From Octopus sinensis (Eukaryota), in NCBI RefSeq assembly GCF_006345805.1, contig NC_043006.1, positions 60,140,001 through 60,204,000 of the forward strand: DNA of 64,000 nt, given 5' to 3'. The stretch's first letter is position 1; the number at the start of each line of letters is the position of its first letter. Position numbers and translations under genes: made by a program. Below the pieces are notes generated by a model that had not been told where the DNA came from, did no database searches, and saw nothing but the letters and a program-made list of their open reading frames with translations. This document shows positions 1 to 64,000 of the stretch, one piece after another.

Positions 1-177
1 CGTTAAAATTAAGGTAACAGTCAAGAAGTCAAGAACTGGGGCGTTGGTATGGACTAATCCACTCCCACTAAAAACTGTTGATCACGTGCCTAAATTAAGA
101 ACTATCATTTGTGTCTACTACGTTTCCTCCTGGGACCAAATTATTGGTAACACGCAGACACACACACAAATAAATAG

Positions 178-232
<55 letters not shown>

Positions 233-636
233 TGTGTGTCGGCATATTTACAATATACTATAAACAAATGACAACTGTGGGCTGGTATTACATATATAGG
301 GGAATTTTAGACGTAGCTTACCTTCAGCGGCGCCTATTCAAGAGAAAGTGAGCTTCAGGGACAAAATTAGCTTCTGGAAGGTTGAACTTAACATATGGGA
401 CCTGGGCTGACATTTTGAGACATTTTTGGGGAGAAAAAGTGTTTATATGCTACCAAATACGGTATGTACACGAGGAGTAGGTAGACAGCCGACAACTGAT
501 GAAGGGTCCTTTCTCTGTTTATTTGTCCTGTTTTCCATTTTTTCTCGTTGTTCAAGTATTTCACTCGTTTTACCCTTGTTTGTTTACGTATTTCATGTTA
601 TTTTCACTGTTGGTGACGCCCTGTAACCATATATGC

Positions 637-702
<66 letters not shown>

Positions 703-707
703 TTCTC

Positions 708-1097
708 TTTTTACTTGTTTCAGTCATTTTGACTGCGGCCATGCTGGTGCACTGCCTTTAATCGAGCACTCGACCCCCAGGACTTATTCTTTGTAAGCCC
801 AGTTCTTATTCTATCGGTCCGTTTGCCAAACCGCTAAGTGACGGGGACATAAACACACCAGCATCGGTTGTCAAGCAATGCTAGGGGGACAAACACAGGC
901 ACACAAACATACACTCACATACATATATATACATATATACGACGGGCTTCTTTCAGTTTCCGTCTACCAAATCCACTCACAAGGGTTTGGTCGGCCCGAG
1001 GCTATAGTAGAAGACACTTAACCAAGATGCCACGCAGTGGGACTGAACCCGGAACCATGTCGTTGGTAAACAAGCTACTTACCACACAGCACTCCTA
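708..1097 (-). mobile_element. tRNA-derived SINE family B (CORE-like central motif)
   Basis: Minus-strand head GGAGTG-CTGTGTGGTAAGTAG..GGTTCCGGGTTCAGTCCC; body TAGAAGACACTT..CAAATCCACTCACAAGG; tail GGCCATGCTGG. Confidence 0.88.
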
Positions 1098-1277
1098 TAT
1101 ATATATATATATATATATATGTTTATTGAAATGGATAAATGAATTATCTTGTTACGGATTATTCAAATTATAACCGATACCTGGGTAGCAAATATCACAA
1201 CAGAAAAATCACGGTTGAGGTTACGACCATGGGGTATCGCAACCGTGCCTTAGTGCGGATAATTGAAGTTTTACATA

Positions 1278-2040
1278 TTTAGTGAGGGAAGAAATGGAGC
1301 TGAACGAAGATTTTACAAAATTCCTTTTTATTATTTTCTACATATGTTTCAAAGGCTGCAAATTCCCTAATTCGGATTGAATAAGGAGACCATTTTGCAG
1401 CTTTCTCTTCAGGAAAATCCAGGAACTTAAATCTCAAAACAAATGCGCAGCAAGCTTTTCGACAAACGCTCTCTAGGAGGCCATGGTATGAATGGCACAA
1501 AACTGTCTCTCAATATGCGTTGACGTCAGGGTGGGTGAAAGCCGACGAAAAAGTCCGTTGAGATAATTCGAGGTCAAAATCCGGTTAACATTGGGGAGGG
1601 GAAGAATTACAGAAAACCAAAGAGTGTGAATATATTCTGTATAACTAGTGTTAATATTCGAATTGTTTTAAGAATGAAAGCTATCGTATTTGGGTGTGAG
1701 AAACTACCTACATGTATGTGTGTGTGTGTGCCTATGTATGTGTGGCAGTATGTTTAGGAAGCAGCTAGGGAGAAATATATTGCAGCTATTGATGGTCAAG
1801 CAGCTGATAAAAACCTGCTTGACCATCAATACCATGGGCTCCTAGAGAGCGTTTGTCGAAAAGCTTGCTGCGCATTTGTTTTGAGATTTAAGTTCCTGGA
1901 TTTTCCTGAAGAGAAAGCTGCAAAATTGTCTCCTTATTTAATCCGAATTAGGGAATTTGCAACCTTTGAAACATATGTAGAAAATAATAAAAAGGAATTT
2001 TGTAAAATCTTCGTTCAGCTCCATTTCTTCCCTCACTAAA
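1278..2040. repeat. ~210-bp inverted repeat pair of an unclassified interspersed repeat
   Basis: 1278-1487 vs 1826-2040 are reverse-complementary with few mismatches; a diverged relative lies at ~29300-29383. Confidence 0.85.
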
Positions 2041-2057
2041 TATATATATATTATATA

Positions 2058-2102
<45 letters not shown>

Positions 2103-2318
2103 ATTCAGGGTAAGCTAGTATGTACACAGACCGATCTCCACGCAAGAAGAAGACGCGAAATGTCCCTAAATTACCTCAAGATATCACTATAAAACCAAAG
2201 ACACACGTCCTCGTTCGTGCTTTTATGGTGATATTTTGGGTAAGTTTGGTGACATTTGGCGTCTTCTTCTGGCCTGCAGGTAGGTTTGTATACTTACTAG
2301 CTTGTCCTGAGTATGCAT
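2103..2318. mobile_element. Imperfect ~215-bp palindromic MITE-like element next to (TA)n
   Basis: The arms TCAGGGTAAGCTAGTATGTAC..GATATCACTATAAAA and TTTTATGGTGATAT..ACTAGCTTGTCCTGA pair imperfectly. Confidence 0.6.
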
Positions 2319-2359
2319 TTATAAATTTATTAATTTAGCCTTAACCGATTGATTGCATA

Positions 2360-2489
2360 CTAACTACCTAATACAATCAAATATAGATTTTATCCCAAAT
2401 TTTAGAATATATATATATATATTATATATATATATATATACATTCTAAAATTTGGGATAATATCTATATTTGATTGTATTAGGTAATTA

Positions 2490-2490
<1 letters not shown>
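2360..2490. repeat. Foldback palindrome with a (TA)n centre
   Basis: CTAACTACCTAATACAATCAAATATAGATTTTATCCCAAATTTTAGAAT vs the near-perfect reverse complement at 2442-2490. Confidence 0.85.
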
Positions 2491-2522
<32 letters not shown>

Positions 2523-2526
2523 AGAC

Positions 2527-2733
2527 GGCGAGCTGGGCGAAATGCTTAGCGGTATTTCGTCTGTTGTTACGTTCTGAGTTCAAATTCCGCCGAGGTCGAC
2601 TTTGCCTTTCATCCTCTCAGGGTCGATAAATAAAGTATCAGTTTCGCACTGGGTGAATGTAATCGACTTAATCCCATTGTCTGTCCTTGTTTGTCCCCTC
2701 TATGTATAGCCCCTTGTGGGTAGTAAAGAAATA
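2527..2733 (+). mobile_element. tRNA-like SINE family A (internal deletion in the head)
   Basis: GGCGAGCTGG..GAGTTCAAATTCC (B-box-like)..GTCGACTTTGCCTTTCATCC..; tail TAGCCCCTTGTGGGTAGTAAAGAAATA. Confidence 0.85.
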
Positions 2734-2838
2734 TATGAGGGGATAAGGGTGTATGAACGTAACATATGCACTATATGCTTTATTTTTCTCCAAGATAAAT
2801 AATTTTTCCATAATATGATATTTATTATTGATAATTTT

Positions 2839-3063
2839 TGTTATGTTGATGCCCCCAGACGATGAATTAGGCTAGCCCAATACGTAGATATGGAGGCAGA
2901 AGCCTAGACGTCGAGATTAGAGAGTGGAGAGAACAGTTGAGTAGCAGTGGGAGTAGGAGAGCAGAGTCGAGTTGAGTAGTGGCGGCATCCGAACGTGTGA
3001 CATAACAGTGGCGACCAGAATTTCGTAACTCACACAGCCACTGTATAATATTGCGACATAACA
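2839..3063 (+). mobile_element. LTR-retrotransposon remnant (short LTR + PBS-like site, internally deleted)
   Basis: TGTTATGT (2839) and ACATAACA (ending 3007) are inverted termini, followed by G-TGGCGACCAG (PBS-like). A second GACATAACA ends at 3063. A 5-bp direct repeat ATTTT lies at 2834-2838 and 3064-3068. Confidence 0.5.
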
Positions 3064-3539
3064 ATTTTCAACATCCTCATTGTACACGTGATATTTTTTT
3101 TGTATTTCCCTTGCCCTCATTCTTTACTATAAATCGTAAACAAGCGACATTATTTAAGAAGTCTTAGTAGAAAAAAGATCACGTTTTGCTTAGCGATAAA
3201 AAAAGTAAAGCATTGAATTAATTGATTCCCTGTTCCCTTCAAGGAAGGAGCATGAAGAGAGAGAGAGAGAGAGAGAGAAAAAGAAAGACAAAACAAAAAA
3301 ACAGAAAGGAAAGGCAGGGTAAGCAAATGAGAGAAAGGCAGTGGCAAGTAAATGAGAGAAAGGCAGAGGAAAATAGATTTTTGTTTCTGCTTGCTTTCTT
3401 ATAAGCTAGGAAAAGGTTTTATTTTCTTCGTATTCTATTATTCTCCCTGGGAAGGGTGTGAGAAAGAGAGACAAGAGAAAAGACGGAGAGAATGACAGAG
3501 AAAAGCAGAGTTTTTTTTTTACTGCTTACCTTCTCATAA

Positions 3540-3800
3540 CTATACATACATACAACCATACATACATACATACATACATACATACATACAACCATACATA
3601 CATACATACATACATACATACATACATACATACATACATACATACAACCATACAGACATACATACATACATACATACATACATACATACATACAACCATA
3701 CATACATACATACATACATACATACATACAACCATACAGACATACAGACATACATACAGACATACATACAAATAAGCAAACATACAAGCAGACAAACAAT
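3540..3800. repeat. (CATA)n microsatellite with recurrent CAACC/CAGA variants
   Basis: Read directly from the sequence. Confidence 0.95.
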
Positions 3801-4042
3801 TTGTAAGCCAATAATAGGTAGAAATGCATTTTCTCACATTAAAGTTAATTTATATAAAATTCACAGATGGGCGTAAATGTGATATCAACTAATTCTAGTG
3901 TGAGAAAATGTACTTCTTCCAACAGTTCACACTTCGAACTTGCTAGCCCTCGGTACTGGATTTGATGGTCCAGTGGAGAGGAGTATGAAAAATCCGTGGA
4001 GTGGAAATTGAAAAAAAGCCGAATGTATATATATATATATTC

Positions 4043-4212
4043 TTTTATTTGTTTCAGTCATTTGACTGTGGCCATGCTGGAGCACCACCTTTAATCGAAC
4101 AAATCGACCCCAGAACTTATTCTCTGTAAGCCTTGTACTTATTTTATCGGTCTCTTTTGCTGAACCGCTAAGTTACGGTAATGTAAACATCGGTTGTCAA
4201 GCGATGTTGCGG

Positions 4213-4253
<41 letters not shown>

Positions 4254-4402
4254 CGACGGTCTTCTTTCAGTTTCCACCTACTAAATCCACTCACAAAGCT
4301 TTGGTCGGCTCGAGGCTACAGTTGAAGACACTTGCCCAACGTTCCACGCAGTGGGACTGAACCCGGAACCATGGGGTTGGGAAGCAAGCTACTTACCACA
4401 CG
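4043..4402 (-). mobile_element. SINE family B
   Basis: Colinear with 708-1097; followed by a family A fragment (~4420-4562) and a family B tail fragment (~4590-4700). Confidence 0.88.
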
Positions 4403-4877
4403 TCGACTCTAGTGCTCAACGGGTACTCATTTTATCGACCCCAAAAGGATGAAAGGGGCAAAGTCAGCCTCGGCGGAGGTTAGGCTCAGAAGGTAAATAC
4501 GAACGAAATGGCGCTTAGCATTTTGTTCGGCATGCTAACAACTCTGCCAGCTCATCGCCTTACAATCCTAGTACTTATTCTATCGCCTTAGAAGCCTAGT
4601 ACTAATTCTATCGGTCTCTTTTGCCGAACTGCTAGCTAACGGGGATATAAACACACCAGCATCGGTTGTCAGGCGATGTTGGGGGAACAAACATAGACAC
4701 ACAAAAGTATACACACACATACACACACACATTCATACATACATACATACATACATACATACATACATACATACCTATATATATATATAATATAATATAT
4801 ATATATATACATAGATACATACATACCTATATATATATATATAATATTATATATATACATACATACATACATACATA

Positions 4878-4942
<65 letters not shown>

Positions 4943-4957
4943 GTATGTATCTGTATC

Positions 4958-5013
<56 letters not shown>

Positions 5014-5028
5014 ATATACATACATACG

Positions 5029-5061
<33 letters not shown>

Positions 5062-5085
5062 CTGTATGTATCTGTATCTATGTAT

Positions 5086-5134
<49 letters not shown>

Positions 5135-6211
5135 GCATGCATTACTACTTATTAACATTGTACCTACCTACCTACCTACCTATCTCTCTCCCCCCTCTCT
5201 CTCTGTATCTATCTAACTAGCTAACTCTCTTTTATATCTTTATCTTTTATATTTTACTTGTGTTAACCATTGGACTGCTACTATGCTGAATAAATTGATC
5301 CTAGTTTAAAAGTTTGGGTCTTATTCTGTCGTCTCTTTTTACCGAACCACGAAGTTACGTGGGTGTAAGCAAAATCAACACGAGTTGTCAAACAGCGCCC
5401 CCCCCCCCAACGCACACACATACGTACACATGTAGATATGCATGTATCATGTAAGATATTGTATTTTATGAAGGAAAACCAGCAGCACCTATCGCCCTCA
5501 CAAGCCTGCCGCCGTTGCTTGGAGACCGTACGTAAGGTAGAGTAATGGACTGATTGTCGTGCAATGTTAAGTTTCGGTCCTTTACATTCCGTTTATTTGA
5601 ACCACTCTGCCACGCATGGTCCGCATTCCTCAGGGTACAAACAAATAGAAAAAGACAAAAGTCTTATTAAGGGAAATAACTTCGTTGAGTGGCCAAGTTA
5701 TAAAAGTTACTTCCCTTGTTTATGGGAAGAGCTTCCTTTCTCCTCATTTCAATATTCTCTTTTTTTAGGTTTTTCGGATAATTTTTTCTTCAAGCTTTTG
5801 TAATGGTTAATTAATTTAGACGTTGACTTGTTAAAGAAGGAGCGAAATTAATTAGATAACATGTTATTTATATTCAGGCTGCAGGATTGATGTTCTTGTT
5901 TAACCCTAGGTCACCAAAGATTAATTATTCAGTCCTAATCATCTCCGATATCTACTTCAATGTCCCCTTCTACCTTGAAGATGTTGGCATGTGAACAGTT
6001 AGATATGGGACTGTTATTTCTAAAATGGCACACCACTTTCAAGAGACTCACTTACTGTTCTTTTGTTGTTTACTCCTGACCAGCTCTGAAACAACCGGAG
6101 AGCCGACGAAGAGTTCCCAGCCTGGATCTTCCTGTAGAGATTCCATTGCTGTTGTCGTTATTGTTATTGTTTTATCTTGACCTCAGTGGGTTTCAACTCA
6201 GAACGTAAACA

Positions 6212-6386
6212 AGTGGATGTGTGGTAAGTAGCTTGCTTACCAACCACATGGTTCCGGGTTCAGTCCCACTGCGTGGCACCTTGGGCAAGTGTCTTCTACT
6301 ATAGCCTCGGGGCAACCAAAGCCTTGTGAGTGGATTTGGTAGACGGAAACTGGAAGAAGCCCGTCGTATACATACATACATACATA

Positions 6387-6443
<57 letters not shown>

Positions 6444-6690
6444 ATGTGTGTGTGAGTGTATGTGTGTGTGTGAGTGTATATGTTTGTGTGTCTGTTTGTC
6501 CCCCAGCATCACTTGACAACCGATGCTTGTGTGTTTAGGTCACCGTAACTTAGCGGTTCGGCAAAAGAGACCGATAGAATAAGTACTACGCTTACAAAGA
6601 ATAAGCTCTGGGGTCGATTTGCTCCACTATGAAGGCAGTGCTCCAGCATGGCCGCAGTCAAATGGCTGAAACAAGTAAAAGAGTAAAAGA
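6212..6690 (+). mobile_element. SINE family B
   Basis: GTGGTAAGTAGCTTGCTTACC..ACCTTGGGCAAGTGTCTTC.. with an internal TA/TG microsatellite. Confidence 0.88.
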
Positions 6691-7849
6691 GTAACCGAAA
6701 TAATGACATTGTCCGACGCTCTAATGAGAAATACTTTGCAATATTTTTTCTGACTCATGTCCTAAGTTCAAATCCACGTCATAGTCATGTTTACTTCTCG
6801 TCCTCTCCGGCTCTATAAAATAAAGTACCAGTCAAGTATTGGTGAACGACTAACACACTTCCTATATGTTGTTGGCTTCGCGCCAAAATTTGAAACACTA
6901 TTTATTTTTTAACAATGTTATAGGAGTTTCAACTTTTACTTTGTTAATGTGAAGTGACACAGTAAGAGAATTAAGAAATTCTACCTCATTCAGAGCTGCT
7001 TGCTCATTATATGTATATGTTTATCGCCTGATTTGCTTTCCGAAAATGTCTTCATGATGGAATATCGTAGTGCTTTTCGTTTTGCTGGAACAATCTGGCG
7101 AAAATCAACGCGCAAAAATAAGCAATTTCAAACAAAATAATGCACCATTATCCATCACATCTTTCAGCATCTGATTTTTAAAAAGATAGTTGCGCCTTGT
7201 AGGTGACTAATCCCAGTCTCATCAAATGGAAATACTATACAAGTTGCGTTTAAATTTGCAGGTAGTTATGAGAAGCGAGAACCGGATACGCATTGCGACA
7301 TAATTGCAGCAATGTTGTACGGTGTTACAGTGTAATAGCAAAAGTTGTTGTTATGTACATATATGAATAATGCATTGAGTGAAAAGATTTTACCTGTACC
7401 ATTTCGTGAATCAAGGAATAATACACCATTTGCATTAATACCTATTTCTAAGGCGGTGAACTAGCCGAAACACGCCGAACTAAACGCTCAGTGGAATTTC
7501 GTCCGTCTTATGACTTGAGTTGCAAGTCTGCCGAAGTCGACTTTTGCTTTTATTGTTTCGGGGTTGACGAAATAAGTATCAACTGAGCACTGGGATTCAG
7601 GTAATCGAAACTAAACCCCTTCCCCTACGAAAAAAAAAAAAAAAAAAATCAAACTTTGTGACTATAAAGAAAGGATTAAAACCAATTTCTTTTTTTTTTT
7701 TGAGATTTCAAATGTGTTTTGCTGTTAATCATTTAGCAAAATGATATATACTTGTTTAAAATGTTGCAGTATCGGGTTCAGCCTCGTCTTCATAAACTGT
7801 GACAAATTACTTGTCGAAAGACCATAGTTGGCAGAGGGTAAACTATCTA

Positions 7850-7854
7850 ACTAT

Positions 7855-7949
<95 letters not shown>

Positions 7950-8034
7950 GCTGTCTGTCTGTGTGTGTGTCTGTCTGTCTGTGTGTCTGTGTGTCTGTTG
8001 TGTGTCTGTCTGTCTGTCTGTCTGTGTGTCTGTG

Positions 8035-8110
<76 letters not shown>
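7850..8110. repeat. Compound microsatellite (TATC)n-(TGTC/TG)n-(TATC)n, LINE-empty site
   Basis: Read directly from the sequence. Confidence 0.97.
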
Positions 8111-8114
8111 ATAC

Positions 8115-8329
8115 TGATTTCAAATTTTGGCACAAGGCCATCAATTTCGAAGGCGAGGATTAGTCAATCACATCGACCCCAGTGATTAACTGGTATTTAT
8201 TTTATTGACACCGAATTGATGAAAGGCAAAGTCGACTTGGGCGGAAATTGAGCTCAGAACGTAAAGACAGACGAAATGCCCCTAAACATTTTGCCCGGCG
8301 TGCTAACGATTCTGTCAGCTCACCGCCTT
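8115..8329 (-). mobile_element. SINE family A-related copy in the duplicated block (paralogs ~18090-18300, 22785-22998, 26435-26552)
   Basis: GATGAAAGGCAAAGTCGAC..GAACGTAAAGACAGACGAAATGCC..GCTAACG; it has a different tail (AAATTTTGGCACAAGGCC). Confidence 0.75.
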
Positions 8330-8444
8330 CTATCTATTTATAATATCAAAGTGATAGCGGCTAATTCATTTGGTATTCAAAATTTGTCACGATGTGGGAT
8401 TGTGGATGGTAAAACTGCATAAGATAGACAGATAGATAGAGAGA

Positions 8445-8519
<75 letters not shown>

Positions 8520-9170
8520 GGGGAAGGAGAATTAAACGAACGTTACTTGCACATTATTGGTGCAGACAAATTCACACGCAGATGACAATTAACTGTTTGT
8601 ATGTATACGTATGTGAGTGAATTGAGGTATGTATATATGTAACAACAGCATTAGCATTCAAATGTTTGAGAAATGAACGAGCATTTGCTTTTGTGAAAAA
8701 TATTGTTTATTCTCATGGGTAGACAACCCCATTTCCGTTGTTTCATTTTGTTGAAATTTTTGAAATATTCTATTGTGTTAAGTCTGTGTGTGTGTGTATA
8801 GCTTAATTTAATTCGTCCTTAGTAGAAAGATACCTGTTGTTATGTCCTGTTATTAATTTTATTGCATTTGTGTAATGTTCCATTTTTATCTGTCTTTGTA
8901 TTTGTATACAATCGCTGCTTTCTTCCAAGGAATCTAATGCTCTTAGCTTAGTTTTTCCTTGGGGCTGGCCAGATTGGAGCAATCTCAAGTATAATCAGCC
9001 GAAAATGTGAAGATAATCTGGTACTTGACAAAGGAAAGAAAACTTCGAATGACCCGTCCTTGTTTTCTTTGTATCGTCTATCTGGATGTTTTGTTGTCCC
9101 ATTTCTGTATCACCTAACTGTCCGGATGCTTTGCGTTCTTGTCCCATTTTGTATTATATATTATATTATA

Positions 9171-9215
<45 letters not shown>

Positions 9216-10242
9216 GTGGTGTGTGTGTTTAGCCCCTTGTGGTAGTAAAAGAAATACATATATATATACATATATAATATTAATATATATATATAATATA
9301 TATATATATTTCTCTTTACTCTTTAGTCTTTCACTTGTTTCAGTTATTTGTCTGCGGCCATGCTGCAGCACCGCCTTTAGTCGAGCAAATCGACCCGGAC
9401 TTATTCTTTGTAAGCCCAGTACTTATTGTACCGGTCTCTTTTGCCGAACCGCTAAGTATATATTATTATATATATATATATAATATATATGGATATATAT
9501 ATATAATATATTATATATATACACATATATACATATATATATATACATACTATATATATAATATACATATATGTTCTGTATGTATGGTGTATGTATATGT
9601 ATGTGTGAGTGGGTATATGTATATTGTTTTATGAATGAGTGTTGTATGTGTGTGTGAGGAAGTAGGAAAAAGTAATGTGTTGAGGTATGAGCATGTGTGC
9701 GTTATATAGTTTATTTTTTTGTTTTTTGTTTTTTTTGTTTTTGTTTTTTGCTTGTTGTTTTTTGGTTTTGTACATTTTAAATACGAGAACTTTTTTAATA
9801 GGTTTTATATCAATTGTTTACAGGGTTTATTTAGATTATTTTAGATTAATATGATTATATATGATATTTATATAGATTATATTAGATTATATATTTTTAT
9901 TTTAATTGATTTTTATTATTTTATTATTTTAAATTATATTAAATTATATTTTAAAATATTGATATTTTTAGATCGAAAATTCCACCTGAGATTGTCCGGT
10001 AGCAGACATTGAAACAATTGTTGTGGCGGTTTATTTAATTTATATTAAAATGTTATGTATTGATTAAGGTCTTTTCTTGTTTGGTTTTAAAATAGTGGTT
10101 TTGTCTCGAATTATATTATATAAATTTTACTATAAAATTGGATTTACCCTAAATCTGATTTTTCCCTGTAATTTTGGATTCATTCCTAATTTTTATATAT
10201 ATATATATATTATATATATATATTATATATATATATATATAC

Positions 10243-10285
<43 letters not shown>

Positions 10286-10446
10286 CACAATTATATATAA
10301 ATACATACATACACACATATATATATATACATATACATATAATATAATATAGATATTATATATATATATATTATATATATATATATTATATATATATATA
10401 GGTATATATATATATACATACTATATATATATATATATGTAAATAG

Positions 10447-10963
10447 TAATGGTCTGATCACTAGTATCCGGACTCTTTTGCCATTGTAACGAAGATAAGG
10501 TGTGTGTAGTGTGCACGAAGTTTAACGTTTTAGGCTCACTTCCTCTGTTTACACCAGTGGTTTGAATTAACGTGTTTGTAACGTGTGATCGTCGCATTGA
10601 CAACGACAAAGAAAGTTGTTCTGACGATACCTGCACCGAGGCCAACGCAAATTTGCAGAGAAGTGAATGGAAAGGAGTGTATGAGTCGCACATAAGTGTA
10701 GGAGTAGATTCAAGGCGTTTCGAAGACGGGCCCGAAAAAATGTCGATATTGATTACGTTCTGGGAGACCCGCAACCAGCAAGCTGAGGAAAACATCGCAG
10801 ACGTGCGTGCAAATGTGAGGGGGAAATCGAATCCCATCCGCGAGTGATCAGGGATGTGCAGATTAGTAACGTCTCAGTTCAGTCCATTATCACTGAAGGA
10901 TTTGGGCATGAGACGCGTGTCTGCCAAAGTTTGGGCCAAAACTGCTTTCAGCTGACCAAAAAA
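10447..10963 (+). mobile_element. Mariner (Tc1/mariner) 5' fragment: left TIR and decayed N-terminal transposase
   Basis: TA-ATGGTCTGATCA..AGTATCCGGACT resembles mariner TIRs. The decayed translation RRFEDG..EENIADVRANVR..ISNVSVQSIITEDLGMRRVSAK..PKLLSADQK resembles the mariner HTH/linker region. Confidence 0.75.
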
Positions 10964-11669
10964 GATGCACCATTATCCATCCACATCTTTCAGCATCTAA
11001 TTTAGTGTTTTAAAAAGATAGTTGCCCCTTGTAGGTGACTAATCCCAGTCTCATCAAATGGAAATACTATGCAAGTTGCTTTAAATTTGCAGGTAGTTAT
11101 GAGAAGCGAGAACCGGATACGCATTGCGACATTAATTGCAGCAATGGTTGTACAGTGTTACAGTGAATAGCAAAGTTGTTGTTATGTCATATATGAATAA
11201 TGCATTGAGTGAAAAGATTTTACCTGTACCCATTTCGTGAATCAAGGAATAATACACCATTTGCATTAATACTATTTCTAAGGCGGTGAACTAGCCGAAA
11301 CACGCCGAACTAAACGCTCAGTGGAATTTCGTCCGTCTTATGACTTGAGTTGCAAGTCCGCCGAAGTCGACTTTTGCTTTTATTGTTTCGGAGTTGACGA
11401 AATAAGTATCAACTGAGCACTGGGATTCAGGTAATCGAGACTAAAATACTTCCCCTACAAAAAAAAAAAAAAAAATCAAACTTTGTGACTATAAAGAAAG
11501 GATTAAAAACAACTTCTTCTTTTTTTTTGAGATTTCAAATGTGTTTTGCTGTTAATCATTTAGCAAAATGATATATACTTATTTAAAATGTCGCAGTATC
11601 GGTTTCAGCATCGTCTTCATAAACTGTGACAAATTACTTGTCGTAAGACCATAGTTGGCAGAGGGTAAA

Positions 11670-11717
<48 letters not shown>

Positions 11718-12067
11718 TATCTATCTATCTCTATCTATCTATCTATCTATCATATGCATATCTATCTATCCTATCTATCTATCTATTCTATCTATCTATC
11801 TATCTATCTATCTATCATCTATCTATCTATATCATCTATCTATCTCTCTGGACAGACAGACGCAAGTCAAATGGGCTCCACGTAAGTTGGTATTTTGGTA
11901 CGTTCAAAAGTGTATATTGACAAATATTTTGTGTTTAAAAGTTGTGCAACAAAACATCACTGCAAACCTTTGATAAATATCTACACAAAATTTTGCCCCT
12001 TGTGGGCAAAATTGAAAAGAAAAAATTCTCAAGCCTTCGTGGTTCCATTTAGCCATTTTAATTCAAA

Positions 12068-14014
12068 ATGGCCACTGGTCACCACGAGGCTGAGGTGCAA
12101 GTCAAGCGTGACGCAGAGACAAAAAAACAGGATGCCCTGCTAGCATTACGCTGAACCTGACAACAACACCACCGCCACCACCACCATCAGCATCGACAAC
12201 AGCAACAACTATAAAACAAAGGTCGTAAGGCCATGCACCGTCCACCCCACCATCAACACCGACACCACCACCATAGCAGCTTCTGCTACGACAACAGCTT
12301 CCTCTACCCAACAACAACAAAACCAAGGTCACCGACACCCTCTTGACGACGTTGAGTTCCCCACACTGCCTCTACCACAATCTCATAAAGCAAGGGAAAT
12401 GGGGGGAGGAACAAACACGAATGAAATGTGATGCATGAACGCTAACAACGCGACCCTCCACTCACAACTCGTAACAACCCGACTCACACAGTTAACTACT
12501 ACGAACGAACGCCTTCTGCCACAAACATCACCACCACCACCACCACCACCTCCACAAAAACAATTTCGCGGAAGCCATACGCGAAAAGAAGATCTTAAAT
12601 TACTCCCAACAAATAAAGACACAAAGTCCTTGCTCACAAGAGAAGCGACACAATACATTTATATATTCCACGGGAAATCATAGAAGAAACACAAAAGAGG
12701 ACCATCATTTACAGAATACTCAACACCAAAACAAAAAAACCGGAAAGCCTACCAAAGAAAAAATTGAAAAGTGCCTCTCTTTCTCTTCCGGTGGAAATTC
12801 CGAAATTATGTGAATTGAGGAAGTAAATTTGCTACCGTGCATTTTCACTTCCATACGGAAGAACTAGCAAAAAGGTTTTCAACTCTTACTCTGCGCACAA
12901 GACCAGGTAACAATGGTACCAAGCTACCTTGGGCGCAGAATTACGAAAGTCTCAATAATAAGTGCCGCAACAATGGTGAATACCCAGTGGCTGGTATCGG
13001 CCATCTGCTCCGATATAGAAGAAGCAGATATTTTAGAAACAGCTGACATTCCAGAGGAAAGCTGGACGGGTAAAAAAACTCGAAATATTTCTTCAAATCT
13101 CCCAAGAAGTAATAAACAATTTACCAGCCTTGTTCAACTGGAAAACGACCCAAAATGTTATAGTGGTGGAGGGCAGGAGACCAAGATGCATTTATGCAAC
13201 AGTGAGGCACCACCTTAGATACGAGTGCCCAACTGCTGTCAGAAATAGGCAACAGCAACCACTCCCCAAACCTGGAAGGAAACCCCTGCTACCCCACACC
13301 TCCTTCAACCCAAAAGACAGGAAAACAGCGGACGATACAAAAACATGTTTTCCCCTCACCAACCACACACCAGAAGAGAATTACCTCCGACATCGCAACA
13401 ACACAAAGTAAAAGAAGCAAAAGAAGCAAACATACATCACCATCAACATCAAAAGACAAACCAACACCAGCACCAAGAACAACAACCAAAAAAACAAAAT
13501 TCAATGACGAAAAGACAAATTCTGCCCCTAACACCCCAACAACACAAACACCACACAAAACAACAACACCTTCTACCAAACACACATATAGATCCAAACG
13601 CTTTGCCTTTACCCTCTTCTGATTCGGACCACGTCGTCAACGACGAAAGTTCGACGGAATGGCAAATAGCCACAGGGGGTAAAAGGAAAAGACCCCAAAA
13701 AACCAAGAGAAACGCACCAAAGCAGGAGATACCTGAACCCTGAAAGCTCCATACACAACCAAACAAGCACCAACACCACAAAAACACACACAATGCTATC
13801 AGCGATAGACACAAAAGACTCCAAACTAATGGAGTACATCACAGGCTACACAAACATCTGTGAAGATGACTTTAAAACTAACAACCATCCACGCACTACA
13901 CCACCCAAACATCAAAATACTATCACACAAACACACAACACCACCAAACTCAAAGCCCTCTTCCCAAATGCTGTAGGGGGTTTTCCAGAAATATCTGTCC
14001 CAAACACTTTATAG
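12068..14014 (+). pseudogene. LINE ORF1 (gag-like nucleic-acid-binding protein), frameshifted
   Basis: C/A-rich strand with ORF pieces at 12435-12683, 12837-13411, 13345-13743 and 13793-14014. At 13187-13228, RPRCIYCNSEAHLRYEC (CX2CX4HX4C knuckle) is restored by two compensating 1-nt indels. The start at ATG 12068 and the end are tentative. Confidence 0.65.
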
Positions 14015-14125
14015 AAACCTCCTCGAAGACACATCAAAGAACGAGAAGCCAAAACTTTCGACACAAGTAAGTAACTCTCTGTACTTTCCTTTTGTGTGTT
14101 CAAAGCACACACCCCCAATAGAATC

Positions 14126-17100
14126 ATGGTCAAGATTGGTTGTGTGAATGCGCGTGGTTTGGGGTCTCCTTGGAAACAAGGATACCTCCTAAATGACATC
14201 AAGTCACACGATTGGGAATCATAGCCATAAGTGAGACCAGACTCCACGAGCCACGGGCCCTAAAGTCCTGTTTGGCGAACAGTTTAACATTTATTTTGCT
14301 CCCTGTCTGCCGAGAATGGGCGGGTAGTGCACCACGGTACTTTTCACAAGACCCTGGATCTCGAAGCAAGACGATATTCGTTAAACCGGAGGGTAGACTG
14401 GTCGTTCTGGATGTCGACGGCAGCAATGGGTGCGCTTTTCGACTCGTATCAGTTACGCACCGCCTTAACAGGTCATCCGGGTTTCTTTCGACGTCTAGAA
14501 GTATTCCTGGGAACGTCTCGTCCTTTACTTTAGTGGAATGCTACCTTGGACACGCATCTAGACTATGTGGGAGAGACAAAACAGAAGGGGATGCAAATGC
14601 CTCAGAGACCTGCTCAGACGATTCCAACTGTCTGACAGGTACCGACTCGACCAACCAAATGCACCAACGTGGACAGGAGCAAACCGCAGTGGGTCGTCGA
14701 GATCGTATCTAGATAGGATACTGTGTAGGACAGTAGACAAGGATAATTAGATGTCCACAATTCCATACAGTCAGCTACACGGATCACAAATTGGTGACGT
14801 TGTACGCTAGACTTAGATAAGGCACATAGACAGGGTCCTGGGTACTGGAAACTGAACGCATCATTCCGTCCAGACAAGTTTTCAGAGACCGGATTAGCAC
14901 ACTAGTAAGAGGGCTTTGACGGGAGCCATCATCAACAACAAATGGTGGTTTGCCCTCAAGAGAGCAGTAAAAGCAGAAGCGATTAGGACAGCAAAGCACT
15001 AACCATAGATAGAAATAGAGTAGAGGTGAGGCTGAGCTAGAAGCTAGAAGAGGCAATTAGAAGCGGCTCGCGTCCGACTAGTTTGGCGGCGAGGTTGGCC
15101 CTCGACCACACTTCAACGCCAAAAACGAAGGATGTGCTGTCAGAGCTAGGAGGCGTGCTCTAAGGAACGAAGGTGTTGGAGCCGCGAGAGAGGCCCGGGT
15201 GGCGGAGGCGCAGCAGGGCAACAAAGCCACCATTCGGTCTCTGGTAGATGAACAAGGGCGCGAATTGCTCGAGCCCAGCAAGAGTGCGAGACATTTCAGC
15301 GGCACTTTGCCCGACTGTATGGACGAGAGTGGTGAGCGTGAACGCAGGGTGGGATGGTGATTTCAGTACCTGCACAGCCTACCACGACTCTCGGTAAGAG
15401 AGGCAGAGTGCTGCGAAGGTGCCATCACGGCGGCGGATGTGCAGGACGCGATGGCAGAATGCTCGAGAGACAAATCGCCGGGTTTGGATGGTCTGCCCTA
15501 CGAGTTTTACAATTGTATGCCACACTTGTTTGGAGACGTCTTGGCAGCGGTATACTGCAACTGGCAGCAAAACGGGAGCATACCCAGTTTTGTGAGTCGA
15601 GGAGCTGTAACACTGCTGAAGAAAGATCGAAACAAGGGAAACATTATAGATAACTTTAGACCAATCACTCTGCTCAATGCAGACCTAAAAATTTTGACAA
15701 AGGTGTTAGCCAAGAGGTTGGCGCTTGTCATCGAGAAACTGGTCGACAACGCACAAACGTGCGCCGTGCCGGGCCGGAGCATCCATGACAACCTCCATCT
15801 GATGCGCTACATCATAGACAGGGTAGTTAACGAACCTGGCAGGGTGGGGCCCTGATCAACTTGGATCAATCGAAAGCCTTTGATAGGGTAGACCATCGAT
15901 ACTTGGAGGCAGTCCTGAGAGCGGCTGGTTTCGGTCCCGTCTTCCGCGGCTGGATAGCTGCCTTGTACAGAGGCATCCGTTCGGTAATTCGCGTGAATGG
16001 ACATCTATCGAGACCTTTCGACATTGCACGTTCGGTCCGTCAGGGATGCCCCCTCGGCGCTTCTATACGTATTGACTCTTGAGCCACTACTGCGGAAGCT
16101 GGCGACTCTGAGGGGCATCCCGCGAGAATTGGGATGCGGGACGAGCGTGTCTGCATACGCGGACGACGTCACCGTCATAGTGTCAAGCCACGAGCACATC
16201 GAGCGGGTCGGCGAGACACTGAAAGACTACGAAGCGGTGACAGGAGCAAAAATCAACCGGGAAAAGTCAGTGGGCTTGCGGCTCGGCACCTGGAGAAGCA
16301 AGCCCATGCCGTCCACCAGTACCTCCGTCGTGGGACGCTGGACAGACGGCCCGGTTGAGTTGCTCGGGGTCTGGTTCGGTCCGGACCTCCAAATGGAGAA
16401 GAACTGTAACGAGATAACGAGTAGGGTGGTCACTCTCGCCCAGCAATGGGCCGAGAGGAAACTGTCCCTAAAAGGTCGGGTGGAGGTGGCGAACGCGTAC
16501 ATCGCGTCCATCATCTACTACCGCCTGACCATCGTACCTTGTCCCGACCCTACCATCACCAAACTAGAACGCATCCTCTTCCGCTTCTTGTGGAAAGGAT
16601 GCGTCCCGATGGTCAGGCGATCCATTTGCTGTCAACACCCGTTAAAAGGAGGGCTGGGCATGCCGTGGTTGATGATGCGCAGACACGCGCTGAGACTGCG
16701 ACATCTCCGGCCCTATGTAGACGACGGTGAACAGGTGTGGTCGCCGTTTGTGAGGCACGCATTCCCGCAACTTGTCTCCATGACCGAACTGCAGTCGTGG
16801 ATCAAAAAGAGGTCGAGGAAGGGCGAATGGCACCGCGAGTGTCGCGTTGCTCTCAAGCAACTCTGCCGTCCCGGGTCGACCTTGAGTGACTTCAACACAA
16901 CCAAAGCATTCTATAGGGGATTAGTGGAGGGGAGGTACGACGACGAGCTCGGGGCAAACCTGGGCGTCGACGAGGAATACCTGACCCGCCTGTTTCAAAC
17001 GACTTTCGGCCCGAGCCTATGGACAACTTCCAGAGATCCCTGGCCTGGCGGTGCTACCGAGAAGCGCTACCCGTTCGGGATAAGCTCTATAGGCATGGCT

Positions 17101-17540
17101 CGAGAAACACGGGGCCGACCTGCCCGAGATGCGGGCAGAGCGACGAAACCGCTCTGCACGCAATCGTGCAGTGTCCAGCAATTTCCCACCTGTGGGCTTA
17201 TGTCGAACGACTGCTGTCACGTGTGGGACGTGTCGGTTTATCAGCCGAGTCTATCGTTAATATCGTCACACCTCCTTCCTTCAAACGGGGAGGAAGAGCT
17301 ATTTTTATCATACTTGTGGCTATGGCGAAAGAATGTATCTGGTGGACGCGCCTGAAAGGATTAGAGACAAACACTTTCCTCTCTGGTCAATCTCTCATCA
17401 ACTTCTTCAAGTACCACTTGAGGAGGAAAGTGAGAGTAGAGAGGCAAGTTTTGTCTAGTGAATGTTTTAAAAAAAGATGGGTGAATGTAGCAAGGATGGC
17501 ACGTATGAATGACAAAGCCACCTTGACTATGATTCTATGA
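14126..17540 (+). pseudogene. LINE ORF2: APE endonuclease + reverse transcriptase + C-terminal zinc finger, broken by frameshifts
   Basis: MVKIGCVNARG..ISETRL..YLDRIL..TDHKLV (APE); KSPGLDG, FRPITLLNADLKIL, DQSKAFDRVDH, VRQGCPL, YADD (16156-16167), INREKS (RT); CPRCGQSDETALHAIVQC (zf-RVT-like). ORF-track pieces 14212-14712, 15439-15855, 15861-16082, 15997-17355, 17019-17540. Confidence 0.95.
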
Positions 17541-17905
17541 ACCATAAAAATTAATACAGAGAGTTGCTTTTCTGCAAAAAAAAAAAAAATGAAAGAAAGA
17601 AATATAACATGTGACTTCATTGACCGAGGTTACCGTGGTCTTTTCCGTAGGCTTTTCTTTCCACGGGTAAACCTCACCTGTCCTCCTTTACACTTCATAT
17701 TGATATTTCTGTGATAACGATCCCTATTGATCAATTTTTCCTCTCCCTTTGTTTTTTTTAACCCCCCCTTTTTTTTGTCCCTCTTCTCTCCTTTTATGAT
17801 CCCTTTTGATCGAACACCCCCCAATTTTTTTAACCTTCAAAAGAAAAGCTCTACCTTGTAATTTGTTCTATCTGTGTGCAGCCCTGTGTGGCTAATAAAG
17901 AAACA

Positions 17906-17957
<52 letters not shown>

Positions 17958-17958
17958 C

Positions 17959-18079
<121 letters not shown>

Positions 18080-18504
18080 TCTATCATACTGATTTCAAAT
18101 TTTGGCACAAGGCCATCAATTTCGAAGGCGAGGATTAGTCAATCACATCGACCCCAGTGATTAACTAGTACTTAATTTATTGACACCGAATTGATGAAAG
18201 CCAAAGTCGACTTGGGCGGAAATTGAGCTCAGAATGTAAAGACAGACGAAATGCCCCTAAACATTTTGCCCGGCGTGCTAACGATTTTGTCAGCACCGCC
18301 TTCTATCTATTTATGATATCAAAGTGATAGCGGCTAATTCATTTGGTATTAAAAATTTGTCACGATGTGGGATTGTAGATGGTAAAACTGCATAAGATAG
18401 ACAGATAGATAGATAGAGAGAGATGGAGAGAGAGAGAGAAAGTGAGAGAGAGAGAGAGAGAATGGGGGAAGGAGAATTAAACGAACGTTACTTGCACATT
18501 ATTG

Positions 18505-18542
<38 letters not shown>

Positions 18543-18904
18543 CAGGGGTAATAAACGAAGATGATAAAATTAAAATTAGGGAATGGGTCTGTGTTTGTGT
18601 ATGTATATATGTATATATATATGTGTGTATGTGTATATGTGTGTATATAGGGACTAGTGTGCTGTGTGTGCATGTGTGTGTATGGATTTGTGTGTGTATG
18701 CGTGTATGTGAGTATGTGTGTGTATGTGTATATATATATATATATATATATTTTTCTGTGTGTATATGTATGTGTGGTCGTGTGTGTATATATACATGTG
18801 TGTATACGTGTATGCAAGTGAGTGTGTGTATGTATACATATATATGTGTATGTGTAGATGTGTATATGTATGTGTGGGTGTATGTGTGTGTGTGTGTGTA
18901 GAGG

Positions 18905-18950
18905 TATGGGTGAGAATCTCCTTATTTACCTAGGGCTCTATTCCCCCCTT

Positions 18951-18993
<43 letters not shown>

Positions 18994-19063
18994 TTATTTT
19001 TTTATTTTTATTTTTATTTTTTAATATTTTTTTATATATTTTTTTATTTTTTATTTTTTATTT

Positions 19064-19097
<34 letters not shown>

Positions 19098-19403
19098 CTT
19101 ATTTTTTATTTTTTATTTTTTATTTATTCTCCTATCTAATTTAACACTGACTCCTTGACCACTCCCCCAAGTATGATTTTTTGCGCTATGCCTACCCCCA
19201 AAAAGTCCCCCACCAACACCCCTTTAAACCTGCCTAAATGTATAAATGCCAATACAATTCTTGTTAACTAGCTTCCTGAAGATTTCTCTTGAATGAAACA
19301 GTTCTAGTCCTGTAGAAGCTCCTTCTATATAATAAATTAATTTTACTCTGCTATGTATTGAGTACCTTATTTACTGTGGTTAACCCCGAATCAACCCGGG
19401 ACC

Positions 19404-19406
<3 letters not shown>
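18905..19406 (+). mobile_element. Penelope-like pseudo-LTR / terminal repeat carrying a hammerhead
   Basis: Homologous to 28450-28792. Order: TATAAA (19241), hammerhead (19270-19320), AATAAA (19331), end CCCGGGACCTAC; preceded by degenerate TG/TA microsatellites. Confidence 0.55.
19270..19320 (+). ncRNA. Type I hammerhead ribozyme motif (minimal, Penelope-type)
   Basis: AGCTTC (stem I) CTGAAGA ttt-c-tctt-gaat GAAAC AG ttctagtc CT GTA GAAGCT (stem I'). Stem I has 6 perfect bp, stem III is ACAG/CTGT, and the predicted cut is after GUA at 19314. The first pair of stem II is U-U. Confidence 0.75.
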
Positions 19407-19462
<56 letters not shown>

Positions 19463-19671
19463 TTAGCCCCTTGTGGGTAGTAAAAAAAATACATATATAT
19501 ATACATAAAACTTAGATAAAACTTAGATATGTTTCGACCAGAGATTGGTCCAGGCCATGTCTAACTTAATAGCACCACATATATATATATATAATATATA
19601 TATATATATATACACATACATTATTATATATATATACATATATTTATATATATATATATATATATACATAC

Positions 19672-19758
<87 letters not shown>

Positions 19759-19760
19759 AT

Positions 19761-20292
19761 ATAGAGGGCATTATACATACATGCCAGGAAGCATTGTATA
19801 TACATGCCAAACGCTAAGAGGGACAATCAGTCATTTCTACCAAAAATATTACTAATCCCACCGAATGCAATTTTTCAAAATTTTCAAATTTTGAAAAATT
19901 GCATTCGGTGGGATTAGTAATATTTTTGGTAGAAATGACTGATTGTCCCTCTTAGCGTTTGGCATGTATATACAATGCTTCCTGGCATGTATGTATAATG
20001 CCCTCTATATATAAATTAATATGTTCAATAAGAAATAATTTTTTTTCGAAAAACGCTAAGAGGGACAATCAGTCATTTCTACCAAAAATATTACTAATCC
20101 CACCGAATGCAATTTTTCAAATTTTTCAAATTTTGAAAAATTGCATTCGGTGGGAATAGTAATATTTTTGGTAGAAATGACTGATTGTCCCTCTTAGCGT
20201 TTGGCATGTATATACAATGCTTCCTGGCATGTATGTATAATGCCCTCTATATATAAATTAATGTGTTCAATAAGAAATAATTTTTTTTCGAA
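19761..20292. repeat. Perfect 121-bp-arm palindrome plus a 242-bp tandem duplication
   Basis: 19761-19881 is the exact reverse complement of 19888-20008; 19809-20050 is repeated at 20051-20292. Confidence 0.9.
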
Positions 20293-20475
20293 ATTTTTTC
20301 TCTTATGAGGTTTTTACGCTATCTACCTGACAATTTCTTGTTAAGTTTTCCTTATTAAGTAGTTGTCCTTAATTGCTAAATTTTTATATATATATATATA
20401 TATATATACATATATACATACATATATATACATACACACATATACATATAAATACATACATACACACACACACAC

Positions 20476-20506
<31 letters not shown>

Positions 20507-20551
20507 ATTGTAAATATATATATATACACATACATATATATATGTAAATAG

Positions 20552-21052
20552 TAATGGTCTGATCAATAAGTGTCCGGACTTTTGCCATTGTAGCGAAGAT
20601 AAGGCGTGTGTATGTGCACGAAGTTTAACGTTTTAGCTCACTTCCTCTGTTTACAACAGTGGTTTGAATTAACGTGTGTAACGTGTGATCGTCGCATTGA
20701 CAATGACAAAGAAAGTTGTTCTGACGATACCTGCACAGAGGGCAACGCAAATTTGCAGAAAGTGAATGGAATGGAGTGTATGAGTCGCACATAAGTTTAG
20801 GAGTGGTTCAGACGTTTCGAAGATGGCCGAAAAAAATGTCGATATTGATTAATGTTCTGGGAGAGCCGCAACCAGCAAAGCTGAGGAAAACATCGCAGAC
20901 GTGCGTGCAAACGTGAGGGGGAAATCGAATCACATCCGCGAGTTATCAGAGGATGTACAGATTAGTAACGTTTCAGTTCAGTCCATTATCATTGAAGATT
21001 GGGCCAAAACTGCCAAGTTTGGGCCAAAACTGCTTTCAGCTGACCAAAAAAG
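20552..21052 (+). mobile_element. Mariner 5' fragment (paralog in duplication copy 3)
   Basis: Near-identical to 10447-10963, with a local GGGCCAAAACTGC duplication replacing CATGAGACGCGTGTC. Confidence 0.75.
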
Positions 21053-21759
21053 ATGCACCATTATCCATCACATCTTTCAGCATCTAATTTAGTGTTTTAA
21101 AAAGATAGTTGCCTCTCGTAGGTGACTAATCCCAGTCTCATCAAATGGAAATACTATGCAAGTTGCGTTTAAATTTGCAGGTAGTTATGAGAAGCGAGAA
21201 CCGGATACGCATTGCGACATAATTGCAGCAATGTTGTACAGTGTTACAGTGTAATAGCAAAAGTTGTTGTTATGTACATATATGAATAATGCATTGAGTG
21301 AAAAGATTTTACCTGTACCATTTCGTGAATCAAGGAATAATCCACCATTTGCATTAATACCTATTTCTAAGGCGGTGAACTAGCAGAAACACGCCGAACT
21401 AAACGCTCAGTGGAATTTCGTCCGTCTTATGACTTGAGTTGCAAGTCCGCCGAAGTCGACTTTTGCTTTTATTTTTTTGGGGTTGACGAAATAAGTATCA
21501 ACTGAGCACTGGGATTCAGGTAATCGAAACTAAACCCCTTCTCCTACGAAAAAAAAAAAAAAAAATCAGACTTTGTGACTATAAAGAAAGGCTTAAAACC
21601 AATTTTTTTTTTTTTTTTGAGATTTCAAATGTGTTTTGCTGTTAATCATTTAGCAAAATGATATATACTTGTTTAAAATGTTGCAGTATCGGGTTCAGCC
21701 TCGTCTTCATAAACTGTGACAAATTACTTGTGGAAAGACCATAGTTGGCAGAGGGTAAA

Positions 21760-22708
<949 letters not shown>

Positions 22709-22731
22709 GTCTGTCTGTGTGTCTGTCTGTG

Positions 22732-22773
<42 letters not shown>

Positions 22774-23089
22774 TCTATCATACTGATTTCAAATTTTGGC
22801 ACAAGGCTATCAATTTCGAAGGCGAGGATCAGTCTATCACATCGACCCCAGTGATTAACTGGCACTTATTTTATTGACACCGAATTGATGAAAGGCAAAG
22901 TCCACTTGGGCGGAAATTGAGCTCAGAACGTAATGACAGAAAAAATGCCCCTAAACATTTTGCCCGGCTTGCTAACGATTCTGTTAGCTCACCGCCTTCT
23001 ATCTATTTATAATATCAAAGTGATAGCGGCTAATTCATTTGGTATTCAAAATTTGTCACGATGTGGGATTGCGGATGGTAAAACTGCAT

Positions 23090-23948
23090 AAAGGGCTTAG
23101 TAAAATAAATTACTTTGCCGCATACTGAACTCATTAGAAATAGCAGCTAAAAAACTTTTTTAAAGCTATTTCTAATACTTAAAGAAAATCTCTCTCATAT
23201 ATAGTGTTTGCTTAATTCAACTCACAAAAGTTTGGGGGTAAGGACATCGAAAAATCAAATGCTAAGGTTATTCGAGAACGTACGTTTCAAGATTAGTCAA
23301 AACAACATTTCTATCATCGGCTCAGAAATTCCTTGGTTTGGATTTGGAAACACTGAAAATAAGAACATACCCTTTCGAAGATCTTTATTTTACTAAGCCC
23401 TTTTATATAATGTAATAATTTGAATTCGCCTTGAATGGTCCCTTTGCATACTGAACACTTGGTGAAATTGATTAATAATTAATTAATTTTGCCCTCAATT
23501 GTTGAAATTATAATTAATCTCCCTCTGATTAATGCTTCGGATTTTACCGAAATAAGCATAGTGTTTGATGATTTTAACCCACGCTGGTGGAAAGGGGAGA
23601 ACAGAGATTCTTCGCTTGCTTATTTGAATTTGTTGGCACTGTTAGTTGGGAGCAGATCTTCGAAAGGGTATGTTCTTATTTTCAGTGTTTCCAAATCCAA
23701 ACCAAGGAATTTCTGAGCCGATGATAGAAATGTTGTTTTGACTAATCTTGAAACGTACGTTCTCGAATAACCTTAGCATTTGATTTTTCGATGTCCTTAC
23801 CCCCAAACTTTTGTGAGTTGAATTAAGCAAACACTATATATGAGAGAGATTTTCTTTAAGTATTAGAAATAGCTTTAAAAAAGTTTTTTAGCTGCTATTT
23901 CTAATGAGTTCAGTATGCGGCAATGTAATTTATTTTACTAAGCCCTTT
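23090..23948. mobile_element. Foldback/MITE-like element with ~295-bp terminal inverted repeats
   Basis: 23090-23384 is the reverse complement of 23654-23948 (I saw one mismatch). An extra 20-bp terminal copy TTATTTTACTAAGCCCTTT lies at 23385-23403. Confidence 0.8.
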
Positions 23949-24024
23949 TATATAATATATATATATATACATACACACATATATATATATATAAATACAT
24001 ACATACACATATATATATATATCC

Positions 24025-24079
<55 letters not shown>

Positions 24080-24134
24080 ATATATATTTTATATACATGT
24101 ATATATATATACATACATATATATATGTAAATAG

Positions 24135-24643
24135 TAATGGTCTGATCACTAAGTATCCGGACTTTTGCCATTGTAACGAAGATAAGGCGTGTGTATGTGC
24201 ACGAAGTTTAACGTTTTAGCTCACTTCCTCTGTTTACAACAGTGGTTTGAATTAACGTGTGTAACGTGTGATCGTCGCATTGACAATTTCAAAGAAAGTT
24301 GCTCTGACGATACCTGCTCAGAGGCCAACACAAATTTGCAGAAAGTGAATGGAAAGGAGTGTATGAGTCGCACATAAGTGTAGGAGTAATTCAGACGTTT
24401 CGAAGACGGCCGAAAAAATGTCGATATTGATTAACGTTCTGGGAGAGCCGCAACCAGCAAAGCTGAGGAAAACATCGCAGACGTGCGTGCAAATATGAGG
24501 GGGAAATCGAATCCCCATCCGCGAGTTATCAGAGGATGTGCAGATTAGTAACGTTTCATTTCAGTCCATTATCACTGAAGATTTGGGCATGAGACGCGTG
24601 TCTGCCAAGTTTGGGCCAAAACTGCTTTCAGCTGACCAAAAAA
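24135..24643 (+). mobile_element. Mariner 5' fragment (paralog in duplication copy 4)
   Basis: Near-identical to 10447-10963. Confidence 0.75.
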
Positions 24644-25329
24644 GATGCACCATTATCCATCACATCTTTCAGCATCTAATTTAGTGTTTTAAAAAGATAG
24701 TTGCCCCTTGTAGGTGATTAATCCCAGTCTCATCAAATGGAAATACTATACAAGTTGCGTTTAAATTTGCAGGTAGTTATGAGAAGCGAGAACCGGATAC
24801 GCATTGCGACATAATTGCAGCAATGTTGTACGGTGTTACAGTGTAATAGCAAAAGTTGTTGTTATGTACATATATGAATAATGCATTGAGTGAAAAGATT
24901 TTACCTGTACCATTTCGTGAATCAAGGAATAATACACCATTTGCATTAATACCTAATTCTAAGGCGGTGAACTAGCAGAAACACGCCGAACTAAACGCTC
25001 AGTGGAATTTCGTCCGTCTTATGACTTGAGTTGCAAGTCCGCCGAAGTCGACTTTTGCTTTTATTGTTTCGGGGTTGACGAAATAAGTATCCACTGAGCA
25101 CTGGGATTCAGGTAATCGAATCTAAACCCCTTCCCCTACTTTGTGACTATAAAGAAAGGCTTAAAACCAATTTTTTTTTTTTTTTTTTGAGATTTCAAAT
25201 GTGTTTTGCTGTTAATCATTTAGCAAAATGTTATACACTTGTTTAAAATGTTGCAGTATCGGGTTCAGCTTCGTCTTCATAAACTGTGACAAATTACTTG
25301 TCGAAAGACCATAGTTGGCAGAGGGTAAA

Positions 25330-25464
<135 letters not shown>

Positions 25465-25469
25465 TCTAT

Positions 25470-26210
25470 CTCCTTCCTTCAAACGGGAAGGAAGAGCTAT
25501 TTTCATCATCCTTGTGGCTATGGCGAAAGAATGTATCTGGTGGACGGTCTGAAAGGATTTGAGACAAACACTTTCCTCTCTGGTCAATCTCTCATCAACT
25601 TCTTCAAGTACCACTTGAAAAGGAAAGTGAGAGTAGAGAGGCAAGTTTTGTCTAGCGAATGTTTTAAAAAAAGATGGGTGAATGTAGCAAGGATGGCACG
25701 TATGAATGACGAAGCCACCTTGAGCATAATCCTATGAACCCAGAAATTGAAAACAGAGGGTTACCCACTTGCAAACAAATGTGTTAACATATAACAATAT
25801 TGACCGAGGTTACCGTGGTCTTTTTCGTAGGCTTTTCTTCCCACGGATAAACCTTACTTGCTTTCCCCTTTACACCATATATCATAACACTGTGATACAC
25901 GATCCCTATTGATCGTTCTTTTTTTTCCTCTTCCCCTTTTTTCTTTTTTTTTCTTCTTTTTTCATTTCTCTTTCCTTTTGTTCCTTTTCATTCTCTTTTT
26001 TTTCTTTTTATTCTTTTTATTTTATTCAATTTTGTTTTGTTTTTTTGTTGTTTTTGTTCTTTTCTTCCCTTTTACGATCCCTCTTGATCCAAAACCTACG
26101 CCACCCCTTTTTTTTTCTTTTGTTTTTTGTTCTCTTTATCCCCCAAAAGAAAAGCTCTACCTTGTAACTTGTCCCATCTGTGTGCAGCCCTGTGTGGCCA
26201 ATTAAGAAAC

Positions 26211-26211
<1 letters not shown>
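25470..26211 (+). mobile_element. Second 5'-truncated Tx1-type LINE copy with the same truncation point as 21896
   Basis: Same 5' junction (TATCTCCTTCC) and nearly the same 3'UTR as 21896-22631; the poly(A)-signal position reads AATTAA. Confidence 0.93.
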
Positions 26212-26278
<67 letters not shown>

Positions 26279-26279
26279 A

Positions 26280-26352
<73 letters not shown>

Positions 26353-26383
26353 GTCTGTCTGTCTGTGTGTCTGTCTGTGTGTA

Positions 26384-26421
<38 letters not shown>

Positions 26422-26554
26422 TCTATCTATCATACTGATTTCAAATTTTGGCACAAGGCTATCAATTTCGAAGGCGAGGATCAGTCAATCACATCGACCC
26501 CAGTGATTAACTGACACCGAATTGATGAAAGGCAAAGTCCACTTGGGCGGAAAT

Positions 26555-26905
26555 TATATATATAAGGCTTGGACCACGTGCCATCCGTCCACAACAAAAA
26601 TCTAAATCGCATCACATGACGACAATACGACACAACTATTTCACCTCAATTGAACCTGCTCTCTTCAACATTACACCAGGGCACGTCAAAAAAGAAACTG
26701 ATCACACAAAATTCAAGAAGTCTTTGGACAAATTCCTTCAAACAGTACCGGACAAACCACCCACACCCGGATATGTCTCCGCAAACAATAACTCTCTGCT
26801 CGAATGGGCCTTGGTGCCCAAATCCTGAACTGAAAGACTTCACCAGGTGGTGCCATTAAGTTAGACATGGCCTGGGCCAATACTGGCCAAAACCTTTCTA
26901 AGTTA
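26555..26905 (+). mobile_element. 3' end of a CR1/L2-group LINE
   Basis: LFNITP..FKKSLDKFLQTVPDKP..GYVSANNNSL is a typical ORF2 C-terminus; the tail is TTCTAAGTTATTCTAAGTT. The same 3' end occurs inverted at ~19505-19580. Confidence 0.65.
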
Positions 26906-26919
26906 TTCTAAGTTATTAT

Positions 26920-26983
26920 ACATACATATATATATATACATACACACATATATATATATACATACACACATATATATATATAT

Positions 26984-27034
<51 letters not shown>

Positions 27035-27964
27035 TATATATACATACATATATACAAGGTATGTAGAGTTATGTGTATGTGTATGTATGTATATATACAT
27101 ATGTGTAAATAGGTATATATGTGTATATTTATATGTATGTATCCGTCTGTATAATGGGTAACTGCATGTATATATATTTATTATTTATTATTTATTATTT
27201 GAGTATGCATGTATGTATATATGTATATGTTTGTATGCATATATGTATTTATGTATATAAGGATGCGCGTGTGTGTGTGTATGTGTATGCATATGTATAA
27301 ACATATGTATACATTTATGGATGTATGGGTATGTAGGTATGTATATGACTGGTGTAAGTATATATGTGTGTATGTATATGTAGGTATGCGCGTACGTGTA
27401 TGTATATGTGTATATGTGTATATATATATGTATATATATATATGTATATATATATGTGTATATGTATATATATATATGTGTATGTCTGTGTATGTATGTG
27501 CATATGTATATGTATATATATTTATTTGTGTATATGTATGGACTAGTCTTCTGTGGGTGTATAGATGTATGTGTATGCGTGTAGATATGAATTTGTAGGT
27601 ACGTGTACGTATGTGTATATACGTGCATGTATGTAGATGTATGTATGTATGAATATAACACGTGCGTGTGTGTATGTGTATGAGTGTACGTGTGAGGGTG
27701 TGTGCGTGTGTGAGTGTTTGTGTTCGTATCAGTGAGTAGAAAGATAGAAAGGAAGGGAGAGGGGCAATAAATGGACTCTTTAGACTAGTTCCCTTGGGAC
27801 GACATCACTTCAGTGCCGGGCTGGCTTGCCGAGGTCAAGATAAAAATAAAAATAAAAATAAAAACAAAAGTAAAAAATAAAAATAAAATTAAAATAAGGG
27901 AAGAAATGTGTGTGTATGTGTGTGCATGTATATGCATATGTATGTGTGTGTGTGTATATATATA

Positions 27965-28011
<47 letters not shown>

Positions 28012-28385
28012 GTATAGGTATGTATGTGTATGTATGCATATATATATGTGTATATGGGTGTGTGTATATATATGTGTGTGTATATATATATATATTTATA
28101 TGGATATGGGAGCGTGTGTGTATGGGGGTGTATATCCCCTTTTATATATATATGTGTGTAGACATATATAAGTGTATGTATGAGTATGGGTATGGGCGTG
28201 TACGTAGATACATGTATATGGGTACATATGTACATGTGTATATGGGTGTATGTGTGTATGTGTACGTATGTGTATGTGTATATATGTATATGTGTATGCA
28301 TGTATATGTGTGTATATGTATGTATGTATATGTATACATATGTGTATGTGTGTGTATGTATGTGTATATGTACATGTGTGTATAT

Positions 28386-28439
<54 letters not shown>

Positions 28440-28450
28440 GTATATGTATA
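26920..28450. repeat. Degenerate TA/TG low-complexity array
   Basis: Read directly from the sequence; a similar tract lies at 18590-18900 upstream of the other Penelope-like repeat. Confidence 0.9.
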
Positions 28451-28792
28451 AGTGAGAGTCTCCTTATTTACCTAAAACTCTATTTTTCTATTTATTCTTT
28501 TATTCTTTTATTTATTATTTTATCTACTTTACCACCGATTCCTTTGATCACTCCCCTAAGAATGATAGTTTGCGCCATGCCTACCCCAAAAAAGTCCCCC
28601 ACCACCACCCCTTTAAACCTGCCTAAATGTATAAATGCCAAAACTACTCTTGTCACCTAGCTTCCTGGTGATTTCTTTTGAATGAAACAGTTCTAGTCCT
28701 GTAGAAGCTCCTTCTAAAATAAATTAATTTACTCTGCTATGTATTGAGTACCTTATTTACTGTGGTTAACCCCGACTCAACCCGGGACCTAC
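28450..28792 (+). mobile_element. Penelope-like pseudo-LTR / terminal repeat, copy 2
   Basis: Colinear with 18905-19406: TATAAA 28630, hammerhead 28659, AATAAA 28718, same 3' end. Confidence 0.55.
28659..28709 (+). ncRNA. Paralogous hammerhead motif with a core variant (CUGGUGA)
   Basis: Same stems as 19270-19320; the core at 28665-28671 reads CTGGTGA instead of CTGANGA. Confidence 0.6.
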
Positions 28793-29172
28793 ATATATAT
28801 ATATTATATATATATTATATATATATATATATTATATATATATGTATACACACATACATATGTACACATAATGTTGAATGGTCGTTTACTACTCATGAGC
28901 TCTTCCGCCCTTAGATCCTTAGATATGTCTTACTTTCTGTCCTGTAGGGTGTCCAACAATCACCTCCTCACTAAGTAAGCTTGCTGGGGTTGCCAGTTTA
29001 GTCACGATCCTGTTGTCTGCTAGAGGATGGCAGGGGATTACTTCTCCTGCTAGCAATATATATGTTATATACAGGGTGCAGCGCCGCACTGATAACCAAC
29101 TGGCTGAAGATCTGCCTAGGGTTAAACTAGTAGTAAGATGGAACAGCGACTTTGATGTGGCGATTAACTTTA

Positions 29173-29225
<53 letters not shown>

Positions 29226-29383
29226 GTATGTATGTATGTTTGTGTGTGTGTGTGTGTATATTCGTCAACCGATGAGAAGATTGCATTTTACACCGTATAA
29301 TTACTTTGGAATAAAACCATGTTGTCTTCGAAACATATGCCGAAAGTAAAAGAATTTTAATAACATCTTCGTTCAACTCCATT

Positions 29384-29419
<36 letters not shown>

Positions 29420-29433
29420 ATATAATATATATA

Positions 29434-29574
<141 letters not shown>

Positions 29575-29962
29575 ATATATATATATCTACATGTATGGTA
29601 TGTATGCATATATACATGTATCTATATTTGAATGTATGTCTGTGTTTTGCTGACTCTGTCGCTAAATTCTAGCAAATTCTTTTTTCGAAAACTGAAATAC
29701 CGAATCATAACTCTGAGTAAGTCTCTCTTCGTGCAAATACAAAATCTTCAGATATTACAAATATGTACTTACACAGATATATACAACATATGTTTGTATA
29801 TAGATTAACTAGATTTATGTGTATATAAAATTTTGGGTTGATGGAGATATATAATCGAAGCGGGTACCGATATGCACTTACGTACCCTAAGTTGGTTGGT
29901 TTAGATATTCTTCGTACGCATATGTATGTATATGTACACGCGCGTACATACATGCACCTACA

Positions 29963-30023
<61 letters not shown>

Positions 30024-31878
30024 CTTGTATGTTTCTGTGTGCGTTTGTCTTGTAGAAGACACAGACTTCAAAACCTCTTGTATTGATTCCTGTAACATAT
30101 AATGCCTTTGAGGAAAATAGTAATAGTCGTCCTGGTGATACTAGAGTATTTTTGTTCTTTAACTGTATTTTCTGAGTTCTGATTCGATCGTGCATTTAAC
30201 ATTCCAAGATCAATAACTCAAGTACTTTTGCTAGACTTGTGTATATTCTGAGTTAACTTTAGAAAGGTAACTCTGTAGTTTCGCATTAATTATTTACAAA
30301 AGAATCATTAGCACTTATTTTACTAAAAATCATGTGGGGAAAGGAAATACGATATAAGGTAGTATCAAATACAATGTAGTTTTAGAGGTGTTATACTAAA
30401 CATTTTAATACGTGTTATTGATTTCATGTATAGAAACGTAACCATGAATTTCAGTGGGGAAGTGGGTGTTTAATTGATTGTATCGACCTCAGTGACTGAT
30501 ACTTTCTCTTTCGATATTGAAATGATGAAAGGCAAAAGTCGACCGTAGCAGGAATTGAACGTAAAAATGCTGAACTAAACATTGTAGAACAAATTGTCCA
30601 ACACGCGACTGATTGTGCCAATCTGCTGTCCCATAATGTTCTTTATTGCCAGAATACAATATTGAGGCAAAGTTATGTGATGCGAGGTTTACTACTCGAG
30701 CCGAGCTTATTTTATTGACTCTCAGAAGTATAAAAGGCGAAGTTGAGATAGAAGAAATCTGAAGTCAGGAACCAGAAGGATGAAACTAAATTATATTCTT
30801 CGCCATTTCTTGTTGCTATTCTCTATCGTTTAACCACGGAGTTCTGTCACTCAATACGACCAGCTTTTGCATTGATATTGCTTTAAGATTTGACATGAAT
30901 TGTGACATTCAATACTGTCAGACTGTATCAACAGGAAATCTTCTTTCATTCCTGGCTAAAATAATGGAAGCGGAATAAATTTGATTTGGAGAAACTATTA
31001 GTCTAGGCATAAGTTGATGATAATGAATTTATATGGACAACAGACTCGTCGTGTTATTGATTAACTAGAAAATTTAATGGAAATGTCTGTTAGTGTGTTT
31101 ATGTGAGTGTAATTATGAGCATATATCGGCACAATTTTTTTTGATATGGAATACTAATAAATTGCTTTAGAAAAGTGTCTATACATGTTTATATTACTTC
31201 ATAAGTTAATTAGCGAAGGAGCAGTCACCGTTTGTATATGCAAATAGATGTAAGATGGATAGTTATGTATGCAAGCTAATCTAGAAATTTAAATGTGAAC
31301 ATGAGTACATATTTACACATAAAATTCATTACTTAAGTCTGTATAACGTGGAGCTTATTTAACTTAAAGTATGAATATAGAAGGATAAGAGTTATACAGA
31401 AAATGTGTATAAAATTATATATAAAAATGAATACATAAATATGTAAATATATTAATGGCTGCATATGTGAGTGCATAATCAAAATAATTGTATTTGGATG
31501 GGACACAACTGAAAACAGATAATTCTATTTCAAGCTACTTTGCATCGTGTTCACCTACTTTACAGTAGACATAGATATCTTTGGCGCCCACATTACTCAA
31601 TACTGATACACAAAGATTGACAGAGACGCTTCTGATTCCTGTAAACCAATACACACACATGCCCACACCTATGGATATGTATGTATCTATGCGTGTATAT
31701 GTACGTACGTACGAACTTATGTATGTATGTATGTATGTATGTATGTATGTATGTATGTATGTATGTATGTATGTATGTAGGTCTGTATGTATATATGTAT
31801 GAATGTATGTATGTATATATATCTATATGTTTATTATAAATTATATATTATATGTGTAATATATATTATATACATATA

Positions 31879-33146
31879 CAGGATGGGGAAGAAAATTTGC
31901 AATATTTTGAGGCAGGGATTGAAAGACAGTGTATGACCAATTTGTTTATTGAAAGTCATGAGACAATTTACATAATAGAAATATTTTTATACTATGTATC
32001 CTCCTTCTTTCTCAATAACTGCCTTCACACGCTTCCTGAGACTTGCACAGGCGTTCCTCAAATATTCGGGAGACAACTTCTCCCAATCTTCTTTAGTATC
32101 TTTAAGGAAGTCGACATTGCTGTGTGATATTCTATTGGTAGCATGTTCTAAAATGCCCCAAATAGCATAATCCAGAGAGTTTAGATCTGGGCTAGAAGGC
32201 GGCCATAAACATGATTCCAAAAAATTGCTAAAGTTGGATTTGCAGAAATCTTGTATTTTTCTAGCTGTGTGGGCTGGAGCACCATCCTGTGTCCATACAT
32301 AATTACCATCTGGGTAGTTTGCTTTAAGCCATGGCAATAGCTGGTATTTCAGAGTCTTGTAGTAAGTATTAACATTGATCTTTTCATCAGCTTTGTAGAA
32401 TTTTATTGGCATTTTCTTTCTATCGGAAGCCACAACACCAAAAACCATAACTTGAGCAGGATCTTTTGTTTTGAATGTCCCCTTAACCTCAGCTGTTGAT
32501 TTTGCGATAAATCTGTCATTTCTGCTGTTCAGAACAGCATCGACAGTGAAGATCTTTTCATTTGAAAAGATCGTTACAATGGAGGACTATTTCTTGAACC
32601 AGGTAATAATTTTCTTGCACCTCTCCAATCTGTTTTCCTTCATAGCTGTTGTCAACAAGTGTTTTGGTGTTCTTGTGTAAGATTTTAACCTCAAATCATA
32701 TTTTACAGCATTTCTAATGGTCGTGTTGTCTACCTCAAGTTCAATTGCCATTTTTCACATGGATCTGGTTGGATCCTTTAGGAGTTTGGATTTGAGAACT
32801 TTAATAAAAGCTTTGGTATGTTTTTTGTTGATTCCTCAACTTCCAGACTTACTCGTAATAGTTTTGCTCATAGTCATTCTATTCTTTACATTATAAATAG
32901 TCTTTATGGACACTCCAACTATTTTTGAAATCTCTTTTGGTGTGACGAGTGCATTCAGAAAATCACACACTCTTTGACTTTTGCTTTCCTGATTACTCAT
33001 ATGGGCAAATGTTTCTGAAAAGGTAAGTATAATAGTGTTAGGTATGAGTATGACATCAATATATGCTAGGTTTCAAAATAATTGATTTAGTGTCTCCTGA
33101 GAAAAAATAACTTAACGTTCATTGTAAATTTTGCTTCCCCTCCCTG
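31879..33146 (-). mobile_element. Full-length inactive Tc1/mariner-superfamily transposon, DD37D (maT) type
   Basis: Imperfect TIRs CAGGATGGGGAAGAAAATTTGCAAT and (reverse complement of right end) CAGGGAGGGGAAGCAAAATTTACAAT, each flanked by TA. The transposase runs from ATG 33000 to 31987 with three in-frame stops in its N-terminal half. QDGAPAH..SPDLNSLD has 37 residues between the 2nd and 3rd Asp; the first Asp reads Asn (IFSNE). Confidence 0.92.
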
Positions 33147-33269
33147 TACACGTACATACATACATATATACATACATACACACACATATACATACATGCA
33201 CAGACACATATATGTATTTATTATGTATGTATGTATGCATTATGTATGTATGTATGCATATATATATAT

Positions 33270-34260
33270 ATTGCTCTTAGAGACTGTCTTGGGGTCACTA
33301 CTGTTTATGGTATATCTCTCAGACATGCTATCAATTACACAGACAGCCACTCTTAATATTTATGATCATGATACAAGAGTAGGAAAATTAGTCAAGGAAC
33401 CTTTCGATGATAATATTCTACAGAAAGACCTAGACACCTTATATAAATGGACTACAGAAAATAGCATGCAATTTAATGCAGAAAATTTCAAGCATTCTGC
33501 TATCATCCAGTTTGCACTAATATGCTGCAATAAAGATAGTTTGGATCACAAAGATTTGCAATCCCAGAGTCAAACATAGAGTGTGATCTGGGGATTAATA
33601 TGAGCAATGACTCCTCCTTCCATGTACATATCACCGTGATGGTGGAAATCTGCTGCCGAATGGCTGGATGGAATCTGAAAACTTTTAGAACAAGGGACTA
33701 GGAAACTATGTTAGCTCTATGGAGGACATTTGTCCTCATCTGTCTGAACATTTGTCCTCAGCCGTCTGGACATTTGTCTTCAGTCGTCTAGACTATTGCT
33801 TTCTACTGTGGTCAAATTAATGGCAGAAATTGAAGCAGTTCAGCAGTGCTACATCAGGAAGATTGCATCAATGGAACAGCTGAGCTACTGAGAGAGACTG
33901 AAAGAGTTACGACTCTACTCCATGTAGCGAAGACGGATGAGATGTGCGGTGGTATACATATGGAAGATTCTTGAGGGTTTGCAACTAAACTTAGGCATCG
34001 GAAGTTATACCAGCCCCTGAACTGCACGTCACTAGACTATTCCAAAGGCATCACCCATCCTGTCCAGAGTGAGGATCGGGTTCTGCAATAGTTTAGGATT
34101 CAAAGGCCTATATCTATTTAATATCTTGCCAAAATATCTACATGGAGTATAGGTAGATATTTTCAAGAAACAGTTTGACCTCCAGCTGTCCAAGGTCCAA
34201 TATGAACCTACTTCACAGCAAGAAATTCAGAGGAAGGCATATCAAGCTTCCTCCTACGCC
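33270..34260 (+). mobile_element. Decayed CR1/L2-group LINE fragment (RT C-terminal half)
   Basis: VLGSLLFMVYLSDM..IYDHDTR (decayed YADD)..LQKDLDTLYKWTTENSMQFN, then DLGIIMS..LDYC..IEAVQ..LSY*ERLKELRLYS..WKILEG with stops and frameshifts. Confidence 0.8.
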
Positions 34261-34424
34261 AATAGTAAATCACAAAGGCGGTTCTCCAGCATGGCCACAA
34301 TCTTTGGGCTGAAATGCACAAAAGATAAATTAATAAATTAACCTCTGATGAGAGTCCAATAAGATACGAAAATTGATTAAGATTTTTTTTCAATCTACGG
34401 AAAATAGATAAATATGACCTGTTC

Positions 34425-34493
<69 letters not shown>

Positions 34494-34799
34494 TATATGA
34501 AATTAAACGACGCGGGAACAAGAATTACGCAATATATCTATCACCTTTCTACAGATAGAAGAATGTTTTATATTCTTTGAGTGGATATATTCATATATTC
34601 ATATACGTGTTTTCAAAATTTTAGAATAAATGTAAGTTATTCAGAAATCACGTAGAAAGTGTGTTTTCACATAGCATATAAATTGATGGTACAGGGATAT
34701 TTTATTAGACTACAGTTCCATCACTAGTTTAAGTTCTTATGAGATCATAAGAATGATCTATTTCATCTGCCTCCATAAAGCTAAATTGACGGTGTTGTA

Positions 34800-35110
34800 G
34801 AGTGCCAGAACTTTATTAAGTACTTGCGAAAGTGTTGGTATTTGCCAAAAATTCAGAACGAGTATTTAGGTATTTCTTTGAAGTTTTTATGCTGTTTAAC
34901 ATTGTAGCTTTTTCAACCGAGCATATTTGATAGTGTCCTATGTCATTGATATACGGTTTGCATTGCTACCGGATCTTCCATTTTATGTTGTGTTCGTTGT
35001 TAGTTTCTTTTGACTACCAAATATTGTTGAAGAATACAATCAATGACCTCTTCTTATTTCTGAAGGAACCAGTTAACGTATCTTTGTTTAAATCTTCCAA
35101 AGTGTGATAT
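34800..35110 (-). pseudogene. Decayed GIY-YIG endonuclease fragment of a Penelope-like element
   Basis: Minus-strand translation GRFKQRY / SFRNKK..IW*SKE..HNIKWKIR*QCKPY..QICSVEK..LNTRSE resembles the PLE GIY-YIG C-terminal pattern as I recall it. Confidence 0.55.
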
Positions 35111-36025
35111 AATATTCAGATGAAAGTAAAACTTTAATATTACGAATCTGAATTTCATATTTCGCCTTTAGATCCTATATTTGAAGAGACAAAAGGTGAA
35201 TCTTGATTTCGGCTTCAATAAAATATTATCAGAAATGTCGTAAACCATTGATTGGTTCGTAGGTAACCTATAACCAATGTCGTCATTGTTCAACAAATAC
35301 GATATATAAAGTAAAAATCAACACGCAGATTGAATCAAAATAACAGTAATATTGTTCAATAGAATCACACAACTTTAATATCAATATTGGAATAAAACAA
35401 TTTATTCAAGTAAATGTTTGGTTTTTCTATTTGGTTTACAAAATTCCTGATGAAAAATCGTATATTGAAACATGTTCTATTGTATCTTGGGAGAGTCGCT
35501 TTGCCAAAAATAAATATACACACTGGCTCTACTTCACTTCTTTTATTCTTATTAGTCAACTGGTTAACTATTTGATAATTTAACTAATCAGGTGCATGAT
35601 AAATCGTTCGATCAATCAACCAGTCAGCTTGACATGTCATTTATTTCGTTGCCATACGCGCCCTTTTCAGCGACATACCCTCTCCACTCCAGGTCTACCT
35701 ATCTCCTAGTTTACAAATTCTATTATCGGCATAAGGATCCTCCAAAGATACAACGAAATCAAATAAGGAAACTATAAATTATCTCTACACTTCAGAGAAA
35801 CGGTACGCTCTCAGAAGAGTTCATTATGTTCAGTTTTCCGGAGGAGTGAAGAAACTAAGTTTTCCTGCCTTGATCTTTTCCTGTAATTCTTTCAACATAC
35901 GGCCTACAATGTGTCGGGGAAAAGATTGGGGCGGCAGTTGAATTTGTACACTCTTTTCTTGGCCCCTCAATATAGCCAATCCCGAAGAAGATATATATAT
36001 ATATGGAATGGAGTGAAAGAGAGAG

Positions 36026-36067
<42 letters not shown>

Positions 36068-36699
36068 ACGGGGAAGTGAAATCAACCCTAGTATTCTAAT
36101 TGTATTTTTATCGTCCACGAAAGCAAAGTTTCTCAGGCTGAGATTTAAATTCAAGGCATTATAATCTAACGACTGCCACTTCATTTAATGATAGGAAGTG
36201 ATATTGCTTTGGTTGTGGACCAAGTTGCTGGCAGTGAAACACTTCTATTAAATCCATTCTATATTATAAAGATTGCTGCAGAGAGTTCGGCTTCTTCAAA
36301 TATTTTGTTTCTTAAAGATTCTGTTGTGTATGATATTTTCATAACCAATATGAAACAAATGTTTTGCAACATAAGTTTAAGTCCTATTCAAATACTGGTG
36401 TCGGTTTAGGAGGCTTTGCTCAACCCTGTGAATTGAGCGGTGGGTCGTTAGAGTCTTACAAAAATGTCTCATGGCATTTCTTCGGACACTTTGGCATTCA
36501 GAGTTGAAATCTCGATGAGTTTAAGCTTGCTTTTCATCCTTCCTTGATTAAGAAAATGAAGCATCATTCCAGAATTGGCTTCGGCTTAATCGACGGATAC
36601 TGGTGATTCTCGGTGACTGCAGTTGAATATACCAAACCAATCTTAGTGATTCTTGCACTTTAAGTTCAGATGTGAATTTGTTGGGGTGGAGAAAAGATC

Positions 36700-37230
36700 T
36701 GTGTATAACGGTTTAGTGAATTTCAAATCAGATCTTATTTGTAGTCAATTGCTTTCATGTTCTTTATAGTCCTTTACAGCAGAAGTTCGTATCCTCCTCA
36801 TCCTGCACTTTATCTTTTCTTCCATCTCCCACACCCAGTTTGCTGAAATCACGTTAGACACATCCAAGCTTTCTTTAAGTGTTACTTTGAGCACATTGGA
36901 AATCCTCACTACTCTTCGTTCAGTATTTTGCTACTTTCCTCTTAAGCCGATCCGCTTTTTGATACATTCTACATCCAAAGAGGCATGTAACTTTGTAACA
37001 TACACCTGTCCCGATTCTTCGACTGAAATCGATCTGTCTAAAATCTTCCACAGTTTGCAATGCTAGAAAATAGCTCTTATTAGCATTTTTCATATCGAAT
37101 AAATTGCCGTTGCAGTTACTCTTGCAAATACTCTTATATCTATAGTGCAACTTAGTATTTTCTGCTCTCAGCGTGTGACTGTCTCTGCTCACGAATGTAT
37201 CATTTATCTGGTTCATTGTCAATTTTTAAC
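36700..37230 (-). pseudogene. Possible decayed GIY-YIG (Penelope-like) fragment
   Basis: GVCYKVTCLFGCRMY..RLKRK in ORF 36920-37222 resembles GVVYKIxCxxCxxxYIGxTxRxLxxR; heavily decayed. Confidence 0.35.
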
Positions 37231-37591
37231 TTTTATCTTCTCTCCTATCAAAGACAATTTATCTTCTTTTTTTTTTAAAGAAAAATTCACTTTTGCATAT
37301 TTGAAATGCTTTTCGACATTTTCTTTTGTATGAGAGAGGCGTATCCAGTGCTACAACATTTCTTGTTGATGCCTCTTACTGCCGCTCGAGCAGAAATAGA
37401 AGAAACAATACCGAAAAATGTAGAGAGAGGACAAGTTTTTCAAAACAATGAAATGATGTTTAAAAGACAGACAATTTGTTTACTCTAGGTATTGAAATAA
37501 ATGCTCTCAGTTTATGAAATTTTTATCCAGTAAAACTTGATAAAAATCCAGTTATCCAGTTTTCTCAGAGCTCTGAAAATACATTCATTTA

Positions 37592-37599
37592 CGCCAAAC

Positions 37600-37641
<42 letters not shown>

Positions 37642-38041
37642 TAATAATAATAATAACAACAACAATGATAATAATAATAATAACAATAACAATAACAAAA
37701 ACAATAATAATAATAATAATAACAACAACAACAACAACAACAACAATAATAATAATAATAATAATAATAACAATAATAACAACAACAACAACAATAATAA
37801 TAACAATAATAATAACAATAACAACAATAACAAGAACAACAATAATAATAACAATAATAACAATAATAATAATAACAATAATAACAATAACAACAGCAAC
37901 AACAATAATAATAAAGATAATAATAACAATAACAACAATAACAACAACAGCAACAATAATAATAATAATAATAACAATAATAACAATAACAACAACAATA
38001 ACAATAATAATAACAATAACAATAACAACAACAACAACAAC

Positions 38042-38072
<31 letters not shown>
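37592..38072. repeat. (AAT)/(AAC) trinucleotide array, ~480 bp
   Basis: Read directly from the sequence. Confidence 0.97.
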
Positions 38073-38073
<1 letters not shown>

Positions 38074-38689
38074 TCTGTTCTTTATTGTAACCAAACTGAT
38101 GAATAGGGAATATTACAAAGAGATGCTTCGTGTGAATTTTATATCAAATGAAAAATAAAGCGTTGATAAGGAAAAATAACATGGACTATATAAATGTAAA
38201 GATATATTATGTATAAATGTCCAGTAGAGGTTAGTTAGCTAAGATACTTTACAACGTGTTAGCTCCTAGCATACCGTTTGTGAGTAATTTTGCCCAATGT
38301 AGGAAGTGAAGCAACGAAGAAATGAGGGAAGTAGACAACTAAAGAGCCAGAGACAAAAAACAACAGTATAAAAAAAATACGTATTTTCAGAGCACCGTTA
38401 TTCATATCACTGAGCAGAACCAAAGAGATCAACCCCTGCTACTCGATGCCAGGAATTGACAAGTACTCTTTCTCGGCAACGACTTGACACACAATTCCAT
38501 ACACCGTGCTTCTTCAATGGTTTATATATATATATATCAAGTCATATAACAGTTAGGACTGAGAAAATTTAAAATTTCTTCCATTTTATGAGAAGCAGAG
38601 GTATATCACTCCTCTCCTTCTGCTTTCCTTGATTAATTTCTCAGGTATGTAGACATAGTTATTAGTTTTTTTTTTCGACATATCTCAGG

Positions 38690-39065
38690 TGCAGAAGACG
38701 TGGCCGTCTAGTAAGAAGCTTGTTTCCTAACCACATGGATCCGGGTTTAGTCCCACTACGTGGCACCCTGGGTAATTGTCTTCTGCTATAGCGTCGGATG
38801 ACCAAAGCCTTGTGAGTGGAGTTGGTAGATAGAAACTGGAAGAAGCCCATCGTGTATATATATGTCTGTGTGTGTGTGTGTTTGTTTATGTCTGTATTTG
38901 GCCCCTCCCCCCACCACTTGACAACCGGTGTTGGTGTGTTTACTTCCCCGTAACTTAACGATTTCGGCAAAAGCGGCCGATAGAATAAGTACCAGGCATA
39001 AAAAAGTCCTGGGTCGTCTAACAGCTCTTCAAGGTGTTGCCCCAGAATGGCCACAGTCTAATGAC
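38690..39065 (+). mobile_element. SINE family B, older copy
   Basis: Diverged but colinear with 6212-6690. Confidence 0.8.
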
Positions 39066-40297
39066 TGTCTCACGTATTTACCTTTACTGGAGCAAACCCA
39101 TATCTCACACTCATCTCTGGATTGCGCCGTTGTCGATCCTTTATTATCAAAATTTTGGCTACCACCGTTTATCTTTGTGGAATTGTCATTATTCTACTGC
39201 GATACCTAATAAAAGCGTTGACACTATGTATCACTGAGGTTTCTTCAATTTTATTCTGGTGCGTAAGTGAAATCCAGGCAAAAAACTGTCAGCCAGATCA
39301 GATTTTCATATCTCTTTTATTCCCCCTCTTCCCTCATAATCCATCCCAGGATTGATAAAAAGTAGAATTCCAATTGCCTATTAACTTCAACAAACCAGAT
39401 ATTTCTTCCACAGCCCCTGCTCTTGTTTAGACTTGAACGGTCTCTTATCTGAAGATGTCTCCGTAACCCTCTTGCTATTTATGTCCAGGACCAGCATCAG
39501 TGGCATAAACGTCATAGTTATTCTAAAGGAGAACAATCGTGTGTGTCTAGGAAATCCTGATCTTGCAAATGGCTGCTACGTCTAGACCCATTGAGTGAAG
39601 GTTGTTGAATAGGTATCACTATTTCTTCACCAACACCAGGCATTTACACTGACTGTTGCTAGTATGGTCAAGATTAACTTAACCTCGTTTAAAAACAATA
39701 CTTCTACAGGAGCTTTGAAGCGGCTCACAATATACTCTGTCGCCCAAGATATAACATTTTCTGAGACATCTATATACAGTTGGCGTGGTTCATGCTCGTT
39801 GTCTGCATAATACAGCGCAACTTGTTCAGCGCTCTTACGATCCTGTCATTCAATAATAATTTAAGCCATATCTTGAAACTTCTTTTCTCTTATATATTAT
39901 ATTATATATGATATTAAATTATCTTGGAGCTGTTATTCGCTTTTACATTACGGGATAATATACAAATATATACGGTATAATATACAATATAGATATATTA
40001 ACAAGATTTTGGCACTGACAACAGAAATTAAGTTAATAAGACATTCAGTCATTTTTCATTTTCATATAGATATTTCTCATTGGTAACCGAAGTTAAAAGT
40101 CGATTTTGCTGGGCACCCTCTTCACTAATCAATGGAAATTGACTGTCATTTAAGAAAGAACTTGTCATAATACAATGTATGAAATTTTAGTTTTGATGTT
40201 ATTTACTGGTTGAACGTTTCATTCTTTCAGCAGCTTTCTACGCATTTATATTTCTATATCTATATAATTTTACTCCCCCCCCTCTCTCTCTCTCACA

Positions 40298-40330
<33 letters not shown>

Positions 40331-40430
40331 CACACACACACACACACACACATTATATATATGTATATAATATATATATATATATATGGACACATACACA
40401 CACATACGTATATATGTAAGTATATGTTGG

Positions 40431-40496
<66 letters not shown>

Positions 40497-40789
40497 CACA
40501 CACACACCTTTATATGCAGAAAGACACGTGTATAGCAAAAGAAATAAGAAGAAAATAAAAGAAAAAAATTTCTCACCTATATATTTATATACATAATGTA
40601 TATATCTGAGTATGTTTTAGTGTGAGTATATTCTTTATTTTTTAATTGTGCTATGGATATACAGTCGCAAATACATATACATATGCACATATATACACGT
40701 GTATGAATAACGAAACAAAAGCATAAATAGGTGGTCAACTGGTATCAGGTTAGTTTATAATATACTTGTATAACAGGTTAGTTAAAATT

Positions 40790-40965
40790 TTGGCACATGG
40801 CCACCAAGTTCTGGGGAGGGGTAAGTCGATTATATTAACCCTAGTTTTCAACTAGTACTTATTTTATCGAACCTGAAAAGATAAAAGGCAAAGTCGAACT
40901 CGGCGGAATTTCAACCCCAAAAAGTAAAGACAGACGAAATGCCGTCAAGCATTTGGCTCGGCGCG
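40790..40965 (-). mobile_element. SINE family A-related copy
   Basis: GATAAAAGGCAAAGTCGAACTCGGCGGAATTT..CAGACGAAATGCCG. Confidence 0.75.
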
Positions 40966-40984
40966 CAAACCATTGCCTCGTTAC

Positions 40985-42142
40985 CTTTATATATATAAAA
41001 CTGAGAATGTGTGTCTGTCTGTCTGTGTGTTTCCCTAAAACTTGAGAACTACACAACCAATTTCATTCAAATTGTACACATGCCTTACTTAGGGTCCGGG
41101 GAGTGTCATCAGCAAAAAAATGTTTGAACTTTTCGCCTAGGGCGAGCCCACAGCAATATCATATCTTCTTCACTACGATTCCCTAAAACTTGAGAACTAC
41201 ACAACCAATTTCATTCAGATTTTACACATGCCTTACTTAGGGTCTATGTAGTTTCATGGGCAAAAAAAATGTTCAACTTCTTGCCTAGAGCGAGCCCATA
41301 GCAATATCATATCTTCTCCACTATTTCAGTATTACGTGTTAAAAGTGAAACAAAAATGTTTCTCTATTTTATGTCAGATACTTTCACTTTAACAATAAAA
41401 ATAATAATAACAATTGAATTATATGTAGTAAGTAATAATTAAAATCAAACTAAAGTATAATATAATCGTAGCATAACAAAAGTAAAAATAGCAATTGGTA
41501 TAAAATTGCATCAATGACTTGAACTTGAATAAGTGGTTTCACATGAATGGGAATAAATTAAAAATAAAATTAGCGTGCAGAAATGGAATAGTACAGATGG
41601 ATAATAAAAAATTAAATGAAAGAAAAGACTATTGTCAATAAAGTATACAATGTAGAGAAAAAAGATTTGAACACATGGAGGAAAGCACCTTCAAAAAGTG
41701 TCTTGGTGCGACTATGAAAGGTATCTAATCAGAGGCGGTAAATTCGCCACAATAGAAGCAAGTTTCGAGTCAACGGAGCATGCAAGGGAGTACTCGACTC
41801 GAACTTGCAAAGTGGAAATATTTTATTTTTACCTTTATATCTGGGACGTCCGGAAAAAATTTAAAATGCCCCTCCCCCCCTAAGTAGAGGTAGGCTGGAT
41901 TGTAGCCACACTTCTATACAAGAGGGAAAACAAGATACAATTGATCGAAATTACAAGAGACGGGCTAACAATTCCAGGCTGTTATATATTTTGAGTATTG
42001 TTATCACTAGCGATATCAAGATATAACTTTGTATTTTGTATTTTATGTGTAGATGTATATATATAGATGTACATATAATATGTACACATATATATACATG
42101 CACTAGCACTATGACCCGGCAACGACGGGTCTTTAATGCTAG
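40985..42142 (+). mobile_element. Non-autonomous Helitron-like element
   Basis: 5' TATATATATAAAACTGAGAATGTGTGTCTGTC; internal ~145-bp tandem duplication (~41030-41330); 3' hairpin GACCCG-gcaacga-CGGGTC (42113-42131) followed by CTAG (42139-42142). Confidence 0.65.
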
Positions 42143-42197
42143 TACTTATATAACATATTGTAGAGAAATTCAAATATACATAAAGGAATATATGTAG

Positions 42198-42492
42198 CAG
42201 TGGAGGCGCAATGGCCCAGTGCTTAGGGTAGTGGACTCACAGTTTCGATTCCCAGACCGGGCGTTGTGTGTGTTTATTGAGCGAAACCACCTAAAGCTCC
42301 ACGAGGCTCCGGCAGGCGGTGGTGGCGACCCCTGTTGTACTCTTTCGCCACAACTTCCTCTCACTCTTTCTTCCTGTTTCTTGGGTAACGCTGCGATGGA
42401 CTGGCGTTCTGTCCAGCTGGGGGGAACATATACGCCACAGAAACCAGGAAACAGGGCCCATGAGCCTGGCTAGGCTTGAAAAGAGCGCGTAA
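42198..42492 (+). mobile_element. SINE family C, tail type 2
   Basis: Same head and first ~160 bp as 44620, then GCTGCGATGGACTGGCG..GAGCCTGGCTAGGCTTGAAAA. Confidence 0.88.
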
Positions 42493-42651
42493 ATAAAAAT
42501 ATATGTAGCAAGTGTTCGGAATGTGAAAAGTTTGTAATAGTTCAGATGTAGCTTGGTTCACTCCAAGATAAGGTACGCTTCTTTTCTATCACTTTCATCG
42601 TTTTACCTCCGACGCCATCGGTCTATTTACCAACTGTGTCTCATCAATACC

Positions 42652-42882
42652 TATTTCTTTATTACCCACAAGGGGCTAAACACAGAGTGGACAAACACGG
42701 ACAGACATAGGTATTAAGTCGATTACATCGACCCCAGTGCGTAACTGGTATTTAGTTTTATCGACCCCGAAAGGATGAAAGGCAAAGTCGACCTCAGCGG
42801 AATTTGAACTCACAACGTAACGGCAGACGAAATACCGCTAAGCATTTCGCCCGGCGTGCTAACGTTTCTGCCAGCTCGCCGC
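42652..42882 (-). mobile_element. SINE family A, full length with TSD
   Basis: 12-bp TSD CTCATCAATACC at 42640-42651 and 42883-42894. Confidence 0.92.
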
Positions 42883-44619
42883 CTCATCAATACCGTCGAC
42901 TTCATTACTGTATATTCAAACAAGTTGCTTTGTTCTTTTTGTAGCATATAGTGCTAGTTTAAAATATATAGGTATATTCTGTAGTACTGTCAAGTATTGA
43001 AGCAAAATGCCGTTATCGCAACAATAGTATATATTTTTAAACTAGCTGCGAAGAATACATTAGTATTATATATGAAAATGGCTGTAACGATTTATTGCAT
43101 GGTAATAAATGTATAAGCAATATGTCCTTGCATAGTTAGACAGGGTGCCTAGTTGCTGGTAAAATTCCAAACAGGATTGAATAAGTCAGACTGATCTCTA
43201 ATTTTCTGACTATGTGGATAATGTAACATCAGAAGAAGGTATTTGTGACTTTCCATTACATACATTGTTGATTAAAATCTTTAGATATATTTTGTAATAC
43301 GGTATAGTATTACATTTACTTTTGCTATTTTACCAAAACTCTGTCGCATGGAACACATCAAACTACCACCCAACATGTATTTTCGATGTTTGGATTCTGA
43401 ACAATAAAGTACTTAAGCAGATACATGAAAAGGTAAGCAGAAAATGGTATCCAGTCAACTGGTGTGTGATGCTGTCATCGATCAATGACATTTAATAAGC
43501 TAATAAGAATTTTCTGTGCAGATTTTCTATTATACCGTAATCTTTGATCTAAAATAAAATTAAGCCTCGTGAGCAGATATACTTTTGTAGGTCTACATAT
43601 ATGTACACACGCACACACACATACACATCTCTCTCTCTCTCTCTCGAATTGGCTTAAACATTATACTTCAAAGTCTGCTTATGTTAGCAATAAACAAGAC
43701 ATATTTTACTTTCGTAATTGAAATTTGTTAATGCGATAATATTAAACTGATATATATTAAACAAAATTGACTATTTGGAGAGAGTGATGATGTCGGCCAA
43801 TGAACATTAAATGAATGAACTGGAACACAAGGCTAAATGCCAGGTAAAGCTAATAGTAAATTGCATTTCGTTGAGTTCGTCTTGTTCTGCGTTCAAATAT
43901 CCTAATCATCAACATTGTGTTATATATCTCCATTTTGATAAAACGACAACCAATATGACATTCTGGAGTCTTAATATTTACCTTGACTTGAACAAAAACA
44001 CTATAATATTTTTTAATTGTTTAACTCAATTATATTTGTTATCAGTTTCTTTCACAAATCTGCAAACTTTAGAGGAGGAGAATAGTGGATTAAAATTAAT
44101 CCATACATAACTAGTCCTTATACCAATGAGTATAGCCGTGAGATATAATAGGCCTTCCGCAGTAAGTAGTTGTATCTAAATACTGAAAGACATATCTGAT
44201 TTTGTACGATTATGTTATCTGTTGCCCTTCAGTAATAATAATGATCTCTAGCATGATCACAGGCATGGCTGTGTAGATCACAAGTTCGCTTTTCAACCAA
44301 CTGGCTTCGGGTTCACTCTCACTACACACCAACTATGTTCTCGAACTGACCAATGCCTTGTGAGGGAATTGAGTTGGCGGAAACTGCATGACTGCACGTC
44401 CTCTCTCTGTGTTTATGTATGTATGTTTGTACACCCCGCCACACGTAATTTACACGGGTAAGTGAACAAACGAAAGGAAGTAGCAATCAGAACAGTTGGC
44501 TGGCGTTACATATATTTAAGAACAGTTTGACTTAGCTCGTGTAAAACTTGTCCATCCATCAGATGTTTGGAGGCAGTGTTTGAACATCTGATGAGATGGA
44601 CGTGTTATACGCACCCATG

Positions 44620-44993
44620 TAGTGGAGGCGCAATGGCCCAGTGGTTAGGGCAGCGGACTCGCGGTTTCGATTCCCAGACCGGGCGTTGTGAGTGTTTATT
44701 GAGTGAAAACACCTAAAGTTCCACGAGGCTCCGGCAGGGGATGGTGGTGATCCCTGCTGTACTCTTTCACCACAACTTTCCCTCACTCTTACTTCCTGTT
44801 TCTGTTGTACCTGTATTTCAAAGGGCCGGCCTTGTCACTCTCTGTGTCACGCTGAATATCCCCGAGAACTACGTTAAGGGTACACGTGTCTGTGGAGTGC
44901 TTAGCCACTTACACGTTAATTTCACGAGCAGGCTGTTCCGTTGATTCGGAACCACCGGAACCCTCGTCGTCGTAACCGACGGAGTGCTTCCAC
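44620..44993 (+). mobile_element. tRNA-derived SINE family C, tail type 1, with TSD
   Basis: GGAGGCGCAATGGCCCAGTGGTTAGG (A box)..GGTTTCGATTCCC (B box); 12-bp TSD TACGCACCCATG at 44608-44619 and 44994-45005. Confidence 0.92.
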
Positions 44994-45654
44994 TACGCAC
45001 CCATGAAAATTTAAGTCATGTGTGTGTGTGTGTGTAACTTGTGTTTGTCTCCCCAGTGCTGAAAACTTTACGTTCCCATAACATTAGCAAGTAGTTAAAA
45101 AAAATCCCGTAGAATAAGTACTTGGCTTAAACAAAGTAAATACAGGAGTCATTGTATTCGACTAAACATTCCAAGGCGGTTCCCAGCATGGCGGTGTCCC
45201 AGCAGTTCAATGACTGAAACGACGACTTTGGCGAAATTTGAACTTAGGACGTAAAGAACCGGAAGAAATGCCACTTCACATTTTGTTCGACGCTCTAACG
45301 ATCCGCCAGCTCGCCCTCTGAGTTATTAGTTAATAGTCTAACTCAAAGCCTGAAGTTTTGCGGGACGGACCAATCAATTTCTTCAACACCAGTGCTCAAC
45401 TGGGACTTATTTCATTTACCTTGAAAGGATGAAAGGCAAAGGCGACCTCGGCGAACAGGTAGAATTGCTGGAGCATCAGAAAAATATCTAGCGTTATTTG
45501 TTCCGGCTCTTCACGTCTTTAGTACAAATCGAGGTAAGCTTTTCCCTTCCATCTTTCCGGTGTCAATTGAATAAAATTCCAGTCATGTAATGCAGTAGAT
45601 GAAATCAACTAACTCCTACCTCACCACTGCAAATTTCTGGCCTTCTATATAAAT

Positions 45655-46040
45655 TCTTTTCTACTCTAGGCACAAGGCCCGAAATTTTGGGGGAGGGGGC
45701 CATACGAGAAGATCAATCCCCAGTACGCAACTGGTACTTAATTTATCAACCCCGAGAGGATGAAAGGCAAAGTCGACCACGGCGGAATGTAAAGACAGAC
45801 GAAATACCTATTTCTTTACTGTCCACAAAGGGCTAAACACAGAGAGGACAAACAAGGATAGACAAACGGATTAAGTCGATTATATCGACCCCAGTGCGTA
45901 ACTGGTACTTATTTAATCGACTCCGAAAGGATGAAAGGCAAAGTCGACCCCGGCGGAATTTGAACTCAGAACGTAGCGGCAGACGAAATACCGCTGAGCA
46001 TTTCGCCAGGCGTGCTAACGTTTCTGCCAGTTCGCCGCCT
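45655..46040 (-). mobile_element. Two adjacent SINE family A copies (partial 45655-45808, full 45809-46040)
   Basis: Both match family A; the second copy's tail abuts GAAATACC of the first. Confidence 0.85.
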
Positions 46041-46960
46041 TTCTTTTTCTATATATATATTGGAGATAATATGTAAGTAGCAGTTGTGTGATGAGGTAGT
46101 TTTAATCGGTCACATTCTTTCGGCACACTTTGTAGATTTGTGAGAATTTTAGTAATTACTGAGTAAAACAACATTATTCTGATAAACTACACATATCAGA
46201 TCGAATTCTGGCAAACCAAGGAAAGTTTTAAGAGATGATGCTTTGACTAAATTGACTCTAGAATGTATTAATGGTTATCTTGTTTATCTCAGAAGAGATT
46301 AAGATGCGGAGGGAAGATACACAATATCGTTCTTTATAAGATTTGAACTCCTAAAAACTGCAATCAAACATGGTCTGTTTACTAACAGCTGCAGTTAGCC
46401 TGTTCGCTGACCGCTGTGATCTTCCTCCAATTACTAATTACTAATTCTTATTTAATATAAATCAGATTATTTTTATCGCATTAGCACATTTCTATTACGA
46501 AGTAGATTGCATTTCTTATTGCTAACATAAACAGACTTTGAAGTACGTGGTTTAAGCAAATTTAATATATATACAGGCTTACACAAATATAAGCTCATGA
46601 AGCTTAATTTTATCTTAGATCAAAAATTTCCATACAAATATGGACAGAAAAGTCTCATAAACGTATCAGATATCAATTTTATCAAGATATTTTGTATTTT
46701 ATTTAATGCGTAAAATAACGATCGTGGTGGCACAGCTAAAGTGATCATTGATACTGGAAGGAAGAATTAAGTCTATGTAGGGCGAGCATGTTTGGCATAA
46801 AGGACAGGTGTTGCAGCAAGCTAGAGAGCGTTCAACGGAAGAAACAGGGGTCAGATTAGATGAGACGGAGGAGGTATCGTAAGATAGTGAATAGAGAGGT
46901 GAAGCTGGCTGGCAACTAAGAGAGAGGAAGGGAATGTGGTTGGTGGCAAACCAACGTTTA

Positions 46961-47182
46961 GGCGGCGAGCTGGCAGAAACGTTAGCACACCGGGCGAAAT
47001 GCGTAGCCGTATTACGTCTGCCGATACGTTCTGAGTTCAAATTCCGCCGAGGTCGACTTTGCCTTTCATCCTTTCGGGGTCGATAAATTAAGTACCAGTT
47101 ACGCACTGGGGTTGATGTAATCCGTTTGTTTCTCCTTGCTTGTCCCATCTGTGTTTAGCCCCTTGTGGGTAGTAAAGAAATA
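46961..47182 (+). mobile_element. SINE family A, full length
   Basis: GGCGGCGAGCTGGCAGAAACGTTAGCAC.. through ..GTAAAGAAATA. Confidence 0.9.
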
Positions 47183-48379
47183 GGTAAACCAAATAGAAAG
47201 TACGGAGTTTCAGGTACTGTTAAAATCGTGGGTGCAATGCCGGCTGAGTAAATATTGCTTACACAAAACGCCATTTTCCCCATTTTCTTCACATTTTCTT
47301 GACGAAGGATTACTTTTCTTATGCATCTGGTTCGCATTTTTGTCTTTTGTACGTCGACTCAGACCTGCTTCTAGAATTCCACTACATTAGATTAATATAC
47401 TACACCAAATTTCTGCAACGTTCCTATCTCCCTGTGCTGAATACACAAATCTTCGTGATATACATCATAGTTCCAAAACAGCTTCTCATCCTTGTGCCTT
47501 TCGATGCTCACCTTTACTCTGAATCGCTACCTTATCTACACTGTTTTCGTAAGCGGTGGCTTCATCCACAATTTCATCTCGGGAAGTTTTCTATTTCCAC
47601 CTAAAGCCCATTAACTCTCTTCCTCATTATTGAGCACATTCCCATCCTCACACCCCGTAAACTCACGTGCCCTAAGAACCAACCAATTTACTCGTTCTCA
47701 ATTCCTTACGTATGAGTTACCAAACTCGCCTTATTCTTTCTTCCACTTGCACCATACCCATTCCTCACGCGAAACAAGCATTTCAGCCGAATATTATTCG
47801 ACATGCTTTCACATACCAAAGCCAGTAATTTCTGGTAACGATTTAACTCAGCTGCTGCTCTCCCGCCTTGACCTGTACAATAGCCCTGCATCCGCTATTG
47901 TTATTCACCCTTCAACCGATCACCTTCGGATTTTGCGTGTTATATCGAGCCTTCGTTTCATAACCAGACCCGAACTGATATCGAAGGTTAGCTGCCACGC
48001 ACAAAGCTGCTAATATTCTTCCACCAAAGACCACATGCTTTCCATTGCTGCAGCAATCTCGCTGGTTGCGCAATCCAGGATAGTTCAAACCTGTTTGTCA
48101 GCTTGTGCAACGTACGCATTGGGTTCCTTCAATTTTCAGAAGAGATTAAGTTGTCTAAACCATCTCGCGACTTGAGCTCTCTGCACTCCTCCGCCGCATT
48201 CGACGCTGCCAATCGCTCAAATCCAAAGAGTTCTATGAACGACAGATTCGTTATTCGTAGCTGTTGACGTGTAACAACGCAGAGACAATTACCGCAGTGA
48301 AGTCTTTCTATATCTGAGTGTACACGAACCTGCTGAATGTAATTGTAGAGACCAGGGTCAGTTTTAGGACTAAATAACC

Positions 48380-49330
48380 ACCACAATCGCCGCCGCCACC
48401 GCCGCCACCGCCGCAACAACCACCACCACCATCACCACCACCACCACCACCACCACCACAATAGTAGCAGCAGCAGCAGCAGCAACGACAACAACAACAA
48501 GGACCACGTCAAACGACACAACAAGAACAGTCCGTAGCACAGCGTTTGTGTCCCCTTTACACACTGGGAACGCGTTACAAGCGGGCACAACCAGTTTCTA
48601 TTTCATAAATGAGAGAAGACTCAAAGTAGAAATATTTCTTGCTGCTAACACCGACAAGTATCACACTGCACAAGTATGATTCTCTGGAACAATATTTTCA
48701 GCTCTTAATTGATATCGGTGTAGCTTTTACATTTTGCTTTTACTGTTAATGCCCCAGAGAAAACACAAAACATTGTCTCATTTTCTATTATGATTAAAGT
48801 TACCAGTCTTGTGTATAAAACAAGACTTTCAGTGGAGTGTGTCGTTGTACGAAATGTAATCCCTCAACGGGTGGTCTCGCAGAACCGAATTTCACTCTGG
48901 CTATTCAGAACTAATTAACGTTTCTTCTAATATGAAACTTATCAAAAATAGCAATGCAACTTACGCAAAACAAAACAAAAAAAAAAAAAACCACACAGTA
49001 CCATTCTTTCTTTTATGTAAATGTGCACTGTTGGACCTAAGTAAGAAATCAATAAATGTGTGATATAGGTTCGCTCGCAGCACAGAAAAAAAAAAAAAAA
49101 AAGAGATAGAGTAAAAAGAAAAATTTACACGTATAAAAGAACGATCGTATCGAATGGCAATGTCAGAGGTTAGATAGTATCAGATGACCTGTTTTAGTGG
49201 CGATCTCGTGGCTGATATCAGCGATTAGAGTAAAAAGGCTGGGTTCAATATGGTCAATCATACAGGAGCCAAGACAAAAACCTCTTATCTAACGTATGCC
49301 GTTTCATTGTCAGTTTACCACGCCGATTGT

Positions 49331-49388
<58 letters not shown>

Positions 49389-49611
49389 TCTGCTGCAGCT
49401 ATTGATGCTGCTCTTGTTGTTGGTGATGATGATGATCAATTCCAGGATGATCAATATTTTCACTTCTTTCCTGCACTTTTTACTCTTGTAGTTCTTCATT
49501 CTTCAATAGAAACTTTGCCTTCCTCTTCCTCCTCCTCCTCCTCCTCCTCCGTATTTCCCTTCATCATTATCGTCATTAACATCATCACTGTTACCACCAC
49601 CATCGACAACA

Positions 49612-49644
<33 letters not shown>

Positions 49645-49719
49645 CCACTGCCACCAAAATCATCATCATCATCATCATCACCATCGTCGTCGTCATCGTC
49701 ATCATAGTCGTCGTCGTCG

Positions 49720-49753
<34 letters not shown>

Positions 49754-50105
49754 TCGCCCTTTTCAATATCGCTGATCTCATCAATAATGCAATCCCCATA
49801 AACTGCATGCCAACATAACATAGAACCCCCCCCACCCCACACTTAACCATTTCCAAACGTTTTCAACCCGTACCGCCTAATTTAGCTTTTGCATCACGCC
49901 TCCACAGCGGTCTCCTTTCAACCCAGCATCCATCTGACGTCAGCACATTGAACCAAACCCAAATCCAAACAATGAACTTCTGATTGCTATCTGTGGTGAC
50001 ATTGTCCTTAATGTTCTACCTTATCGCCATTTCATTCAAGATAAATCTAGCTGCGGCCCAGAGAAACTGGTTGAGATTCTTGGGGAACTACTACTACTAC
50101 TACTG

Positions 50106-50155
<50 letters not shown>

Positions 50156-50510
50156 GCTACTGCTGCTGCTGCTGCTGTTGTAGCTACTTTTGTAAAGGAG
50201 GAAAAAGAAGAAATCATACGAAGTTGATGAAGAGGAAGGGAGGAGGAGGGAAAGGGAAAAGGGGAGGGAGAAGAAAATGAGCTACAACAAAGTGGAAGAA
50301 GAGACAGGTGAGGAGGAGTCGAAGGCGGAGAAAAGAGGGAAATGGAATAGAAAATTGAGGTGAAGAAGAAAAATGACGAAGAAGGAAGGGGAGGAAGAGG
50401 AGGCAATGACAAAGCAAGAGGAGAAGAAGAGGACAGAGAAGGAGGAGGAGATGTATAAAAGAAAAAGAAAGAGAAAGAAGGGAAACACGAAGAAGATGGA
50501 AAAGGAGAAG
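48380..50510. repeat. Cluster of trinucleotide and purine-rich simple repeats (CCG/CCA/GCA, ACT, TCC, CAT/CGT, TAC/TGC, GAA/GGA)
   Basis: Tracts at ~48385-48500, 49330-49760, 50085-50180 and 50220-50510. Confidence 0.9.
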
Positions 50511-50790
50511 ACCTTCTTATGTGTTTCTCAAGCAATTAATAATATAGGTTTCTAAGTTTGATATATCAACACACCCGTATATTTGGCTGGTGGTGGAGTG
50601 TAAATTTTCATTCGATTCGATTATATCAAAGGTTCTTAACCTATTTTGGCTAAAGACCCCCTTTTGACCATTGGAGTCACAAATGCCCCCCCCCCCCGAA
50701 AACATTTTTTTTTCATTGTGATATCAGCAGATAATGATTGAGAAATAAAAGACGTCGTTTTACATATACGTTTGTACCCGGGCGGGAGTA

Positions 50791-51136
50791 AAAAGGGGGT
50801 AAAGACCCCCTTCGGTCATGAATGACCATGGGATTGCACCTAGAAAGTTACCCTCCTAGACACACGTCCGGGCAAGGTTGTTTATGGAAGACCAGCAGTC
50901 GCCCATGCATACCGGCCTCCCCTCTCCACGCCACCAGTGATATCCAAGGGAAAGACAAAGGTCGATACAGCTTGGCACCAGTGACGTCGCAACTCATTTC
51001 TTCAGCTGAGTGAACTGGAGCAACGTGAAATAAAGTGTTTTGCTCAAGAACACAACACGCAGCCCGGTCCGGGATTCGAGCTCACAACCTCACGATCGTA
51101 AGCTCGACGCTCTAACCACTGAGCCATGCGCCTTCA
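50791..51136 (-). mobile_element. tRNA-derived SINE family D with TSD
   Basis: Minus-strand head GAAGGCGCATGGCTCAGTGGTTAGAGCG..TTACGAT..GAGCTCGAATCCC (tRNA-Arg-like); 12-bp TSD CGGGCGGGAGTA at 50779-50790 and 51137-51148. Confidence 0.92.
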
Positions 51137-52225
51137 CGGGCGGGAGTACAGATGTACAAATTGAAACGAAAAAAAACCTCCCAAAAAACAAAAAAACAAA
51201 AACAAACCAAATAATGAATTGAAATTTTGGTAATTGCGTTTATTTCCACCACGAGACACTTTTGAGATCAACATGTCTATCGAAAGAGTGCTCTTTGGTA
51301 CAAGTAAATGCCGATGAAATAATTTCGAACCTTTCCGATTTCCCTTATTAAAACAGATAGAATTTGTGCAACAATCTGACATATAAGTTATTGTCACCGG
51401 GGAAGAGGATTTTTTTATGCTCAAGAAAGAGTGTATTTGATAGAAATTGTTGAAATACATATGTACTTCATAGGAGTAGCAAATTAGCAAATTGTGGAGG
51501 ATGGTATTCACTGTACTTGGATCTAGTTAGTTTGAGTAACAAAATCAGCCCCCGTTAAACATGACGTGAAAATCTGAAAATATGTCATATTAAACTTTCA
51601 TTTCTTATTCAGGATTTCGTTCATTTACAAAATCCACATTTTTTAGTAGGAAGTAAAAAATCTGAAAACTGGTTGCAGTTTTCCACGCTTAATGCAGCAT
51701 TCCACGCTTATTCCTTTGAAGCCATGAACTTTCAGAGAAAAAAATTACGCACACAAATGTTTATTTGTTTTAATTGTGGTTTTAAAATAGGGATAGTCTG
51801 AATCTAACATTCATTTCTCTTTATAATTTATAAATAGTTTCTTAAATGTTTCAAAATAGGAAACAGTAGTTAAAAATTAACGAAATAGAATTTTGGGCGA
51901 TCTCTTTTTATGACTGACTTTTATATTCCATTCTCCTAATATCTTCTGAAACTTATACATTTATAAATGCATACAGAAACATACAAATATATACACACTC
52001 TCATACATTTTTACAGAGTTAGTTTTATATACATCCTTGTATATATATAAATATTTTGGTATATCTACACAATTGTGCCCCAAAGATTTGCTTCTTCTCG
52101 AGAAAATTAAACATTTCTTTTCTACAAATTTGCTTCAGATCATGTAGATTCCGATTAAATTGGAATTCATTGTGAAAACTGTTTGACCGTAAAGGAATTT
52201 TAGAAAACCACACCATTAGGCTTTG

Positions 52226-52266
<41 letters not shown>

Positions 52267-52267
<1 letters not shown>

Positions 52268-52780
52268 TAGCAGTATCGCCCAGCGTTGCTCGGGTTTGTA
52301 AGGGAAATAACTATATAAGCATTTTTAGAGAGTTACTTCCTTTATAGATGCCAATTCGGGCTTTCTTAGCCATTTCTGTTTTGGTGTCTTCAAGCCATGA
52401 AGTCGTTGTTCTAAAAGAACGCTGTCTCCTTGACAACGCATTACGACGTTGATTTCCTTAAACTCCCTTCCCCACAGCTTCACGAGGGAGGGAAGAAGGG
52501 GGAGAAGCAAACACAGGTGCAGGTGTTTGAGCGTGGACGCCAACTCCGCCGCCATCGACACACGAAAAATGATGCATTAAAATGGAATAAAAAATGATGT
52601 TAAATTATTTTTAAAATCGTAGACTCATCGTAGACGCGCGCTAATAGCCAGACGGGCTCGATATTAATCACGACTATAAGATACCCGAATTTGGTTAAAC
52701 TGCACCGCAAAATGTGGGAGGAGTTAGAAATCTAAATCGTAGGAGACAGACACTCACACAACTACAGTTTTATATATATA
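52267..52780 (-). mobile_element. Non-autonomous Helitron-like element (different family)
   Basis: CTAG at 52267 next to the GC-rich imperfect hairpin CCCAGCGTTGCTCGGG; the other end GACAGACACTCACAC..GTTTTATATATA mirrors the 5' end type of 40985. Confidence 0.55.
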
Positions 52781-53272
52781 TATATATGTATATCTACGCG
52801 GGTGCATACATATTGTTTTAATTATATTTTTATACACGCTCATGCACACATAAAAAACACTGTCAGTTACAAGAATCACAAATATCCAAAACTTCTTCAC
52901 CACTCTTCCAGCTTCATTCTTCCTCTTAAAAAGAAAGCTTTCGTCTACCTAAACTATATGTCGTACCACTGCACGACTGTCTGTCTGCTAATATTGCTGA
53001 TGGACGTGCAGCATGTCACGGGCATTTCACATATAAAGCCCAAGATTATGTGGAAAAAGTGTGAAGACCGTCAATTGACTTTCTTCCAAAAAGCACCAAA
53101 AAATTATTTGGAAATTATAAAGAGAAACGAATGGTAGATTCGGACTGTCGGCAATTTAAAACCACAAATTAAAAAAAAAATTAGTGGAGAGAGAGGTTTC
53201 TTTTTTTGGCTTAATCATATCACTTCCATTATGCAGGGTTTTAGCACGTGCTTACATCATATTTCTACCCAA

Positions 53273-53314
<42 letters not shown>

Positions 53315-53499
53315 ACACACACATATATATATATATACACATAGCAATAAGAAAATGTAGGGGTCAATAGGTGGTTCATCATCTTTTAGACATTATATTA
53401 TGTTAACTTATTTTCTGCCAGCAGTATATTGGATAGATATTATCCCTTAGTGGGTTGGATTCACATCCTCTAACTTTGTTGGAGCTATATTCTCTTTAT

Positions 53500-53704
53500 A
53501 CTCTTTTTACTTGTTTCAGTCATTCGACTGCGGCCATGCTGGAGCACCGCCTTTAATCGAGAAACTCGACCCCGGGACTTATTCTTTTGTAAGCCCAGTA
53601 CTTATTCTATCGATCTCTTTTGCCGAACCGCTATGTTACGGGGACATAATCACACGAGCATCCCCCAATGCTAGGGGACAAACACAGACACACAAACACA
53701 CACA

Positions 53705-53750
<46 letters not shown>

Positions 53751-54130
53751 TACGACGGGCTTCTTTCAGTTTCCGTCTACCAAATCCACTCACAAGGCTT
53801 TGGTCGGCCCGAGGCTATAGTAGAAGACACTTGCCCAAGATGCCACGCAGTGGGACTGAACCCGGAACCATGTGGTTGGTAAGCAAGCTACTTACCACAC
53901 AGCCACTCCTGCGCCTATATATATATATGTCTTTTAGTTGTTTCAATCATCTGACTGCGGCCATGCTGGAGCACCGCCTGTAGTCAAGCAAATCGACCCC
54001 AGGACTTATTCTTTGGAAGCCTAGTACTTATTCTATCGGTCTCTTTTGCCGAACCGCTAAGTTACGGGGACGTAAACACAGCAGCATCGGTTGCCAAGCG
54101 ATGTTGGTGGTGGTGGTGGGGGGACAAACA
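53500..54130 (-). mobile_element. Tandem SINE family B copies (53500-53915 full; 53930-54130 3' part)
   Basis: Both match family B. Confidence 0.88.
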
Positions 54131-54574
54131 CAGACAGACAAACATATTCACACACATACATACATACATACATTCATACATACATACATACATGGTGGCT
54201 GCCCCCTCGTATTCGAGTATGGCCATTGCACGAAGCTTAATCATCAATGTTGTTATCGTGCAATGCCTGTGCAAGAAGATTTTTTTAAAAGTCAATCCCA
54301 CTCACTAAGCAACAGCAGCCATAATTCGAAAAGAAGGACAAGTCAACATCATCGGTAACCACTGAGCCGCAGGTTTTATATCGGAGTTATCCCAGTTACA
54401 TGAATTACCTTCTCCTAGAAGGATGCCCTAACAAAAGCTAGGAGACCTTCACTCCCAATGGTTTAACCGCGCGATCAGGTATTCAGTCCGATTATTTCTA
54501 TGTCTCCGCGCATGATACAGCCTTATGACATACATACATACATACATACATACATACATACATACATACATACA

Positions 54575-54613
<39 letters not shown>

Positions 54614-54689
54614 GACGGGCTTCTTTCAGCTTCCGTCTACTAAATCCACTCACAAGGCTTTGGTCAGCCCGAGGCTAAAGTAGATGACA

Positions 54690-54935
54690 GACCGGGCGTT
54701 GTGTGTTGCGTATTGAGCGAAAACGCCTAAAGCTCCACGAGGCACCGGCAGGGGCTGGTGGTGGCGACCCATGTTGTACTCTTTCGCCCCAACTTTCTCT
54801 CACTCCTTCTTCCTGTTTCTTGAGTAACGCTGCGATGGACTGGCGTCCCGTCCAGCTGGGCGGGGTTGGGGGAAACACATATGCCATGGAAACCGGGCCC
54901 ATGAGCCTGGCTAGGCTTGAAAAATGCGCATAAAT
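54690..54935 (+). mobile_element. SINE family C, tail type 2, head missing, fused to a family B fragment
   Basis: CAGACCGGGCGTTGTG..GGCTAGGCTTGAAAA follows a family B minus-strand fragment at ~54612-54685. Confidence 0.85.
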
Positions 54936-55762
54936 AAAAAAAAAAAATATATATATATACCTGTGTGTGTGTGTGTGTGTCTGTGTTTGTTTGTTTGCTA
55001 GTGTCTGGTTTTCCTTTAGCTTTTTGTTGACTTATACATATCAACAAATAAGCCAACGAGGTACTCTGCGTGTGGTTGCTCGATTTGCTAGAAATAACAG
55101 CCAAATCTCCCTCATACTATGCTCTTGTTAGTATTAAGGAAACGGGAAATGTTTACTCCTCTCCATCATTACGATTAAGATTAATATTTTTGATTTTGTT
55201 CGGCTCTCTGAAATATAATTTTTTTAAACGCTTCTGTCCATTGCTTGACATAAGAAATTGGAAAATTCTGACCAAAACAGAGAAATTCTAACATGACAAA
55301 AAATATAGAAAGAGAGAAAAAAGGTTCTGATTTCCAAAGCCAGAAGAGGATTTTAGCTGGGGTGTTTATTTCATAATTCAAAGAAATTCAAAATATAAAT
55401 ATTACAATATAAAACCTACCACGTTATCTGGTGTATAACTGCAGTTCATATAGGTACAAAGCCTAAAACAAATGTGTGTGTATGTGATTGGGTCTTTAAA
55501 AGCCAGGGGTCAATTTAAGTTCAGTCGTAAAAAGGAATTCAAAACGGCAACACACGCAATCCTATACATACAAACATACCCATACATACATAAATACATA
55601 CCTATCAGTCATTCCCAAAAGCCAATTTGATCCAAAATTCTGACCACTATTCTTTCTATAAAGTTAATCCAAACATGAAAGCACAAAGAGAAAACACAAC
55701 AACGCGAGGATGTGGAACAAGTATAATGTTATTGGACGCTCCGGAAAGGAAAGAAAGAAGGA

Positions 55763-55802
55763 GAATTTAACGTTTCGAGCGGAGCTCTTCGTCAGAAACA
55801 TA
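55763..55802 (-). ncRNA. Candidate minimal hammerhead motif in a Penelope-like repeat
   Basis: The minus strand reads atgttt CTGACGA a GAGC tcc GCTC GAAAC GTT aaattc: canonical core, 4-bp stem II, palindromic ACGT stem III, weak stem I (3 bp). Confidence 0.5.
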
Positions 55803-58292
55803 GAAAAAGGAAAGATCCAAGGAAGGGAAGACGGATGAAAAAGATCGCTGCACAAGCGCGCGCACAAACACACACACACACACACACACACAAGCACATA
55901 CACACAGATATACACACACACGCACACGCAAACACACACACACACACACACACACTCAATTTAGCTTTTCACTTTTATTCATTAGTTTTGGTTTTTAATT
56001 GTCTGTCACTATTCATCTGTTTTTAGTTTTGTTTTTGTTTTGGGGGTTTCATTTTAGGGATACCATTTACACATGGTTCCAGGAATTTGATTGGTGTCGT
56101 CGAGGTGGAAAAAGTGATTTTTAAGGTTTTGAAAATTTGAAACAAAAAAGGCATAGTTTTTTTATACTGACTGTTGCAGAGATGTGAAAATATGGCTACT
56201 ATTCGTTAATTTCAAATTAAACTTACCAAAGACGAGGGTCTTCCAGCGCTCCCTAGTACCCCTCCCTCAGTCTCTTAACGCCTCCTAGTGATCCTTTGCT
56301 CCTAAACTCCACCCTCAAGCTCCAAATGGCTACCCACGAGAGTCATATGGCCCTCGTTGAGAATCTTTCGAGTAGACCATATTCATGCATTCATTTCTTC
56401 GGGCGATATGGCATTAATATAATGTTTCATGGGGTGGAGCATAAGGTGACGCAAAGAAGGGAAGTAATGGTAGTTATAAAGAGGTGAAGGCGCGTGTGAT
56501 GATGATGGATTTATTTTGCTATTTCTCACATCTGCATACTCAAATTGCAAAATCAGCCAGCATCACCATGCACGGCAAAAGTCACGATAGAATTAGTACC
56601 CGGCTTAAAAAATAAGTACTAGGATCAATTTCTTGCGCTAAACCAATCGAGTGGGTGGCCTAGCATGGTCGCAGTTCAACGACCAAAACAAGTGAAAGAT
56701 AAAATATATACGTGCGTGTGTGTACGTAATATGTCGTACATACATACGTACATACGTACGCACACACATACGAACGAACATACATACACACATACATACA
56801 TGCATGCATGCATGCATACATACATGCATGCATACATACATACATACATACATACAAACATACATACATACATGCATGCATACATACATACATACATACA
56901 TACAAACATACATACATACATACATACATACATACATACATACATACATACATACATGCATACATACATACATACATGCATACATACATACATACATACA
57001 TACATACAAACATACATACATACATACATACATACATACATGCATACATACATACATACATGCATGCATACATACATACATACATACATACAAACATACA
57101 TACATACATACATACATACATACATTCATACATACATACATACATACATACATACATACATACATACATACATGCATACATACATACATACATGCATACA
57201 TACATACATACATACATACATACATACATACATGCATACATACATGCATGCATACATACATACATACATACATACATACATACATACATGCATGCATACA
57301 TACATGCATGCATACATACATACATACATACATACATACATACATACATGCATGCATACATACATACATACATACATACATACATACATACATACATACA
57401 TACATGCATGCATGCATGCATACATACATACATACATACATACATACATGCATGCATGCATGCATGCATACATACATACATACATACATACATACATACA
57501 TACATACATACATGCATGCATGCATGCATGCATACATACATACATACATACATACATACATGCATGCATGCATGCATGCATACATACATACATGCATGCA
57601 TGCATGCATGCATGCATGCATGCATGCATACATACATACATACATACATACATACATACATGCATGCATGCATGCATGCATGCATGCATACATACATACA
57701 TACATACATACATACATACATACATGCATGCATGCATGCATACATACATACATACATACATGCATGCATGCATGCATGCATGCATACATGCATGCATGCA
57801 TGCATACATACATACATGCATGCATGCATGCATGCATGCATGCACACATACATACATACATGCATGCATGCATGCATGCATGCATGCATGCATACATACA
57901 TACATACATACATACATGCATGCATGCATGCATGCATGCATGCATACATACATACATACATACATACATGCATGCATACATACATACATACATACATACA
58001 TACATGCATGCATGCATACATGCATGCATGCATGCATGCATGCATGCATGCATACATACATACATACATACATACATACATGCATGCATGCATGCATGCA
58101 TGCATACATACATGCATGAATGCATGCATGCATGCATGCATGCATACATACATACATACATACATACATACATACATACATACATACATACATACATACA
58201 TGCATGCATACATACATACATACATACATACATACACACATACATACATGCATGCATGCATACATACATGCATGCATACATACATACATACA

Positions 58293-58324
<32 letters not shown>

Positions 58325-59978
58325 CACACACACATACATACACACATACATACATACACACACATACACACACATACATACATACATACATACGTACACA
58401 CATATATACATACATACAAACATACATACATACATACATACAAACAAACATACATACATCCATACATACATACATACATACATACATACATACAAACATA
58501 CATACATACATACATACATACATACATACATACATACATACAAACAAACATACATACATACATACATACATACATCATACATACATACATATACATACAT
58601 ACATACATACATACATACAAACATACATACATACATACATACATACATACATACATCATGCATACATACATGCATGCATACATACATACATACATACATA
58701 CATACATACATACAAACATACATACATACATACATACATACAAACATACATACATACATACATACAAACATACATACATACATACATACATACAAACATA
58801 CATACATACATACATACATACATACATACATGCATGCATACATACATGCATGCATACATACATGCATGCATACATACATACATACATACATACATACATA
58901 CATGCATGCATACATACATACATACATGCATGCATGCATGCATGCATACATACATGCATACATACATACATACATACATACATACATACATACATACATG
59001 CATGCATACATACATACATACATACATGCATGCATGCATGCATGCATACATGCATGCATACATACATACATACATACATACATACATACATACATACATG
59101 CATGCATACATACATGCATGCATACATGCATGCATACATACATACATACATACATACATGCATGCATACATACATACATACATACATACATGCATGCATG
59201 CATGCATACATGCATGCATACATACATACATACATACATACATACATACATACATACATACATACATGCATGCATACATACACACATACATGCATGCATG
59301 CATGCATACATGCATGCATGCATACATACATACATACATACATACATACATACATACATGCATGCATGCATGCATGCATACATACATACATACATACATA
59401 CATACATACATGCATGCATGCATGCATACATACATACATACATACATACATGCATGCACGCATGCATGCATGCATACATACATGCATGCATGCATACATA
59501 CATACATACATACATACATACATGCATGCATACATACACACATGCATGCATGCATACATACATACATACATACATACATACATACATACATACATACATG
59601 CATGCATGCATACATACATACATACATACATACATACATACATACATGCATGCATGCATGCATGCATACATACATACATACATACATACATACATACATA
59701 CATACATACATGCATGCATACATGCACACATACATACATGCATGCATGCATGCATGCATACATGCATGCATGCATACATACATACATACATACATACATA
59801 CCTACATGCATGCATACATACACACATACATGCATGCATGCATGCATGCATACATACATGCATGCATACATACATACATACATACATACATACATACATA
59901 CATACATGCATGCATACATACACACATACATACAAACATACATACATACATACATACATACATACAAACATACATGCA
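55788..59978. repeat. Tandem duplication unit 1 (4191 bp)
   Basis: TTCGTCAGAAACATAG at 55788 recurs at 59979; the unique segment differs only by single-C insertions. Confidence 0.95.
56735..59978. repeat. ~3.2-kb mixed (CATA)n/(CATG)n tetranucleotide satellite
   Basis: Read directly from the sequence; repeated at ~60930-64000. Confidence 0.98.
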
Positions 59979-62473
59979 TTCGTCAGAAACATAGAAAAAG
60001 GAAAGATCCAAGGAAGGGAAGACGGATGAAAAAGATCGCTGCACAAGCGCGCGCACAAACACACACACACACACACACACACAAGCACATACACACAGAT
60101 ATACACACACACGCACACGCAAACACACACACACACACACACACACTCAATTTAGCTTTTCACTTTTATTCATTAGTTTTGGTTTTTAATTGTCTGTCAC
60201 TATTCATCTGTTTTTAGTTTTGTTTTTGTTTTGGGGGTTTCATTTTAGGGATACCATTTACACATGGTTCCAGGAATTTGATTGGTGTCGTCGAGGTGGA
60301 AAAAGTGATTTTTAAGGTTTTGAAAATTTGAAACAAAAAAGGCATAGTTTTTTTATACTGACTGTTGCAGAGATGTGAAAATATGGCTACTATTCGTTAA
60401 TTTCAAATTAAACTTACCAAAGACGAGGGTCTTCCAGCGCTCCCTAGTACCCCTCCCTCAGTCTCTTAACGCCTCCTAGTGATCCTTTGCTCCTAAACTC
60501 CACCCTCAAGCTCCAAATGGCTACCCACGAGAGTCATATGGCCCTCGTTGAGAATCTTTCGAGTAGACCATATTCATGCATTCATTTCTTCGGGCGATAT
60601 GGCATTAATATAATGTTTCATGGGGTGGAGCATAAGGTGACGCAAAGAAGGGAAGTAATGGTAGTTATAAAGAGGTGAAGGCGCGTGTGATGATGATGGA
60701 TTTATTTTGCTATTTCTCACATCTGCATACTCAAATTGCAAAATCAGCCCAGCATCACCATGCACGGCAAAAGTCACCGATAGAATTAGTACCCGGCTTA
60801 AAAAATAAGTACTAGGATCAATTTCTTGCGCTAAACCAATCGAGTGGGTGGCCTAGCATGGTCGCAGTTCAACGACCAAAACAAGTGAAAGATAAAATAT
60901 ATACGTGCGTGTGTGTACGTAATATGTCGTACATACATACGTACATACGTACGCACACACATACGAACGAACATACATACACACATACATACATGCATGC
61001 ATGCATGCATACATACATGCATGCATACATACATACATACATACATACAAACATACATACATACATGCATGCATACATACATACATACATACATACAAAC
61101 ATACATACATACATACATACATACATACATACATACATACATACATACATACATGCATACATACATACATACATGCATACATACATACATACATACATAC
61201 ATACAAACATACATACATACATACATACATACATACATGCATACATACATACATACATGCATGCATACATACATACATACATACATACAAACATACATAC
61301 ATACATACATACATACATACATTCATACATATACATACATACATACATACATACATACATACATGCATACATACATACATACATGCATACATACATACAT
61401 ACATACATACATACATACATACATACATGCATACATACATGCATGCATACATACATACATACATACATACATACATACATACATGCATGCATACATACAT
61501 GCATGCATACATACATACATACATACATACATACATACATACATACATGCATGCATACATACATACATACATACATACATACATACATACATACATACAT
61601 ACATGCATGCATGCATGCATACATACATACATACATACATACATACATGCATGCATGCATGCATGCATACATACATACATACATACATACATACATACAT
61701 ACATACATACATGCATGCATGCATGCATGCATACATACATACATACATACATACATAATGCATGCATGCATACATACATACATGCATGCATGCATGCATG
61801 CATGCATGCATGCATGCATACATACATACATACATACATAATACATACATGCATGCATGCATGCATGCATGCATGCATACATACATACATACATACAACA
61901 TACATACTACACATGCATGCATGCATACATACATACATACATACATGCATGCATGCATGCATGCATGCATACATGCATGCATGCATGCACTACATACATA
62001 CATGCATGCATGCATGCATGCATGCATGCACACATACATACATACATGCATGCATGCATGCATGCATGCATGCATGCATACATACATACATACATACATA
62101 CATGCATGCATGCATGCATGCATGCATGCATACATACATACATACATACATACATGCATGCATACATACATACATACATACATACATACATGCATGCATG
62201 CATACATGCATGCATGCATGCATGCATGCATGCATGCATACATACATACATACATACATACATACATGCATGCATGCTGCATGCATGCATACATACATGC
62301 ATGAATGCATGCATGCATGCATGCATGCATACATACATACATACATACATACATACATACATACATACATACATACATACATGCATGCATACATACATAC
62401 ATACATACATACATACACACATACATACATGCATGCATGCATACATACATGCATGCATACATACATACATACA

Positions 62474-62505
<32 letters not shown>

Positions 62506-63736
62506 CACACACACATACATACACACATACATACATACACACACATACACACACATACATACATACATACATACGTACACACATATATACATACATACAA
62601 ACATACATACATACATACATACAAACAAACATACATACATCCATACATACATACATACATACATACATACATACAAACATACATACATACATACATACAT
62701 ACATACATACATACATACATACAAACAAACATACATACATACATACATACATACATACATACATACATACATACATACATACATACATACATACATACAA
62801 ACATACATACATACATACATACATACATACATACATGCATGCATACATACATGCATGCATACATACATACATACATACATACATACATACATACAAACAT
62901 ACATACATACATACATACATACAAACATACATACATACATACATACAAACATACATACATACATACATACATACAAACATACATACATACATACATACAT
63001 ACATACATACATGCATGCATACATACATGCATGCATACATACATGCATGCATACCATACATACATACATACATACATACATACATACATACATGCATGCT
63101 ACATACATACATACATGCATGCATGCATGCATCACATACATGCATACATACACATACATACATACATACATACATACATACATACATGCATGCATACATA
63201 CATACATACATCATGCATGCATGCATGCATGCATACATGCATGCATACATACATACATACATACATACATACATACATACATACATACATGCATGCATAC
63301 ATACATGCATGCATACATGCATGCATACATACATACATACATACATACATGCATGCATACATACATACATACATACATACATGCATGCATGCATGCATAC
63401 ATGCATGCATACATACATACATACATACATACATACATACATACATACATACATGCATGCATACATACACACATACATGCATGCATGCATGCATACATGC
63501 ATGCATGCATACATACATACATACATACATACATACATACATACATGCATGCATGCATGCATGCATACATACATACATACATACATACATACATGCATGC
63601 ATCATGCATGCATACATACATACATACATACATACCATGCATGCACGCATGCATGCATGATACATGCATGCATGCATACATACATACATACATACATACA
63701 TACATGCATGCATACATACACACATGCATGCATGCA

Positions 63737-63767
<31 letters not shown>

Positions 63768-64000
63768 CATACATACATAATGCATGCATGCATACATACA
63801 TACATACATACATACATACATCATACATACATGCATGCATGCATGCATGCATACATACATAACATACATACATACATACATACATACATACATACATGCA
63901 TGCATACATGCACACATACATACATGCATGCATGCATGCATGCATACATGCATGCATGCATACATACATACATACATACATACATACCTACATGCATGCA
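59979..64000. repeat. Tandem duplication unit 2 (runs off the window)
   Basis: Colinear with 55788 onward; many scattered 1-nt indels in the array. Confidence 0.95.

Follow-up and report, generated by a model that had tools for sequence, protein, structure and literature searches.

A 3' tail common to an octopod L1-group LINE and a putatively tRNA-type SINE marks a candidate stringent-type partnership

Introduction

Which element supplies the enzyme that copies the SINEs of octopuses? SINEs occupy about 12% of the Octopus vulgaris genome and are a main component of octopus repeat expansion, and attention in octopus has so far been on a brain-expressed RTE LINE. The literature that we searched, which did not cover Repbase, names no partner of octopus SINEs. 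A common 3' tail is an accepted mark of stringent SINE/LINE partners (PMC3747384), and such a tail is what raised the question at the present locus. The original prediction, made from a 64-kb window of octopus DNA (the whole stretch analysed here, to which all coordinates refer), was that an abundant SINE, SINE A, ends in the same sequence as a LINE of the L1/Tx1 type and uses that LINE's machinery. We ask here how far the common tail is real, which of the two elements it belongs to, and what it says of the enzyme that mobilises the SINE.

Results

Structure and classification of the LINE

The elements on which the argument depends are collected in Table 1.

Table 1. LINE, SINE and microsatellite features of the 64-kb window.
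Feature	Position	Strand	Details
L1-group LINE, full length, dead	11850-17905	+	~6.06 kb; from ORFs/frames, Pfam and tblastn of relatives
LINE ORF1 region	~12000-14100		degenerate CCHC remnant near 13160-13231
LINE APE endonuclease	~14120-14800
LINE RT	~15440-16400		Pfam RVT_1 in three frame-shifted pieces
LINE zf-RVT	~17040-17200		Pfam
LINE ORF2 stop	17540
LINE 3' UTR	17541-17905		365 nt, pyrimidine-rich
LINE 3'-terminal tail	17854-17905	+	reads CCTTGTAATTTGTTCTATCTGTGTGCAGCCCTGTGTGGCTAATAAAGAAACA
UCUGUGU in LINE tail	17871-17877
Hairpin in LINE tail	17880-17883 with 17890-17893		AGCC/GGCU
Terminal part of LINE tail	17894-17904		AAUAAAGAAAC, then straight into (TATC)n
(CTAT)n	11670-11849	.	directly upstream of LINE 5' end
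(TATC)n(TGTC)n(TATC)n	17906-18085	.	~45 units, directly downstream of LINE 3' end
Paralogous empty site	7843-8110	.	same microsatellite, LINE absent; flanks ...GGGTAAA and ATACTGATTTC...
3' fragment of LINE	21897-22631	+	735 bp; ORF2 end, 3' UTR and tail (22580-22630)
Segmental duplicate of the 21897-22631 fragment	25471-26211	+	97% identical; tail 26160-26210
SINE A1	46961-47182	+	tail ~47134-47182; imperfect TSD GG[C/T]AAACCAA
SINE A1	42652-42883	-	perfect 11-bp TSD GGTATTGATGA abutting both ends
SINE A1	45809-46039	-	3' end abuts 5'-truncated SINE fragment 45712-45788
SINE A1, damaged head	2524-2733	+	inserted beside (AT)n
SINE A1-type fragment, tail only	19458-19490	+	after (TG)n; paralogue 9224-9256
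SINE A2	8111-8328	-	tail GGCCTTGTGCCAAAATTTGAAATCAGTAT, then (GATA)n; paralogues 18086-18294, 22780-22997, 26432-26555
Independent A2-type SINE	40790-40975	-	tail GGTGGCCATGTGCCAAAATTTTAAC; without microsatellite

The LINE is a dead copy, several frameshifts and stops being needed to align its relatives to it by tblastn. Intact relatives are about 1150 amino acids long and carry Exo_endo_phos (APE), RVT_1 and zf-RVT domains. Relatives match human L1 ORF2p, the nearest solved relative of these ORF2 proteins, more strongly (1e-47 to 1e-56) than R2 (1e-16 to 1e-23). Because of this domain set, and because the matches to human L1 ORF2p are the stronger ones, membership of the L1 group is supported for the window LINE, in agreement with the L1 half of the label that the original prediction had given it.

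The Tx1 half has a different standing. Among some 200 relatives none has an informative clade name, almost all being unnamed ENA or JGI proteins, and the nearest named relative comes from the octopod Argonauta hians. The hints of Tx1 are the zf-RVT domain, a CCHC motif in ORF1 of one relative (L017) that scores 19.1 bits, under the cut-off of 20.8, and of which the window copy has a degenerate remnant, the microsatellite context, and the label L1-Tx1 that octopus L1-group LINEs carry in published work (PMC13282606, PMC8967140). Type I-like ORF1 proteins, with an RRM and/or a CCHC knuckle, have been tied to Tx1 (PMC5203782), and a Pfam search for Transposase_22 gave no match in the window LINE or in the relatives searched. 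Thirteen recently active L1-Tx1 families are known from Octopus vulgaris (PMC13282606). We infer the clade label from the hints listed above, and describe this octopod LINE family as L1-group and probably Tx1-like.

Two bacterial database entries, MCP3653585.1 and WP_288064025.1 ('zinc-binding domain-containing protein [Herbaspirillum sp.]', from a MAG), are 62% identical to the C-terminus of the LINE ORF2; the protein is almost certainly octopod host contamination of a bacterial bin.

Insertion site and local duplication

The LINE terminates in ...TAAAGAAAC (also given as ...CTAATAAAGAAAC) directly before the microsatellite. The region 7133-26555 is a four-fold local segmental duplication, each unit of which consists of a 0.7-1.5 kb segment, (CTAT)n and a minus-strand SINE A2, with flanks that are 94-98% identical. 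In unit 1 the microsatellite is uninterrupted (7843-8110), in unit 2 it contains the full LINE, and in units 3 and 4 it contains the 735-bp 3' fragment at the same place, the fragment at 21897-22631 being flanked by two halves of (CTAT)n. Since unit 1 is empty, we conclude that the LINE entered a (CTAT)n array that was already present.

The three LINE ends in the window (at 17.9, 22.6 and 26.2 kb) are paralogous copies of one duplicated segment, not independent insertions. We considered whether two independent insertions demonstrate target specificity, and set this aside as unproven, given that coding identity between units is 94-95% and flank identity 94-96%. As the coding identity is no lower than that of the flanks, it is possible that a single insertion was followed by duplication and 5' deletion; the junction of the fragment does not tell 5' truncation from later deletion. 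In Argonauta the LINE copies lie outside microsatellites, and one other relative (L003) is followed by (ATT)n.

Some details of these junctions are recorded here as observations. In the units with a truncated LINE there is a (CTGT)n block in both halves of the microsatellite (21760-21897 and 22632-22779; 25330-25471 and 26212-26431), and in the empty unit there is one such block only; 3' transduction of the downstream repeat, a long TSD and unequal exchange are all possible origins of the double blocks. At the 5' junction of the full LINE (11850-11866), (CTAT)n is followed by CTCTGGACAGACAGACG, in which (ACAG)3 corresponds, in reverse complement, to the (CTGT)n of the downstream array. Elsewhere, the window holds a (TACA)n-type array of about 7.3 kb (56737-63997) involved in a 4.0-kb direct duplication (55788-59814 and 59979-64000, 98% identical), a 295-bp inverted repeat inside the duplicated region (23090-23384 and 23654-23948, 99.7% identical, arms about 270 bp apart), a second inverted pair (1275-1495 and 1823-2043, 97%), and two tandem 242-bp units at 19809-20293 (98% identical) whose consensus has the internal palindrome CCACCGAATGCAATTTTTCAAAATTTTCAAATTTTGAAAAATTGCATTCGGTGG.

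SINE A and its tail types

SINE A is about 230 bp long, with a core of GACTTTGCCTTTCATCC...GTCGATAAA.TAAGTACCAG, and its core motif is matched 11 times in the 64 kb, against 0.01 expected. Every copy has a B-box-like GAGTTCAAATTCC; ARAGORN found no tRNA in the window, and Rfam gave the head no tRNA match at E <= 1. The stretch ...TTTCATCCTTTCGGGGTCGATAAA.TAAGTACCAG... appears to resemble the core of Deu/Nin-type SINEs. The label tRNA-Deu given to octopus SINEs (PMC8967140) is consistent with a Deu-like core in SINE A.

The family has at least two tail types. SINE A1, present as four full copies and one tail-only fragment (in two paralogues), has a tail like that of the LINE, while SINE A2 has the same head and core with another tail, its terminal sequence being GGCCTTGTGCCAAAATTTGAAATC. 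The limits of the element, GGCGGCGAG...TAAAGAAATA, are set by the A1 copy at 42652-42883, where the perfect TSD fixes the 3' terminus as ...GGGTAATAAAGAAATA. The A1 TSDs are 10-11 bp long, and the insertion sites lie outside (CTAT)n in all copies, whereas every LINE copy in the window lies inside it, a contrast that involves few independent events.

A scan of viral contigs for further copies returned six chance matches, and a scan of metagenomes three loci with core matches of 23-39 nt only, so the SINE consensus rests on the copies in the window. In two metagenome contigs (L012, 1786-1824; L011, 9434-9464) the matches are 31-39 nt long, 90-92% identical and confined to the SINE core, which fits a core domain common to SINEs of other animals. 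Within the window, the A1 copy and the truncated fragment that abut one another in 45712-46039 meet at ...GAAATA/GGTATTTCGTCTG (the slash marks the junction), and either nested insertion or a chimera formed by template switching may account for the joint.

The LINE and SINE A1 have homologous ends

All the strings and coordinates quoted in the original prediction were found in place, including the minus-strand SINE at 42652, and the identity that it reported between 22588-22603 in the LINE and 47139-47154 in the SINE is exact at 16 of 16 positions. Aligned locally, the tails of the LINE and of SINE A1 give 54 columns, of which 43 are matches, seven mismatches and four gap columns. We compared these alignments with shuffled controls. 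The eight pairs formed by the LINE tails at 17 and 22 kb with the four SINE ends score 35-53, against 14-15 +/- 2.5 for dinucleotide-preserving shuffles (z = 8-16), and none of 2000 shuffles was as good. For the LINE tail at 26 kb, which was taken 8 nt short of the end of the element, z is 5.5-11.7 and the lowest score was reached by two of 2000 shuffles. A degenerate tail pattern, allowing up to three mismatches, has seven matches in the window where none is expected, and all seven are ends of these LINE and SINE elements. Both elements terminate within 1-2 nt of a common ...AAAGAAA(C/T), and poly(A) is absent from both. Homology between the LINE and SINE A1 covers their last ~50 nt and reaches the 3' terminus of each.

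Homologous is not identical. There is a consistent difference between the LINE version, GCAGCCCTGTGTGGCY, and the SINE version, TTAGCCCCTTGTGGGT, and the hairpin and loop read GCCC-CUUGU-GGGU in SINE A1 and AGCC-CUGUGU-GGCU in the window LINE. Over its last 60 nt the window SINE tail is ~70% identical to the Argonauta LINE and ~67% to the window LINE.

The tail in LINE relatives

We collected relatives of the LINE through their proteins, the tail not being a selection criterion. Their ends have a common module, in which UCUGUGU is followed by a hairpin of 4 bp, with a loop of the CUUGU type, and this by AAUAAAGAAAU. In the Argonauta hians locus (L001) a full LINE terminates in ...TTCTGTGTCAGCCAGGTGGCTAAGAAAGAAATT, and a 5'-truncated LINE with a complete 3' UTR in ...TTCTGTGTCGGCCCTTGTGGCTAATAAAGAAATCTAT. 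The LINE of JGI contig L003 ends in ...GGGCCCTTGTGGCCAATAAAAGAAATC, directly before its (ATT)n; L013 retains part of the tail, CTTGTGGCCAAT; and in L015, a close relative (82% at the DNA level), the end of the contig falls just inside the tail. A more distant LINE (L017/L018, ~44% ORF2 identity) has AGGCCTTGTGCCAAATTTG in its 3' UTR, about 45 nt before the 3' end, and in L017 this is nearly the tail of SINE A2. Comparison of these ends shows that the LINE family has conserved the tail, as a module, in more than one genus. Since it is conserved in this way (in Argonauta, in L003, in part in L013, and as the hairpin in L017), we take the LINE to be the donor of the tail.

We also considered whether the L017 family comes from the same species as the window, and rejected this, as SINE A is absent from it and its identity to the window is only 79%, over 87 nt. 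L017 (ENA ERZ21867824) contains two full-length LINE copies head to tail, 24 bp apart (3620-10189 and 10214 onward) and 99.9% identical over 2.5 kb, an arrangement suggestive of tandem amplification or of more than one insertion at the site.

A replicate in Argonauta

The 18-kb Argonauta hians locus also holds four SINE copies, whose head is different, whose core is homologous to that of SINE A and whose tail reads ...TCTGTCCTTCTGTGTTCGGCCCTTGTGGCTAATAGAGAAATCTAT. Aligned with the Argonauta LINE tail, this SINE tail matches in 56 of 66 columns (z = 24, none of 2000 shuffles as good), and the Argonauta LINE and SINE both terminate in GAAATCTAT. Alignments of LINE with SINE extend over 54 columns within the window, and over 62-66 columns within Argonauta for three of the four SINEs (34 for the remaining copy, Arg_SINE_a); alignments across the two genomes extend over 34-40 columns. 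Because the alignments within a genome are the longer ones, the SINE tail appears to track the resident LINE in each lineage. Such tracking is expected of partners, and we find it hard to explain otherwise.

A short hairpin in the tail

The original prediction had further proposed a conserved stem-loop in the tail (AGCC..GGC / CCC..GGG). Folding energies of single tails have z-scores of +0.5 to -2.6 against shuffles, which are not significant, and for this reason we used covariation to assess the hairpin. With 13 tails aligned, 90% of the cells of the four pairs hold a standard pair; column shuffling gives 70.6%, and none of 500 shuffles reached the observed value. Both sides have changed in three of these pairs, and when the partner is displaced by 1-3 columns pairing falls to 12-47%. 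Extending the set to 18 tails, with the SINEs of Argonauta, a third copy of A2 and the L017 family, gives 86% paired against 65.5% in shuffles (again none of 500), 11-44% with slid partners, and 11 doubly changed cells where 3.8 are expected. As the tails are related to one another, these shuffle counts are not probabilities, and the covariation is supportive and not proof. It points to a 4-bp hairpin with a CUUGU loop, kept through compensatory changes. The stem-loop is thus real and covarying, yet it has only four base pairs and thermodynamic z-scores that are not significant.

An outer stem pairing the common UCUGUGU with AAUAAAGA was also considered. It folds in several tails, SINE A2 having AAAUU/AAUUU instead, and we did not count it because the MAFFT registers differ between sequences.

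Discussion

A family-level partnership

The reading that we favour, and consider likely, is that 17854-17905 is the recognition tail of an octopod L1-group LINE, acquired by a putatively tRNA-type SINE superfamily of the same genomes. Judged from sequence, the two would form a candidate stringent-type SINE/LINE partnership at the level of the family. The claim that SINE A uses this LINE's machinery is accordingly kept in part: the common tail, its replicate in Argonauta, its conservation in the LINE and the covarying hairpin make the LINE family a candidate partner, while the window copies themselves are less probable drivers, given the 70% and 67% identities noted above and the location of these copies in (CTAT)n. 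The actual driver of SINE A1 is probably a sister subfamily of the window LINE.

A mechanism may be outlined as follows. The LINE ORF2 protein would bind the hairpin and the A-rich module of the LINE RNA and, acting in trans, those of SINE transcripts made by Pol III, and target-primed reverse transcription would start at the last few bases of the RNA, annealed to the nicked target. In most copies the TSD opens with a repeat of the bases found after GAAAT(A). The TSD starts with GGTA in three of the four window SINEs (the upstream TSD copy has GGCA in one of these) and with CTAT in the Argonauta elements, one Argonauta SINE having the TSD CTATTTCAAG. Annealing of the RNA 3' end would explain why TSD starts repeat the element end, and would also explain why (CTAT)n surrounds the window LINE, which at its end runs on into (TATC)n: a LINE RNA ending in (CUAU)n would land in (CTAT)n with or without a sequence-specific endonuclease, a statement that concerns very few events.

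A broader version of this model would have the dominant octopod SINE superfamily driven throughout the history of the group by an L1/Tx1-type LINE family that reads a hairpin tail in place of poly(A), with tails co-evolving in each lineage and annealing of the last 4-5 bases largely setting the targets. We regard it as speculative and, in this full form, doubtful. If it were true, a single annealing rule would explain both dispersed SINEs and LINE copies embedded in microsatellites.

Other explanations of the common tail

The simplest alternative is chance or low complexity. Both ends are T/G-rich and then A-rich, and a TG-rich stretch followed by AAAGAAA is compositionally simple; yet the absence of any equally good alignment among 2000 shuffles for the eight pairs, the seven pattern matches where none is expected and the z of 24 in Argonauta effectively refute this explanation. 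The relationship could also run in the reverse direction or be an accident, the LINE 3' end being a captured or adjacent 5'-truncated fragment of SINE A1 with no bearing on recognition by the enzyme. The window does contain SINE pieces, about 33 bp long, that consist of the tail only (9224-9256 and 19458-19490), and a single accident could suffice if the three LINE ends stem from one insertion. We nevertheless consider a reverse direction or an accident very unlikely, given that in relatives of the LINE, both in another genus and on unrelated contigs, the module stands in the same position behind the element's own 3' UTR, that the truncated Argonauta LINE has a complete LINE 3' UTR upstream of its tail, and that GCAGCCCTGTGTGGCY in the LINE differs consistently from TTAGCCCCTTGTGGGT in the SINE.

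An explanation closer to our own is that the tail is shared by descent while a different autonomous element mobilises SINE A1, either a CUUGU-loop subfamily of the LINE family without a preference for microsatellites or a LINE of another clade with a similar tail. The SINE hairpin GCCC-CUUGU-GGGU is nearer to the Argonauta and L003 type than to that of the window LINE, and the insertion contexts of the LINE and SINE A1 differ. The tail of SINE A2, moreover, matches another LINE tail type, that of L017, from which it follows that several tail variants exist. Against a different driver, the 16/16 block CTTGTCCCATCTGTGT upstream of the hairpin is common to the window SINE and the window LINE only, which argues for a tail donor close to the window LINE, and no other element within the 64 kb has a tail-like match. 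On balance we think this explanation fairly unlikely, and retain the partnership between the LINE family and the SINE superfamily as our working interpretation.

A structured common tail points to L1-Tx1 families as the likely engine of octopus SINEs, and provides a testable cis-element, the hairpin together with AAUAAAGAAAU. L1-group LINEs that apparently read a specific 3' sequence and not poly(A) are very few, and the octopod family adds an animal example to them, which is relevant to the question whether the ancestor of the L1 group already had stringent recognition.

Comparison with known systems

The octopod pair resembles eel UnaSINE1/UnaL2 and the tortoise Pol III SINE/CR1 (PMC3747384) in that a SINE, in octopods one of putative tRNA type, has a 3' end homologous to that of a resident LINE, with a stem-loop before a short terminus, no poly(A), and a tail conserved in the LINE family. 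It differs from these systems in that the octopod LINE belongs to the L1 group, and not to L2, CR1 or RTE, and the stem has only four base pairs, possibly extended by imperfect outer pairs.

Known SINEs with tails of the L1 clade are few: ZmSINE2 and ZmSINE3 of maize, paired with LINE1-1_ZM, and SINEX-3_CR of Chlamydomonas, paired with L1-1_CR (PMC3472496, PMC3747384). In these pairs, as in the octopod one, an L1-group LINE apparently recognises its 3' end by sequence. Of the 58 pairs in a survey from 2012, three SINEs had an L1 tail, each of them from a plant or an alga and each with poly(A) (PMC3472496). The maize and Chlamydomonas pairs have poly(A) ends, whereas the octopod pair is from an animal, lacks poly(A) and is seen in two genera.

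Crocodilian SINEU/Tx1-Mar (PMC4494074) is a further parallel, in which a SINE was assigned to a Tx1-type LINE from genomic signatures, the Tx1 label of the octopod LINE being inferred. There the link is a shared Mariner target, the SINE heads are derived from snRNA and the ends are poly(A); in octopods the link is the tail sequence, and a shared target was not seen. Finally, the location of the window LINE inside a microsatellite recalls the Tx1-clade elements Kibi in (TC)n and Koshi in (TTC)n and crocodilian Tx1 in (TTCC)n/(TTTC)n (PMC4494074, PMC3812793). Unlike these, the octopod LINE is represented there by one, possibly two, insertion events and its Argonauta relatives lie outside microsatellites, and its location in (CTAT)n may be due to annealing of the terminal repeat and not to specificity of the endonuclease.
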